A model generated the notes under the pieces. That model saw nothing but the letters and a program-made list of their open reading frames with translations, was not told the DNA's origin and did no database searches. A program made the translations under genes and the position numbers. Shown here one piece after another: positions 1 through 64,000 of a stretch of 64,000 bases of DNA. The stretch is taken from positions 1-64,000 of the forward strand of contig OX597826.1 in assembly GCA_951406725.2 (NCBI GenBank). The letters are read 5' to 3'. Source of the DNA: Octopus vulgaris (taxonomy: Eukaryota). How positions within the stretch are numbered: position 1 is the first letter of the stretch; the number at the start of each line of letters is the position of its first letter.

Positions 1-1140
1 CTGGCCTGGCCTGGCCTGGCCTGGCCTGGCCTGGCCTGGCCTGGCCTGGCCTGGCCTGGCCTGGCCTGGCCTGGCCTGGCCTGGCCTGGCCTGGCCTGGC
101 CTGGCCTGGCCTGGCCTGGCCTGGCCTGGCCTGGCCTGGCCTGGCCTGGCCTGGCCTGGCCTGGCCTGGCCTGGCCTGGCCTGGCCTGGCCTGGCCTGGC
201 CTGGCCTGGCCTGGCCTGGCCTGGCCTGGCCTGGCCTGGCCTGGCCTGGCCTGGCCTGGCCTGGCCTGGCCTGGCCTGGCCTGGCCTGGCCTGGCCTGGC
301 CTGGCCTGGCCTGGCCTGGCCTGGCCTGGCCTGGCCTGGCCTGGCCTGGCCTGGCCTGGCCTGGCCTGGCCTGGCCTGGCCTGGCCTGGCCTGGCCTGGC
401 CTGGCCTGGCCTGGCCTGGCCTGGCCTGGCCTGGCCTGGCCTGGCCCTGGCCTGGCCTGGCCTGGCCTGGCCTGGCCTGGCCTGGCCTGGCCTGGCCTGG
501 CCTGGCCTGGCCTGGCCTGGCCTGGCCCTGGCCTGGCCTGGCCTGGCCTGGCCTGGCCTGGCCTGGCCTGGCCTGGCCTGGCCTGGCCTGGCCTGGCCTG
601 GCCTGGCCTGGCCTGGCCTGGCCTGGCCTGGCCTGGCCTGGCCTGTGGCCTGGCCCTGGCCTGGCCTGGCCTGGCCTGGCCTGGCCTGGCCTGGCCTGGC
701 CTGGCCTGGCCTGGCCTGGCCTGGCCTGGCCTGGCCTGGCCTGGCCTGGCCTGGCCTGGCCTGGCCCTGGCCTGGCCCTGGCTGGCCTGGCCCTGGCCTG
801 GCCTGGCCTGGCCTGGCCTGGCCTGGCCTGGCCTGGCCCTGGCCTGGCCTGGCCTGGCCTGGCCTGGCCTGGCCTGGCCTGGCCTGGCCTGGCCTGGCCT
901 GGCCTGGCCTGGCCTGGCCTGGCCCTGGCCTGGCCCTGGCCTGGCCTGGCCTGGCCTGGCCTGGCCCTGGCCTGGCCTGGCCTGGCCTGGGCCTGGCCTG
1001 GCCTGGCCTGGCCTGGCCTGGCCTGGCCTGGCCCCTGGGCCTGGCCTGGCCTGGCCTGGCCTGGCCTGGCCTGGCCTGGCCTGGCCTGGCCTGGCCTGGC
1101 CTGGCCTGGCCTGGCCTGGCCTGGCCTGGCCCTGGCCTGG
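1..1140. repeat. (CCTGG)n pentamer array at the sequence terminus; telomere-position repeat, possibly a base-calling artefact of (CCCTAA)n
   Basis: Near-perfect CCTGG tandem with occasional CCCTGG units that increase toward 1140, then interleave with CCCTAA units. Confidence 0.95.
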
Positions 1141-1437
1141 CCCTAACCCAACCCCCCCCTGGCCTGGCCCCCTAACCCAACCCCCTAACCCTAACCAACC
1201 CACCCTAACCCTAACCCTAACCCCCTAACCCCAACCCTAACCCTAAACCCCAACCCTAAACCCTAAACCCAACCCTAACCCCAACCCCAACCCTAAACCC
1301 AACCCTAACCCCTAACCCCTAACCCTAACCCTAACCCAACCCAACCCCAACCCTAACCCTAACCCCTAACCCTAACCCTAACCCAACCCTAACCCTAACC
1401 CTAACCCAACCCTAACCCAACCCAACCCAAACCCTAA
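1141..1437. repeat. Degenerate telomeric repeat (CCCTAA)n, i.e. TTAGGG on the minus strand
   Basis: CCCTAA, CCCAA and CCCCTAA units; a C-rich plus strand is the correct polarity for a left chromosome end. Confidence 0.92.
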
Positions 1438-1439
1438 TG

Positions 1440-1770
1440 AAATTACATGTAAGGGAAGTAACTCTGGAAAATTTTGTACCTATTTCCCTTTCTAGAGTTA
1501 CTTCCCTTGAATATTATAATTTAATAATAAAATGCAATGGGAGTAACTCTAGGAAGGGAGATAACTGGAAAAAATCTTCCAGCGTTCCCTCCCTTAGATC
1601 TAATTAAATTATTATTATGCATTACTAAATTGTAATGTTCAAGGGGAGTAACTCTTGAAAGGGAGATGACTAAAAAATCTTCAAAAGTTACTTCCCTTAC
1701 ATTTAATTACATAACGACTATCATCAAAATGTATTATGGAAGCTAATTAACTCTACAATATAATGTTCAG
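1440..1770. repeat. Telomere-adjacent foldback repeat module (GGGAAGTAACTCT / AGAGTTACTTCCC)
   Basis: Alternating direct and inverted copies of a ~13-bp motif; related modules at ~6205-6400, 10745-10935, 14125-14170 with 14665-14780, 51305-51345 and 59675-59715. Confidence 0.7.
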
Positions 1771-2039
1771 ACGTAACGCATACACTTTTACTTGTTTAGT
1801 CATTTCACTGTGCCAATGCTGGAGCACAGCTTTTTCTAGAACAAATCGACACTAGGACTTTTATCTACGTCAGTCTAGTATTAATTCTGTTGGTCTTCTT
1901 TTCCCGAACGGATAAGTTAATGGAGTGTAAAAAACACCGGCATTGGTTGTCAAGTGGTTTTGGGGACACCGAAACATACACACATATACATATATATAAA
2001 TATCTATATGTATATACATGTTTCTCTCTATATGTATAT

Positions 2040-3800
2040 ATTGCAGAAACAATACTGCTGTCTTTAGTGTTCCCACTGATATTGACGTAAGAGAAGCGAA
2101 TGAAGTTGACTCCCAACACAAAATTGCAGACATAACCTTCACTCCCACTGACATCGTAGCAGCAATAAATGGGCTCAAATACTACTCTGCTGTAGGCCCT
2201 GATAGATTCCCCGCTAGTCTCCTGAAGGAATGTAAACACCAACTTGCAGTCCCACTGACCAACCTCTGGAGAAATTCGTTATATACCAAAACAGTTTCTA
2301 TCCCAGTCAGTCATCCCGGTTTTCAAACAGGGAAACAGATCCCTCGCACTCAACTATCGCCCAATCTCACTCACCTCCCACATCATCAAAGTGTTTGAAA
2401 GAGTGTTAAGATCAAGGATGGCTGACTTCCTGGAGACCCAGAAACTCCTAAATGCAAATCAGCATGGCTTTCGCTGTGGCAGGGACTGTCTAATACAGCT
2501 CTTACACCACATTGAAGATGTACTCAAAGCCTTGGGAACAGGTTCGAACTCTGACGTCATATATCTTGACTTCAGTAAAGCGTTCGACAGGGTAGACCAT
2601 AATATCCTACTCTCAAAATTGGCAAATGTTGGAATCCGTGGAAAAGTTCTACACTGGATCAAGTATTTCCTGGCGAATAGAACACATGTTGTAGTTGATG
2701 GAGTCCACTCAAGCCCAGCAAAAGTCACCAGCGGTGTCCCCCAGGGGACTGTCTTGGGTCCGCTACTCTTCATAATCAACATAAACGACCTTTCCAGTGT
2801 CGTACATTACTGCAAAGTGAAAATATTTGCTGATGACACCAAGCTCCACCAAATCGTCAATGAAGAAGCAGACCGAACTCAACTCCAGTCTGATCTATAT
2901 GCTGTGAGTCAATGGGCAAACAGAAACAAAATGCAACTGAACGAGGAAAATTTGAGCTGATGCATTTTGGAAGAAACTCCTCACTAAAACAGCCATACTC
3001 TCGTCCTTCAGAGGAACCGCTCACAGCTTCTAACAATATCAGAGACCTGGGTGTAATTGTTGATGACGATCTCAGTTGGAGTGCACACATCAACAAGAAG
3101 GTCGATATAGCTCGTAGGATGAGTTCCTGGATCTTAAGAACTTTCCGGTCCAGGGAACACGGTGTCATCATACCACTTTTTTCCTCCTTTGTACGGCCAC
3201 ACCTTGAATACTGCTGCCCACTGTGGTCTCCTCACACAAGACAAAACATCTCCAGAATTGAGTCACCCCAGAGGGCACTCACTAAACTGGCTGCTCTCGA
3301 TTATTGGGATCGCCTTAAAGCCTTGAAATTTTACTCCCTCCAGCGTCGCCGTGAGCGGTACATCATTTGTACGATGTGGAAAATATGCCGCCAACTATGC
3401 CCAAACGACCTAAACATTAGCTTCAAGGTTCATCCAAGACTTGGACCACGGGCTATACGTCCCCTGCCCAATACAAGATCACAACATACATGTACACTGC
3501 AACATAATTTCTTTTCCTCAACAGGCCCTGCCCTATTTAACATTGTCCCGAGAGAGATCAAAGAGGAAAAGGATCCCATCAAGTTTAAACAGAGTCTGGA
3601 TAGATTCCTTCAAAGAATACCAGATAAGCCACCCATAATTGGATATAACTCACCCAACAAGAACTCACTACTTGAACAAAACTTGACTTAAACAAAACTT
3701 GACTTAAACAGGATTCGAATAATCCTATCAGGTGGTGCTATTAAGTTAGACATGGCCTCGACCAATCTTTGGTCGAAACATATCTGATTTTATCTAAGTT
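2040..3800 (+). mobile_element. 5'-truncated CR1-clade LINE, frameshifted ORF2 (RT plus C-terminal domain)
   Basis: ORFs 2018-2398, 2391-2960 and 2912-3691 with GPDRFP, QHGFR, YLDFSKAFDRVDH, SGVPQGTVLGPLLF, FADD, RPHLEYC and LQRRRER; 3' UTR motif GGTGCTATTAAGTTAGACATGGCCT shared with the 47.8-kb copy. Confidence 0.92.
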
Positions 3801-3825
3801 TATATATATCTGATATATCTTTATA

Positions 3826-3861
<36 letters not shown>

Positions 3862-3869
3862 TACCAATC

Positions 3870-4526
3870 TATCTTCTTCGAGCACATCGTCAGCAGCACT
3901 TATTCTTTCTAAGCCTAGTATTTATTCTAACATATTCTTTTCTGCCGAGCCGCTGAAATACAGGGAGGAAAACACACCAGCATCATTTGAAAAATCTACT
4001 ATAGCCCCAAGCCGACCAAAGCCTTGTGATTGGATTTGGTGGAAGGAAACTGGAAAACTCCAGTCATATATATGTTTATATATGTGTGCGTGTGTCTGTT
4101 TGTCCCCAAACATTGCTACACAACGGATGCTAGTCTGTTTACGTCCCCATAACTTAGAGGTTCAGCGAAAGAGACTGATAGAATAAGTTCTAGGCCTACA
4201 AAGAATAAGTCCTGGGGTCGATATGCTCGACTAAAGGTGGTGCTGCAACATGGCCACAGTCAAATGACTGAAACAAGTAAATGAGAGTAAAAGAGTAAAT
4301 AACGAGAAAAGTCTATGACCTGTTCACTAGGGAGATAGCAGAAAATATCTCCTTGAGTTACTTCTCTAACGTCATATAATACGTGTCATGTTGTAATATC
4401 TGTAATAAAGTAATATATGTAATAATGACATAATCAAGTTTCTTTTTTTGTTTTATATAGTATATATGCGTATGTGGGTATATACACGTATATCTGTAAG
4501 TATATATATATATATATACATACATA

Positions 4527-4560
<34 letters not shown>

Positions 4561-5872
4561 GATACTAGAGCGCCGCCTTTAATCGATCACATCGTCCGCA
4601 GCACTTCTTTGTAAGCCTAGTATTTATTTTAACATGTTCTCTTTTGCCGAACCGCTAAAATACAGGGAGTAAAACACACCTGTATCGGTTAAAAGCATCA
4701 ACAACTACAGTCAATCGAAGATAATGACCAAACTGTCTACTCTTATCCACCAGTTCCAACACGATTTAACCAAAAAGGAGACAAATTGCTTGACTAGATT
4801 TCACTGCAAAGCCAGTAACATCTGTGAACTTCCCAAAATCTACAAAAGTTAAGCCATAAACAAAACCTGTAACAAGTTAACTTCTATAGTTATAAATATT
4901 CCACACCCGAGAGATCTCCGAATGATGCCAATTATGGCCAATCCAGGTATGTAGATACGGGAGGCATTGGGTGCTTAACACTCGCAAATCTGAATTCGCT
5001 AAAGGTGCAATAAATTGAACTTCTTTTCATTTAGAACTTAGGGATCTGCAAATGTGGGTATCTTAGAGATGCTTAAAGTGTTTGTTGTAGCTGTAATTGT
5101 CGCACACACACAAACGAATAAAAACAGTCGCTTACACACACGTACACACAGAAATAAAAACATTCACATAAAAACAAACACTGAAATGAAAATACCAATA
5201 CACACACACAAATAAAAACAGTCCCACGCACACAAACACTGAAAAAAAAATTCTCACAAAAACACTCACATACGCACAAAGACAAACACAAATGAAAATA
5301 CACAGCTACATATTCACACACTCAAACACGCGGACAAACACAGAAATGAAAACAGTTACATACCTACACATGCACAAACACAGACACACACAAATAGAAA
5401 TGAAAAATACAGTAACACATCCAAACTCTCACACACTAACATACGCACAAACACACACACACACACAAACATACGCACCCACACACAGAAATGAAAACGC
5501 AGTTACACACTCACACATAAAACCCTAACCCTAACTAGCACAAACATACAATTTATTCAGAATGTAGAGGGGTATTGGGTGCTTTGCACTCGCAGTTAGA
5601 ATATCATCTCCCTCCACGCCAGTATGAGAATTTCTTTCGTCCACTTGTGAAATTAATACATTGACGACACATGGGGAAAATATGAGCAACATCTCAAGTC
5701 ACTAAAGGTGCAATAAATTGAACTTATTTTGATTTAGTAGTTAGTGATCTCAAATGTGGGTATCTTAGAAATGGTCAAAGTGCTTGCTGCATTTGTAAGT
5801 GTCGCACACACACAAACAAATAGAAACACTCAGTCGCTCACACACTCGCGCACACAGAAAAAAAAGCACTCT

Positions 5873-5904
<32 letters not shown>

Positions 5905-6540
5905 CTGAAATGTACCACACACAATAAGTATATCAAAATAGTTTCTAGTATTTTTCCTAGCCCATAATTTATGATAATTGAAGTTCTTACAGTAAATAAA
6001 TACCTACTAAATCAGTAAATCGAACATTACATCCACGTAACTTATCGTTTCTGCAAATGAGACCTATACGTTAAGTAATAGGCATACAAAGAACAATTGC
6101 TGATGTTGATTTGCTTCACTAAAGGCGGTGCTCCACCATGGTCACAGTGAAATAACTGAAAGAGTCTACGAGCGACAAAGTCTATATTACGATAACTACA
6201 TACTTAAGGGAAATAACTACAAAGTATCTTCTACAGTTACTTCCCTTAAGTATTAAAATATAACAATAATAAAAGATTATTTAGGGAAATTAACTCTCGG
6301 AAGGGAGATAACTAGATAACATCTTCCAGAGTTACTTTCCTTACATATAATTATACTACTTTTATTTAAATTATAATACGCAGGGGAAATAACTCTCGAA
6401 AATATTATTCAGACATGACAGACTTTTACGATTTATTGGAGTTTAACTGCTCTCTCTAGTGAGTCGGATGTCCCATTATGGCCATCCCTTATATGTTTAA
6501 ATATCTAAATGTATATACATAAATCTGTCAATATATACCT

Positions 6541-6581
<41 letters not shown>

Positions 6582-8340
6582 ATATATACATATTATATAC
6601 ATATATATATACACCTATCTATATACGACGGGCTACTATCTGTTTCCGTGTACCAAATCTACTCAGAAATGTTGGTCTGTCCGAAGCTATATTGGAAGAG
6701 ACTTGCCCATGGGTCCACGTAGTTGGACTGAACCAGAATCACCGTGTTTGGAAAGGAAGCTACATACCACAGCCACTCTTACTGCTATATATATATATAT
6801 ATACGACAGTCTTCTTTTAGTTTCCGTCTCCCAAATCAACTCGGAAGGCTTTGGCCGGACTGAGACTATAGTAGAAGACATTTTCCCAACATGCCACCCA
6901 GTGGGACTGAACTCGGAAACATTTGTTAGGTAAGCAAGCTAATTCCCATTCAGACACTACTGTTTGTTAACCGGACAATTTCAAGGTGAGCCCTAATTGT
7001 TTGTATGCAAATGAGTTCATTAATGGGGTCCGGAACTTTCACGGCTGGTTCCCATAAGACAATGCAACCACCTTGGGTATAGGTGGTCTGTGCTCACACA
7101 CGCACAAACACCTACACGTCCGCACCCACGAATATAGATACATGCAAAGACGCAATCTCGTACCTATTTATGTTTTAAATATGTTGAGCTTAAAACTGCG
7201 ACATTCTGGAAACACACGTCCGCACTCATGCACATAGAGACATGCATATACGCAAACTCGTAGCTATTTATGTTTTAAACATGTTGACCTTTAAACCGTG
7301 ACATTCTGTGTCTGTTTGTGCGCGCATTTCTGTGAGAATGATTGCTTACGAAACGCAATGCGATGAGTTCAAACCAACAGCGTTGCACCTTCGGTAAGTG
7401 TATTCAACTATAGCCTTGGGCCGACCAAAGTATTCTGAGTGAAGTTGGTAGAGGGAAACTGAAAGAAGCCCGTCGTATATATGAATATCGGCGTAGCAAT
7501 GGCTATGTTGTAAGTAGTTCGCTTGCGAATCACATGGTTTGGTGTTCACTCCCACTGCCTGTCATCTTATGCAATTGTCTACTACTGTACCCCAAGGCCG
7601 ACCTAATCCTTGTGATTGGATTTAGTGGAAGGAAACTGAAAAAATACCATCGTATATATGTTTAAATGTGTGCGTGTGTGTGTGTTTGTTCGCACTCGAA
7701 GGGCACACGAGAATGCACGCATGTACTATCACACATACAGATGCAAGTTTTCTTAATAAAACGGAAAGAACTCCCGTTCCATCCCTTACAGTTTTTTTTG
7801 TTTTAGACACTACATATACGTGCGTGGGTATATACACGTATATCTGTATGTGTATGTCTGGGTAAAACAGACTTTCGTGGTTGGGTCACATTAGCCGATG
7901 CGACAACCTTGGGTATGTGTGGACTGTGCTCTCACACACGCACAAATACCCACACTTCCGCACTCATGCACATAGATACATGCAAAGCTATTTCATGTTT
8001 TAAATATGTTGACCTTAAAACCGTGACACTCTGAAGAAATTTTATGAGTGTGTGGGTCAGCCAATATGTGTGCTTTCATCTCTGTGTCTGTTTGCGCTCG
8101 CGCATGTGTGTGAGAGTGTTTGCTCACCAACCTCAATGTGCTGGGTTCAATCCAACAGCGTGGCACCTTCGGCAAGTGTATTCAACTATACCCCCGGGCC
8201 GACCAATGTATTCTGAGTAGGGTTGGTAGAGGGAAACTGAAAGAAGCCCGTCGTATATATGAATATCGTCGCAGGAATGGCTGTGGTAAGTAGTTTACCT
8301 ACGAACCACATGGTTTCAGTTTCATTCCCACTGCCTCTCA
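3870..8340 (+). repeat. Subtelomeric duplicon copy 1 (~4.5-kb mosaic of SINE pieces, Penelope fragment, ACAC/GAAATGAAA tract and foldback module)
   Basis: Collinear anchors with copy 2 at ~4.5-kb offset (4148/8641, 6481/11016, 7730/12241). Confidence 0.85.
4700..4946 (+). pseudogene. Penelope-like element RT N-terminal fragment; other copies at ~9336-9580, 44415-44660, 55562-55690 and partially 52843-52948
   Basis: Manual translation of the copies gives ...LTKKETNCLTRFDCKASNIYGLPKI(Y/H)KS...PHPRDLRMRPIMA, matching the Penelope RT YGLPKIHK...RPI signature; in-frame stop in three copies. Confidence 0.7.
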
Positions 8341-8635
8341 TCTTGTCCAATTGTCTTCTAAACCTAAACCTAACCCTAATCCATTCCAGCCTATTATTAT
8401 TCAAACACTATTTACGTATGCTAATGTTAAATTGTATTAGTATCAATCAACGGATGTAACTCTTGTCAAGTAAGGGATGTAGAGGGAGTTACTTTCCTTG
8501 GTTTGAGATTCATTTTTATATTTAAGTTTAAATGCCAAAGGAATATGAAACTGGGTTAGATCTGTGTATTTCCATTTCTGTGTGTGCGACTACGTACTTT
8601 TATATACATGTGTGTGTGTGTGTGTATATGTCTAG

Positions 8636-9140
8636 GACCCCATAACTTAGAGGTTCAGCGAAAGAGACTGTTAGAATAAGAACTAGGCCTGCAAAGAATA
8701 AGTCCTGAGGTCGATATGCTCGACTGAAGGTGTTGTTTCAGCATGGCCAGTTAAATGATTGAAACAAGTAAATGAGAGTAAAAGAGTAAATAGCGACAAA
8801 AGTCTATAACCTGTTCACTAGGGGGATAGCTGAAAATATCTCCTAAACGTCATATAATTCGTTTCATATCGTAATTTCTGTAATAGGTGTGGTCGTTTTA
8901 CGCCAGCGAAAGGAGACACGACCATGCGCACACCAACAGAGACACGTACACATCCAAGTAATCTGCTGGTACCTTTAACAAATAAACATTGACTAGCTGA
9001 TCATTTACATTTCACTACACCCCACAAATATATAAAGTAATAATGTTATCTAGTACTACTCTTCGGACATAATCAAGTTTCTTTTTTGTTTTAGATTATA
9101 TATATGTGTGTGTGGGTATATATACGTATATATGTATGTG

Positions 9141-9192
<52 letters not shown>

Positions 9193-11083
9193 TATACTGG
9201 AGCGCCGCCTTTAATCGATCACATCGTCCGCAGCACATATTCTTTGTAAGCCTAGTATTTATTCTAACTTATTCTCTTTTGCCGAACCGCTAAAATACAG
9301 GGAGTCAAACACACCTGTATCGGTTAAAAGCATCAACAACTACAGTCAATCGAAGATAATGACCAAACTGTCTACTCTTATCCACCAGTTCCAACACGGT
9401 TTAACCAAAAAGGAGACAAATTGCTTGACTAGATTTGACTGCAAAGCCAGTAACATCTATGGACTTCCCAAAATCTACAAAAGTTAAGCCATAAACAAAA
9501 CCTGTAACAAGTTAACTTCTATAGCCATAAATATTCCACACCCGATAGATCTCCGAATGAGGCCAATTATGGCAAATCCAGGTATGTAGATACGGGGTGA
9601 TTAACACTCGCAAATCTGAAGTCGCTAAAGGTGCAATAAATCGAACTTCTTTTCATTTAGAACTTGGGGATCTGCAAATGTGGGTATCTTAGAGATGTTT
9701 AAAGTGTTTGTTGTAGCTGTAATTGTCGCATACAAACAGACGCTCACACACACGTATACACAGAAATAAAAACATTCACACAAACACAAACACTGAAATG
9801 AAAACAGTTACATACCTACCCATGCACACACACAAACATACGCACCCACACAAACATACGCACCCACACACAGAAATGAAAACGCAGTTACACATTCACA
9901 CATAAAACCCTAACCCTAACTAGCACAAACATACAATTTATTAAGAATGTAAAGGGGCATTGGGTGCTTTGCACTCGCAGTTAGAATATCATCTCCCTCC
10001 ACGCCAGTATGAGAATTTCTTTCGTCCACTTGTGAAATTAATACATTGACGACACATGGGAAAAATATGAACAACATCTCAAGTCACTAAAGGTGCAATA
10101 AATTGAACTTATTTTGATTTAGTAATTTGTGATTTCAAATGTGGGTATCTTAGAAAATGGTCAATGTGTTTGTTGTAGTTGTAAGTGTCGCACACACACA
10201 AACAAATAGAAACACTCAGTCGCTCACACAAACAAATAGAAACACTCTGTGATTTCAAATGTGGGTATCTTAGAAAATGGTCAATGTGTTTGTTGTAGTT
10301 GTAAGTGTCGCACACACACAAACAAATAGAAACACTCAGTCGCTCACACAAACAAATAGAAACACTCAGTCGCTCACACACTCGCGCACACAGAAATAAA
10401 AACACTCACACACAAACACTGAAATGAAAATACCAACACTCACATAAATAAAAACAGTCCCACACACACAAGGAGCCCCAATAGGTCTATCAAAAAAGTT
10501 TCTAGTATTTTTCCTAGCCCATAATTTATGATAATTGAAATTATTACAATAAATAAATACCTACTAAATCAGTACATCGAACATTACGTCCCCGTAACTT
10601 ATCGGTTCTGCAAAATAGACCTATACATTAAGTAATAGGCATACAAAGAACAATTCCTGGGGTTGATTTGCTTGACTAGAGGCGGTGCTCCACCATGGTC
10701 ACAGTGAAATAACTGAAAGAGTCTACGAGCGACAAAGTCTATATTACGATAACTACAAAGTATCTTCTACAGTTACTTCCCTTGAATATTATAAGTTTAC
10801 AATAAAAAGTTAATACGCGGGGCAATTAACTCTCGGAAGGGAGATAACTAGATAACATCTTCCAGAGTTACTTTCCTTACATATAATTATATTACTTTTA
10901 ATAAGTTATAATGAGCAAGAGGAAGTAACTTTCGAATATATTATTCGAACATGACAGACTTTTACGATTTATTGGAGTTTAACTGCTCTCTCTAGTGGGT
11001 CGGATGTCCCATTATGGCCATCCCATATATGTTTAAATATCTATATGTATATACATATATCTGTCAATATATACCTATGTATA

Positions 11084-11132
<49 letters not shown>

Positions 11133-12362
11133 CTATCTATATACGACGGGCTACTTTCTGTTTCCGTATACCAAATCTACTCAGAAACGTTGGTCTGTCC
11201 GAGGCTATATTGGAAGACACTTGCCTATGGGACCAAGTAGTTCGACTGAACCAGAAACACCGTGTTTGGAAGGAAGCTACATACCACAGCCACTCTTACT
11301 GCTACATATATATATATATATATACGACAGTCTTCTTTTAGTTTCCGTCTCCCAAATCCACTCAGAAGGCTTTGGCCGGCCTGAGACTATAGTAGAAGAC
11401 ATTTTCCCAACATGCCACCCAGTGGGACTGAACTCGGAAACATTTGTTAGGTAAGCAAGCTAATTCCCATTAAGACACTACTGTTTGTTAACCGCGCAAT
11501 TTCAAGGTGAGCCCTAATTGTTTGTATGCAAATGAGTTCATTAATGTGGTCCGGAACTTTCACGGCCGGTTCTTATAAGACAATGCAACCACCTTGGGTA
11601 TAGGTGGACTGTGCTCACCCACGCACAAACACTCACACGTCCGCACCCACGAATATAGATACATGCAAAGACGCAATCTCGTACCTATTTGTTTTAAATA
11701 TGTTGACCTTAAAACCGTGACATTCTGAAAACACACGTCCGCACTCATGCACATAGATACATGCATATACGCAAATTCGTAGCTATTTATGTTTTAAACA
11801 TGTTGACCTTTAAACCGTGACATTCTGTGTCTGTTTGTGCGCGCATTTCTGTGAGAATGATTGCTCACGAACCGCAATGTGCCGAGTTCAAACCAACAGT
11901 GTTGCACCTTCGGCAAGTGTATTCGACTATAGCCTAGGGCCGACCAATGTATTCTGATTGGAGTTTGTAGAGGGAAACTGAAAGAAGCCGTCGTATATAT
12001 GAATATCTACGTAGGAATGGCTATGTTGTAAGTAGTTTGCTTACGAACCACATGGTTTCGGGTTCATTCCCACTGCCTGTCATCTGCAATTGTCCACTAT
12101 TGTAGCCCAGGGCCTAGCTAATCCTTGTGATGGGATTTAGTGGAAGGAAACTGATAGAATCTCGTCGTATGTGTGTGTGTGTGTGTGTGTGTGTGTTTGT
12201 TCGCACTCGAAGGGCACACGAGAATGCACGCACGTACTATCACACATACAGATGCAAGTTTTCCTAATAAAACGGAAAGAACTCCCATTCCATCCCTTAC
12301 AGTTTCTTTTTTGTTTTAGATTCTACATATACGTGTGTTGGTATATTCACGTATATCTGTAT
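8636..12362 (+). repeat. Subtelomeric duplicon copy 2
   Basis: Collinear with 4145-7850; contains a private 120-bp tandem duplication (10128/10248). Confidence 0.85.
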
Positions 12363-12371
12363 ATATATATA

Positions 12372-12423
<52 letters not shown>

Positions 12424-12478
12424 TATATATACATATAAATATATATATACATATAAATATATATATACATATAAATAT

Positions 12479-12512
<34 letters not shown>

Positions 12513-13518
12513 TTCGCGGTCCGACGTCTCCAGTGCGAGCAGTGGCGTGCCTCAAGGTTCAGTGCTTGGGCCCTTGTTGTTCTTAGTCTTCATAAATGAC
12601 TTGCCCGACGACCTCACGCAACACACCCTTCTATTTGCCGACGATATCAAACTGGTCGCTCCTCGCGGTAGTATAGAGGATCTTCGTCGATGCCTCCACC
12701 AAATTTGGAAGTGGTCTAACGATTGGGACCTGTGTCTGAACGTGTCAAAGTGCTGTCATCTGCCTGTCGGCTCTACTCCTGCAACTCAACTTGATTTCGA
12801 GCCGGGTCGTCTGCTGCTGGAGAGGACCGATCAGGTAAAGGACCTGGGTATCTTGGTGGATTCCTCCTTTTCGCCTTCGGCCCAGTGCGTCCATGCTGCC
12901 AACAAAGCGCGCGGAATTCTGTTTTTGATTCGACGGTCATTCGGAATGCTCACAGCAGCCATATTCCTGCCACTCTATGTCACGCTGGTGAGACCCATAT
13001 TGGAGTATGGGATTCAAGCCTCTTCTCCTTATCTCCTCAAAGACATACAGCACCTCGAAAGAGTCCAGGGGCTGGCTACCCGCATGGTTCATGGTCTCAA
13101 AAAGTTGTCCTACGAAGAAAGGCTGAGGACGCTCGACCTTTGTTCTCTTGAAAAACGCCGCCGCCGTGGTGATCTCATTCTCGCCCACAACATCATAAGC
13201 GGGAAGTGTAACCTCTCGAAAGAGCTGTTCTTCACTCCTGCTCCGGAGCGTCGGCTGTGGGGTCATTCCGAAAAGCTCTACCTGCGACGATTTCATCTCA
13301 ATCGAAGGAGAGGAGCTTTCTCCGTCCGGGTTGCGGATCCGTGGAACAAGCTGCCAGACGAGATGGTGAAGATGCCGACGACCGCTTTGTTCAAAGCCTC
13401 CCTGGACCTCAAGTGGCCTGAACTCTTTACATGAACACCACCCTGTACTTAACTCCATGTCCCCCTACATGGCCTTGCTATTTGCTTTTGAGCCAAATTA
13501 ACTAACTAACTAACTAAC
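12513..13518 (+). mobile_element. 5'-truncated CR1-clade LINE with (TAAC)n tail
   Basis: ORF 12547-13434 with [24 protein letters not shown] and SLEKRRRRGDLI; tail TTAACTAACTAACTAACTAAC; (TA)n on both flanks. Confidence 0.92.
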
Positions 13519-13520
13519 AT

Positions 13521-13553
<33 letters not shown>

Positions 13554-14196
13554 CGACATATAAATACACAAACACATACATGTGTGTGTGTGTGTGTATA
13601 TAAAGGTGCAATAAATTGAACTTATTTTGATTTATTATTTAGTGATCTCAAATGTGGGTATCTTACAAATGCTCAAAGTGTTTGTTGTAGTTGTAAGTGT
13701 CGCACACACACAAACAAATAGAAACACTCAGTCGCTCACACACTCGCGCACACAGAAATAAAAACACTCACACACAAACACTGAAATGAAAATACCCACA
13801 CTCACATAAATAAAAACAGTCCCACACACACAAGGAGCCCCAATAGGTCTATCAAAAAAGTTTCTAGTATTTTTCCTAGCCCATAATCTATGATAATTGA
13901 AATTATTACAATAAATAAATACTTACTAAATCAGTACATCGAACATTACGTCCCCGTAACTTATCGGTTCTGCAAAAGAGACCTTTACATTAAGTAATAG
14001 GCATACAAAGAATAATTCCTGGGGTTGATTTGCTTCACTAAAGACGGTGCTCCACCATGTTCACAGTGAAATAACTGAAAGAGTCTAAGAGCGACAAAGT
14101 GTATATTACGATAACTACATACTTAAGGGAGATAACTACAAAGTATCTTCTACAGTTACTTCCCTTGAATATTATAACTTAACAATAAAAAAATAA

Positions 14197-14646
14197 CGTA
14201 AGGGGGATCAGCCATCTGAATGTGGCTTGGGACAGGGCGGGGTGGTGGGGGTGTTACTGATGCTTTTAGCTCCGGGCGATCATCAACGTCACCAGAAGGA
14301 CTGACACCATATAGGTGTCCTCGTTTGCTTGTAAAAGGAGGTTATCCTTCCCCGAAGATACAGATGCTACATACGGACCGGTTTCGAGGTCATTGCCTCT
14401 TATCAACGTATGGTAAGCACCGTTCCTCGATGAAGGATTCCCTCTACAGGCAAAATATATAAGACTTTTCACAGTAACTACAGTCACTGATGTAGAAAAG
14501 CCGTCTGAAAACAATAATAAATCTCTGAACGAGATATAAACAGTAACTGCTCGACAACGTAAGGGGGATCAGCCATCTGAATGTGGCTAGGGACAGGGCG
14601 GGGTGGTGGGGGTGTTACTGATGCTTTTAGCCCCAGGCGATCATCA
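14197..14646 (-). mobile_element. Non-coding retrozyme / Penelope-pLTR-like element A (361-bp monomer plus 92-bp terminal direct repeat)
   Basis: Direct repeat 14195-14286 / 14556-14647 with 3 mismatches; 13-bp TSD AATAAAAAAATAA at 14184-14196 and 14647-14659; absent at the equivalent site of duplicon copies 1 and 2; contains a hammerhead. Confidence 0.82.
14363..14421 (-). ncRNA. Minimal type-I hammerhead ribozyme (U3-A8 core variant)
   Basis: Minus strand reads GGUGC-UUAC-CAUACG UUGAUAA GAGG-CAAUGA-CCUC GAAA CCGG UC^ CGUAUG-UA-GCAUC: perfect stems I and II, palindromic ACCGGU in place of stem III, GUC cleavage triplet. Confidence 0.85.
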
Positions 14647-14931
14647 AATAAAAAAATAATATGCAGGGAAATTAACTCTCGGAAGGGAGATAACTAGATA
14701 ACATCTTCCAGAGTTACTTTCCTTACATATAATTATTTTACTTTTATTAAATTATAATGTGCAAGAGGAAGTAACTCTCAAATATATTATTCAGACATGA
14801 CATAGACTTTTACGATTTTTTGGAGTTTAACTGCTCTCTCTAGTGAGTCGGATGTCCCATTATGGCCATCCCTTATATGTTTAAATATCTATATGTATAT
14901 ACATATATCTGTCAATATATACATATGTGTG

Positions 14932-14994
<63 letters not shown>

Positions 14995-15166
14995 CTATCT
15001 ATATACGACGGGCTACTTTCTGTTTCCGTATACCAAATCTACTCAGAAACGTTGGTCTGTCCGAGGCTATATTGGAAGACACTTGCCCACGGGGCCACGT
15101 AGTTGGACTGAACCAGAAACACCGTTTTTTGAAAGCAAGCTACATACCACAGCCACTCTTACTGCT

Positions 15167-15251
<85 letters not shown>

Positions 15252-15606
15252 CGACAGTCTTCTTTTAGTTTCCGTCTCCCAAATCCACTCACAAGGCTTT
15301 GGTCGTCCCGAGACTATAGTAGAAGACATTTGCCCAGCATGCCACCCAGTGGGACTGAACTCGGAAACATTTGTTAGGTAAGCACTCATGCACATAGATA
15401 CATGCATATACGCAAACTCGTAGCTATTTATGTTTTAAACATGTTGACCTTTAAACCATGACATTCTGTGTCTGTTTGTGCACGCATTTCTGTGAGAATG
15501 ATTGCTCACGAACCGTAAATTTTGGAGTCAATCCGATGGGATGTAGTGGTCTTTAAACCGTTCCAGACAAACAAACAAATAAACTTTTCGCATTTCAGTT
15601 TTATAA

Positions 15607-15658
<52 letters not shown>

Positions 15659-15663
15659 TGCTA

Positions 15664-15833
15664 GGCGTAGGAGCGGCTTTGTGATAAGTAGCTTGCTTAC
15701 GAACTGCAGTGTTCTGGGTTCAGTCCCACTGCGTGGAACCTTGGACAAGTGTCTTCAACTATGGCCTCGGGGTGACCAAAGCCTTGTGAATAGATTTCGT
15801 AGATGGAAACTAAATGAAGCCCATCGTATGTGT

Positions 15834-15888
<55 letters not shown>

Positions 15889-16078
15889 CATATACGTTTG
15901 TATGCCTCTTTATCCATCGAACATCGCTTGACAAATGATGCTGCTGTTTTCACGCACCCGTAACTTAACGGTTCGGCAAAAGAGAATAGGTCCTGGGCTC
16001 TATTTGTTTGACTGAAGGCGGTGCTCCAACATGGCCGCAGTCAAATAACTGAAAGTAGCAAAAGTGAGTGAAAGAGTA
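15664..16078 (+). mobile_element. tRNA-derived octopus-type SINE, full length, diverged
   Basis: A-box-like and B-box (GGTTCAGTCC) head, central (TA)n, 3' tail GGCGGTGCTCCAACATGGCCGCAGTCAAATAACTGAAA. Confidence 0.8.
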
Positions 16079-16169
16079 ATTAGCGAAAACCAGTGTATAT
16101 TCTGTTGTGTCTGGGGATAGTCTTTCTCTTTTAGTGCCTTATTATTAAATACACACTCACTAGTAAAAA

Positions 16170-16603
16170 TTCAAGGGGTGATATTAGTAGAGGCCAGAGC
16201 CCATGGAGAACTAGCCCGTAGATTTAGAAAAGCTCTGAAAGAGAACAAACTCAACATTAAAATTGTTGAAAAGCCAAGGAACTCCGTCAGGTCACAATTA
16301 TGAAGGACATGCCCGTTTAAGAATACCATATGCACAATTGATAACTGCATGGTATGTAGAATTAGCCCTGGTATTAACTGTAGAACTCGAAATGTAGTTT
16401 ACAATATAAGATGCATAGAAAGTGCTTGTAAGGACATGAACATGATGTACATAGAGGAGACGTCTAAGAGCATTGCGGAACGGACAAATGAACATTTAAG
16501 ACAACTTGACGACAGAAAACAGTCTTCTATACTCTACCAACATGCCAAAGACCACCATGGAGATAACTTGGATCAACCTGACATCCGCATCTTATCCAAG
16601 CAC
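16170..16603 (+). pseudogene. Penelope-like element GIY-YIG endonuclease fragment
   Basis: ORF 16349-16633 has NCRTRNVVYNIRC...C...YIEETSKSIAERTNEH...ILYQHAKDHH, the VVY/YIG-type motif with the CCHH pattern of Penelope endonucleases. Confidence 0.78.
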
Positions 16604-17499
16604 CCAGCCCCCATCCCTGCTTTTCAATGCTAAACCCGATATAAAACAGTCATCAACACTATAAATAAACCTGTTCAATCTCTACTCTCCTCATCACCCC
16701 AAATCCCAACCCCTAGTTCAAACTTTGATCTCTTACTTGACTATTCTCTCTAAAAACCCTTCACAAATCCTCAAGCTGACCCTAATATAGACTAAACTCT
16801 GAAAACCAATCCTAACAGCAAACCCACACCAAAATAAGAAAGACCACTTACCTTTGGCCATTTGGGATCTATAATACAAGGCATGATATGCAAACAACAA
16901 GCAAAATATCAACCAACATTTGAAAGTCAAGTTTTATCTATGTGTCGAATCATGAAATACACTTGTTTAATAAATACAGTTGTCCTTACATTTACACAGT
17001 ACATTGCTTCCACAAGTCATCAAACTAATCATTCTCATGCGAAATCAATTGTTTTTATTTATAAATAGAAACAAATTAATTATTGAAATTAATATAAGAA
17101 ATACAATTAACGTGTATGTGTGTCATCATCATTTAACATTCGTTTTTCATGTTGTCATGGGTTGGACTATTTCACACTATCTGAGATGAATTACTACACG
17201 TACCTCTAATGTCTGTTTTCACATGGTTTCTATGTCTGAGAAAAGTTTTGGTAACACTGACACTAGTAAAATTAAAAAGTAAATTTCAAGGATGAGTGGA
17301 CTGCTAGTAGTGAGAGAGGTGGCTTCATCCTAACCTGTAGTATGATAGAGAGACAGGCAGAGGTGTGTCGCTGTAGAGAAAGTACATGGCTACCCTGCAT
17401 ATATGTATGTATACAGGTAGACATCGATTAGAGCGCTTTCTCATTGCTAATATGTTAACATATGCCTGATGTGTGCTTTAAAAATAAAGTGCTTGCACT

Positions 17500-20400
17500 G
17501 GCACTAATTTCTTCAGATGATGAAACTCACGGAGAGGATCATAGCCCAACTAATTAGGAAAAGACTTAATCTAGATGAGATGCAATTTGGTTTTGTATCA
17601 GGAAGAAACACCAGTCATGATATATTTCTGGTAAGAAACCCCAGGAGAAGTACCTAACCAAGTATAAACCTATGTACTTGACTTTTGTTGGTATCATAAT
17701 CATTCAGGTAATAACAGATAAATATAAAACAGGCAGACCCTAGCAACTCCTCTATGCTGATTACAGGATTACAACTAAACACACATATATTACAATTTAT
17801 TACATTACATTCAATTCGCCATATATTATTCATTTTATTATCCATCATCTTTCCCTTCACATTTCAGGTATACTGAAGACCCTTTACTCATTGCTTCAGA
17901 CTGCGTAAAATATTGGTGAAAGCAAACAGTTGTCAGACTTATTTATGACAAAAAGCGAGTCAGTATGACCAACGTACCCTGTCCTGCACCTGATTGTGCC
18001 ATGAGTTGGCCTGTAAACAATCCATGGGAGAGAGTACTGACAAGCCTCATCGATCATCTGCAACAATGACACAGAATGTATGCACCTGCCACCTACAACA
18101 AATACAACCCCCTCCTCCAACTACACTACCATTCCCAGCCACTGAGGAAAAACGTTGTCGCCTGAGGAAGTAGCTGCTACAATACTACAGCTCCAGCACA
18201 TTCAACGTCTGCAACCATCGGCAATTCTCTGACCAACCGATTCGCTTAATGCTAAACCAGTCGCCCACACCAGTCCTGGTTCATTGGCAAGAGGAATTAA
18301 AAGCAGGTCTTGACCGGAATGTTCCACTTGGAGTTATAAAGCCTATTCCCATTGGTACATCTGTCACTTGGTGACAGACAATGGTGGTATGTCCTAACAG
18401 GTCTGGAAAACCATCTTAAAGGAGCATCGAATGGTGCACAGGCACTTAACACTGCCCTATCAGCTATGAGCTGACATTGTACCTTCTTCCACAATTGGGG
18501 AGAATCACTGCCATTGCATTTCCCCATGACAACTGCCGAGCCAAAGTCGGTATTGAGACAATAAAGGGCCTCGTTACAGACAACACTGACACCAATGGCT
18601 TCCTTAACACTGACAGTTTCCAGTGAACAATGCTACAATAAAGAAATACACCTGACTGGGACACACACTTGTCCCCAGCCATGTGCATCTTTGGCAGCCC
18701 TATACAATACTTTATTCCCATCCATCCCGGCAAGTACAAGCTACATTCCACATGGCATGAAACTATGACTTATTGAAAAGAAGACCTGCGTAAACACAAC
18801 ATGAGTGCTATTGAACGGTTGTCAAAACACACATGCTCACTTCTTTCGAACTATATCCTAATCCAGAGCCAAGTTTGACCCAATCCTACAAATGGGGGGA
18901 AAACTGGTGCCATTTAGATGTACGTCATTTCGATCTGTACATGTTGAGAGTGGATGGATCAGGCCAAGTCACACTGTGCAACAAAATTCCTCTGGAAGTA
19001 TCTACTGCTTCTTCCCCATGGCCCACTACTCATGGTGTCTGAACCACCTGCATTCTTCACGCCAACACCAGTGATGAGACTACCTTCTCAACCGACTTTA
19101 ACAGCACCTCATGCAGCTGCAACACCAATGCCCACTTCCCGATTCCAAAATTACCATGACCAGAAATGCATCTCACCGCCTACCCACAGAGCCACGCCAA
19201 CTTACCCCACCTTTACCACAAGTGGTCATACCCCAACACCCCTTGAAACCCCTGCTTTCCAAAAGTGACCCTTGCCTGATACAGTTTATCCTCCATCCAG
19301 CAATTGTCCTGTTTGTCGCTCTGCCAGACTCGCAAAGACTGACACAAAAGCCTGATGCACAACTGACACGTTGCTCCTTGATCGTCACACCGTCAATATT
19401 GATTAAGGGTCTCTTGCACTAATTATTATTTTCGTTAATCATTTAATACATATTATTAGTTTTCTTTGCTTCTCTCAAAGGAATTGGGGAGGGCATAGAG
19501 GATGACAACTGAACACTCATATATTATCATTTATTACATTACATTCAATTAGCCATACATTATTAGTTTCATTATCAAAATATTTTCCTTCACGTTTCAG
19601 GTATACCGAGAACCTTTTTTTTCATTGCTTCAATCAGTGTACATAAAGTGTTTGTGAAAGCAAAGAGTTTTCACACTTATTTACTAATGAGCTGCTTCTT
19701 ATAGCTAAATCACTACCAGAACTAGAGAACAAATTTTGCGTACGGAAGCAAGGTCTAGAATTGAAAGGTCACAGAATTAACCTACCCAACCCTAACCCAA
19801 AGTCTTAGTAAGTAGGAAACCAGATAAATCGTAAAGCCCTTCAGGTACATGGCCATCCTCAATATGAAGGAAACAGGTAGGTAGATGTACTCTGTATAAC
19901 ACATAATAGGTGTAGCAATATGAGAGGAAGGTAAACTGGGAAAATATTTTTTGTATGTGGAAGGTGCATAATGTACAGTAAAAACTAAAAATGCACAGAA
20001 AATGGGCTTCATCAAATGCCAGAGGAGTACGTTAGAGATCGTTGAGTAACAAAGTCAGTAGCAGAAGTGGATGAACCAAGAGTGTGGCTGCAAGAATAAA
20101 AATAGGCTGAGCAAATTCAGAGAGCTCCTTCCTCTGTTTGGTAACTAAGGGTCTCTCCTTCAGAGTGAAAGCCAGATTTATTATACCTGTGCAGACAACT
20201 ATGCTACATGGCAGGAGAAGTAGACATAAGGCATTGGACAAGGTGGTAATGCATGATCTTTGACTGTTGGAACTTATAAAGGCAATGACTAATGACTGAC
20301 ACCTTTCATGACATGCTGTGCCTTAGAAGACAATATATTGTAATTAATTTCCCATCAATTAATTTTTTTCACAACCCCTGCCCTCAACACTCATGGAGTG

Positions 20401-20547
20401 CTTGATGTTAAGAAGGGCATCCAGCCATAGAAACAATGACAAATCAAGACTGGAGTCTGCTGCAGTCCCTCAGCTTACCAGCCCTGATGAAACTGTCCAA
20501 CTCAAGCCAGCATAGATAATGGACATTAAATGATGATGATGATGATG
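17500..20547 (+). mobile_element. Degenerate RTE-clade LINE remnant (17500-17685 and 19684-20547) split by a Gypsy insertion
   Basis: MKLTERIIAQLIRKRLNLDEMQFGFVSGRNT..IFLVR before the LTR; degenerate match to the 58.1-kb RTE ORF and 3' UTR with (TGA)n tail after it. Confidence 0.7.
17686..19683 (+). mobile_element. Internally deleted Gypsy-type LTR retrotransposon relic
   Basis: Diverged LTR pair ~17686-17950 and ~19497-19683; purine tract GGAATTGGGGAGGG before the 3' LTR; RT N-terminal relic PVLVHWQEELKAGLDRNVPLGVIKPIP and integrase C-terminal relic [16 protein letters not shown]...NTPD..THLSPAMCIFG. Confidence 0.75.
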
Positions 20548-21281
20548 ACAATTCTTTTTGTAAAACTTTTGCATTTTATGCTGAACATCTAGTTTAAAGT
20601 TAATTTTATAGATTGAATTTTCATTTCCAGTGAAATCAATTTTAATATTTCAAATTCAAAAATATTTAACAAAATATAATGAGAAACTGAAGCAAGTACT
20701 ACTTCTATATTTGTAAAAACAAAAAGAAACAAATAGAGGAAAATGAGCAAAATTGTGCAAAAGTGAACTAAGAAACAGAATACTGTGTAAGGCAAGAGAC
20801 AACTGTATTTTATGAAAGTACCATATTGCATAAACACAAAAAAAAGAAACTATTGCAGAGGGAATTAAACTGAAACAGATATCAACATGACACACACAAC
20901 CCATGCTAGTATGGATAAAATGATTAGATATTTCTGTCGAGAGAAAATTCAATGACAATCTTATGCAACCAACAATAACCTCAAACTTATCAGATTATTG
21001 TAGATGAGCAACAACTCAAGAAAACCTGTCAAAATACTATGTTCTTACAATGAATTAATTGCAAGTATTTAAGTATGTAGACAACATAATTTCATGTTTT
21101 ATATGCATCAATACATGTGTAAAAATAAGTCTCATACCTACGTTCATTTTTCCATCCTAGCATGAGTTTGAAAAATATAAGATTTGATAGTTGGGTAACG
21201 TTGCCGTAGCTAATGCTAATTTTCTACTAAAGGTTTTCTTTTTTCTTTCAAAGTGCAGTTCTAACAAATGATACATTTGTA

Positions 21282-22493
21282 CACAAACATGACAAAAGTA
21301 AATAGATACCCATTAACACATTGTTTTATGGTTATTATAACTTGAAGAGGTTTATATTTATTTTTATTAATTGACATTTATATGTTTCAGGTTCTATATG
21401 TAACTGTTTAATCATGCCATGTACAAAAGAAACCTTAAAAATGTCCAATTTACAAAGAGGTCATATGCTGCGCCTATTTCAAGGCTGACTTAGCCTAAAA
21501 CCACAGAAAACTTTGTGATTCCACTTTCTACAGTAAATAGAGTAATTTTTCAATTCACTAAACGGGAAAGTAGTCCATATCACCTTACCCAGGTAGACTA
21601 AGGCCCTCTGACAGAACACTTTGCTTTCTTAAGAGAAGTGTGTAAGATAATCCTCATTGCAAGGCCTCCAATATAGCAGAATAAGTTGATGTCAGTCCCA
21701 GAATAGCTGTCAGTTATCTCTGCAAAATTGGCTATTATGGCAGAGCAGCAAGAAAGAAGACACTGCTTCAACCAGCAAATATCAAATGGAGAAAAGATTG
21801 GACAAGTGAGATGGTAGAGAGGTCACTAGCACTTTGGGACACTGTCAAATTCTCTGATGAATCCAGATTTGCTGTATTTTCTGACACTGGTCGAATGTGG
21901 GTCTGGAGAATCAGTCACCAATATTTTCACATGAATATATTGCAGCCAACAATGAAAGATGTGATGGTCTGTAGAGCAGTTTGGAGCAATAGTCAATCAG
22001 AAATGGTGGAGTGTGAGGGATACATAAACTCAGATAAATATGTGTCCATATTATAGAAAAATCTTCTTCCTATAACCTCCAGGGGTAAAATGATTAAATA
22101 ACACTATTTATGGAAGATAGGGCTTTCTTGCACAACTAAAAGACCCAGGATTGGTTGGAAGAGAATGGCATTAAAAAGCTTCCATAGCTAAGCCAATCAC
22201 CAGATATGAACCCTACTGAACACCTCTGAGGCATGATGGATGGGATACTTCCTAAAAAGAAAAAGAAAGCATCCTAAAAGCCAGATCTTTTGATATTACT
22301 GCAAGAAACTTGGCAAGAAAATCATGAAGAGAATATTCATCAGATCAGTAGCATGCCTGCTAGGGTCCTTGCATTCAAAAATGCAAGGAGCCTGTCTACT
22401 AAATATTAGATATTCACATTATAATAATTAATAAATAATTTAAATAAATTTTAACAATTATAAGGATGTCTATTTAATTCTGTCATGTCTATG
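21282..22493 (+). mobile_element. Tc1-family DNA transposon with degenerate transposase
   Basis: Imperfect TIRs (CACAAACATGACAAAAGTAAATAGA / TCTATTTAATTCTGTCATGTCTATG) with TA on both sides; motifs VKFSDESRF, VMVCRAVW and SQSPDMNPTEHL; multiple stops. Confidence 0.85.
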
Positions 22494-22749
22494 TAGTTTT
22501 TGAAGCAAAACACAATGGAAACATTAATATTAAGACCTTTTCAAAAATCTCTCTCAAGCTTTTCATGCACACTAAGATTTTATTGACATTCATTCAAATT
22601 CACTCATTCCAACATGAAACAATTTTTTCCATCAAAAACTTTGTGATGTTTTCACTTTCTCTAATTTGATCTAGATCCTCTAAGTGTCTCTAATGCATTC
22701 ATGCCTTAATTTCAATTTGTTGCCTAGATTTTTCCTCAGGGCCAACTCA

Positions 22750-23200
22750 CCAAACAGAAATTAATGAGAGACATAATTGCCTTTCATCTTGATCACATAA
22801 ATACTCCCACATATTTGGTGCTCAAATACAGCATGCTCCACACTAGGAGATTGACAGTTACCCAGTATATGCAAAAATCGAACACATTTGCAGTACTAAA
22901 CAAGCCATTACTATTGCATTTTCTGGCTTCATGTTTCCCAATTATATCCCAAATTTTTTTATCTCTGCAGATGCTTTCATTGAAATCACCAATTATGAAG
23001 ATTTTATAAGCAGAAAGAACACTGCACAGAAGCTTTTTTCATGAAAGATAAAATATTAGTCTTTTTTTCTCTTCAGAGGAACACATGGTTGGAGGGTAGA
23101 CACTTACTAAGGTAACAAATCTCTTGTTTGACAATGGCAATCTCACTGACATCAAGGTAATCAGTAAATCCAAAGAGTTCATAATCTTAGATGCCAATAT
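22750..23200 (-). pseudogene. Degenerate RTE-type apurinic endonuclease fragment
   Basis: LMSVRLPLSNKRFVTLVSVYPPT...EEKK followed by a GDFN-like motif. Confidence 0.6.
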
Positions 23201-23702
23201 TTCACAAACATTCAATGGTCTGTACTCTCTTGCAGTAGCAAGATGACACATAGGCCCAGGCTGCAATACTGTGGGACACCTTCCAAGCCAGACCTTTCAC
23301 TATCCATTCCATATCCCTTCTTGATATTACTCTAAATTATTTTGATTTTTCAATGAGTATTTTTGCACTTTTTGTCAACAGTTACCTATAACATACATCA
23401 CATAATTGATATGGTGTATACACACACACAAATGCAATAAGGATCATATAGTTCCCATCAACCACTTTTACTAAAAATGCATTTGTTGGTCCCTACCTAT
23501 AGTCGAATACTCTTGCCCAAAATGCCACACAGTAGAACTAGACCCTAAACCATGGTATTGGGAAACAAACATATTTTACATTTGCAAACATATATGTCTT
23601 ATGGAAATTGTTCAATATACACAGAGAAATAGTTGTTCAATTTACAAACAGCTATGGTTAACTAACAGAAAACTTAATTTAACAAAAAAATTATGTACTT
23701 AC

Positions 23703-24094
23703 ATATAGGTGAAGCTTCGCATGTGGCGACTTGTTCAGTAAAATCTACATGTATAAAGAACAGTCTACATGTATAAACTGTTGTGGTGAGAGTCATTGGT
23801 AATCCTATGGGATTGGAAGAATGGACTAGCAAAACTCTTATAATAAAAACTAGCATATTGGTTGAGACAAAGAGAGTCATAAGAGTCATTGGGAGTTCAT
23901 GGAAGTTGTTGACGTTGTTCAGAGTTTGTATTTATTGGAGTATTGTGTTTAGTGGAGTAATCTGAAGTAGGTTGTGTGAAGACAGTTGTGTCTATCCCCG
24001 CTTCGTGAAATTTGCATATCCAACATATAGAAGGATATAAGATAAACAAAAGTCTGCATGTAAACCCATAAGTGTAATCATTCATTTGTTAATC
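23703..24094 (-). other. Putative spliced exon of an unidentified minus-strand transcript
   Basis: Polypyrimidine TTTTCTTTTTTACTTTCAG acceptor at 24095 and GTAAGT donor at 23702 bracket non-repetitive sequence with two short ORFs; no recognisable protein family. Confidence 0.4.
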
Positions 24095-25140
24095 CTGAAA
24101 GTAAAAAAGAAAAACATCATAATTGTAGCGAAAGGAAAATTTTGGCTTTAGTATCAGTTCACTACTCTTTATTTGAAGTGACAAGTAGCAATTCTTTCTG
24201 TAAACCATTTATATTACAGGCAAACATTATGCAAATGGAAACTTTTACATGTCTCAGGAAAGATATAAATGCAAGCAATGTGAGACCAACTTTCATTAAA
24301 ACTACACAAGAAATTCATAAAAATTCATTCACAGATTTTATTCTATTAAACTTAAGATGGTGGAGAGGCACAATTGTTAGAGTGCTGGCAAAATACCTTC
24401 CAATATTTCTACCAGCTCTTTATATTCTAGTTTCAAATCCTGTTGAGGCTAACTTTGTTTCTCTTCCTTTCATCGTTGATAAAAAAAGTGCAAGTCAAGT
24501 AATAAGATCAATTTAATCAATTAACCACTTCCTCTAAAATTTGAGGCATTCCCCTGTTTTACAAACATGACCAATTAATCAAATGACTTGGGAAAAATAA
24601 ATCTGCATGTTAGGAAACAGGATAGCTTTCCTGTCATTCAAATATTCGTGAAATTTACAATATACCATAATTTCAGCAATTCACATAGTCATATTGTAAG
24701 AGAGTTCATCATATTTCACTAAAGATGCATACACTAATATAGAAACTGATATTAATTAAGAAATCTTAACCATAAACAATATTTTTTATGCTATTTCACC
24801 AATGAGCAACTAATAAGGCAGAGTTTAAATCCATGCTTCCTTCACCAGTTTATCATATGGCTCTCAATCCATTCAAGCCTTTATTGCAAAACAGCTCAGT
24901 TTGCTAATTCTTTACAAAGGGCAGTACAGGTGAGAAACATAAAATGGAAAAAATGAGTGATGAGTAGCAATAAAAAAACATAAGCATCTATCTATTTATC
25001 TATATATCTATCGAGCTATCAAGCAGTCTATCTTTCTATGTGTTTGGTAGTTGGTATGTCTATTCTTCTGACTCTATCTATTTCTGTCTATATATTTATC
25101 TATGTTACAATCTGCTTCTCTCTCTCTCTCTCTCTCTCTC

Positions 25141-25187
<47 letters not shown>

Positions 25188-25639
25188 AGAGAGAGAGAGA
25201 GAGCGAGAGAGAGAAAGAGATGTACTTGCATAGCGAGTGGCAAGGTAACAGTCAAGTATACAAATTGAACTGACACATATTACATAAACATACGTTCGCA
25301 AGTACATACACATGTACACACACAGACACGTCTATTTCTCCTAAATACTCACAAGTACATAAGTACATACATACATGCGTATAGGCATGCGCACATACAT
25401 GTACACATATACATACATACATACGTACGTACATATATATCATGAACTAACTGTTACTTTCTCAGATGCAGCACGGAATTTTGTCAGTGAAGTCGCAGTC
25501 TCAAAACAACGAAAATATTTTGACAAATTAAATTTAAATATTAAAGTGAATCTAACGGTTTTTGTGTGTTTCTTAAATGGCTTATAAACACCTTCCATGC
25601 TGCAATTGTTTTCGTTCCAGTACAGCAAAGTTTACCCTT

Positions 25640-25915
25640 ACTAAATCCAAACTCCTGTCAGCTTTCTCTAATTACACCCAAAGGCATAAACAAAAACGAA
25701 CAAAAAATAAGACCCGTGATCTTGACACCAAAATTAAGAAAGGCCATAACAAATTAAAAAATAGAGAGATTGTATGCTTCTCGACTGACAAATCAGTTAG
25801 AATGTCTGTTGACAACTTATCTAATTACATTTCGAACATGCAACCACACATCACAACAATAACAGAAACAACAACACTCGAGTACATTGAAAACGAAAAA
25901 GTCCTTAATGGGGAT
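25640..25915 (+). pseudogene. Probable Penelope-like element N-terminal ORF fragment
   Basis: KGHNKLKNREIVCFSTDKSVRMSVDNLSNYISNM resembles the Penelope (A/T)DK(G/S) motif upstream of the RT. Confidence 0.5.
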
Positions 25916-26561
25916 GTGGAGTATCATTCTCCAGTCAAATAATAATTTCTTACTTACTTCTTTCACTCTGCAGGACCAATATTCAATAAAAATTTCAATA
26001 AAAAACTGAATCTCGCGCCATTGAAATCATTCAGACGACAATCCCACAATGCTTTGCGAAAAGTCAGACACCAATTTTCAGCCGCCATAGTTCCGTATTT
26101 CCTTGGTGATAAATTAATTTGTAATTCCTTTTTTGTGTCTGCCAAAAATCCCCGTTTTCGGAAAATTGCCAAAAATCGGCATTGTGAAACTTTGTCCCCG
26201 CCTTTCCCCACCCAACTTCTTCAGTTTTGACTTTTTTCCCACATGTTGACTGCGGCTATGCTGGAGCACCGCCTTTAGTCGAAACAAATCGATCCCAGGA
26301 CTTATTCCTTGTAAGCCTAGTACTTATTCCATCGGTCACTTTTTGCCAAGGCGCTCAGCTTCGTTGACATAAACACACCGACATCAGTTGTCAAGCGAAT
26401 GTGGGGGGGGGGTGACTAGCACACACGCACACTCACACATAAAGATTTCCATATAAGAGATTTGACTGCTGTTTCTAGCATATCCAGATTTCACTGCATT
26501 TTTTAGCAGTCCACCCTCCTGGAAAATTAATAAAACCAGTCGTGTGTATGTGTATATATAT

Positions 26562-26855
26562 GAGTGGCTGTGTGGTAAGTAGCTTGCTTACGAACCACAT
26601 GGTTCCGGGTTCTATCCCACTGCATGGTACCTTGGGCAAGTATCTTCTACTATAGTCTTGTGAGTGGATTTGGTAGACGGAAACTGAAGAAGCCCGTCGT
26701 ATTATATATATATATATATATATGTGTGTGCGTGTGTGTGTGAGTGTGCGTTGTGTTTACGGCAATAGAGACCGATAGAATAAGTACTAGGCTTACAAAG
26801 AATAAGTCCTGGGGTCGATTTGCTCGACCAAAGTCGGTGCTCCAGCAAAAAAGAG
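26562..26855 (+). mobile_element. tRNA-derived SINE, internally deleted
   Basis: GAGTGGCTGTGTGGTAAGTAGCTTGCTTACGAACCACATGGTTCCGGGTTC head plus the family 3' tail. Confidence 0.8.
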
Positions 26856-27600
26856 AGAAAAACACGTTTTCACTCTCTAAATATCGACTTCTTTCATAAA
26901 CAACTAAGTTGATTTGTTATTGGGCTCCTAGACTGAACAATTGCATGATCTTGTATGGATCTGAGAGTAATTTGACTGCTATTTCTAGCCACCCCACGTT
27001 AGCCTTGTTAATCATGTGAACGTCTAAAGAACTGAACGTTATTTTAAAAGTTGACAAACCAAATTCTAGTCAAGAACTCGTTTAAAAATTGCTGAGTCTT
27101 AACAGAAACCATTAACATTTGAAGTAATAGACTTATTTTTAAAGGTGTGTGTGTGTGTGTAGGTGAGTGGTAGAAAAAGGTCTCTTGTTTAAGAATCAAT
27201 ATATTTATCCCTATACATCATAATTGACACAAAACTTAAGAAGATAAATGGTTTGACAATAATATTAATAAATTCTTACTTTTTCGGTGGAGGATAAACA
27301 GCAACTTCGAGAATTTATGACTGGAAATTCTTCTGTTGAATTCTTTCACAATTCTTAGAAGCAGGACAAACATCTTTCAGTGATTTATCAATAAAAACAA
27401 AAACTAACTTTTGGATATTTTCACGGCAGTCGATATTCACTTCTCTCAGATACAGAAAACTGTTTGTTAACAAACGTTACTCATCGAAATCCATTTTAAG
27501 TAATATGTATTCATAAAAGCACTAACTTATAAACAATTTTCAGTGAAAAAACAAGACAAATATTTCCAGATTGAAGAGAAATAAAAGTTCCAAATGGAAG

Positions 27601-27620
27601 AGAACATTCCAGAACTTTCC
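27601..27620. promoter_or_regulatory. Perfect four-unit heat-shock element
   Basis: aGAAc aTTCc aGAAc tTTCc is four contiguous inverted nGAAn pentamers. Confidence 0.6.
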
Positions 27621-27657
27621 AGGAGAATTAGTTGTCAGGAGGAAAGTAGAAAAAGTG

Positions 27658-27665
27658 TGACGTCA
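27658..27665. promoter_or_regulatory. Palindromic CRE/ATF site
   Basis: TGACGTCA with a second half-site CGTCA about 10 bp downstream, ~40 bp from the HSE. Confidence 0.5.
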
Positions 27666-28037
27666 ATCTGGCGTCACTCGTGCACCTTCGTTTGTTTCCG
27701 TAGAATTTATCAAATTAAAAAAACGCAAAGTTAATATATTTTCTGAAATTGCAAATTATTTAGAATATAAAAAGGATATTTTCCTTTTGATAGACATAAT
27801 TCAACACAATTTCTATTTAACTAAACAATTTGAAACTTCGAATACTGGTAGAATGTGTCAAAAGAAAACATTTTCACTTGGCTGTCTATCAAAAGGAAAA
27901 GATCCCAATCTTGCTTATCCTTTGATATTGGAGTGCTATAATATTCAGCCATATCTATTTCACTGTCCCAAGTTTGATACTTCACTGCAGGGTACTATTA
28001 GCAAACAGTGATCTTTGTGCGTGCACTCGCGCATCCG

Positions 28038-28265
28038 CGCTAGCTAGTCATAAGTAGTCGATCCTACAACGACTTTTTAACCCTAAACCTAACCTTAGTT
28101 TGTTTATTAAATTTAATTTATTTACTTAGTTTAAATAATTATTTACTTTGAGTTTTATTTACTTTGTTCAAAAAATATTATCTAATTTTCTTTGATATGT
28201 ATTCAGCCTTGAAATACAATCATACGCGCAAGTCGTTGTAGGATCGACTACTTACCACTAGCTAG
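28038..28265. mobile_element. MITE/HINE-like foldback element
   Basis: ~35-bp inverted repeat (CTAGCTAGT..TAAGTAGTCGATCCTACAACGACTT at 28039-28075 and its complement at 28230-28265), internal TAACCCTAAACCTAACC, flanking 23-bp direct repeats at 27968 and 28268. Confidence 0.6.
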
Positions 28266-28296
28266 TGCCAAGTTTGATACATCACTGCAGTAATTG

Positions 28297-28985
28297 TTCA
28301 GTTTACGTGCGTAAAAATAGTAAAGGGTCATAACTAATTAAAATTAAAGGAACATAACTTATTTTTGATCATACAGTATACACACTTGATATCGCACCCA
28401 AAAGTGAATAAATGTCTTATTCTTGTCTAGTGAATTGCGCCATATGAATTCGTGCAAATAAGAAACAAAGCCTCTGAAGTTCCAAATTGATGGCGTAATT
28501 TGTGTTTCACAAGCATTCACATATTTTCTATATTTTGTGTGTGGACGTCTTCATTGGCAGGATGAACGAAATTCATGTGAGTGTACACCACTATCATTTA
28601 GAATCCCAATGTTATTGAATGATCACCAGCCATCACTTACTATGTGACTCCCTGGTAGAATCCATCGTTCAGTTAATGCTGTCAAAGTCTGCTCAGTACG
28701 ATCAGGCACTTCAACTAAGAGACATTTCTTCGAAACCCTTTCTATTCCGGCGAATACCCAATGGCCAGTGCGCCACTTACCGCGGTTATATTTTCGATGA
28801 AAAAAAAATTTACATTCATTTATCTCCACAACTACTAGTTATCCATTAGCATCAAAACCGCTAATTTCCATGCGATTTTGTTGGAGCCAAACATCGCATA
28901 TTTCACATTTTTCAAAAGTATGAGACATATTTTGGGGTATTAAGTTATGTTCCTTTCACATTTTACGCACGTAAACCGAATGGCC
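28297..28985 (-). mobile_element. Merlin (IS1016/IS1595-like) DNA transposon, internally deleted
   Basis: EINECKF..RKYNRG....HWVFAGIER...VEVPDRTEQTL...ILPGSHIVSDGW and downstream VHTQNIEN; TIRs TTCRGTTTACGTGCGTAAAA...AAAGGAACATAACTTA. Confidence 0.85.
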
Positions 28986-29639
28986 TTGATCAACTGTTGG
29001 TCAGTCTTGGTAATTATGTCAAAATAAGTATTGCTGTAAAAAAATCGTTTCAGCCCTTACAGTACACAATGCAAATAACGATACAAGTACCGATCTGCGA
29101 TCAATTTGTCTGCTGAAAGTATAAACCAAGGCAGCGGCTTTATGTTAGGCTCAGAGTTCTGGCTTCTTTTTCCTAACGAAACACAACATATCGAAACACC
29201 GGTGTCCCAGAATGGGAAAAATGGCTCTCCTCAACATACGCTTCAGCCAACAGCATATTTTAGGTCTGAACCTGCCTAAACGTGTTAATAAATATGCGAA
29301 TAATCATTATTAGGCGATACTTTCGTTTTAAGAAGTTTACATTACTTCTTAAAGCACGTGGATTTGTTTATGTTTCTGAGTAAGATCGTCGCTTTCAGTA
29401 AAAAATTTTTATGGTTAATATAAAGATCCCCACCTGGCAACAAAAAAAAAAAGAAAAGAAAAAAATTAACCAGCTTGAGGGGTGTTAGTAAGTATTGATA
29501 AGTATGGGGAAAACGAATTAAAAAAATGCGTGCTGACGACTTTAAGGGGAGGAGAGGAGACTTTCTGAAAATTCACAATATCCCATTTTTCCGTTCGTAA
29601 CTTAAAGTAAAATTGATATATATAAATATATATATATAA

Positions 29640-30135
29640 ATATATAAAAATACAAAAGGGGACAAGAACGCAGAACATCCAGAAGACTATACAAAAAGCA
29701 CGGACGGGTCATTCGAAGCCTTTAATCTTCAGTCAAGAACCGGATCATCGGCTGATTAATCTTGGGATTGCTCTAATCTGGCCATCCCCAAGGAAAAGAA
29801 TAGCTAAGAGCATTAGATTCATTGGAAAAAAAGCTTCGAATGTATAGGACACAAGGACGGAAAAACGGACGATGTTACACGAATATAAATACAAAAATAA
29901 TACGAAAAAATAATAATAATAATATCAGGACATCACAACAGGCGTCTTTCGACTAGAGACGAATTGAATTCAGCAGGCGTGTAAGGAATTGAGCCTTACG
30001 GCAGAGAAAGGAAATGTTGATGTTTCAGCGACCTCGGCCAGACACAGAAAGGCCAGTAGTCCGCCAAGCGGACACGTGAGAAGATAAGAGAGAGGAAAAG
30101 GGGAACAAAGGAATTAAGAAGGGGGAGAAGAGAGA
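29640..30135. repeat. Unclassified interspersed-repeat-like segment abutting the satellite
   Basis: More GC-rich block after (TA)n with internal inverted motif CATTCGAAGC / GCTTCGAATG; no ORF. Confidence 0.3.
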
Positions 30136-33100
30136 GAATAGAAAAGTGTGAACTGAGGAAGATTTGACTAATATTTCTACAAGTCAAGCAGCTATTTAGA
30201 GGATCTGACATTGTTCCATTAGAATAAAAAAAGTGTGATCTGAGGAAGATTTGACTGCTATTTCTAGCAGGTGAAGCAAATATTTAGAGTATCTGACATT
30301 AGTCCATTAGAATAGAAAACTCTGATCCCAGGAGGATTTGACTGCTATTTCTAGCAAGTCAAGCAAATATTTAGAGGTTCTGACATTGGTTCATTAGAAT
30401 AAAAAAAGTGGGATCTGAGGAAGATTTGATTGCTATTTCTAGCAGTTAAGCAATGATTTAATTGATCGGACATTGTTCCATTAGAATAGAAGAGTGTGAT
30501 CTGAAGGAGATTTGACTGCTATTTCTAGAACGTCAAGCAACTATTTAGAGGATCTAACATTGGTACCTTAGAATAGAAAAGTGTGATCTGAGGAAGATTT
30601 GACTGCTATTTCTAGCAAGTCAAGCAACTATTTTGAGGATCTGACATTAGTCCATTAGAATAGAAAAGCGTGAGCTGAGGAAGATTTGACTGCAATTTCT
30701 CGCAAGTCAAGCAACTATTTACAGGATCTGAAATTGGTCCACTAGTATAGAAAAGTGTGATCTGAAGGAGATTTGTCTGCTATTTCTAGCAAGTCAAGCA
30801 ACTATTTAGAGAATCTGACATTGTGCCTTTAGAATAGAAAAGTGTGATCTGAGGAAGGTTTGATTGCTATTTCTGGCAAATCAAGCAACTTATTCAGAGG
30901 ATAATAACATTGGTCAAATTAGTATAGAAAAGTATGATCTGATGGAGATGTGACTGCTATTTCTAGCAAGTCAAGCATCTATTATTAGGATTTGACATTG
31001 TTCCAATAGAATAGTAAAGTGTGAGCTGAGGAAGATTTCACTGCTACTTCTAGCAAGTAAATCAATTAGCATGAGCTGAGGAAGATTTGACTGTTATTTT
31101 TAGCAAGTCAAGAAACTTTAGAGGTTCTGACATTGGTCCATGAGAATAGAAAAGTGTGATCTGATTAAGATTTGACTGCTATTTCTATCAAGTCAAGAAA
31201 CTATTTAGAGAATTTGACATGTTCCGTTAGAATAGAAAAGTGTGATCTGATTAAGATTTGACAGTTATTTCTAGCAAGTCAAGCAAGTATTTAGAGGATG
31301 TGACATTGGTCAATTAGAATAGAAAAATGTGATCTGAGGAAGTATAGGCTGCTATTTCTATCAAGTTAAGCAAATATTTAGAGGATCTAACATTGGTCTA
31401 TTAGAATGGAAAAGTGTAATCTCAGGAAGATTTGTCTGCTCTTTCTAGCAAGTCAAGCACTATTAAGAGCATCTGACATTGGTCCATTAGAAGAGAAAAG
31501 TGTCATCTGAGGGAGATTTGACTGTTATTTCTACCAAGTCAAGCAACTATTTAGAAGATCTGAGATTGGTCCTTTAGAGCATCTGACATTGGTCTATTAA
31601 ATAGAAAAGTGTGATCTGAGGAAGATTTGTCTCCTCTTTCTAGCAAGTCAAGCAACTATTAAGATCATTTGACATTTGTCCATTAGAATAGAAAAGTTTG
31701 ATCTGAGGAAGATTTTATAGATATTTCTAGCAAGTCAAGGAACTATTTAGAGGATCTGACATTGTTCCATTAGAAAAGAAACGAGTGATCTGAGGAACAT
31801 TTGATGGCTATTTCTAGCAAATCAAGCTTTTATTTAGACGATCTGACATTCTTTCATTAGAATAGAAAAGTGTTGTCTGAGGTAGATTTGACTGCTACAT
31901 CTTGCAAAGAAAGCACATATTTAGAGGATCTGACATTTGTCGATTAGAATAGAAAATTGTGATCTGAGGGAGATTTGACAGCTATTTCTATCAAGTCTAG
32001 CAATTATTTTGAGGTCTTGACATTGTTCCATTAGAATAGAAACGTGTAATCTGAGTAAGATTTGATTGCTATTTCTAGCAAGTCAAGCTTTTATTTAGAC
32101 GATCTGACATTGTTCCATTAGAATAGAAAAGTATGATCTAGGGAAGACTTGACTGCTATTTCTAGCAAGTGAAGCAACTATTTAGAGGATCTGATATTGT
32201 TCTATAAGAATAGAAAAGTGTGATAATACGGAGATTTGACTAATATTTCTAGCAAGTCAAGGAACTATTTAGAGGATCTGACATTAGTCATTAGAATAGA
32301 AAAGCGTGAGCTGAGGAAGATTTGACTGTTATTTTTAGCAAGTTAAGAAACTATTTAGAGGCTCTGATATTGGTCCATGAGAATAGAAAAGTGTGATCTG
32401 ATTAAGATTTGACTGCTATTTCTAGCAAGTCAAGCAACTATTTAGAGGATTTGACATTGTTCCATTGGAATAGAAAAGTGTGATCTGAGAAAGATTTGAC
32501 TGTTATTTCTAGCAAATCAAGCAAGTATTTAGAGGATCTGATATTGGTTCATTAGAATAGAAAAATGTGATCTTAAGAAGGTTGACTTCTATTTTTTGCA
32601 AATCAAGCAACTATTTAGAGGTTGTGACAATGGCCCATAAGAATAGAAAAGTTTGATCCAAAGGAAGTTTTGACTGCTCTTTCTAGCAAGTGAAGGAACT
32701 ATTTAGAGAATCTGTCATTGGTCTTTTAGAATAGAAAAGTGTGATCTGAGGAAGATTTGTCTCCTCTTTCTAGAAAGTCAAGCAACTATTAAGAGCATGT
32801 GACATTGGTCATTAGAATAGAAATGTGTGATCTGAGGGAGATTTGACTGCTATTTCTAGCAAGTCAAGCTTTTATTTAGATGATCTGACATTGTTCCATT
32901 AGAATAGAAAAGTGTGATCTCAGGAAGATTTGACAGCTATATCTACCAAGGAAAGCAACTATTTAGATGATCTGACATTGGTCAATTAGTATAGAAAATT
33001 GTGATCTGAGGGAGATTCGACTGCTAATTCTAGCATGTCAAGCAACTATTTAGAGATCTTGACATTGTTCCATTAGAATAGAAGAGTGTAATCTGAGGAA

Positions 33101-34720
33101 GATTTGATTTCTACTTCTAGCAAGTGAAGCAAGGATTTAGAGGATCTGATGTTGTTCCATTAGAATAGAAAATTGTGATAATACGGAGATTTGACTACTA
33201 TTTCTATCAAGTCAAAGATCTATTTAGAGGATCTGACATTGGTCCATTAGAATAGAAAAGCGTGAGCTGAGGAAGATTTGCCTGTTATTTTTAGCAAGTT
33301 AAGGAACTATTTAGAGGCTCTGATATTGGTCCATGAGAATAGAAAAGTGTGATCTGATTATGATTTGACTACTATTTCTAGCAAGTCAAGCAACTATTTA
33401 GAGGATTTGACATTGTTCCATTGGAATAGAAAAGTGTGATCTGAGGAAGATTTGTCTCCTCTTTCTAGCAACTCAAGCAACTTTTAAGATCATCTGACAT
33501 TTGTTGATTAGAATGGAAAAGTTTGATCTGAGGAAGATTTTATAGATATATCTAGCAAGTCAAGGAACTATTTAGAGGATCTGACATTGTTCCATTAGAA
33601 AAGAAACGAGTGATCTGAGGAACATTTGATGGCTATTTCTAGCAAGTCAAGCTTTTATTTAGACGATCTGACATTCTTCCATTAGAGTAGAAAAGTGTGA
33701 TCTGAGGAAGGTTTCACTGCTATTTTTAGCAAGTCAAGCAACTATTTAGAGTAACTGGCATTGATCCATTAATACAGAAAAGTGTGATCTAAGGGAGATT
33801 TGACTGTTATTTCTAGCAAGTGAAGCTAATATTTAGAGGATTTGATATTGTTCCATTAAAATAGAAAAGTCTGATATAAGGAAGGTTTGACTCCTATTTC
33901 TGTCAAGTCTAGCAACTATTTAGAGGATCTGACATTGTTCAATTAGAATAGAAAAGTGTGATCTGATGAAGATTTGACTACTATTTCTAGCAAGTCTAGT
34001 AACTATTTAGAGGATCTGACATTGGTCCATTAGAGTAGAAAAGAGTGATATGATGAAGATTTGACAGCTATTTCTAGCAAGTCAAGCTTTTATTTAGACG
34101 ATCTGACATTCTCTCATTAGAATAGAAAAGTGTGGTCTGAGGAAGATTTGACTGCTACATCTTGCAAGGAAAGCAAATATTTAGAGGATCTGACATTTGT
34201 CGATTAGAATAGAAAATTGTGATCTGAAGGAGATTTGACTGCTATTTCTATCAAGTCTAGCAACTATTTAGATATCTTGACATTGTTCCATTAGAATAGA
34301 AAAGAGTAAGATTTGATTGCTATTTCTAGCAAGTCAAGCATCTATTATTAGGATCTGACATTGTTCTATTAAAATAGAAAAGTGTGATCTAAGGAAGACT
34401 TGACTGTTATTTCTAGCAAGTCAAGCTTTTATTTAGACGATCTGACATTGTTCCATTAGAATAAAAAAGTGTAATCTGATGAAGATTTGATCGCCATTTC
34501 TTGCAAGTGAAGCAACTATTTAGAGGATCTGATATTGGTCCATTAGAATAGAAAAGTGTGATCTTATAAAGGTTGACTGCTATTTCTTGCAAATCAAGCA
34601 ACTATTTAGAGGTCATGACAATGGTCCATAAGAATAGAAAAGTTTGATCGAAAGGAAATTTTGACTGCTCTTTCTAGCAAGTGATGGAACTATTTAGAGA
34701 ATCTGTCATTGGTCTTTTAG

Positions 34721-35118
34721 TTAGTTAGTTAGTTAATTTTTTGGCTCAAATAGCAAAAAGCAAGGCCATGTAGGGGGACAAGGAGTTATGTACAGGGTGG
34801 TGTTCATGTAAAGAGTTCAGGCCACTTGAGGTCAAGGGAGACTTTGAACCGAGCAGTCATCGGCATCTTCACCATCTCATCTGGCAGCTTATTCCACTGA
34901 TCCGCAACCCGGACGGAGAAAGCCCCTCTCCTTCAATTGAGATGAAATCGTCGCAGATAGAGCTTTTCGGAATGACCCCACGGCCGATGCTCTGGAGCAG
35001 GAGTGAAGAACAGCTCTTTCGAGAGGTTACACTTTCCGCTTATGATGTTGTGAGCAAGAATGAGATCTCCACGGCATTGTCATTTTTCTAGAGAATAAAG
35101 GTCGAGCGTCTTCAGCCT
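34721..35118 (-). mobile_element. Short 5'-truncated CR1 copy inserted in the satellite (same family as 12513-13518)
   Basis: Reverse complement of ~13119-13518 including the (TAAC)n tail; TTTAG at both junctions. Confidence 0.92.
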
Positions 35119-36540
35119 TTAGAATAAAAAAGTGTGATCTGAGGAAGATTTGTCTCCTCTTTCTAGAAATTCAAACAACTATTAAGAGCATGTGACATTG
35201 GTCATTAGAATAGAAATGTGTGATCTGAGGGAGATTTGACTGCTATTTCTAGCAAGTCAAGGAACTATTTAGAGGATCTCACATTGGTCTATTAGAATAG
35301 AAAAATGTCATCTAAAGGAAGTTTTGACTGCTATTTCTAGCAAAGCAAGCAACTATTTAGAGGATCTGACATTGGTCTATTAGAATAGAAAAGTGTGATC
35401 TGAGGAAGATTTGTCTCCTCTTTCTAGCAAGTCAAGCAACTATTAAGAGCATCTGACATTGGTCCATTAGAATAGAAAAGTGTGATATAAGGAAGATTTT
35501 CCTGTCAATTATAGCAAGTCAAGCAACTATTTAGAAGATCTTATATTGGTGCATTAGAATAGAAAAGTCTGATCTGAGGAAGATTTGATTGCTATTTCTA
35601 GCAACTCTAGCAACTATTTAGAATGTCTGACATTGTTCCATTAGAATAGAAGCGAGTGATGTGAGGAACATTTGATTGCTATTTCTCGCAATTGCAGCTT
35701 TAATTTAGAGGATCTGACATTGGTCTATTTGAATAGAAATGTGTGATCTGAGGGATATTTGACTGCTATTTCTTGCCAGACAACCAACTATTTAGAGGAT
35801 CTGACATTGGGCGACTAGTATAGAAAATTGTGATCTGAGGGAGATTTGACTGCTATTTCTAGCAAGTCTAGCAACTGTTTAGATGATCTGATATTGGTCC
35901 ATTAGAATAGAAAAGTGTGATCTGAAGGAGATTTGTCTGCTATTTTTAGAAAGTCAAGCAGCTATTTAGAGGATCTGACATTGTTCCATTAGGATAGTAA
36001 AGTGATCTGAGGAAGGTTTGATTGCTATTTCTAGCAAGTGAAGCAACTTATTTTGAGGATCTGACATTGGTCCATTAGTATAGAAACGTTTGATCTGATG
36101 GAGATTTGTCTGTTATTTTTTGCAAGTCAAGAAACTATTTAGAGGTTCTGACATTGTTCCATTAGAATCGAAGAATGTAATCTGAGGAGGATGTGATTTC
36201 TATTTCTAGCCAGTCAAGCAACTATTTAGAGGATCTGATATTGTTCTATTAGAATAAAAAAGTGTGATAATACTGAGATTTGACTACTATTACTAGTAAG
36301 TCAAGGATCTATTTAGAGGAGCTGACATTGGTCCATTAGAATAGAAAAACATGAGCTGGGGAAGATTTGACTGTTATTTTTAGGAAGTCAAGAAACTATT
36401 TAGAGGTTCTGACATCAGTCCATGAGAATAGAAAAGTGTGCTCTGATTAAGATTTGACTGCTATTTCTAGCAAGTCAAGCAACTATTTAGAGGATTTGAC
36501 ATTGTTCCATTAGAGTAGAAAAGTGTGATCAGAGGAACAT

Positions 36541-36961
36541 TTACTCTTTACTCTTTTACTCTTTTACTTGTTTCAGTCATTTGACTGCGGCCATGCTGGA
36601 GCACCGCCTTTAGTCGAGGAAATCGACCCCGGGACTTATTCTTTGTAAGCCCAGTACTTATTCTATCGGTCTCTTTTTGCCGAACTGCTAAGTGACGGGG
36701 ACGTAAGCACACCAGCATCGGTTGTCAAGCAATGCTAGGGGTACAAACACAGACACACAAACACACACACATACATACATATATATATATACACATATAT
36801 ACGACAGGCTTCTTTCAGTTTCCGTCTACCAAATCCACTCACAAGGCATTGGTCGGCCCGGGGCTATAGCAGAAGACACTTGCCCAAGATGCCACGCAGT
36901 GGGACTGAACCCAGAACCATGTAGTTGGTTAGCAAGCTACTTACCACACAGCCACTCCTGC
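36541..36961 (-). mobile_element. Full-length tRNA-derived SINE inserted in the satellite
   Basis: Complete head, body, microsatellite and tail ending in (AAAAGAGT)n; the satellite monomer resumes in register. Confidence 0.92.
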
Positions 36962-38005
36962 TTTGATAGCTATTTCTAGCAAGTCAAGCTTTTATTTAGA
37001 TTCCATTAGAATAGAAAACTGTGATCTCAGGATGTTTTGACTGCTATTTCTAGCAAGTCAAGCAACTATTTAGTGGGTCTGACATTGGTCTATTGGAATA
37101 GAAAAGAGTGATCTGAAAAAGATTTGTTTCCTCTCTCTAGCAAGTCAAGCAACTATTAAGAGCTCGTGACATTGGTCGATTAGAACAGAAAAGTCTGATC
37201 TGAGGGAGAATTGACTGCTATTTCTAGCAAGTGAAGCAATTATTTTGCAGATCTGACATTGTTCCATTAGAGTAGAAAAGTGTGATCTAAGGAAGACTTG
37301 ACTGCTATTTCTTGTAAGTTAAGAAACTATTTAGTGGCTCTGGCATTGGTCCATAAGAATAGAAAAGTGTGATCTAATTAAGATATGACTGCTATTTCTA
37401 GCAAGTCAAGCAACTATTTAGAGGATTTAACATTGTTCCATTTGAATAGAAGTGTGATCTGAGGAAGATTTGACTGTTATTTCTAGCAAGTCAAGCTTCT
37501 ATTTAGACAATCTGACATTGGTCAATTAGAATAGAAAAATGTGATCTGAGGAAGATTTGTCTGCTCTTTCGAGCAAGTCAAGCACTATTAAGAGCATCTG
37601 ACATTTGTCCATTAGAATAGAAAAGTGTGATCTGAGGGAGATTTGACTGTTATTTCTACCAAGTTAAGCAACTATTTAAAGGATGTGACATTGGTCCATT
37701 AGAATAGAAAAGTGTGATCTGAGGAAGATTTTACAGTTATTTCTAGCAAGTCAAACAACTATTTAGAGGATGTGACATTGGTCCATTAGAATAGAAATGT
37801 GTGATAATACGGAGATTTGACTATTTCTAGCAAGTGAAGCTACTATTTAGAGGGTCTAAAATTGTTCCATTAGAATAGAAAAGCGCAATATGAGGAAGAT
37901 TTGACTGCTATATCTTGCAAGTCAAGTAATTATCTAGAAGATCTGACATTAGTCCATTAGTATAGAAAAGTGTGATCTGAGGAAGATTTGAATGCTATTT
38001 CTAGC

Positions 38006-38419
38006 AATCTGGTGACCCCATAGGTATATCAAAAAAGCTTCTAGTATCTTTCCTAGCCCATAATTTATTATTATAATTGAAGTTCTGATAATAAATTAAT
38101 ACCTACTAAATCAGTAGCCTGAGCAGAATCTGGTGACCCCATAGGTATATCAAAACAGTTTCTAGTATCTTTCTTAGCCCATAATTTATTATTATAATTG
38201 AAGTTCTGATAATAAATAAATACCTAGTAAATCATTAGCCTGAGCAGAATCTGATGCTCCCAAAGGTATATCTAAAAAGCTTCTAGTATCTTTCCTAGAT
38301 CATAATTTATCATTATAATTGAAGTTCTGATAATAAATACCTACTAAATCAGTATCCTGAGCAGAATCTGTTGCCCCCATAGTTATATCCCAAAAGTTTC
38401 TAGTATCTTTCCTAGCCCA
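38006..38419. repeat. ~121-bp minisatellite, ~3.4 copies
   Basis: Unit starts AATCTG at 38006, 38127, 38248 and 38365. Confidence 0.92.
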
Positions 38420-38542
38420 AGGTGATAAAGGTGGTGCTCCAGCATGGCCACAGTCAAATGACTGAAACAAGTAAAAGAGTATAAAGACTATATATATATG
38501 TTATTCGCCCTAGTTGGTTTGAGTACAACTTGCTCCATGAAT

Positions 38543-38608
<66 letters not shown>

Positions 38609-38657
38609 TATATATACACATATATATATATATACATACACATATATATATATATAT

Positions 38658-40281
38658 TTTTCTCTAGTATCAGCTCAGAGCTGCGGTCATGCTGATGCAC
38701 CGCCGTTTTGTGCTACACTGTTATTGCGAAGAACCTCGTCTAATATGTGGCACTTGGTGAAGAATGGAATTTCATATAGCTACTCTCATTTGCACCTCTT
38801 GCCCTGAGGTAGGTTCATCTGAGACTCTCGACAGGAAGATGTCCAGCTTTGATTTAAAAACTGCTACATCTACTTTGTGCAAGTTCCTCAGACTCTTTGG
38901 GAGAATATTAAAAAGCTGTGGGCCCTTGAAACCCAGGCTGTTGCAGAAGCTGGTCCTGAAGCGTGATGGCATTGCTGGGATATTTGGCACTATGCAGTGT
39001 CGTCCCGTTCTAGCATTGGTGTAGCTTACAATGCCAAAATTTGGTACAATTCCTTCCAGGATCTTCCAAACATATATTACTGCATACCTCTCCCGTCTTC
39101 TCTCCAGGGAGTAGAGTCTTAGCTGTTTCAACCTTTCCCAGTTGCTGAGCTGTTGCAAAGAGAGGATCTTCTTTGTAAATCTTCTCTGGATTGCTTCAAG
39201 GTCCGCTGTTAATTTTACACTGGTGGGTGACCATAGTTGTGAGCAGTAATCCAGGCGGCTGAGGACGAATGTCCGCCAGAGGACCATCATGGTTTCCTTA
39301 TCTCTGGTTCTGAATGTTCTTAGGATCCACCCAGCCAGTCGTCTGCACTTTGTCGCTATCCGGCTAATGTGCACTTGGAAAGAGTTATCATCACTCATGT
39401 CGATACCCAGGTCCCTCACAGACTTAGGTTCTAGGATTGAAATTCCCTGTGGACCGATGTATCCTGTAAGTTTAATATTCAGTTTTGGATGCTGGTAGCG
39501 CAGGGCCTGGAATTTTTCAGCATTAAACTGCATATTATTATCCTCAGCCCATCTGTAGATTTAGTCCAACTCCTGCTGCAGGTGTGCAACATCGCTGGGG
39601 TTCTGTATTTTCTGCGAGACTTTCGTGTCGTCTGCATAGCTGGCCAGAGTGGCTATCCGGGCATTTGAGGGCATATCTGAGAGGGCCACTATAAAAAGCA
39701 GTGGTCCCAAGACAGTGCCCTGTGGAACATCGCTCACTATTTGTGTGTTCATAGAGGTGGCTCCATTAACCACTACTGCCTGACTCCTATCTTTCAGGAA
39801 GTCATGTAACCACACTCCAAGTTTTCCAGCTATGCCGAGATCACGCAGTTGGTGGCATATCATACCATTATCCACCTTGTCAGAAGCTTTTACAAAATCA
39901 AGGTAGATTACGTCCACATTTGATTTGTTGAGTAACTGCCTCAACACTCATCATAATGTTGTAAGAGCTGGGTCAGGCAGCTCCTACCTGGTCGAAAACC
40001 ATGCTGGGTATCACTCAGCAAGTTATTTTCCTCAAGGAATGCGATTAGTTTCTTTCTGACTATCCGTTCCATAACTTTGCTGATGTGTGAGGTCAGAGAG
40101 ATAGGCCTATAGTTTTGGGCATCTGCCCTACTTCCCCCTTTATGTATTGGGTATATTATTCCCTCCTTCAGCCTGCTTGGCAGTTTGCCATTCGCAAGAA
40201 AGCTCTGGAAGAGAATCTCGAGGGGTTTTGCCAGGGCATGCTTACACGCTTTGAGGAGGATGGCTGGGAAACCATCTGGAC

Positions 40282-40284
<3 letters not shown>
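38658..40284 (-). mobile_element. 5'-truncated CR1-clade LINE with stops
   Basis: GPDGFP, NYRPISLTSHISKVMER, QHGFR, YLDFVKA, VPQGTVLGPLLF, YADD and SLERRRER. Confidence 0.92.
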
Positions 40285-40352
<68 letters not shown>

Positions 40353-40353
40353 A

Positions 40354-40387
<34 letters not shown>

Positions 40388-40389
<2 letters not shown>

Positions 40390-41270
40390 CTAGCAGCATA
40401 GCCCGCCGTTGCCCCCTAGAACCCAAGTTGGGTTCGGACCACAGCTGAGCCCTACCTAATCCTAACTTAACGCATCTACAGCCCAACATTGCTCGGATTT
40501 GAAGCAAAAGGAAAACATATGCCATTTCTAGTAACCTTTATGATAAAAGCGGCATAAATCGACTAAATCGCCTGAAATCCGCCAACTATTTAACAAAAGT
40601 CAGTTTTGTAGGGTTCGCATGGTCGGTCTCAAAGTGATATGGTTTTGTTGATTTCTCCCAATACTTGTTAACTGCATTGACAAAAGGTCGTTAGTTTGAC
40701 ATTTAATGCAACGTCGGTGTAGGGAAAATCTATGTGAACTTTCAAAAAATATCGCAGAAAAATCGGTTTGCTATGTGTGCCACATATGATGTAATTAACC
40801 GATTTTTTCCAGTAATAACGTATCCTATTGGAATCAAAAGGGCCATATAGCTCCTTGGAGCAGACATGATGCTCGCTGTGAATTTCATAAAAAATTCCTG
40901 CCAATTTGTTAAAGATATTGTTGAAAATATGTCATCTTGAATTTGAACGCGATTTCCCAAAATGGCATGATTTTATCGATTTTTTCTGATTGCATGGAAA
41001 ACTTACGCCAGAATTAAGTTCCTTAGGGTAACATTAAGCTTCACCATGAGTTTGGTGAAAATCGATTGCAAGTTGCGAAAACTACAACGGAAAATGTGTT
41101 GCATATGAAAAGCTTAGATTCTTGACCCCATGTCGAATCTATCGATTTTTTCAGAACTGGGGGAACTTTTCAAAATTTTCGCTGTGTTAGTTTTGAATTA
41201 TGACATTGGGCTATGTGTGTGTCAAGTTTCATCAGAATCGGTTGAAAGCCGTGGTCAGGGTGTGGGTACG
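40388..41270 (+). mobile_element. Non-autonomous Helitron/Helentron-associated (HINE-like) element, truncated
   Basis: Starts TACTAGCAG...GCCCGCCGTTGC after (TA)n; shares ~140 bp (41123-41262) with 52085-52224. Confidence 0.5.
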
Positions 41271-41552
41271 CGTGGCTCCTTCGTGAAGTGTTTTCAACTA
41301 TAGCCTCGAGCCGACCAAAGACTTCTGAGTGGATTTGGGAGACGGAAACTGAAAGAAGTTCGTCGGATATATGAATATAGGCGCAGGAATGGCTGTGTGG
41401 TAAGTAGTTTGCTTACGAACCACATATTTTCGGGTTCATTCCCACTGCCTGGCATCATGTGCAATTGTCTTCTACTATAGCTCCGGACCGACCCAAACCT
41501 TGTGATTGGATTTGGTGGAAGGAAACTGAAATAACCCAGTCGTATATGTGTT

Positions 41553-41652
<100 letters not shown>

Positions 41653-42214
41653 TATGTCTGTGTTTGTCCCCAAGCATCGCTTTACAACTGATGCTAGTCT
41701 GTTTACGTCCCCGTGACTTAGAGTTTCAGCGAAAGAGACCGATAAATAATTACTATGCCTACAAAGAATAAGTCCTGGGGTCGATATGTTCGACTAAATG
41801 TGGTGCTGCAGCATGGCCACAGTCAAATTACTGAAACGAGTAAATGAGAGTAAAAGAGTATATAGCGACAAAAGTCTATGACCTGTTCACTAGGGAGATA
41901 GCTGAAAATATCTCCTAAGAGTTACTTCCCTAACATATAATACGTTTCATGCAATTTCTGTAATAGGTGTGTTTGTTTTTCGCTTGCGAAAGGGGACACG
42001 AGCATGCGCGCACGTACAGACACACATACACATGCAAGTAATCTGCTGGTACCTTTAACAAATAAACATTGACTAGCTCATCATTTACATTTCATTACGC
42101 CCCACAAATATATAAAGTAATGATATTATCTAGTACTACCCTTCGGACATAATCAAGTTTCTTTTTTGTTTTAGATAGTATATATGCGTGTGTGGGTATA
42201 TACACGTATATCTG

Positions 42215-42256
<42 letters not shown>

Positions 42257-42398
42257 CTGGAGCACCGCCTTTAGTCGAGCAGTACGTCCGCAGCACTTAT
42301 TCTTTGTAAGCCTAGTATTTATTCTTATTCTCTTTTCCCGAACCGCTAAAATACAGGGAGGAAAACACACCAGCATCGGTTGAAAATCAACAACTACA

Positions 42399-44414
42399 TC
42401 ATCATCATCATTGTTCACGGTCCATCATAGCATTACGGAGGTCCTGTTGCTGGATGCCTGTATCCCTGGAGATTACATCAGGGTAGGAGAGTGTGCGCCC
42501 TCTGGTGTTGCGAGTAGATGGCTTCCAGAGGAGAAGAGTAGAAATTACTTCTTTTTCAGCTCTACAACAATGTCCAGCAAACTGGACTCTCCTACCTTTC
42601 ACAAGAGATGACACAGGTGGTAATTTCCCATATATTTGCATTTTGGTTGGATGGCGCCTCCACGAGAGATTTTGAGCTCTCATAAGGAGGCGAGTGTAGG
42701 TTCCATCCAACCGCCTCTCAAGCTTCTTTGATAACGTCCAGGTTTCTGAGCCATATAGTAGGATTGGTTCAACTGTGGCTTTGAATATTTCAAGTTTGAA
42801 GTCTCTACTTAGATTTGATGACCAGATCTTATGCATGTCATTACAGGCTGACCAGGCCATACCCTTTCTAGTTAGAAAGTCTTTTGCAGATGATGATATG
42901 TATAACCCAAGATATTTATAATCAGAAACCATATTTAAAGGCGCACTGTTGAGAGTGTGGATGATGCAGTCACTGTTGGACAGGCACTTGTTTATGTATT
43001 CAGTTTTGGCCTCATTGAGGTAAAGACCTACACAATTTGAGGCTTGTTCAAGAGATTGTAAAAGAGACTGGGCATTGGAGAGAGAATCACTGATAAGAGC
43101 GATGTCGTCAACAAAGTCAGTGTCTGTCAAGTACTCAGCTGGGTGTCTGGAACTTCTTCTTGGTTTTATTTCAAAGCCCTTGCCAGAGATGGTATCAACT
43201 GACATACGTAGCACATAATCAACAACAATGATGAAAAGAAATGGGGCGAGTGTGTCTCCCTGCAGTATTCCGGCTTCGATTGAGAAAGATGATGTTTCTC
43301 CATCAGGGGTTAAGATGGCTGAAGACGTATCTGTGTAGAGGACCTTGATGGCAGAAATAATTTTGTCTGGTATCCCATAGAGCTTAAGGATTTCAAACAT
43401 CTTGCACCTATCTACAGAATCGAACGCTTTAGAAAAGTCTACAAATACCATTGCAAGATCGCGATTAAATGCTTTTGATTCTTCAATAAGTCTGCGCAGG
43501 CATAGTATCTGGCTCAGCGTTGAGCGCCCATGTCTGAATCCATTTTGGTTCTTTCGGAGCAAAGGTTCAACAAAAAGGACAAGACGATTTAGGATCAGTT
43601 TGTTGTACAGTTTTGCAGCAATTGACATTAAAGATATGCCCCTGTAGTTGGTGACGAGGGACAAATCGCCTTTTTTGGGTATTGGAATAATTTGAGATTG
43701 GTGCCAAATCTTTGGAGCGACAAAGGTGGAAAGTGTGTGGTTGCAGAGGTTGAGCAAAAGTGTGTGAAATCTATCATCCTTCCAAATCACAGCCGGAATG
43801 TTGTCGGGACCAAATGCTTTCGAGGCTTTTAGTTGCTTGGTGGCTGCTGTTAGTTCAAATATGGTAAAAGGGGAGGTGTTGATGTCCAGCGTGTCTGATA
43901 TAGGCACACTTGGGAGAGTGGGGTTATCAGGGATTTTGGCATTCTTCCCAAGGAGGTTTTTAAAATGGGTTGACCAATTTTCTAAACGCTTCTTAGCTGA
44001 TCCCCCTTTAATTCTAATTGATGACCCAGAATTTTTGCCTGATAGGTCTTTGATGGATTTCCAGGCGAGATGGTGCTTTTTACTAATGTGCTCTTTCGAT
44101 AGTTTACTAATTTTGCCATTGATAAATTCGACCTCGGCGTTCAAGTAAGCCTCATCAAGATTCTTCCTGGCAGCTATGAGTTGGATCTTCAGTGACTGGG
44201 ATGGAGAACGGTGGTAAGCTAGTAATATAGATGGTTTCTGGCTTCGATGACATTTGGGGAATTAGGTTTGCTCTGGCCCCTACTCTTCCTTTTGGGAAGA
44301 GTAGCCAATGCAACTTCCTCTGTTGATTTGATGAGGCTGCTGTATACTTCCTCAATGTTCTCAGCATCTATTTCAGAAGTAGACAGAGATTGAAATTCTG
44401 TAGACAGAGATTGA
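42399..44414 (-). mobile_element. 5'-truncated RTE-type LINE with (ATG)n tail
   Basis: 10-bp TSD AACAACTACA at 42389-42398 and 44415-44424; empty site visible at ~4700 and ~9336. Confidence 0.93.
42408..44144 (-). CDS. LINE reverse transcriptase ORF (578 aa uninterrupted; endonuclease region lost)
   Basis: GPDNIP, NYRGISL, QNGFR, FVDFSKAFDSV, GILQGDTLAPFLF, DFVDD, YKYLG and LLYGSETW. Confidence 0.88.
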   Translation of the reverse strand: MNAEVEFINGKISKLSKEHISKKHHLAWKSIKDLSGKNSGSSIRIKGGSAKKRLENWSTHFKNLLGKNAKIPDNPTLPSVPISDTLDINTSPFTIFELTAATKQLKASKAFGPDNIPAVIWKDDRFHTLLLNLCNHTLSTFVAPKIWHQSQIIPIPKKGDLSLVTNYRGISLMSIAAKLYNKLILNRLVLFVEPLLRKNQNGFRHGRSTLSQILCLRRLIEESKAFNRDLAMVFVDFSKAFDSVDRCKMFEILKLYGIPDKIISAIKVLYTDTSSAILTPDGETSSFSIEAGILQGDTLAPFLFIIVVDYVLRMSVDTISGKGFEIKPRRSSRHPAEYLTDTDFVDDIALISDSLSNAQSLLQSLEQASNCVGLYLNEAKTEYINKCLSNSDCIIHTLNSAPLNMVSDYKYLGLYISSSAKDFLTRKGMAWSACNDMHKIWSSNLSRDFKLEIFKATVEPILLYGSETWTLSKKLERRLDGTYTRLLMRAQNLSWRRHPTKMQIYGKLPPVSSLVKGRRVQFAGHCCRAEKEVISTLLLWKPSTRNTRGRTLSYPDVISRDTGIQQQDLRNAMMDREQ

Positions 44415-45921
44415 AACAACTACAGTCAATCGAAGATAATGACCAAACTGTCTACTCTTATCCACCAGTTCCAACAAGATTTAACAAAAAAGGAGACAAA
44501 TTACTTGAGTAGGTTTGACTGCAAAGCCAGTAACGTCTGTGGACTTCCCAAAATATACAAAAGTTAGGCCATAAACGAAACCTGTAACAAGTTAACTTCT
44601 ATAGTCATAAATATTCCACACCCGAGAGATCTCCGAATGAGACCAATTATGACCGATCCAGTATGTAGATACGGGGGGCATTGGGTACTTAGCACTCGCA
44701 GCTAGAATATCAGCCCTCTCCACGCCAGTATGAGAATTTGTTTTATCCACTTGTGAAATTAATGCATTGTCGCCATATGAGAAAAATATGAGCAACTTCT
44801 GAAGTCACTAAAAGTGCAATAAATTGAACTTCTTTTGATTTAGTAGTTAGTGATCTGCAAATGTGGGTATCTTAGAAATGGTTAAAGTGTTTGTTGTAGT
44901 TGTAATTGTCGCACACACACAAACGAATAAAAACACACAGTCACTCACACACACGCAAACACAGAAATGAAAACATTCTCACACACACACACAAACACTG
45001 AAATGAAAATACCCACACACTCACACACACACACATAAATGAAAACAGTCCCCCACACACAAATACTGAAAAAAATACTCACACACAGACACACACTCAC
45101 ATACGCACAAACACACACACACACACACACGCACACATAGAAATGATAATACACAGCTACACATCCAAACACTCACACACTCACACACTCACACACACGG
45201 ACAAACACAGAAATGAACAAACAGTTACACACCCATACACGCACACACTCGAACACACAGAAATGAAAACACTCACTCACACACACGCACAAATACACAA
45301 ACACAGGAATGAAAATAGTCACACACACACACACACACATGCACAAACACACACACACATACATAGAAATGAAAATACACAGTTACACATCCAAACACTC
45401 ACACACTCACACGCGCACAAACACACACACAGAAATGAAAATAGTCACACACACTCACACACAAGCGTACGCACCCACACACAGAAATGAAAACATAGTT
45501 ACACACTCACACACACACCTAGAAATCAAAACACACATTTACACACGCCCTCACTCACACACACATACACACGCGCACGCAAAAACATTGAACTGGAAAG
45601 ACTCTGTCACACGTGCGCGCTCCCACACAGACACATAAATGAAAGCACACACACACATTGGCTGACCTGCACACACATACAATTTCTTCAGAATGTCACG
45701 GTTTTATGGTCAACATATTTAAAGCATAACTACCTTCAAGTGTGCATCTTTGCATGCATCTGTGTGCATGTTCGGACGTATGTGTGTTTGTGCATGGGTG
45801 AGCACAGCCCACACATATGCCCCGCTAACTTTACGGTTCGACAAAAGAGAAAAGGTTAGAATAAGTACAAGGCTTCGAAAGAATAAGTCCTGGGGTACGT
45901 TATGTTTGTCTAAAGGCTGTG

Positions 45922-45965
<44 letters not shown>

Positions 45966-46018
45966 TCATACATACAAATATATATATATATGCATACATA
46001 CATATATGCATAAATATA

Positions 46019-46086
<68 letters not shown>

Positions 46087-46231
46087 CATATATATATACA
46101 TACATATACATACATAGATATATTTATATATACATACATACGTATATACGTGTATTTACCCACACACGCATATATCCTATATATATATATATGCTTACAT
46201 TCATATAAACATAGTTATATGCATGTATATA

Positions 46232-47522
46232 CGAGGGGCGTTCAATAAGTAATGCCCCTGGCCCACTTCCCATAGCAGTAGAGCAACGAAACTTGGCACA
46301 GTTATTAGTCTTTTTCTACATAGGAACCACCCAGAGTTACGCATTTCTTCCATCGTTTGATGCAGCTCTGAAGACCATTTTTGTAGAAGACCCCAGCTTT
46401 GTCCTCCAACCACGACGTGACTTCAGAAATCAAGGCTGCATCATCTGGGAAACGCTTTCCTTTCAAAAACAACTTCATGGCTGGGAAGAGGTGAAAATCA
46501 GAGGGTGCAAGGTCAGGAGAGTAGGGAGAATGGGGGATGAGTTCATAGCCGCACGCCTGTACTTCTGATCTGGCGACACACGAGTTGTGGACCGGAGCGT
46601 TGTCCTGCAGGAGGAGGATGCCTTTGCTGATCTTGCCCCGCCTCTTGATTTTGATAGCTTCTCTTAATTTCCTCAAAAGTGAAGCATAATAGACTCCTGT
46701 AATTGTGGTACCCTTTGCCAGGAAATCTGTCATCACTACTCCGTCCTGGTCCCAGAAGACTGTGAGCCTGACCTTGTCAGCGGAGGGCTGCACCCTTGCC
46801 TTCTTTGGAGGAGGTGAGTCACGGTGCTTCCACTGCATTGACTGGGCTTTGGACTCTGGATCATAGTGATGAACCCAGGTTTCATCCTGTGTAATCAGTC
46901 TTTTGAAAAATTTTGACTCATCTTCTTGGCACATCTCCAAATTCACCCTCGAGCAATCGACACGTTCTTGCTTCTGGAAAGGTGTGAGCAACCTGGGAAT
47001 CCATCTGGCAGACACCTTTTTCATATGCAAATGGTCATGAATGATAGTTTCCATAGACCCGGTACTAATCTTGACCTGATGGGCTATTTGGCGAATAGTT
47101 ATGCGTCGATCTTCCAAAATGGCAGCCTCAACTTGACAGACAGATGCCTCATCAATGGCAGAAGGCGGCGACCAGATCTGGGAGCTGTTTCCACAGAGTT
47201 CCGACCATGTTTGAATTCACGATGCCAGCGTTTTACAAGGTCATATGATGGGGCATCATCACCATAAGTTACTTTCATTTCATCAAAAGTCTCCTGTGGT
47301 GTGCGTCCTTTCAAATACAAAAACCGAATCACTGCTCGGCACTCAACAGGCTCCATTTCACACTTGACTCGGTTCAAACACCTGTAAATCAGAAAACACA
47401 ATTAGTTCAGAGCTGTAATTTGCCACTTAATCTATAGAGATATAAATAATTGCACAGGCAAAATTTTAGCTAGATCAAACAACTGCAAGTGGGTCAGAGG
47501 TATTACTTATTGAACGCCCCTC

Positions 47523-47523
<1 letters not shown>
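46232..47523 (-). mobile_element. Full-length mariner transposon (1292 bp)
   Basis: TIRs CGAGGGGCGTTCAATAAGTAAT with TA target on both sides. Confidence 0.96.
46305..47356 (-). pseudogene. mariner DD34D transposase with one frameshift near 47160
   Basis: MEPVECRAVIRF HTH region; WIPRLL, TQDETW, QDNAPVH and YSPDLAPSDFHLF. Confidence 0.92.
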
Positions 47524-47587
<64 letters not shown>

Positions 47588-47600
47588 GATATATACATAC

Positions 47601-47651
<51 letters not shown>

Positions 47652-47670
47652 GATATATACATACATATAT

Positions 47671-47717
<47 letters not shown>

Positions 47718-47736
47718 GATATATACATACATATAT

Positions 47737-47794
<58 letters not shown>

Positions 47795-47796
<2 letters not shown>

Positions 47797-50700
47797 CTTA
47801 GAATAACTTAGAAAGGTTTTGGCCAGTATTGGCCCAGGCCATGTCTAACTTAATAGCACCAACTGGCGAAGTCTTTCAATTCAGGATTTGGGCACCGAGG
47901 CCTATTCGAGCAGAGAGTTATTGTTTACGGAGACATATCCGGGTGTGGGTGGTTTGTCCGGGACTGTTTGAAGGAGTTTGTCCAAAGACTTCTTGAATTT
48001 TGTGTGGTCAGTTTCTGTTTTGACGTGTCCTGGTGTAATGTTGAAGAGAGCGGGTCCAATTGAGGTGAAATAATTGTGCCGTATTGTCGTTATGTGATGC
48101 GATTTAGATTTTTGTTGTGGACGGATGGCACGTGGTCCAAGCCTTGGATGTATTTTGAAGGTGATGCCAACATCATTCGGACAGTGCTGATGGAATATTT
48201 TCCACATCATACAGATAATGTAGCGTTCACGGCGTCGTTGGAGTGAATACAGTTTGAGTTTCTGTAGTCTACCCCAGTAGTCAAGGTCTGACATGCCATC
48301 TATCTTTTTTGTGATTGACCTTTGGGGAGCTTCAATTCTCATAATATTTTGTTTTGTGCAGGGAGACCACAGTGGACAGCAGTATTCAAGGTGGGGTCGG
48401 GCAAAAGTGGAGAAAAGAAGGATAATGGTGTGAGAATCTCTCGACTGGAAGGTTCTGAGAATCCAGGAACACATTCTGCGGGCCATATCAACTTTGCTGC
48501 TTATATGTGTAGCCCAGCTTATGTTGTTGTCCACTGTTACTCCCAAGTCTCCGATGTTGTTAGACGCCATGAGTATTTCTCCAGAAGGAAGATAGTATGG
48601 GAGTTTCAGAGCGTCCTCCCTTCCAAAGTGGATCAGTTCGAATTTGTCTTCATTTAGCAACATGTTGTTCTTTTCTGCCCATTGGACAACAGCCAGTAAG
48701 TCTGACTGAAGGCTTTTTCGGTCATCCACGCCATTGATAACCTTCTGGAGCTTGGAATCATCAGCGAAGGTTCTGATGTTACTGTGTTTGATGGTGTCAG
48801 TAATATCAATAATGTAGATGATGAAGAGAAGTGGGCCCAACACAGTGCCTTGTGGGACACCACTGCTGACTTTGGCTGGGCTGGATTTGACTCCTTCGAC
48901 TACAACAGGTTGGGTTCTGTTAGACAGGAAGCACTTGATCCACTGCAGCAGCTTTCCAGTGACACCAATATTGAACAGCTTTCTCAAAAGGATCTTATGA
49001 TCAACCCTGTCAAAGGCCTTGCTGAAATCAAGGTAGATGACATCAGTGTTGGAACCCTCTCCCAAGGCTCTCAAAATGTCATCAAAATGATGCAGTAGCT
49101 GCGTCAGGCAATCTCTTCTATTACGGAATCCATGCTGGTTGGAGTTCAGCATATTATGACTCTCGAGGAAGTGAGTCATACGCGATCTCAGCACTCTCTC
49201 AAATACCTTAATGATATGAGAGGTGGGTGAGATTGGACGGTAATTCACGGCAAGCGATTTGTTTCCTTTTTTGAAAACTGGGACAACAGGCTGGGATAGA
49301 AGGTCTTCTGGTATATATCCAGCATCCAGTGAGTTCCGCCACAGATTGGCTAGAGGGGGTGCAAGTTGGTGTTGACACATCTTCAAGACACAAGCAGGGA
49401 ACCTATCGTGACCTACTGCTGAATTATGCTCCATTTCTTTTATTGCTGCTAAGACATCAGGAGCGCCAAAGGTTATGTCCGATAAAGTGCATTAAGGAGT
49501 AACATCACTGATACAGCCCAGATCAGTCATATCAGGATTGCTGAAAACAGAGCAATATTGTTTCTGCAATATCTCTCCCATGGTTTTGGCATTGTCTTGA
49601 AGAGTACCATTTTCATCAATCAGAGGGCCAACAGTAGAACCAGTGACTCTGTGTTTTTTTGCAAATGAAAAGAACACTTTGGGATTGAGTTTGATCTTCT
49701 CAATGGCCCAGACCTCTTCAGCGCTTCTCTGACTATTGATGATAGATATGTTGTTTTGGAGTTTATGTTTTTTAATCTCTAGTGACGAGATGGCAGTCAG
49801 GTTGGTGTGTTGCTGTTGACAGTATCTCAGCTTGTTGATTTTTTTTGTTAATTCTTTTAATTTTCCTGATGAGAGATTTTCTATTTCTAGGGATTCGACA
49901 CTTAGATTTGTTTGCAGATCTTAATGGGGTGTGTTTTGCACATATTACTCTTTTACTCTTTTACTTGTTTCAGTCATTGGAGCACCACCTTTAGTCGAGT
50001 AAATCGACCCCGGGACTTATTCTTTGTAAGTCCAGTACTTATTCTATCGGTCTCCTTTGCTGAACCGCTAAGTGACGGAGACGCAAACACACTAGCATCG
50101 GTTGTCAAGCAATGCTAGGGGGACAAACACAGTCACACAAACACATACACACACACACATATATATATACATATATACGACAGGCTTCTTTCAGTTTCCG
50201 TCTACCAAATCCACTCACAAGGCATTGGTCGGCCCGGGGCTATAGCAGAAGACACTTGCCCAAGATGCCACGCAGTGGGACTGAACCCGGAACCATGTGG
50301 TTGGTTAGCAAGCTACTAACCACACAGCCACTCCTGCGCCTTGTTCGTAATGGTGTCTACAAATGACTGCTAGGACTTTTTGATGTTAGTGAGTGTGTAT
50401 GTGTGCGTGAAGGACCAATCGACTTGTACAAGATCATTATTGATCGCTTCCCAGTTTGCATTGTGGAAATCCATAGTGTCAAATGGATGAACAGGAGGGA
50501 TGACATTTGTTTTGCATTTTGGCCGGTGAAATCTCAGATCACAGAGAACCATGTCATGATCAGAGAGTAGAGTTTTCTCCACTGCAATATTGTGGATAGT
50601 ATCAGTGTGATTGCAGTATCCATTGGAAAATATGTTCATAGCTTCTGTTGAGAATGAATCATGAACATAAATGGCAGTCCCACCCTTTCTTCTGCCAGCA

Positions 50701-50845
50701 CGATCAGCACGAATGGCTTTGAAATTTTTAACTTTCACCTCGGCTTCCAAGTGGAGGTTACTAAGATGGGTTTCAGTGAGGACGAAGAAAGGGATGTGGT
50801 TTGGATGGGCATCGACCCAGTCCTCCAGGAATTTTATCTTCCATT
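47795..50845 (-). mobile_element. CR1-clade LINE (endonuclease fragments plus RT) interrupted by a SINE
   Basis: ORF 47902-49434 (510 aa, RT motifs) plus EN relics 50370-50820 (LTSTW, RADR...GGTAIYV, SDHDMV); related to the 2040-3800 element. Confidence 0.92.
49945..50340 (-). mobile_element. tRNA-derived SINE nested in the CR1
   Basis: Closely matches the 36541-36961 copy. Confidence 0.9.
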
Positions 50846-50857
50846 TTTGAGTATATA

Positions 50858-50896
<39 letters not shown>

Positions 50897-50956
50897 ATAT
50901 ATATATAGGTATATACCTACAGATATATATATAATTATAAATTTATGAATATATAT

Positions 50957-51009
<53 letters not shown>

Positions 51010-51604
51010 CAGAAATACATGCATTCATACATATACACGTGTATATACCCACATACGCATATATACTATCTAAAACAAAATAAAAACCCGATCATGTCCA
51101 AAGGGTAGTACTAGATATGGTGAGTACTTTACATAGTTTTCGGGTGTAATTAAATGTAAATTATAATGTTTATTTGTTAAAGTTAACAACAGAAAATTTG
51201 CATGTGTATGTTTGTATCTTCCTGCGCGAATGCAAATGTGCCCTTCGCATGGGAAATATAAACGCATCTACATCTTAAACTGTCATGTCTTTTATTAATA
51301 TGTCAAGGGAAGTAACTCTAAAAGTTGATTTTCAGTTATCTCCCTTATTGATGTAGTTCAGAGAATATAAACTTTTCTGGTTATTTTCTATTTTACACAC
51401 TTAATTTTTCAATTATTTGACTGCGGCCATGGTGGAGCAATGCCTTTATTCGTGCAAATCGACCCCAGGACTTATACTTTGTAGGCCTAGTATTTAAACT
51501 ATCGGTCCCTTTTCCCGAACCGCTAAGTTCGGGGAATTGTACACACCAGCACCCGTTGTCCAACGATGTTCGAGAAATAAACAGACATTACAAACACACA
51601 CACT

Positions 51605-51678
<74 letters not shown>

Positions 51679-51864
51679 TATATTCCATGCCGCAGCAGCG
51701 CCTTTATTCGAGAAATTCGAACCCAATACTTATTTTTTGTATGCCTAGTATTTAATCTATTTTCTCTTTTGACGAAACGCTAAGTTACGGGGACATGAAC
51801 ACACCAGCATCGGTTGTCAAGCGGTGTTGGAGGGATAAACAGACATACAAACGTGTATATATAT

Positions 51865-51904
<40 letters not shown>

Positions 51905-51907
<3 letters not shown>

Positions 51908-52290
51908 CAGTATCGCCCGGCGTTGCTCAGGTTTGTAAGGGAAATAACTATAAAGCATTTTTAGAGAGTTATAGCCAAAAGATAGCAAAAAAATGGAAAA
52001 AAATGATGGTAAATGTTTTTTTGAGATTTAAAAAAGGTGGAGTTGCGTTCCCTAGACAGTTTGTGGTTTGTGTTTCTCATTGTCGACCCCATGTCGAATT
52101 TATCGATTTTTTTCAGAACTGGGGGAACTTTTCAAAATTTTCGCTGCGTTAGTTTTGAATTATGACATTGGGCTATGTGTGTGTCAAGTTTCATCAGAAT
52201 CGGTTGAAAGCCGTGGTCAGGGTGAGGTACAACCTGACAGACACACAGAAACACGCACAGACAAACTGCCGTTTATATATAGAGAGAGAT
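51905..52290 (+). mobile_element. HINE-like non-autonomous element
   Basis: 5' TAGCAGTATCGCCCGGCGTTGCTC, ACAG-repeat region and 3' AAACTGCCGTTTATATATAGAG; homologous to 40388-41270. Confidence 0.55.
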
Positions 52291-52520
52291 ACATAGCCCT
52301 ACACACACACACACACACACACATATATGTATATATATGTTTGTGTGAATGTGTGTGTGTGTGTGTGTATGTTCCGCCTATCAATTCCACTCACAAGGAT
52401 TGGACGGCACGAGTCTATAGTAGAAGACACTAGCCCAAGATGCCATGCAGTGGGACTGAACCAAGAACACTGCGTTTCGTAGGGAAGCTACTTATCACAC
52501 AGCCATTCCTAATCCTATCA

Positions 52521-52568
<48 letters not shown>

Positions 52569-52956
52569 GTAAATATATCTCAGTGGGGGGTTGCCTGCTT
52601 ACCAACCACACGGTTCCTGGTGCAGTCCCACCGCGTGGCAGCTTAGACAAGTGATTTCTTCTATCGTCCCGGGTCGACTAAATCCTTATGATTTAATTTC
52701 GTATCGGAAACTGAAAAAAGCCCGTCGTACACAAGTGTATATATGTATACGATTGTGTGCCTCTATTTGTCCCTACTACCATCAGAAAACTACATAAACA
52801 CCTAACCCTGCTTCAAGCCAATAGCTTCTACGAAAAAATAAACAACTACAGTCAATCAAATATAATGACCAAACGATTTTCTCTTATCTATCGGTTCCAA
52901 CTAGATTTAACAAAAAAATTAGTCAAATTACTTGACTAGATCTGACTGCATATGTA

Positions 52957-53006
<50 letters not shown>

Positions 53007-53038
53007 TGCATATAATATACGTAGTTATATACATGTAT

Positions 53039-53069
<31 letters not shown>

Positions 53070-53306
53070 GGGGGTGGGACGAATAGCTTATGACGAAACC
53101 ATGGTATGCTTTGCTTTCTGACTTTTAATCATCTCATAATAATGACTTTTATTACTACCTCATCCCATCTAAAAGTATATATCTGTCGTTACCTTTCATA
53201 AAAAGCTTTTTCTTTTTTATTTACAATGTGCATTTTCGTTGATTTTTTCTTATTCTCCCCTTAAACTTTCACGTGTATTTTATATTTTCCTTTTGTAACA
53301 TATTTC

Positions 53307-53392
<86 letters not shown>

Positions 53393-53393
<1 letters not shown>

Positions 53394-54020
53394 TTATGGC
53401 TGCCCCCTCATCATCGAGTATGGCCATTGCACGAAGCTTAACTGTTACTGGCGGTGTGATCGAATGTGACTTTTTAGCCCAGTCTTGTACAGAATTGGCA
53501 ACTAAAACCTTTACCGGTAATAGCCGGCTGTAGTTGTAACTGGGCTTCATGTACATGTGCATGTCGTTTAAGTCCTCCTGCCGAATTACACTCTCTTTTG
53601 CATGCCCGACAGATATTATTAGTATGGTGTGTTACACCACCACCAGTGGCCAGGTTGTCACTCATCTGTCTCGCTTTATGACTACGAAGATGACTCTTGA
53701 GTCCAGCTTTTCTGAGGCAGTGTCTTGCACAGACACTGCATGTCAGCATCATAGGAAGACCCTTCCCATCTGGAAGTGTAACAGCGATGCGCTTCCTGAC
53801 ATCCCTCCTTACTTTCTTATGTGCCACTCGAGATTTCTCAAAAGTGGCTGTCCCCTCGTGTACAATCCTTCTCCACCAGCCACGATCAATAACTATGCCT
53901 TCCCATGTGTCAGGAGAGATGCAAGCATCTCTTAAGGAAGCCTTCAGCAAGTCCTTATACCTCTTTTTTGGTTTATGTGGAGGTCGTTCTCCTTTAGCTA
54001 TCTCTCCATAAAAGAGTTGT
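53393..54020 (-). mobile_element. 3' end of an RTE-clade LINE with C-terminal C2H2 zinc fingers
   Basis: LLYGE...RPPHKPKKRYKD.LK.SL...WE....DRGWWR followed by CSVC..GLKSHLRSH, CRAC..GLKRHAHVH and CQFC. Confidence 0.78.
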
Positions 54021-54034
54021 TGAAATCACCTATA

Positions 54035-55140
54035 AGTTGAAATCACCGATAAGAAATATGGTCACGTGGTGTTCCAGATTCATGAGGATTTCTTTAATTA
54101 TTGTGAGGCAATCTTCAAACTTGCCTGTGTGATTTGGGGCATCCGGTGGGCAATATGTATTGCATATGGCTATATTATGTTGTCTTATGTATACAATTAA
54201 AGTGTCTCATACCGAATTTGAGTATGTCATTAAGACCTGGGGTGTGAGGTCATCTCGGATGTATACAGCAACTCCACCATGGCTCCTTTCCTTTCTGTCT
54301 GTTCGCAGTATGGCATAGTTTGGTATGTGTACTTCTGTGTCCTCTATATCAGGGTTGAGGTGAGTTTCCACAAGTGCTATGCATAGGGCTTGATTGCATG
54401 CAGTAAGATCTCTCACGAAAGAAATTTTGTTTCTATTTTGATGCAACAGGTCCCCAATATTTAGTAAAAGTATTGGGGTGACGGCTGTGCAGGCGTTAGG
54501 GGAGGCCATCCCGTGTCTGTTGACTGTGGTGGTCTTGCATAGTGGTGGGCAGGGTTCCTTCTCTGTGCTTGGTGTAGCCAGGTTAGCTGCCGGACAATTC
54601 TTTGCGCCATGCACAAAAAAGACTCTTGCTCAGCTGCTGAGTTGCGCAAAACATCTGAGGAGCGCACTTCGTTTTTGAAAGTTTTCCTGGGAGACATTTT
54701 TTGTGTTCCCTCGGTAAAGCTTTTCTCTTTGAGTCCCCTGAAGTTCTGGTGGGGTGTCGGGTGGGTGAACCGGCAGTTTTTGCCGTCCTCATCATGCCAA
54801 CATTTGCCCCGCAGGTAGAATTCTCTGGTTCATCGGTGCCTTTCAGATTTCTTCTTTCCAGAAGTGTACTGGGGGGCATTGGATCCTCCATGGGGTTCTC
54901 TGCTGTTTGTGTGGTGGGTTGGGGTTTCAGCTTTGGTTGTTTTGCCTTTTCCTCCTTTTCCCTCCTTATTTTTGTTTTCGGTCCTTCCTTTTTTCTTCTG
55001 TTTTTCTAATTTTTCATTTCTTTGTAGGACCATTGGTACAGGGGGGCTTCCGGTTTCTGCTCCCTTGGCTCTCCTATCCTTCACTACCTGGTCGTTCACC
55101 GGGGTAGGTGATCCATTTTCCTGAGGAACCCCTGGAACAC
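54035..55140 (-). mobile_element. CR1-type LINE fragment: basic ORF1 C-terminus plus endonuclease N-terminus
   Basis: LLLNIGDL...ALVETHL...IPNYAILRTDRKERSHGGVAVYI; upstream Lys-rich frame ending in a hydrophobic FLCMAQRI segment. Confidence 0.75.
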
Positions 55141-55145
55141 AGGGG

Positions 55146-55247
<102 letters not shown>

Positions 55248-55408
55248 GGGGGGGGGGTGTATTCCGTCTATCAAATTCACTCACAAGCATTTGGTCGGGA
55301 CAAGGCTATAGTAGAAGACACATACCCAACACGCCACGCAGTGGACTGAACCCAGAACACTGCGGTTCGTTTGCAAGCTACTTATCACACAGCCACCTCT
55401 ACACCTAT

Positions 55409-55443
<35 letters not shown>

Positions 55444-56739
55444 CGGGGGGAGTAGCATGCCTACCAGCCACACGGTTCCAGGTGCAGTCCCACTGCGTGG
55501 CGCCTTAGACAAGTGTTTTCTTCTATCGTCTTGGGCCGACTAAATCTTTCGAAGTCCACAGTAACGTCTGTGGACTTCCGAAAATCCACAAAAGTGAGGC
55601 CATAAACGAAGCCTGTAACAAGTCAACTTCTATAGTCATAGATATTCCACACCCGAGAGTTCTCCAAATGAAACCAATTATGACCGATCCAGGTACGTAG
55701 ATACGGGGTCATTGTGTACTTAGCACCTGCAGATAGAATATCAGCCCCCTCCACGCCAGTATGAGAATTTGTTTTATCCACTTGTGAAATAATACGTTGT
55801 CACCATATGAGAAAAATATGTGCAATATTTTAAGTCGCTAAAGATCCAATAAATTGTGATTTCTTTTGATTTAGTAGTTAGTGATCTGCAAATGTGGGTA
55901 TCTTAGAGATGCTTAAAGTGTTTGTTGTAGCTGTAATTGTCGCACACACACAAAAAAATAAAAACACAGTCGCTCACACACACGTACACACAGAAATAAA
56001 AACATTCACACAAACACAAACACTGAAATGAAAATACCAACACACACTTTCACACACACAAATAAAAACAGTCCCACGCACACAAACACTGAAAAAAAAT
56101 TCTCACACATACACACACTCACATACGCACAAACACACACACAGAAATGAAAATACACAGCTACATATTCACACAAACACGCGGACAAACACTGAAATGA
56201 AAACAGTTACATACCTACACATGCACAAACACACAGACACACACAAATAGAAATGAAAAATACACAGTTACACATCCAAACTCTCACACACTCACACACA
56301 CACACACACACACACAGAAATGAAAATAGTAACACACAAACATACGCACCCACACACAGAAATGAAAACACAGTTACACACTCACACATAAAACCCTAAC
56401 CTTAACTAGCACAAACATACAAGTTATTCAGAATGTAAATGGGCATTGGGTGCTTTGCACTCGCAGTTAGAATATCAGCCCCCTCCACACCATTATGAGA
56501 ATTTCTTTCATCCACTTGTGAAATTAATACATTGTAGACACATGGGAAAAATTTGAGCAACATCTGAAGTCACTAAAGGTGCAATAAATTGAACTTATTT
56601 TGATTTAGTAGTTAGTGATCTCAAATGTGGGTATCTTAGCAATGGTCAAAGTGTTTGTTGTAGTTGTAAGTGTCGCACACACACAAACAAATAGAAACAC
56701 TCAGTCGCTCACACACTCGCGCACACAGAAATAAAAACA

Positions 56740-56776
<37 letters not shown>

Positions 56777-57167
56777 AAATGAAAATACCCACACTCACAT
56801 AAATAAAAATAGTCCCACACACACAAGGATCCCCAATAGGTATATCAAAAAAGTTTCTAGTATTTTTCCTAGCCCATAATTTATGATAATTGAAGTTCTT
56901 ACAATAAATAAATACCTACTAAATCAGTATATCGAACATTACGTCCCCGTAACTTATCGGTTCTGCAAAAGAGACCTATACATTAAGTAATAGGCATACA
57001 AAGAATAATTCCTGGGGTTGATTTGCTTGACTAAAGGCGGTGCTCCACTATGGTCACAGTGAAATAACAGAAAGAGTCTAACAGCGACAAAGTGTATATT
57101 ACGATAACTACAAAGTATCTTCTACAGTTACTTCACTTGAATATTATAATTTAACAATAATAAAATT

Positions 57168-57603
57168 ATAATTAAATCTCAGAATGAGATTGAAACAGTA
57201 ATCGCTCGATAATGTAAAGTATAGAAGCCATCTTATCATGGCTAACCACATTGGGGAGGGGGTGTTACTGTAGCTTTATAGCCCCAAGAGATCTTCGTCT
57301 CTAGCTGGCCTTAGACACAATATCAGTGTCCTTGGAGTATTTGCAAAGGGAGGCCATCCCTTCCTCGCAAGCCTGAGTGATACGCTCGAACTAGTTTCGG
57401 GATTGTTGTCCCTCGTCAACGGGCGGTAACCACCAGGTAGCGATGAAAGTGAAGGCTGCTTTGCAAACATATATAAGTTTTTCTAATGGCGTCTGCCACT
57501 GATGTCGAAAAACGAACAGTAAGCATAATTAAATCTCAGAATGAGATTGAAACAGTAATCGCTCGATAATGTAAAGTATAGAAGCCATCTTATCATGGCT
57601 AAC
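57168..57603 (-). mobile_element. Non-coding retrozyme / Penelope-pLTR-like element B (357-bp monomer plus 79-bp identical terminal direct repeat)
   Basis: Direct repeat 57168-57246 / 57525-57603; motif-for-motif homology to element A with a different start point; contains a hammerhead. Confidence 0.8.
57372..57437 (-). ncRNA. Minimal type-I hammerhead ribozyme (U3.G8 core variant)
   Basis: Minus strand reads CCUGGUGG-UUAC-CGCCCG UUGACGA GGGA-CAACAA-UCCC GAAA CUAG UU^ CGAGCG-UA-UCACUCAGG; palindromic ACUAGU; one C-A mismatch in stem I; GUU triplet. Confidence 0.78.
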
Positions 57604-58088
57604 TCGTAGCTATTTATGTTTTACACATGTTGACCTTAAAACCGTGACATTCTGTGTCTGTTTGCGCGCGCATTTCTGTGAGAATGATTGCTCACGAACC
57701 GCAATGTGCTGAGTTCAAACCAACAGCGTTGCACCTTCGGCAAGTGTATTCAACTATAGCCTAGGCCAAGGGCCGACCAAAGTATTCTGAATGGAGTTGG
57801 TAGAGGGAAACTGAAAGAAGCCCGTCGTATATGTGAATATCGGCGTAGGAATGGCTACGTTGTAAGTAGTGTGCTTGCGAACCACATGGTTTCGGGTTCA
57901 TTCCCACTGCCTGTAATCTTCTGCAATTGTCTACTATTGTTGCCCAGGGCCGAGCTAATCCTTGCGATTGGATTTAGTGGAAGGAAACTGAAAGAATCCC
58001 GTCGTATATATGTTTAAATGTGTGTGTGTCTGTGTATGTTTGTTCGCACTCGAAGGGCACACGAGAATGCACGCACGTACTATCACAC

Positions 58089-59047
58089 ATAAGAATAGCT
58101 TGGGCAAAGTACAGAGAGCTCTTACCTCTGCTGGTGACAAAAGGCCTCTCGCTCAGAGTAAAAGGCAGACTGCATGACGCGTGTGTACGAACAGCCATGC
58201 TACATGGCAGTGAAACATGGGCCGTGACTGCTGAGGATATGCGTAAGCTCGCAAGAAATGAAGCCAGTATGCTCCGATGGATGTGTAATGTCAGTGTTCA
58301 TAATCGACAGAGTGTAAGTACTTTGAGAGAAAAGTTGGACCTAAGAAGCATCAGATGTGGTGTGCAAGAGAGACGTTTGCGCTGGTATGGACATGTGGCG
58401 AGAATGGATGAAGATAGTTGTGTGAAAAAGTGCCACACCCTAGCGGTTGAGGGAACCTGTGGAAGAGGCAGACCCAGGAAAACCTGGGACGAGGTGGTGA
58501 AGAACGACCTTCGAATTTTAGGTCTCACCGAGGAAATGACTAGAGACCGAGACCTCTGGAAGTATGCTGTGCGTGAGAAGACCCGGCAGGACAAGTGAGA
58601 CCATAACCGTATGTAGCCAGTCCACTTATGCATACCTTCCCTTCTTGGGACACAAAACTCTACTTGTGAAGACCTGTTGAGGCAAGTGAAAATCAGAATC
58701 GAAATCGATCAATGGAAATTGCAGTTGAGTTATCAGTGCCGGTGGCACGTAAGAGAACCATCCGAACGTGGCTGTTGCCAGCGCCGCCCCGACTGGCCTC
58801 GTGCCGGTGGCACATAAAAAGCACCATCCGATCGTGGCCGTTTGCCAGACTCGTCTGGCACCTGTGCCGGTGGCACGTAAAAAGTACCCACTACACCCAT
58901 GGAGTGGTTGGCGTTAGGAAGGGCATCCAGCTGTAGAAACATTGCCAGATCAAACTGGGCCTGGTGCAGCCTTCTGGCTTCCCAGACCCCAGTTGAACCG
59001 TCCAACCCATGCTAGCATGGAAAGCGGACGCTAAACGATGATGATGA

Positions 59048-59050
<3 letters not shown>
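58089..59050 (+). mobile_element. 3' fragment of an RTE-clade LINE with (TGA)n tail
   Basis: RIAWAKYRELLPLL...MLHGSETW...RRLRWYGHVARM...RGRPRKTW; 3' UTR with three GTGCCGGTGGCAC repeats. Confidence 0.9.
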
Positions 59051-59090
<40 letters not shown>

Positions 59091-59117
59091 GGATATACAT
59101 GTATTAATGGATATATG

Positions 59118-59164
<47 letters not shown>

Positions 59165-60008
59165 TTGAGCACCGTCTTTAGTCAAGCAAAAGGACTTATT
59201 CTTTGGAAGCTTAGTACCTATTCTAACTTTTTCTATTTTGCCGAACCGTTACGTTACGTATGTGTGGAGTGTGCTCAAACACGCACAAACACTCATACGT
59301 CCGAACACACACACAGATACATGCAAAGATGCACACTTGTAGGTATTTATGCTTTAAATATGTTGACCTTAAAACCGTGACATTCTGAAGAAATTGTGTG
59401 TGTGTGTGTGAGTGAGTGTTTGCAAGTGCGTTTTCATTTCTAGGTGTGTGAGTTTGTAAATGTGTTTTCATTTCTGTGTGTGAGTGTGTATGACTAATAA
59501 AAATAAGAAATAAGTGGAAATGTTTACCCTTGAGTGTGTTAAATAATAAGGCACTAAACGAGAATGACTCTCCCCAGACACAACAGAATATGCTTCAACA
59601 CACGAACTCATATAAAGAATCTTGCAAACCAAATCCAAAAACGAAATATAGTGTTTATTCAGTTGACAAATTTAAGGGAGATAACTGGAAAATGTCTTCT
59701 AGAGTTACTTCCCTTGAATATTATACGAAAGACTTGTTTCATTCTTTTGACTGTGCCCATGCTTGAGCAACACATTTTATCGAGCAAATCGACCCCAGGA
59801 CTTATTCTTTGGAAGCTTAATATTTATTCTATCGGTCTCCTTTACCGAACCGCTAAGTTTTGGTGACGTATACACACCTGCATTGGTTATCAAGATGTAC
59901 TGTGAATGATGATTAACAACAGAAGAACGAATTACATGATGCTTTCCGTGGTTATATTTTTCCTATGGTAGTAGGAGATGAGACATGATCGCACAAGGCA
60001 TTAACCTT

Positions 60009-63000
60009 AGCCCTCATCCCTGCTTTTCTATGCTAAACCCGATATAAAACAGTGATCTACACTCGAAATAAACCTGTTCAATTTCTACCCTCCTCATCAC
60101 CCCAAATCCTAACCCCCAGTTCAAACTTTGATCTCTTACCTGACTATTCTCTCTAAAAACCCTTCACAAACCCCCAAGCTGACCCTAATATAGACTAAAC
60201 TCTGAAAACCAATCCTAACAGCAAACCCACACCAAAATAAGAAAAACCACTTACCTTTGGCCATTTGGGATCTATAATACAAGGCATGATATGCAAACAA
60301 CAAGCAAAATATCAACCAACATTTGAAAGTCAAGTTTTATCTATGTGTCGAATCATGAAATACACTTGTTTAATAAATACAGTTGTCCTTACATTTACAC
60401 AGTACATTGCTTCCACAAGTCATCAAACTAATCATTCAAATGCGAAATCAATTGTTTTTATTTATAAATAGAAACAAATTAATTATTGAAATTAATATAA
60501 GAAATACAATTAACGTGTATGTGTGTCATCATCATTTAACATTCGTTTTTCATGTTGTCATGGGTTGGACTATTTCACACTATCTGAGATGAATTACTAC
60601 ACGCACATTTAATGTCTGTTTTCACATGGTTTCTATGTCTGAGAAAAGTTTTGGTAACACTAACACAAGTAAAATTAATAAGTAAATTTCAAGGATGAGT
60701 GGATTGCTAGTAGTGAGAGAGGTGGCTTCATCATAACCTGTAGTATAATAGAGAGACAGACAGAGGTGTGTTGCTGTAGAGAAAGTACATGGCTACCCTG
60801 CATATATGTATGTATATAGGTAGACATCGATTAGAGCGCTTTCTCATTGCTAATATGTTAACATATGCTTGATGTGTGCTTTAAAAATAAAGTGCTCGCA
60901 CTGGCACTAATTTCTTCAGATGATGAAAATCACGGAGAGGATCATAGCCCAACTAATTAGGAAAAGACTTAATCTAGATGAGATGCAATTTGGTTTTGTA
61001 TCAGGAAGAAACACCAGTCATGATATATTTCTGGTAAGAAACCCCCAGGAGAAGTACCTAACCAAGTATAAACCTCTGTACTTGACTTTTGTTGGTATCA
61101 TAATCATTCAGGTAATAACAGATGAATATAAAACAGGCAGACCCTAGCAACTCCTCTATGCTGATTACAGGATTACAACTAAACACACATATATTACAAT
61201 TTATTACATTACATTCAATTCACCATATATTATTCATTTTATTATCCATCATCTTTCCCTTCACATTTCAGGTATACTGAAGACCCTTTATTCATTGCTT
61301 CAGACTGCGTAAAATATTGGTGAAAGCAAACAGTTGTCAGACTTATTTATGACAAAAAGCGAGTCAGTATGACCAACGTACCCTGTCCTGCACCTGATTG
61401 TGCCATGAGTTGGCCTGTAAACAATCCATGGGAGAGAGTACTGACAAGCCTCATAGATCATCTGCAAAGATGACACAGAATGTATGCACCTGCCACTTAC
61501 AACAAATACAACCTCCTCCTCCAACTACACTACCATTCCCAGCCACTGAGGAAAAACGTTTTCGCCTGAGGAAGTAGCTGCTACAATACTACAGCTCCAG
61601 CACATTCAACATCTGCAACCATCGGCAATTCTCCAAGATGTCTGACCAACCGATCCGCTTAATGCTAAACCAGTCGCCCACCATACGCCCATACCAGTCC
61701 TGGTTCATTGGCAAGAGGAAGTAAAAGCAGGTCTCGACCGGAACGTTCCACTTGGAGTTATAAAGCCTATCCCCATTGGTACATCTGTCACTTGGTGACA
61801 GACAATGGTGGTATGTCCTAACAGGTCTGGAAAACTATCTTAAAGGAGCATCGAATGGCACACAGGCACTTAACACTGCCCTATCAGCTATGAGCTGACA
61901 TTGTACCTTCTTCCACAATTGGGGAGAATCACCGCCATTGCATTTCCCCATGACAACTGCCGCGCCAAAGTCGGTATTGAGACAATAAAGTGCCTCGTTA
62001 CAGACAACACAGACACCAATGGCTTCCTTAACACTGACAGTTTCCAGTGCACAATGCTACAATAAAGAAATACACTTGACCGGGGGACACACTTGTCCCC
62101 AGCCATGTGCATCTTTGGCAGCCCTATACAATACTTTATTCCCATCCATCCCGGCAAGTACAAGCTACATTCCACATGGCATGAAACTATGACTTATTGA
62201 AAAGAAGACCTGCGTAAACACAACATGAATGCTACTGAACGGTTGTCAAAACACACATGCTCACTTATTTCGAACTATGTCCTAATCCAGAGCCAAGTTT
62301 GACCCAATCCTACAAATGGCGGGGGGGGGGGACTGGTGCCATTTCGATGTACGTCATTTCGATCCGTACATGTTGAGAGTGGATGGATCAGGCCGAGTAA
62401 CACTGTGCAACAAAATTCCTCTGGAAGTATCTACTGCTTCTTCCCCACGCCCCACTGCTCATGGTGTCTGAACCACCTGCGTTCTTCACGCCAACACCAG
62501 TGATGAGACTACCTTCTCAACCGACTTTAACAGCACCTCATGCAGCTGCAACACCAATGCCCACTTCACGACTCCAAAATTACCATGACCAGAAATGCAT
62601 CTCACCGCCTACCCACAGAGCCACACCAACAAGTGGTCATACCCCAACACCCCTTGAAACCCCTGCTTTCCAAAAGTGATCCTTGCCTGATGCAGTTTAT
62701 CCTCCATCCAGCAATTGTCCTGTTTGTCGCTCTGCCAGACTCGCAAAGACTGGCACAAAAGTCTGACGCACAACTGACACGTTGCTCCTTGATCGTCACA
62801 CCGTCAATATTGATTAAGGGTCTTTTGCACAAATTTTTATTTTCGTTAATCATTTAATACATATTATTAGTCTTCTTTGCTTCTTTCAAAGGAATTGGGG
62901 AGGGCATAGAGGATGACAACTGAACACTCATATATTATCATTTATTACATTACATTCAATTAGCCATACATTATTCGTTTCATTATCCAAATATTTTCCT

Positions 63001-64000
63001 TCACGTTTCAGGTATGCCGAGGACCTTTGTTTTCATTGCTTCAATCTGTGTACATAAAGTGTTTGTGAAAGCAAAGAGTTTTCACACTTATTTACTAATG
63101 AGCTTCTTCTTATAGCTAAATCACTACCAGAACTAGAATAAATTTTGCGTACGGAAGCAAGGTCTAGAATTGAAAGGTCACAGAATTAACCTACCCAACC
63201 CTAACCCAAAGTCTTAGTAAGTAGGAAACCAGATAAATCGTAAAGCCCTTCAGGTACATGGCCATCCTCAATATGAAGGAAACAGGTAGGTAGATGTACT
63301 CTGTATAACACATAATAGGTGTAGCAATATGAGAGGAAGGTAAACTGGGAAAATATTTTTTGTATGTGGAAGGTGCATAATGTACAGTAAAAACTAAAAA
63401 TGCACAGAAAATGGGCTTCATCAAATGCCAGAGGAGTACGTTAGAGATCGTTGAGCAACAAAGTCAGTAGCAGAAGTGGATGAACCAAGAGTGTAGATGC
63501 AAGAATAAAAATAGGCTGAGCAAATTCAGAGAGCTCCTTCCTCTGTTTGGTAACTAAGGGTCTCTCCTTCAGAGTGAAAGCCAGATTTATTATACCTGTG
63601 CAGACAACTATGCTACATGGCAGGAGAAGTAAACATAAGAAGGCATTGGACAAGGTGGTAATGCATGATCTTTGACTGTTGAAACTTATAAAGGCAATGA
63701 CTAATGACCGACACCTTTCATGACATGCCGTGCCTTAGAAGACAATATTATTGTAATTAATTTTCCATCAATTAATTTTTTTCACAACCCCTGCCCACAA
63801 CACTGATGGAGTGCTTCATATTAAGAAGAACATCCAGCCATAGAAACAATGACAAATCAGACTGGAGTCTGCTGCAGACCCTCAGCTTACCAGCCCTGAT
63901 GAAACTGTCCAACACATGCCAGCATGGATAATGGACATTAAGTGATGATGATGATGATGATGATGACAATTCTTTTTGTAAAACTTTTGCGTTTTATGCT
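60009..64000 (+). repeat. Segmental duplication copy 2 including the RTE and Gypsy relics; runs off the window end
   Basis: Collinear near-identity with 16605-20582 with small indels. Confidence 0.95.

Follow-up and report, generated by a model that had tools for sequence, protein, structure and literature searches.

The genome of Octopus vulgaris harbours a family of dispersed, non-coding non-LTR retrozymes whose copies, on the explanation that probably accounts best for all the observations, are likely made by a reverse transcriptase (RT)-endonuclease supplied in trans by a Penelope element (PLE) and likely templated by a ligated monomer circle. One copy, of subfamily F1, lies on the minus strand of the window, the 64,000-nt stretch of contig OX597826.1 that was analysed, and a second, of subfamily F2, lies further along it (Table 1). 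Taken alone, the element is a member of an already described class, the non-LTR retrozymes (PMC7229834; Li, Clavereau and Pollet 2026, bioRxiv 10.64898/2026.07.22.740005). The family also carries an inserted LINE, and a LINE that parasitises a retrozyme has apparently not been described before.

Table 1. Positions of the retrozyme copies, their parts and the inserted LINE. Plain numbers are window positions; a dot marks a feature given without strand.
Feature	Position	Strand	Remark
Retrozyme copy, subfamily F1	14197..14646	-	1.25 x 361-nt unit, single hammerhead
Left target-site duplication	14184..14196	.	13 bp; final 2 bases also match element 3' end
Right target-site duplication	14647..14659	.	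13 bp
'Body' 3' end of insertion	14195..14197	-	lies at unit position 181; a fixed end of the family, as is the tail end; putative RT start site
'Tail' segment	14510..14555	-	spans unit 182-227 and lies inside this copy; the family's other fixed 3' end falls where it stops
Equivalent of LINE target site	14415..14431	-	empty in this copy; inferred by alignment
Type I hammerhead	14362..14422	-	U3-A8 core; 6+6 bp in helix I, 4 bp in helix II, a palindrome as helix III; cleavage predicted between 14376 and 14375
Retrozyme copy, subfamily F2	57168..57603	-	357-nt unit + 79 nt, ending near tail end
F2 hammerhead	57375..57435	-	U3-G8 core with a GUU triplet; cleavage predicted between 57389 and 57388
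L1-group LINE interrupting a retrozyme copy	L271:1199-6471 (G000:C1:68120698-68125970)		5.27 kb
Further LINE loci	L176/L177, L194, L170, L146, L273-L292

As characterised in the part of PMC7229834 drawn on here, metazoan non-LTR retrozymes are non-coding units of 150-450 bp with a type I hammerhead, a GC content below 50% and no LTR, PBS or PPT. The octopus family comprises at least four subfamilies with units of 357-362 nt and 45-46% GC, in which the longest ATG-started frames on the ribozyme strand span 30-64 aa. Each unit contains a type I hammerhead, whose self-cleavage is predicted from fold and covariation. Like the retrozymes of that study, the family shows long target duplications, a self-paired circular fold and PLEs in the same genome, and the mussel units are of similar length (350-390 bp). 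Unlike them, which form tandem dimers to 62-mers (PMC7229834), the octopus copies are mostly dispersed and partial, with two ribozymes in 9 of 123 insertions; their cores include the variants U3-A8 and U3-G8, and their circular RNA is a predicted one. The main text of PMC7229834, as distinct from a supplement with further invertebrate retrozymes that lay outside the search, contains no cephalopod retrozyme, and for the giant squid 235 Rfam hammerhead matches are noted without analysis in the part covered of PMC6962438. A literature search that reached few subscription papers found no report of a cephalopod retrozyme family or of PLE insertion signatures in retrozymes.

The copy in the window has a period of 361, and positions 14195-14286 recur at 14556-14647 with 89 of 92 bases identical, which bears out the 361-bp monomer and 92-bp terminal redundancy of a preliminary description made from the letters of the window alone. 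That description had also read a 13-bp target-site duplication, absence from paralogous duplicons and the lack of a credible open reading frame, and all three hold: the direct repeat flanks the copy, the paralogous host blocks near 6270 and 10805 each contain the target site once and no element, and once the unit is circularised no frame starting with ATG is longer than 30 aa on the ribozyme strand or 80 aa on the opposite one. Having a single ribozyme, the copy is unable to release a circle itself; it is a single-arm product and likely a dead end. Its duplication makes it atypical, since only 4 of 25 single-arm insertions outside microsatellites have one of at least 10 bp. The junction 14376/14375 and the terminal repeat would also be present in linear transcripts of the locus, so the divergent-primer RT-PCR suggested earlier would not be diagnostic of a circle. 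Elsewhere the window contains a short-period GC-rich tandem array at the contig start (1-1437), a diverged satellite array of about 87 bp (30135-38400), local duplications of 4 kb (96%; 16606-20582 and 60009-64000) and 2 kb (87%; 5744-7855 and 10249-12368), and LINE and mariner-like ORF fragments, whose families were labelled by reading translations.

The minus strand of the window copy folds as a type I hammerhead, as had been proposed, and the fold is accompanied by covariation. In 11 of the 18 pairs both partners vary among 14 related copies; slid controls give 0-1 such pairs, and none of 500 shuffles reaches the observed count, a figure that is not a probability, the 14 rows being kin. An extended helix I covaries at 22 of its 35 predicted pairs over 11 sequences. 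The minimal form known from PLEs, which the preliminary description had named for metazoan retrozymes and Penelope pLTRs, does not fit; the helices are of canonical size and the U3-A8 core is a variant. By subfamily, the 3-8 core pair is C-G in F3 (the canonical pair), U-A in F1 and F4, and U-G in F2. Helix III is short and self-complementary, being a palindrome in F1, F2, F4 and most of the F3 copies shown. The palindrome varies from one subfamily to the next, in keeping with hammerheads that act as dimers (PMC4209133). Rfam left the hammerhead of the window copy unscored. Its microRNA matches over the window were rejected as microsatellite hairpins, leaving the hammerhead of the F2 copy as the one meaningful match.

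The diverged relative noticed earlier at 57168-57603 is indeed a second copy, with a period of 357, a repeat identical at 79 of 79 positions and 67% identity to the window's F1 copy. It occupies the same host position in a fourth paralogous block, where about 980 bp of host sequence are replaced and there is no target duplication. Two subfamilies have thus entered a single AT-rich site of a host repeat rich in hairpins, each by its own insertion (14184-14196 and 57155-57167), and no other insertion among the 123 tabulated lies at this host site. This copy contains no credible ORF, and an infinite ORF was looked for on the 357-nt F2 circle and is absent. Rfam matches its hammerhead to HH9 with 31.2 bits and an E-value of 6e-6, short of the gathering score of 52, and the fold is no better than that of shuffles (z -0.27); the F2 subfamily is very homogeneous despite its U3-G8 core and GUU triplet.

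The retrozyme sequence is present in 20 sequencing runs, none of them recorded as RNA, and most of the F2 copy is covered by assembled contigs from four runs guessed to be RNA, such contigs being unable to show ends or circles. Contig depth, which is too weak a measure here, drops across the predicted cut more than genomic coverage does. In the contigs of the four runs A is replaced by G at nine places within 57235-57319. Of the 113-139 genomic segments compared at these places, 0-3 carry the G; T precedes the site on its 5' side at six of the nine, and G never does. By comparison with genomic copies rather than with DNA of the same animal, the pattern resembles A-to-I editing, with the edited strand being the one opposite the ribozyme.

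Genome-wide, exact patterns recovered at least 1,342 hammerhead cores and 956 tail motifs, with 0 control matches for either, from copies without an ORF scattered over many chromosomes. The preliminary description had named the lack of other dispersed copies as a reason to abandon its reading, and had proposed a tabulation of copy ends and target duplications; that tabulation yielded two fixed 3' ends, and duplications mainly in inverted copies. First-look candidates numbered 1,733 with an F1 query, 1,774 with F2 and about 2,600 each with F3 and F4, of which 40 were scored per query. The insertion table draws on 145 F1, F2 and F4 loci, with F3 and pattern loci left out, and contains 123 distinct insertions, a sample that favours long, well-matching copies. 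In the table 184 of 196 outer 3' ends belong to the body or the tail class, about 180 or 225-237 nt after the predicted cut, and the 5' ends of the arms are scattered. Inverted insertions make up 73 of the 123, with the 3' ends facing outward: 63 combine a body and a tail end, one has two tails, one has two bodies and eight involve another end. The excess of body-tail pairs has p 2e-10 against an expectation of one third tail-tail, the F1 and F2 queries being biased against body-body pairs and not against tail-tail pairs. A (TA)4 motif is touched by 119 of the 196 3' ends, and duplications of 12-19 bp flank 18 of 20 inverted insertions outside microsatellites (at least 10 bp in 11 of 300 controls). 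Arms extend up to 944 nt (2.6 units). Two predicted cut sites fall in one arm in the nine insertions mentioned above, and one insertion has three; head-to-tail copies with two or more ribozymes are therefore found at the level of the family.

The partly tandem structure, and the missing Rfam score for the window copy, would also suit a satellite that DNA recombination has spread and whose hammerhead-like fold arose by chance. That reading is refuted by dispersal over many chromosomes, empty sites, target duplications and fixed 3' ends, together with the 1,342 cores against none in the control and the covariation of the fold.

Two fixed 3' ends, a preference for (TA)n and frequent inversion constitute the Penelope 'tail' signature, from which it follows that this non-LTR retrozyme is, with high probability, moved by a PLE. 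Of the features by which a PLE-mobilised element is recognised, two fixed 3' ends, inverted arms and AT-rich or (TA)n targets were found in the family. The same insertion features are described for PLEs (PMC8557442), one of which has two internal RT start sites (PMC11167929). In the portions of PMC11167929, PMC8557442 and PMC4209133 consulted, PLEs likewise stop at two 3' points separated by 30-40 bp, mostly carry the tail on one side only, form inverted arms that are truncated at the 5' end, insert into (TA)n and have a hammerhead close to the 3' end; a U3-A8 core is reported from Schistosoma PLEs. Unlike PLEs, the octopus element has no ORF, a tail of 45-57 nt and canonical ribozyme helix sizes. 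Animal retrozymes have been proposed to be non-autonomous PLE derivatives, and dispersed monomers occur in Xenopus (Li, Clavereau and Pollet 2026, bioRxiv 10.64898/2026.07.22.740005). The preprint argues from co-occurrence and pLTR similarity in 35 genomes, without a mollusc and, in the text covered, without an analysis of insertion ends; in the octopus it is the manner of insertion that points to PLEs, and the sampled PLE families gave no pLTR homology.

The unit contains no RT-GIY-YIG ORF of the kind that marks an autonomous PLE. A PLE match of any sort was found at 5 of 199 loci, one of which abuts an RT fragment in sense: 150 loci chosen on the 3' part or the tail pattern gave three matches, none abutting in sense, and 49 more gave two, one abutting. 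The expectation of a dispersed, non-autonomous element without an attached Penelope ORF was thus sound. The genome is rich in RT-GIY-YIG elements, including intact 781-aa ORFs, and the family with these ORFs stops at two 3' ends, inserts into (TA)n and carries a hammerhead-like core of the U3-A8 type together with a helix III that is palindromic. This young family (L091:406-4087) has a further ORF upstream, keeps its 781-aa RT-GIY-YIG frame intact in many copies, and contains internal repeats in its long 3' UTR. The partner search scored 150 of 6,136 GIY-YIG candidates, and among the families sampled none resembles the unit in sequence or has anything in common with it beyond the hammerhead-like core; the tail of the 781-aa family is no more like the unit than shuffles are (p 0.56-0.87). 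Mobilisation in trans is therefore inferred from the signature. The earlier proposal that a Penelope RT ran past one full round agrees with the PLE-type insertion signatures and with arms longer than one unit. A unit-like piece 1.3 kb behind a PLE ORF (L096) was rejected as a partner, being a separate insertion in (TA)n.

Every insertion signature is common to the family and PLEs, and the copies might on that ground be taken for truncated pseudo-LTRs of an ordinary autonomous Penelope element, a reading to which one further locus lends itself: at L222:886-1737 an internal PLE RT fragment precedes an F3 copy and is joined in sense to its 5' end, with (TA)n bounding the two together. It is very improbable and largely refuted. 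Long copies wrap into the unit again and not into an ORF (81 of 123 exceed one unit, in a sample enriched for long copies), no upstream ORF outside the unit is shared by the loci chosen on the 3' part or the tail pattern, and PLE matches are as few as given above. The PLE family represented at L222 has its own, different 3' end and no pLTR homology to the unit; the fusion could be a template switch or an insertion with deletion.

What the presumed PLE enzyme copies can be approached through the 5' ends. Only 2 of the 66 arms that reach the predicted cut stop there, and the stop rate is flat with no pile-up, which shows that cleaved linear monomers are not the main template; the RNA template is continuous across the ribozyme site. 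A circle is slightly more likely than not to be the main template. It is favoured by arms of up to 2.6 units without long arrays, by well-folding circularised units (z -3.9 and -2.9), by the precedent of mussel retrozymes of 350-390 nt, which are mostly circular, and by the likeness of passes within one F1 insertion, which differ by 2.0% against 5.8% between insertions (lower in 43 of 46 pairs). It is opposed by the lack of such a signal in F2 (3.0% within and 3.4% between, 34 of 58; uninformative), by the weaker-looking F2 core, by the dispensability of cleavage in the anole and by two chimeric loci.

The same four points bear, with others, on an alternative that is less probable than the circle but still substantial, namely the same PLE-driven element copied from an uncleaved linear multimer or by RT template jumping, with the hammerhead a passenger or rarely active and a circle unneeded. 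Insertion of an anole PLE in vitro did not require cleavage and was unaffected by hammerhead mutants (PMC11167929). Of nine Xenopus dimers, eight did not cleave. At L275 and L284 a 3' piece of the LINE runs into a retrozyme whose ends are of the PLE type, and the retrozyme half expected upstream is absent; such chimeras suggest that uncleaved linear templates are used at least sometimes, and the missing pile-up at the cut fits a linear template equally. Copying of a linear template, however, can only shorten its source, yet arms of 1-2.6 units persist in four subfamilies of the same unit length. Nor was a long array seen: the first 100 listed cores include seven same-strand pairs 357-360 bp apart and no triplet. 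The covariation of the ribozyme fold and the mostly circular mussel retrozymes likewise speak against a linear template.

With the circle as template, the cycle would begin with transcription of loci that carry two ribozymes (9 of 123), whose hammerheads would pair via the palindromic helix III and excise a monomer for a host ligase to close. The insertions themselves record copying from one of two fixed internal points, through the cut and past a full unit. The PLE protein would cut AT-rich or (TA)n DNA with a stagger of about 13-14 bp, and each nicked strand could prime at a different start point, giving inverted copies with one body and one tail end.

The LINE that interrupts retrozyme copies encodes an ORF1 with a zinc knuckle and an ORF2 with the domains APE-RT-zf-RVT, an order that fits the L1 group. 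At G000:C1:68.12 Mb it has its own 17-bp duplication inside the retrozyme copy, and two further two-ended loci have 14-bp duplications; the letters differ by locus and are alike on both sides, marking independent insertions. The 3' end pattern of the LINE alone gives 60 matches (control 1), followed by a retrozyme-type junction in 49 and not in 11. Among 20 loci fetched across these classes, all 17 with the junction run into retrozymes of several subfamilies, and the other three are relatives of 77-87% identity without a retrozyme. Where the core is recognised, it begins 27-29 nt after the LINE 3' end and its cut lies 57-62 nt after it. The LINE thus has 3' ends at one site of a multicopy target and, at the three two-ended loci, its own duplication, as a target-specific LINE does, and its specificity for the retrozyme is very probable. 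Part of the 49 ends may have arisen secondarily, by copying of a chimera between LINE and retrozyme. A pair of cores on one strand, separated by 5.65 kb, was considered as a full PLE and rejected, as the two flank the LINE. At L278 the LINE end is followed by a far more distant hammerhead-like repeat, possibly a further retrozyme subfamily.

The physical joining of LINE and unit at a fixed site could also be read as the mark of a SINE-like passenger of this L1-group LINE, or of another. Such an origin is hardly credible: the LINE interrupts existing copies with locus-specific duplications of 14-17 bp, its 60 exact ends are few beside the more than 1,300 cores, and the retrozyme has neither poly(A) nor a LINE-like 3' end and shows the two-start, inverted structure of PLEs.

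Among named relatives of the LINE protein the best comes from Argonauta (62%), and among solved ones it is human L1 ORF2p; none of the 120 listed matches is a named Tx1 protein. Tx1L inserts into the Tx1D transposon. With Tx1-clade APE LINEs the octopus element has in common the ORF1 zinc knuckle, the APE-RT-zf-RVT ORF2 and a fixed site in a multicopy sequence, and transposons are among the known targets of sequence-specific LINEs in the part of PMC4640811 covered. Its target differs in being a ribozyme-bearing retrozyme, and its group is assigned by domain order. In the same search, with its few subscription papers, no report of a Tx1-type LINE targeting retrozymes or hammerheads was found. 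As a hypothesis, the LINE inserted at its fixed family site may use the ribozyme to form the 3' end of its RNA. A three-tier chain can tentatively be drawn, with a doubtful claim to hold in all its parts: a Penelope enzyme would make a staggered cut and copy a hammerhead circular RNA from both of the nicked strands, with a different internal start site for each, and a LINE that has evolved specificity for this retrozyme would borrow the hammerhead to trim its read-through RNA about 60 nt past the LINE end, leaving a 3' tail that matches the target.

How animal retrozymes move is an open question, and a role for PLEs has so far been argued from co-occurrence and pLTR similarity. The octopus copies bear the PLE insertion signature itself, and with intact 781-aa PLE ORFs present in this genome the idea can be tested directly in vitro. 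The near-strict pairing of body and tail ends constrains models of PLE integration. If true, a LINE landing beside the ribozyme of a retrozyme would be a new kind of target for sequence-specific LINEs, and the retrozyme and its LINE form a small, programmable-looking study system.

Follow-up and report, generated by a model that had tools for sequence, protein, structure and literature searches.

Sister families of probable hammerhead retrozymes with U3 cores in the genome of Octopus vulgaris

Background

Hammerhead ribozymes associated with Penelope elements, including a variant with a U3-A8 pair in the catalytic core, were reportedly described by Lunse et al. in 2017. In the accessible parts of other published sources, the U3-A8 pair is given as a natural covariation that is active in vitro (PMC3088659), and about 1,300 Penelope-associated matches carrying it are reported from Schistosoma (PMC4209133). 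The latter source also describes the 'canonical' animal type I architecture, to which the two motifs presented here (A and B) conform. For motifs with a palindromic remnant of stem III the published model is cleavage as a dimer (PMC4209133; PMC6765202), and only one of nine predicted dimers of Xenopus retrozymes was cleaved in vitro (10.64898/2026.07.22.740005). Mussel retrozymes have units of 350-390 bp (PMC7229834), and retrozymes have been proposed to be dependents of Penelope elements (10.64898/2026.07.22.740005). Among Penelope-type elements, Poseidon_Ac shows two internal starts of reverse transcription, a tail and an AT-rich target (PMC11167929). Hammerhead cleavage is dispensable for Penelope insertion in vitro (PMC11167929), and Penelope elements occur in inverted arrangements (PMC8557442).

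Our literature search retrieved the U3-A8 pair; neither a natural hammerhead with U3.G8 or U3.G8/U17 nor a paper on a cephalopod retrozyme surfaced, within a scope that excluded supplements, Lunse 2017, Przybilski and Hammann 2007, and Nelson and Uhlenbeck 2008, so that absence from print is not established. In a 2026 annotation of octopus repeats (PMC13282606), the word 'ribozyme' is absent from the main text. An earlier note on this DNA, made from the letters alone, had implied that the atypical core of both motifs was new, but U3-A8 is a published natural covariation. What may be new is a young and abundant family fixed for U3.G8 with U17; U3-A8 cores and retrozymes are already known.

Here we describe motifs A and B and their relatives. 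The window analysed is a stretch of 64,000 nucleotides (contig OX597826.1, positions 1 to 64,000) that forms the start of a chromosome-sized contig in a 2.8-Gb genome and has telomere-type repeats at its left end. Our reading, to which we assign a probability of about 0.7, is that A and B represent sister families of ~360-nt retrozymes, likely cleaved as dimers by way of a palindrome, and that the enzyme copying them into AT-rich DNA is likely a reverse transcriptase/endonuclease of the Penelope type.

Several other repeats share the window. About 225 copies of the 5-nt repeat CTGGC (1-1437) lie distal to about 45 CCCTAA telomere-type repeats. An 87-bp tandem array of about 85 copies occupies 30135-38007 and is interrupted at 34720-35120 by a piece that recurs in inverted orientation at 13118-13518. 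Further frames, one for a transposase and the others for LINE-type reverse transcriptases, are located at 2259-3691, 12493-13434, 38772-40537, 42408-44261, 47902-49491, and 46305-47216.

Results and discussion

Two type I hammerheads

We identified two hammerhead motifs in the window:

14362..14422, minus strand: hammerhead A, type I, with outer helix and UUAC/UA loop (sequence reading)
57375..57435, minus strand: hammerhead B, type I, with U3.G8 core (sequence reading and a sub-threshold Rfam HH9 match)

Motif A lies where the earlier note had placed it, and its stem I, core, stem II and palindrome read as claimed there; the second motif, given in that note without coordinates, was located at the position listed. 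The core of hammerhead A (UUGAUAA) contains a U3-A8 pair (14406 and 14401) and is accompanied by stem I CAUACG/CGUAUG, stem II GAGG/CCUC, loop II CAAUGA, GAA, and the palindrome ACCGGU. The cut is predicted 3' of C17 (14376) at a GUC site. The core of hammerhead B (UUGACGA) carries a U3.G8 wobble (57419 and 57414), with stem I CGCCCG/CGAGCG, stem II GGGA/UCCC, loop II CAACAA, and the palindrome ACUAGU. Both motifs had been said to keep every helix and to share a GUC site. However, stem I of B carries a C.A mismatch (57422.57386), and its site is GUU, the U17 (57389) having been overlooked. The invariant core nucleotides U4, G5, A6, A9, G12, A13, A14, A15.1, and U16.1 are present in A and B. 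Position 17 is an H in both, as C17 in A and as U17, which is allowed if poor, in B, and the 3/8 pair is a Watson-Crick U-A in A and only a U.G wobble in B.

Both motifs consist of a stem I of six positions, a stem II of four base pairs, an outer helix, a UUAC/UA internal loop and a CAA..A hexaloop. The two loops, rightly singled out before as contact elements, are features of the Rfam HH9 consensus, and the match to its loop I/loop II contact is one of sequence. The label 'minimal' is inappropriate for these motifs, which have the type I architecture with a full stem I, an outer helix and HH9-like loops. The minimal PLE hammerhead (min-HHR), which has a long stem II, a short stem I and an ill-defined loop 1, was ruled out for A and B; in contrast to it, both have a 4-bp stem II, a defined loop 1 and no flanking open reading frame (ORF).

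A search of the whole window against Rfam matched B to HH9 at 31.2 bits (E 7e-4), below the gathering score of 52, and gave no match for A at E<=1. No hammerhead in the window passes at the gathering level, and neither A nor B is a member of HH9 (RF02275) by that measure. A 31-place pattern of the architecture has exactly two matches in the window, A and B, versus 0.00 in 100 shuffles, and no third copy was found in the window by the pattern or by a covariance model built from relatives. The lone 61-nt motifs fold in a weakly unusual manner (z -2.27 for A, -0.27 for B), and in the minimum-energy folds of the monomers (A -18.2, B -14.7 kcal/mol) G5-A6-N7 is tied up with the GUH site. The core is surrounded by three helices, of which stem I is open, and covariation backs them; stem III is possible only between two copies. 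Anatomy and covariation among relatives together uphold the assignment to type I hammerheads.

Core variants across the genome

A genome-wide census with the 31-place pattern returned 2,889 matches, and the reversed pattern returned none. The matches divide into 1,732 with U3-A8, 669 with C3-G8, 343 with U3.G8 and 145 with C3.A8 (the last by subtraction), U3 being the majority state (2,075/2,889). Because the pattern fixes most core letters, these counts cannot test core conservation, and because it fixes loop lengths, families with a longer stem III are left out. A search for CUGANGA is blind to both A and B, as had been pointed out, and would miss 2,220 of the 2,889 matches in this genome; counts of animal hammerheads may therefore be too low.

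B-type matches make up 87 of the first 100 with U3.G8 (counted by eye). In rows collected by BLAST and not by pattern, U3-A8 is present in 37 of the 38 family A rows with a core, and U3.G8 with U17 in 40 of the 41 family B rows; one A row without a core was dropped, and six A and two B rows are repeats from overlapping loci. The stem I mismatch is repaired in none of the 41 genomic B rows. The odd cores are characteristic of the families and do not reflect decay. At L040:1897-1970, a B insertion with twin arms has one arm that is unlike its partner at several core positions (C3, G9, C17) and has more core differences than other arms show.

Covariation and probable dimer cleavage

Covariation was scored in 99 distinct copies, found by a pattern without any demand for pairing and with identical copies counted once. 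Pairing is seen in 499 of 594 cells of stem I (340±11 after shuffling of partners), in 350 of 396 of stem II (279±5), and in 402 of 594 of the outer helix (310±11). A hand-picked set of 27 family representatives pairs in 87.3% of cells; both sides vary in 17 of its 19 pairs, and its covariation score is 0.756 versus 0.274 for shuffled and at most 0.168 for slid controls. Pairing far above the shuffled controls in the 99 copies and the covariation score of the 27 bear out the covariation claimed earlier from the two motifs, with the qualification that the copies are related and the shuffles thus overstate significance.

In 92 of the 99 copies (shuffle 35±4.5), the two bases at the centre of stem III complement each other, and all four Watson-Crick palindromes are used. 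Since these bases are adjacent, they are unable to pair in a monomer. Longer relatives have 8-nt palindromes. When two copies are co-folded, a swapped double hammerhead is the minimum-energy structure (A -44.3, B -34.8 kcal/mol, compared with 2 x -18.2 and 2 x -14.7 for monomers). The covarying palindromes and the predicted co-folds favour cleavage as a dimer, so that this part of the earlier interpretation is likely to be correct. In the predicted dimer of B, the palindrome duplex is extended by A14-U17 pairs, which would hold two core positions in the wrong state and could block catalysis.

Probable retrozyme units and insertions

Each hammerhead lies within an insertion of about 1.2 units of a ~360-nt non-coding repeat:

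14195..14647, minus strand: retrozyme insertion A, a 361-nt unit plus a 92-nt repeat of the unit (453 nt, one hammerhead)
14185..14194, plus strand: target-site duplication, left copy, AT-rich, 10 nt (up to 13 with microhomology)
14648..14657, plus strand: target-site duplication of insertion A, right copy
13601..15187, no strand given: copy of the host repeat, split at an AT-rich site by insertion A
14455..14500, minus strand: conserved upstream boxes with a TATA-like element, candidate promoter (from conservation)
57168..57603, minus strand: retrozyme insertion B, a 357-nt unit plus a 79-nt repeat of the unit (436 nt, one hammerhead)

The A and B units are 69% identical. Insertion A ends 181 nt past the cut site (site 1), and a contig of sequencing run X8 skips 466 nt at this place, 463 being expected for an empty site. 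Insertion B ends 221 nt past the cut site (site 2) and has no target duplication, its right flank resuming further along the host repeat. It abuts the homologous AT-rich site in another copy of the host repeat (55822-57165); the repeat is a composite of 2-3 kb, and both insertions border one and the same AT-rich site of it. In an overview of 148 loci, no further locus with an arm at that subtelomeric target stood out. The composite repeat is headed by a decayed 80-codon piece of a Penelope-type ORF (4706-4948, 9341-9583, 44421-44666, and 55524-55694) with stops and with 38-51% identity to a 781-aa protein.

A DNA search of the genome gave 1,374 (A) and 1,341 (B) first-look candidates, which are not copy numbers; the best 40 per family are 88-96% (A) and 95-99% (B) identical to the window copies. 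At 60 loci, only more unit or host DNA lies upstream of the units, with no shared ORF or coding extension. The circular unit is predicted to fold on itself more stably than shuffled sequences (z -3.9 for A, -3.4 for B; 60 shuffles). A non-coding unit of 170-400 nt with one type I hammerhead and many dispersed copies, as expected of an animal non-LTR retrozyme, is found in both families. The tandem hammerheads of retrozymes are found at family level only: complete direct pairs occur at 3 of 30 loci of B and at none of 30 of A, and dimers of an A sister occur at L114 and L115. Each window copy has a single hammerhead; both insertions are likely dead ends. The conserved boxes upstream in unit A may constitute a promoter.

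History of the B lineage

In a tree of 100 rows, A and B fall into one clade (support 100/100). B-type matches comprise 136 with C17, where A8 is present in 96 of the first 100, and 266 with U17, where G8 is present in 95 of the first 100. In the tree of the B lineage, which kept 14 of 42 G8 rows, the subfamilies form a ladder. The U17 rows are a supported group (96/86) inside the A8/C17 rows, and G8 is nested within the U17 group at a weak node (94/78), which places U17 before G8. Because the G8/U17 rows are nested among A8/C17 rows, U3.G8 is derived from U3-A8 and is not a one-step change from C3-G8. The stem I mismatch predates both U17 and G8 (it is present in L091, with C.U in L071). We infer from these trees that B reached U3.G8/U17 stepwise from a U3-A8/C17 ancestor. 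Mean identity is 96.5% within the G8/U17 rows versus 92.6% in the nearest A8/C17 group, 30 of the G8/U17 loci having been chosen for their likeness to the window copy.

Both a wobble at 3/8 and U17 lower the rate of a hammerhead. With these two departures and the C.A mismatch together in one motif, and with an inhibitory A14-U17 pairing in the predicted dimer, the hammerhead of family B could be dead or nearly so, and the family could have spread as a short Penelope-dependent element from uncleaved tandem transcripts. We consider this unlikely, though it is the strongest of the alternatives. Ten fixed differences set the G8/U17 rows apart from the nearest A8/C17 subfamily, and two of them affect the 13 core sites, where 0.6 are expected; this excess on the B branch is not significant (P=0.11), and both core changes are of the mildest possible kind, one a wobble and the other a U within the NUH rule (PMC3884650, PMC3088659; accessible parts). 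Nearly all of the 41 BLAST-found rows retain stem II, the palindrome, both contact loops and the remaining invariant letters, and U17 also occurs beside intact Penelope-type ORFs. Spread without cleavage would be in keeping with insertion in vitro, for which cleavage is not needed (PMC11167929), and with Naiad elements, which thrive without hammerheads (PMC8557442), as far as the accessible parts of these sources go. On the retrozyme reading that we prefer, A would be an ordinary, somewhat slower U3-A8 ribozyme and B a weakened but still selected one.

A speculative extension of that reading, of doubtful standing in our own estimate, is that the youngest B branch spread through a ribozyme detuned first by U17 and later by U3.G8, whose slower cleavage would spare multimers or circles as Penelope templates and so give more copies. 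Sister subfamilies differ by single core changes in a known order and with known relative copy numbers, so that cleavage rate can be compared with genomic success. If detuning were true, the dated allelic series U3-A8/C17, U3-A8/U17, U3.G8/U17 would tie hammerhead rate to transposition success and give direct access to the part that hammerheads play in retrozymes and Penelope elements, where they are widespread, slow in vitro and, in one reconstituted system, dispensable for insertion.

Mobilisation and a probable Penelope-type helper

Counted from the cut site, the 3' ends of family A fall at +178..181 in 25 of 37 arms and at +223..229 in 9 of 37, and those of family B at +176..181 in 18 of 40 arms and at +221..231 in 20 of 40. 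Two fixed 3' end sites about 45 nt apart are therefore common to both families, and each is preceded by a short hairpin in both units (by eye). At two-armed loci the twin arms are inverted, with one 3' site per arm in 16 of 20. Insertion flanks are 86-90% AT. Arms exceed one unit in 14 of 37 cases (A) and 26 of 40 (B), and copies of more than a unit with a single hammerhead would need a tandem or circular template. The 3' ends, tail, AT-rich flanks and inverted arms of A and B match, by analogy, Penelope-type insertion.

Intact Penelope-type frames are present in the genome, where 16 of 148 matches to GIY-YIG fall within 781-aa frames that combine a reverse transcriptase with GIY-YIG as the C-terminal domain. 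Thirteen of 30 GIY-YIG loci have a hammerhead-like motif of their own that is of the U3-A8 kind and has a palindrome downstream; U17 is present in six of them. These Penelope-linked motifs (L240:4360-4430 and 12 other loci) have GUU or GUA sites, and their shape differs from that of A and B in a longer stem II, a stem I of A and U only, and the lack of an outer helix. The Penelope flanks showed no homology to the units at the DNA level in the 40 stretches sampled around GIY-YIG matches, few beside the 6,136 candidates; the sole match was a retrozyme piece near L242, and the helper is therefore inferred from its footprints. No ORF with reverse transcriptase and GIY-YIG is joined to an A or B unit in 60 loci, as an autonomous Penelope element would have, and the reverse transcriptase frames of the window have no match to the Penelope reverse transcriptase domain.

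The same 3' tail, inversions and AT-rich targets would also be expected if the motifs were not retrozymes and instead were terminal-repeat remnants of truncated autonomous Penelope-like elements, and U3-A8 with a palindromic stem III occurs both in the local Penelope flanks and in PMC4209133 (accessible part). This alternative is largely refuted by the 60 loci, where only unit or host DNA lies upstream and no ORF is shared, as well as by the different shape of the local Penelope-linked motif and its lack of unit homology, and we regard it as very improbable. The link to Penelope elements proposed in the earlier note is sound for the palindromic stem III, which is as published, but the carriers are protein-free ~360-nt retrozyme units, not a Penelope element proper.

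C.A mismatches in helices are typical editing sites. In contigs of the probable RNA runs X1 and X4, A>G differences are clustered on the strand antisense to unit B (57235-57320); the cluster is rare in the probable DNA run and may reflect editing of double-stranded RNA from inverted arms. Despite this cluster, it is hardly credible that A-to-I editing by the host corrects the C.A mismatch or produced G8 in family B, as 57386 is unchanged in four runs (in contigs, which drop rare variants), none of the 41 genomic B rows has the mismatch repaired, sense A>G accounts for only one of the ten fixed differences, and the mismatch position is C.U or bulged in relatives.

Returning to retrozymes as the preferred reading, the unit would be transcribed from a promoter within it, and the resulting multimers would be cleaved to unit length, between paired copies via the palindromic stem III, probably to give circles. 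A Penelope-type reverse transcriptase/endonuclease would then copy the repeat into AT-rich DNA.

A LINE at the foot of the hammerhead

A young L1/Tx1-like LINE targets one site across divergent retrozyme families (loci L149-L208). The corresponding boxes of the window are both empty:

14418..14431, minus strand: ATCG..GGTG box of A, 25 nt upstream of position 3; LINE site in relatives, empty here
57431..57444, minus strand: corresponding ATCG..GGTG box of B, again 25 nt upstream of position 3; the LINE occupies it in the close relatives L091 and L154, empty here

In L091 (G000:C1:68119000-68127500), the LINE lies 25 nt upstream of hammerhead position 3 with a duplication of ~17 nt, and its domains are a zinc knuckle, an endonuclease, a reverse transcriptase and zf-RVT. 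A search with its 3' end gave 541 candidates, of which the best 40 were scored and 30 loci examined; 29 of these 30, including the query locus, run on into retrozyme units of diverse core types. At the 5' end, 29 of 30 loci (again including the query) follow retrozyme sequence and one follows another LINE. Tandem LINE stacks are present at L171 and L187. At L092:1690-3112, the 3' end of a different LINE fragment joins a unit of a C3-G8 family 26 nt upstream of position 3, which suggests a second targeting LINE family. A TATA-like box lies 31-32 nt upstream of the LINE site in A and B, and the site (ATCG box) is a likely candidate for the transcription start. No paper on a LINE with a hammerhead retrozyme as target surfaced in the literature search. 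A site-specific LINE beside a ribozyme represents a parasite of a parasite.

Comparison with known systems

In what follows, published systems are compared as described in the accessible parts of the sources. Like animal non-LTR retrozymes (PMC7229834, 10.64898/2026.07.22.740005), A and B are short protein-free units (350-390 nt in mussel) of under 46% GC, with one canonical type I hammerhead per unit, a range from monomers to short tandems, a circle predicted to be self-paired, and co-occurring Penelope elements. Unlike them, the octopus units have a majority of U3 cores and one young subfamily with U3.G8 and U17, and no homology to a local Penelope terminal repeat was found for them in 40 stretches. 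Mussel retrozymes differ further in that the contact loops here are HH9-like and A and B are known from genomic sequence alone.

With Penelope-associated hammerheads (PMC4209133), A and B share type I, a palindromic remnant of stem III, predicted dimer cleavage and the U3-A8 pair. In contrast to these hammerheads, they have a full stem I, an outer helix and loop-loop elements, and no flanking reverse transcriptase/GIY-YIG ORF. The likeness to Rfam Hammerhead_HH9 (RF02275) consists of the UUAC/UA loop, a loop II of the CAAAAA type, a 6-bp stem I and the outer helix; unlike HH9, A and B are without a stem III hairpin and have U3 in the core, B scoring 31.2 of 52 bits and A having no match.

The two internal starts of reverse transcription that give a tail, and the AT-rich targets, are shared with Poseidon_Ac (PMC11167929). 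Here, by contrast, the passenger is non-coding, the sites are ~45 nt apart with one per arm, and the pattern is deduced from genomic ends only. The LINE resembles target-specific LINEs of the Tx1 clade (PMC4494074) in being young, in its zinc-knuckle ORF1 and its ORF2 with endonuclease, reverse transcriptase and zf-RVT, and in using one site in another repeat. It is Tx1-like by domains, not by tree, and, in contrast to Tx1L, Keno, and Tx1-Mar (PMC4494074), its target is a hammerhead retrozyme.

Follow-up and report, generated by a model that had tools for sequence, protein, structure and literature searches.

The window analysed here is a 64,000-nucleotide stretch of Octopus vulgaris DNA (assembly GCA_951406725.2, contig OX597826.1, positions 1 to 64,000 of the forward strand). 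At its left end 225 copies of a CTGGC-type 5-mer occupy positions 1-1142, distal to a degenerate CCCTAA tract of 45 copies at 1170-1437. CCCTAA tracts are reportedly miscalled as CCCTGG by nanopore basecallers (Tan et al., bioRxiv 2022.01.11.475254), and the arrangement at 1-1437 is probably a true telomere that nanopore sequencing has miscalled; failing that, the 5-mers would be a variant terminal satellite. Judged by the CCCTAA tract, the left end of the window is probably a chromosome end, and the same 45 copies support the subtelomeric setting given to the repeats in a preliminary description of this DNA.

The window holds four paralogous repeat copies, here called c1 to c4 from left to right (Table 1), each with an inverted-repeat (foldback) module containing AT-rich spacers. 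The first spacer is empty in c1 (anchor at 6232) and c2 (anchor at 10768), as the preliminary description had it; that of c3 holds an element, A, and that of c4 holds another, B. Both flank strings quoted in that description are present, at 14151-14196 before A and at 57123-57167 before B, and the two elements do follow the same AT-rich spacer, starting 46 nt (A) and 45 nt (B) past a shared anchor. Elsewhere in the window there is a second segmental duplication (16605-20187 and 60009-63596, blocks 90-99% identical), a G-skewed region of degenerate dispersed direct repeats (30650-36520, matches of about 50-225 bp at 85-94%), and an open frame of 303 aa at 46305-47216 on the minus strand, which by its motifs appears to resemble a mariner transposase. 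One ORF of the window matches a hypothetical protein of Octopus vulgaris at 75%.

Table 1. Repeat copies, modules, elements and junctions in the window
Feature	Position	Strand	Basis
Empty foldback module, c1	6200..6405	.	DNA fold, z -6.5
Empty foldback module, c2	10740..10940	.	DNA fold, z -4.5
TSD of A, 13 bp, left copy	14184..14196	+	exact match to 14647-14659
Element A, 361-bp monomer plus ~90-bp terminal direct repeat	14197..14646	-	blastn, 89/92 identity
Type I hammerhead of A (predicted)	14360..14425	-	descriptor scan, fold
TSD of A, 13 bp, right copy	14647..14659	+	exact match to 14184-14196
Paralogous repeat copy 4 (c4)	55822..58091	+	blastn blocks, 86-97%
Counterparts of c4	about 4984-7737, 10249-12248, 13601-15518		blastn blocks, 86-97%
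Left arm and AT-rich spacer of foldback module in c4, target of B	57123..57167	+	
Element B, 357-bp monomer plus 79-bp terminal direct repeat	57168..57603	-	blastn, 79/79 identity
45-nt extension of B past the register where A begins	57168..57212	-	alignment
Type I hammerhead of B (predicted)	57367..57437	-	descriptor scan; Rfam RF02275
Right junction of B, 3-nt microhomology to flank 960-980 bp past the empty site	57601..57603	+	

Element A has a GC content of 46.3%, and its longest frame is 100 aa. Its terminal direct repeats (14195-14286 and 14556-14647) differ at three of 92 positions, and it is bordered by an exact target-site duplication (TSD). The hammerhead has the core variant U3-A8, a 6-bp stem I, a 4-bp stem II and a palindromic stem III, with a cut predicted after GUC at 14376. 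Rfam gave no hammerhead match for A.

Element B (GC 44.8%, no ORF longer than 68 aa from stop to stop) has terminal direct repeats at 57168-57246 and 57525-57603 that are identical throughout. Its hammerhead has the core variant U3-G8, a 4-bp stem II and a palindromic 2-bp stem III, with a cut predicted after GUU at 57389; it matches Rfam RF02275 (HH9) at E=6.7e-6 with 31.2 bits, below the gathering cut-off of 52. The c4 target into which B is inserted has 28 A/T among its last 30 nt. B has no TSD, and the flank deletion of about 1 kb that had been described as joined to it is real, with a length of 978 bp when c1 is the reference and 961 bp when it is c2, and 3 nt of microhomology lie at the joint. 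The left junction can be placed only to within about 5 nt, since B opens with AT-rich bases and has lost the target sequence on its right, and among the 32 contig matches listed from four sequencing runs none bridges 57167/57168. The extension of B past the register of A appears to resemble the optional "tail" described for Penelope-like elements (PLEs; PMC11167929, PMC3846280). A TATA-like run is common to A (about 14455-14462) and B (57470-57477) on the minus strand, about 50 nt upstream of the hammerhead core, and could possibly be a promoter, by analogy with rotifer pLTRs.

A relaxed hammerhead scan of the window, which gave 1 match in 20 control sequences, returned exactly two motifs, both on the minus strand and one in each element. 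The two hammerhead elements of the preliminary description are thus present, although "different" applies only in the sense of diverged: they are two subfamilies of one family rather than unrelated elements. Both motifs have the type I core boxes, stems I, II and III and a UH triplet; the stem II changes between them are compensatory, and at the 3-8 core pair A has U-A, where B has a U-G wobble. The U3-A8 variant has been reported for Schistosoma PLEs, and a stem III of two pairs closed by a palindrome is thought to need a dimer (PMC4209133). We regard both as predicted self-cleaving ribozymes; among predicted frog retrozymes, eight of nine did not cleave in vitro (preprint 10.64898/2026.07.22.740005). 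With U at core position 3, neither motif was picked up by a plus-strand scan for the canonical CUGANGA. Rfam at the gathering threshold gave no match in the window, and at E<=1 over the whole window it gave, as a hammerhead, that of B only, the other matches being mostly microsatellite-driven miRNA matches. No shuffle out of 100 folded as well as the minus-strand monomer of either element (z -3.3 and -3.6), and compensatory changes between A and B account for 12 of the 68 consensus pairs. This conserved RNA fold with its compensatory pairs suggests that the A/B divergence arose in active lineages and not by decay in place.

Codon periodicity was found in neither element, and neither nhmmer nor a covariance model found a third family copy in the window. 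Pattern scans gave no match to the element motifs in viral and metagenome contigs and none to the foldback module in metagenome contigs. The units (361 and 357 bp, GC 46% and 45%, non-coding, with a type I hammerhead) have the make-up of the metazoan non-LTR retrozymes described by Cervera and de la Pena 2020 (PMC7229834), which Li, Clavereau and Pollet 2026 (10.64898/2026.07.22.740005) derive from PLE terminal repeats. As described there, such retrozymes have a non-coding unit of 150-450 bp with GC <50%, a head-to-tail wrap, a type I hammerhead with a short palindromic helix III and a TSD of >4 bp when one is present, as the 13 bp at A; their RNA is expressed as linear and circular monomers. 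Unlike the tandem "active" retrozymes, which Li et al. define by at least two consecutive hammerhead-bearing units, A and B each span about 1.2 units with one hammerhead, whose core is U3-A8 or U3-G8; because of this we call them retrozyme-type monomer copies and not active retrozymes.

The elements also share features with endonuclease-bearing (EN+) PLEs and solo pLTRs, represented by Poseidon PAc (PMC11167929), the Adineta Penelopes (PMC3846280) and the Hydra clade (PMC8557442): AT-rich targets, a variable TSD or a microhomology 5' junction, an optional tail from two RT starts and a TATA-like run upstream of the hammerhead; A also shares its U3-A8 core with the Schistosoma PLEs. Unlike autonomous EN+ PLEs, A and B have no ORF bearing RT and GIY-YIG endonuclease, and their RT starts would be separated from the predicted cut by 179 and 221 nt. 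On these grounds A and B may be described as an octopus non-coding hammerhead repeat, either of retrozyme type or from a PLE terminal repeat, possibly a solo terminal repeat.

Structure and junctions of A and B can be read directly from the window, and so can the independence of their insertion, which had been proposed in the preliminary description. The monomers are identical at 230 of 351 aligned positions (65.5%) and differ at 121 (34.5%), whereas the left flanks of c3 and c4 are identical at 297 of 312 (95.2%) and differ at 15 (5%), so that the elements are indeed far more diverged than their flanks (Fisher p 3e-23). The terminal repeats, near-identical within each element, are alike between elements at only 20/33 positions. 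The start registers lie 45 nt apart in the unit, B being the earlier, and the TSD of A adjoins A's own start. Nor is c4 closer to c3 than to the other copies: on the left it matches c2 and c3 equally (297/312 each), on the right it matches c2 at 98/101 and c3 at 95/101, and it has a 21-bp deletion in common with c2 and, with c1, three sites and the form of the spacer. With informative sites split 3:3:1, a four-copy tree gave no resolution, and from these comparisons c4 does not appear to be the sister of c3. Independent insertion of A and B is well supported.

Two histories with fewer, or different, insertions have to be set against this. One ancestral insertion might have been duplicated with its repeat and then have diverged or been converted by a distant family member; the common site, orientation and family of A and B agree with it, but the excess of element over flank differences, the near-identical terminal repeats of each element, the compensatory changes, the register gap and the position of A's TSD at its own start largely refute it, and we rejected it as very improbable; B-like contigs at 85-99% identity are moreover present in the sequencing runs, although separate A and B subfamilies at >90% identity to each element would be needed to close the case. 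Alternatively, c4 may once have held A, copy 3 having been duplicated, with B then hitting the left border of A and the deletion erasing A. Any trace of A would fall in the deleted interval, three of the seven informative left-flank sites are common to c3 and c4, and nicking in an element's own pLTR or elsewhere has been proposed (PMC11167929); this nested event is nevertheless improbable, given that on the left c4 is equally near to c2 and c3, that on the right it is nearer to c2, that it shares its 21-bp deletion with c2 and its spacer form with c1, and that it retains A residue at neither junction of B.

The reading that we prefer, with a probability of about 0.62, is that A and B are two subfamilies, each separately inserted by target-primed reverse transcription with PLE enzymes acting in trans, that the shared site comes of chance and of the attraction of the whole class to very AT-rich DNA, here in a multi-copy target, and that the family is mostly inserted outside the module. 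The insertion enzyme, the RNA intermediate and the order of the steps are what we infer. An autonomous PLE would supply RT and GIY-YIG endonuclease in trans, and the enzyme would nick the plus strand where the AT-rich spacer ends. Reverse transcription would start at the shared left junction, because the RNA lies on the minus strand, and copying would begin at one of two points 45 nt apart, pass round a tandem or circular RNA and stop after about 1.2 units. At A a second, staggered nick 13 nt to the left would give the 13-bp TSD; at B, joining through 3 nt of microhomology about 970 bp downstream would give the deletion, which could also have occurred later.

Precedents have been reported. The anole PLE protein PAc cuts AT-rich DNA with a preference for ATT, and its RT sets out from two adjacent internal sites, which define the optional tail (PMC11167929); rotifer PLEs insert into AT-rich DNA with 8-10-bp TSDs or with TSD-less microhomology 5' junctions, and show a 31-bp tail (PMC3846280); and (TA)n is the favoured target of Hydra and Naiad PLEs (PMC8557442). 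The TSD and microhomology anatomy of A and B matches PLE target-primed insertion of a retrozyme-type RNA. No autonomous element with an A/B terminal repeat was found in the window. A tblastn search of the window with 29 PLE-like proteins gave no match in A or B and matched only at 16145-16717 and 25592-25991. Decayed PLE-like coding fragments lie there, an endonuclease region at 16166-16609 (+) and an N-terminal RT region at 25592-25991 (+), with Hydra-clade-like relatives; both are outside the module and without a link to A or B. Full-length relatives of these fragments show, by eye, RT, C-terminal GIY-YIG-like, RWK and DKS motifs, and Pfam gave a weak RT match in one of six.

Only two family members are present in the window; they share one orientation, and their positions in the paralogous copies agree to about 1 nt. 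With a tolerance of +/-3 nt at three paralogous sites in one orientation, a uniform null gives such a coincidence a probability of 1.7e-4. The targets of A and B hold 27-28 A/T in 30 nt, and nulls restricted to AT-rich targets at five thresholds give 0.2-0.7% with microsatellites and 0.4-5.7% without them, looser AT nulls giving 0.2-0.4%. At 27/30 A/T there are 52 non-microsatellite islands on both strands, of which four are the first spacer in this orientation and five more are other module spacers; 21 of 628 AT-rich positions correspond to a 3.3% chance of a shared site. The AT threshold giving 3-6% was chosen after the sites had been seen and leans towards chance, and the A/B pair was itself picked post hoc from a very large scan. 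The coincidence is therefore suggestive rather than decisive, and the known AT-rich preference is sufficient to explain it, though maybe incompletely; a finer, hairpin-linked preference may exist.

Contigs of four sequencing runs (X1, X2, X3 and X6) were placed on positions 56840-57900 at 85% likeness, a cut-off that misses diverged module relatives (copies at 77-89% are present in the window). Against the mean of two module bins, the B-family signal (median over the eight bins of the element) was higher by factors of 13.4 (X1), 3.6 (X2), 18.5 (X3) and 12.0 (X6), where summed contig depth is no copy number and tandem arrays may inflate it; the lowest element bin still reached 1.6-5.0 times the module signal. 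Contig depth falls from left to right across B, which could reflect 5' truncation or subfamily divergence, and high-copy SINEs lie at both ends of the interval. One contig, record 27 of X6, carries a B-family copy aligned to 57208-57309 and, beyond the end of that copy near 57208, about 220 nt of flank that does not match the module; it is the only piece informative for the left flank among the 32 matches listed, and its source, organism C, may be another species. Among the 15 joints listed, none links the module to the element interior. Three listed pieces have right-side overhangs, which do not bear on the module, since its right arm is absent from 56840-57900. On site specificity, the observations comprise two of two window copies in the module, an element signal of 3.6-18.5 times that of the module and one flank outside it. 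A strict specificity for the module is unlikely, because the element signal exceeds that of the module and the X6 contig has a non-module flank. The target preference implied in the preliminary description is accordingly supported for AT-rich DNA, at the level already known for the class, rather than for the GTTACTTCCC module itself, for which n=2, the null is 0.2-6% post hoc, the B-family signal is the greater in all four runs and equally AT-rich hairpin spacers are unhit.

The modules themselves fold strongly, with z from -4.5 to -12.9. When modelled as an empty site, the c3 target takes the form of a hairpin (z -3.6, 1/200 shuffles), and the TSD of A spans its loop and the first 4 nt of its 3' arm; the empty first spacers of c1 and c2 fold poorly (z -1.4 and -0.3). 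The second spacers of c1, c2 and c3 (z -3.1 to -4.2) and that of the telomere-adjacent module (z -6.4) fold as well or better and are unhit. The telomere-adjacent module is a near-perfect 280-bp foldback (1435-1720; -62 kcal/mol, z -12.9) that directly adjoins the telomeric tract. An AT-rich segment of A (14510-14521) matches the c1/c4 spacer exactly over 12 nt, at the register where B begins; such a match occurred in 4 and 11 per 1000 shuffles and, over 16 tests, is not significant after correction, and mimicry of the element's own AT-rich segment by the spacer is a weak lead. Single-hairpin relatives of the module occur at 4342, 41892-41941, 51296-51346 and 59674-59725, each after SINE-like sequence, which makes the hairpin part of a more widespread family of dispersed repeats. 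That these truncated relatives are break scars was considered and rejected, several of them running on into common downstream sequence.

Two other accounts give the module itself a part in the shared site. A PLE endonuclease might read the GTTACTTCCC arm and spacer, or the loop/stem boundary of a hairpin, in a fixed register, and so draw several subfamilies to one subtelomeric repeat, as the single register and orientation of both window copies and the placing of the c3 TSD at the loop/3'-arm boundary could suggest. Two site-specific spike-moss PLE families in 28S rDNA, inserted 4 bp apart (PMC8557442), offer a parallel, and the 12-nt match in A falls at the register of B's start, with the statistical caveat given above. 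Yet the element exceeds the module in signal in all four runs even at the minimum bin, the one informative contig has a non-module left flank, no listed joint links module to element interior and four better-folding spacers were left unhit, so that we think such homing unlikely, if worth keeping in mind. The more particular version, in which subfamilies 35% diverged share a register through an endonuclease reading the loop-stem boundary of a subtelomeric AT-loop module, and structure would guide the family to a safe site, we likewise hold to be doubtful. Quite improbable is the further possibility that the host makes the break, the AT-loop inverted repeat extruding, breaking and capturing retrozyme cDNA without any element endonuclease, with the deletion at B as its scar. 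The strong folding of the modules, the TSD-less microhomology junction of B with its loss of about 970 bp, and the contact between a module and the telomeric tract at 1435 are what such a hotspot would lead one to expect; but the clean 13-bp TSD of A is a mark of staggered nicking, both inserts have the same polarity and left register, no other repeat class was seen in the spacers viewed, and microhomology junctions without TSD are reported for ordinary PLE insertions (PMC3846280). We thus return to AT-directed target-primed insertion, with chance, as the preferred account of the shared site.

Among known systems, the nearest to a shared site of this kind are the site-specific and telomeric PLEs, namely, the spike-moss PLE-X in 28S rDNA and the telomere-attached Athena and Coprina (PMC8557442). 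As there, two related families, here A and B, have inserted almost at one nucleotide of a multi-copy target, and the setting is subtelomeric. Those PLEs, however, lack an endonuclease or use conserved rDNA or telomeric overhangs, whereas the target of A and B is a poorly conserved AT spacer; and unlike the telomere-attached PLEs, A and B have no telomeric repeats, and their family appears more abundant than its target. The element class and the AT-rich preference are both known, and a new targeting system is not yet indicated. In the literature searched, which leaves most subscription papers outside, we found no report of octopus or cephalopod retrozymes and none of recurrent same-site retrozyme insertion.

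A and B show cleanly, in a natural setting, how PLE-type insertion can recur at one target with two outcomes, a TSD and a deletion, and they constitute a retrozyme-type family in octopus, where our literature search found none described. Same-site insertions such as these can be homoplastic markers. If homing to the module were true, the module would be a defined natural substrate for the poorly understood PLE GIY-YIG endonuclease, with a recognition rule that would be directly testable.

Follow-up and report, generated by a model that had tools for sequence, protein, structure and literature searches.

Offset, overlapping ends of two hammerhead retroelement copies in Octopus vulgaris fit known Penelope-type insertion

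Two minus-strand inserts in a 64,000-nt stretch of Octopus vulgaris DNA, analysed as a whole and called the window below, are best explained as insertions of a non-coding type I hammerhead retroelement of ~ 360 nt, a non-LTR retrozyme and non-autonomous Penelope-like derivative. The two copies, A (14195..14647) and B (57168..57603), start and stop at different points of one cycle. What is observed is a cyclic unit, a covarying ribozyme, inserts that cross its cut site, a TSD at A, a deletion at B and a shared target position. That the ends are offset and overlap is confirmed, and this arrangement fits the known Penelope-type mode of insertion; alone, it does not prove that a circular RNA was copied.

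Both copies have their RNA sense on the minus strand; B comprises 1.22 units of 357 nt and A 1.25 of 361 nt. The terminal repeats of B (57168..57246 and 57525..57603) are identical at 79/79 positions; the former would be the RNA 3′ end and the first part to be reverse-transcribed, the latter a 5′-truncated partial unit. Those of A (14195-14286 and 14556-14647) agree at 89 of 92 positions, differing at 14228, 14271 and 14274. The seam of B, at 57524|57525, is colinear with uninterrupted sequence in A, and the seam of each copy is crossed gap-free by homologous uninterrupted sequence of the other. The cycle is therefore real, with a cyclically defined unit and no local duplication. After rotation to the cut site, the two units match in 230 of 366 alignment columns (230/352 ungapped, 65% identity), and the local alignment score of A with B is 189, whereas 300 dinucleotide shuffles average 21.5 and peak at 30.

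A sequence-only reading of this DNA had listed a series of motifs in one cyclic order, and all of them were found in both copies; TAGCCCC is exact in A only in the second repeat, the first reading TAGCTCC. The reading had also placed both ends of B 40-55 nt earlier in the cycle, which agrees with measured offsets of 43 columns on the left and 57 columns on the right, the latter corresponding to 51 nt of B and 56 nt of A. The units of 357 and 361 nt have a GC content of 0.448 and 0.463, respectively. Apart from two fragments with E-values of 1.7 and 4.2, nhmmer detected no third copy in the window, and no tandem array of the unit is present there, only the partial tandems of 1.22-1.25 units. 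The copies share no coding frame: the longest stop-free stretches are 100 aa (A) and 68 aa (B), and the 100-aa frame has no match in Pfam. A search for an origin in prokaryotes or phages returned 0 matches across prokaryotic genome contigs, phages and plasmids.

A covarying type I hammerhead is predicted on the minus strand of both copies, and it parses in full despite weak Rfam scoring. In B it occupies 57377..57433, with the cut at 57389|57388, and features a U3.G8 core, a GGGA/UCCC helix II, the palindromic helix III ACUAGU, U17 and one C.A mismatch in helix I. Its counterpart in A (14364..14420, cut at 14376|14375) has a U3-A8 core, a perfect 6-bp helix I, the palindromic helix III ACCGGU and C17. 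In both, helix I contains a UUAC/UA internal loop, helix II has 4 bp and a CAA-type loop, and helix III consists of a 2-bp stem within a 6-nt palindrome. A U3.G8 pair, U17 and a mismatch in helix I would each be expected to weaken hammerhead cleavage. Nothing specific was found in the literature on the activity of U3.G8 hammerheads; the U3-A8 pair of A is a documented core covariation (PMC4209133).

The hammerhead of B is matched by Rfam Hammerhead_HH9 at 57367-57437 on the minus strand (E 8.9e-6, 31.2 bits, under the gathering score of 52), that of A is absent from the Rfam matches, and the whole window yields 0 matches at the gathering threshold. The remaining Rfam matches near A and B, with E-values of 0.047-6.7, were taken as chance. 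A pattern search for type I hammerheads returned that of A as the sole match in the window without picking up that of B, and found none on the plus strand. Comparing the two hammerheads, 33 of 34 cells are paired and five pairs have changed on both sides, figures that come from two sequences only. In the controls, equally limited to two sequences, 6-12 of 500 shuffles scored as high, and slid controls were 24-47% paired. Circular folds of the minus strand have z-scores of −3.4 and −3.2, with helices I and II formed, and those of the plus strand −1.4 and −2.5 (60 shuffles each). A two-sequence consensus fold also showed 13 double-sided changes, which were discounted as evidence because the fold had been optimised on those same sequences.

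The cut site lies 181 and 272 nt from the ends of A and 221 and 215 nt from those of B; as had been proposed, no end falls at the cut site, each being 181-272 nt away. Each insert carries one hammerhead, so that on its own neither locus can give rise to an RNA or circle of unit length. An array could arise through recombination between the terminal repeats.

Just upstream of the hammerhead, both units display a conserved, putative bidirectional core-promoter-like layout (14428-14499 and 57441-57511; motif positions in B, 57441..57500). Each has a TATA motif, an Inr-like (T/C)CACT ~ 20 nt off on the plus strand and TTCATC ~ 30 nt off on the minus strand; in B, TATA is at 57470-57477 and the Inr-like CCACT at 57496-57500. 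The same TATA/Inr layout is described for a rotifer Penelope pLTR (PMC3846280). The putative minus-strand start is preceded, at a distance of 53-67 nt, by a conserved CACTGATGT.GAAAA block. We take this spacing to be similar to that of an snRNA PSE. A reading of the block as a plus-strand hammerhead was rejected, as it lacks a helix II and fits a promoter element better.

The host of both inserts is a composite repeat, and two further copies of it in the window are empty at the homologous position: E1 near 6270 (6245..6290, plus strand) and E2 near 10810 (10781..10820, plus strand). Copy A is bounded by an intact AT-rich TSD of 13 bp (14184..14196 and 14647..14659, plus strand), overlapping the element by 2 nt on the left and 1 nt on the right. 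Since the left end of A adjoins this intact TSD, A was not trimmed later. No TSD is present at B, where a target deletion of ~ 970 bp adjoins the right end; the junction carries a 3-nt microhomology, AAC (57601..57603), and 964-981 bp of the host repeat are missing. The RNA sense being minus, its 3′ (priming) side corresponds to the left junction and its 5′ side to the right one, and the asymmetry of the junctions of B agrees with this polarity. Junctions of the same type as in B, with microhomology and without TSD, are described for a rotifer Penelope element (PMC3846280).

The flanks of A and B are identical at 318/335 positions and the elements at 230/352; the flanks being far more alike, A and B are independent insertions. 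The same comparison (95% against 65% identity) rules out one ancestral insertion duplicated with its flank. Informative flank substitutions (four shared by A and E2, three by A and B, one by A and E1) do not fix the tree of the host repeat.

The 30 nt before the left junctions of the two inserts contain 27/30 and 29/30 A/T. The AT-rich target of B (57136..57167, plus strand), on the presumed priming side, includes the motif ACAATAA[AT]AA at 57154, and both left junctions lie 13-16 nt past this motif in the same orientation. Of its five occurrences in the window, four are at the host sites and one is inside A, at 14511. At the position homologous to the left end of B, a 12-nt stretch of A (14510..14521, plus strand) matches exactly the allele of the host target found at B and E1. 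Eight comparisons were made; in two of them, which are not independent of each other, this match was not equalled by any of 300 shuffles, nothing remarkable emerged from the other six, and the unit of B itself has no such match. The stretch hints at possible self-targeting. Both inserts lie in one repeat family, to which 4 of the 25 AT-rich loci belong once short-period repeats are set aside (P ~ 0.13), and AT richness alone could explain why both are found there. With base-level precision and strand included, the shared target has a post hoc P of roughly 0.008; only the base-level coincidence of the target position is surprising.

The left offset stands because the left end of A touches an intact TSD and the extra 43 nt of B repeat sequence one unit off. 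This tail-like segment (57168..57210, minus strand) forms the RNA 3′ end of B, is missing from that of A and holds the ATCTC/GAGAT hairpin. The sequence-only reading had allowed that the adjacent deletion and a local tandem duplication might together account for the offset of B. For the right end the deletion does offer an explanation, given the AAC microhomology junction; this end, which the deletion or an ordinary 5′ truncation may have set, is uninformative on the template. For the left end a local duplication fails, as the extra 43 nt reproduce, in exact cyclic register, sequence that lies 357 nt away. The two copies do not demonstrate the dispersed breakpoints expected of a circular template: the RNA 3′ ends are only 43 nt apart on a cycle of ~ 360 nt (P ~ 0.24 under random starts).

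By analogy, the left offset resembles the discrete optional tail of Penelope elements (PMC11167929, PMC8557442). Purified anole Penelope protein is described as having two neighbouring internal start sites for reverse transcription, the source of an optional tail of 30-40 bp, and as nicking AT-rich DNA, its own pLTR included (PMC11167929). The 43 nt between the RNA 3′ ends of A and B, with n = 2, are slightly longer than this tail. The published initiation site of the anole element is AC-rich, whereas the start sites in A and B are not obviously so.

For the insertion itself, a Penelope-type RT/GIY-YIG protein acting in trans would nick the AT-rich site, and priming would take place on the plus strand at the left junction. 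Reverse transcription would begin internally, either 181 or 221 nt past the cut, the two sites being separated by 43 nt (the tail); it would run back through the cut/ligation junction for one full lap and stop 79-92 nt later, and the 5′ side would be joined by 1-3-nt microhomology. The core of this scheme taken jointly, namely the nick and priming in trans, two internal starts and microhomology joining at the 5′ side, is very probably correct. The full version, in which the template is an RNA circle made by the ribozyme, we regard as slightly likelier than the alternatives while placing it a little short of an even chance. Both inserts measure one unit plus 79-92 nt, hence less than 100 nt extra (P ~ 0.01, post hoc, under a simple exponential truncation model), and these lengths, with the identical repeats of B, favour a circle as template. 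As a test for a circle, repeat identity was rejected as uninformative, as 3/92 against 0/79 differences fit age alone. Mussel retrozyme RNA is mostly circular, and reverse transcription of such circles is a published hypothesis (PMC7229834). More-than-unit copying from circles has been proposed previously (PMC4209133, PMC7761336), and partial tandems are known from Penelope elements (PMC2377424). The circular or tandem template of the sequence-only reading is borne out in part: the ends are not fixed, and the template exceeded one unit and was continuous across the cut site. Two copies do not separate a circle from an uncleaved tandem transcript, and variable ends with terminal redundancy are what has been described for insertions of Penelope-like elements and retrozymes.

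The same target-primed insertion may also be imagined on a tandem-array transcript that stayed uncleaved as a dimer or multimer, with an internal RT start and 5′ truncation, a serious candidate of which we are nevertheless doubtful. Anole Penelope in vitro mainly uses unprocessed, uncleaved RNA and does not need ribozyme cleavage (PMC11167929), a 2-bp helix III within a 6-nt palindrome is of a type that cuts poorly as a monomer (PMC4209133), axolotl shows multimeric RNAs (PMC7229834), and 8/9 Xenopus dimers remained uncleaved in vitro (bioRxiv 10.64898/2026.07.22.740005). The ribozyme of B points the same way: with its identical repeats B is probably young, yet it harbors all three features presumed unfavourable for cleavage, so that an uncut template would be favoured. 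At all three positions at which the repeats of A differ, the left copy departs from the state of B (judged by eye; one in four by chance), and the differences could reflect two different units of an array. A multimer, however, gives no reason for both lengths falling just above one unit, and the identity of the repeats of B, the covariation, which indicates selection on the ribozyme, and the lack of an array in the window also speak against it.

Template jumps have been proposed for Penelope elements (PMC3846280), and the RT might have copied cleaved linear monomers with a precise jump from one 5′ end to the 3′ end of another. Here this is improbable: both cut sites are crossed with 0 bases gained or lost, and error-free passage over a cyclic-phosphate end twice seems unlikely. 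We think just as little of capture at the DNA level, i.e., the patching of a break with a piece of a tandem array or an extrachromosomal DNA circle. The missing TSD and ~ 970-bp deletion with microhomology at B would suit such a repair event, as would the repeat-rich region beside telomere-type repeats; it is hard to reconcile with the 13-bp TSD at A and with two left junctions 13-16 nt past the same motif in the same orientation. Least credible of all are fixed linear termini modified at B by later deletion and local duplication, or an array collapsed in assembly. The deletion can account for the right end of B and the identical 79-nt repeats are compatible with collapse, but the left offset is independent of the deletion and largely refutes fixed ends there, the seams are colinear both ways and the TSD of A is intact. 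Collapse would alter the number of units and not the phase of the ends.

Returning to the retrozyme reading, A and B represent a new member of the non-LTR retrozymes, the non-autonomous Penelope-like derivatives, and they show the expected anatomy of a class already known, that of solo non-LTR retrozymes in partial tandem with junctions of Penelope type. As in that class, they have a type I hammerhead, a unit within 150-450 bp (357 and 361 nt) with GC below 50%, no protein-coding ORF and, where a TSD is present, one longer than 4 bp (13 bp at A). Retrozymes termed active carry two ribozymes by the definition of a preprint (bioRxiv 10.64898/2026.07.22.740005); with one hammerhead per locus, A and B are not of this kind and are solo offspring copies. 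Metazoan non-LTR retrozymes, as described by Cervera and de la Pena 2020 (PMC7229834) with mussel repeats of 350-390 bp and axolotl repeats of 330/350 bp, likewise have a non-coding unit near ~ 360 nt (GC 45-46% here), a long TSD, head-to-tail continuity and a canonical type I hammerhead whose helix III is short and palindromic. In contrast to them, A and B are partial tandems of only 1.2 units, with one ribozyme each and a U3 core.

With Penelope-like elements and their pseudo-LTRs (PMC2377424, PMC3846280, PMC8557442, PMC11167929), A and B share a full unit plus a 5′-truncated partial unit (here 92 nt in A and 79 nt in B, on the RNA 5′ side), what may be an optional tail-like 3′ extension, an AT-rich target, the TATA/Inr layout, a hammerhead, and either a TSD or a microhomology junction without one. 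Unlike those elements, they lack the RT and GIY-YIG ORF of an autonomous element, their offset is 43 and not 30-40 nt, their starts lie 181-221 nt past the cut, and their hammerhead is canonical instead of minimal. Scanning 58 of the 125 window ORFs of at least 85 aa against Pfam revealed RT fragments and transposases, and no Penelope or GIY-YIG ORF among those scanned. Solo or monomer retrozyme derivatives of PLE pLTRs are similar in being dispersed copies with a single ribozyme, for which mobilisation by PLEs has been proposed; the study describing them deals mostly with vertebrates and, in the portion available, holds no analysis of insertion junctions (bioRxiv 10.64898/2026.07.22.740005). 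By description, the ~ 330-nt repeats of Schistosoma SM-alpha and newt satellite 2, in which a promoter precedes a type I hammerhead, are comparable (PMC6765202). In Octopus vulgaris, recently active Penelope families have been reported, with no mention of ribozymes in the main text (PMC13282606).

That Penelope enzymes copy retrozyme circles has been put forward in print as a hypothesis and is not a demonstrated step, and the origin of Penelope partial tandems has been called unexplained (PMC2377424). Short elements of ~ 360 nt with clean empty sites make both matters testable by junction mapping within one genome; two copies are a lead and no answer. What remains of interest from them is the tail-sized offset, the lengths of one unit plus a little and the repeated use of one self-like target. 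A bolder reading, which we consider rather unlikely, is that the junctions are the direct footprint of a Penelope enzyme copying a ribozyme-made circle (discrete internal starts, one lap, a stall within 100 nt of the second), nicking a specific sequence similar to the tail boundary of the element itself (the 12-nt match in A) and thereby homing repeatedly to one subtelomeric repeat site. If true, it would explain Penelope partial tandems and tie retrozymes to the Penelope machinery at the level of single insertions. Literature searches of partial coverage identified neither a report of octopus hammerheads or retrozymes nor a junction-permutation analysis of retrozymes.

The surroundings of the inserts are rich in repeats. 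The window begins with (CTGGC)n at 1-1142, followed by degenerate (CCCTAA)n at 1170-1437; the region 1-1437 resembles a chromosome end or an interstitial telomere array, beyond which lies an unusual array of 5-mers, and given this start the host repeat looks subtelomeric. An AT-rich palindromic repeat of GGGAGATAACT/AGTTACTTCCC units directly follows the telomere-type repeats and holds the insertion site of A and B (1435-1720, 6205-6410, 10745-10945 and 14125-14790). The composite repeat, with SINE-like pieces and CA-rich tracts, is present in four copies (5400-7840, 9825-12350, 13600-15530 and 56330-58090) that are 91-96% identical, with mosaic patterns of indels and substitutions. The SINE-like repeats near A and B presumably resemble octopus SINEs.

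Farther away, a 4-kb direct duplication (16606-20582 and 60009-64000) is 95% identical between its copies, and the scanned ORFs of the 16606-20582 copy gave no Pfam match. Long non-LTR RT ORFs and a mariner-type transposase ORF occupy 42408-44261 (minus), 47902-49491 (minus), 2259-3691 (plus) and 46305-47216 (minus); one non-LTR RT ORF of 617 aa has endonuclease-bearing relatives of ~ 1045 aa at ~ 80% identity. An array of an 87-bp satellite extends over ~ 8 kb (30135-38007) and is interrupted at 34720-35116 by sequence 92% identical to a LINE RT fragment at 13118-13497.
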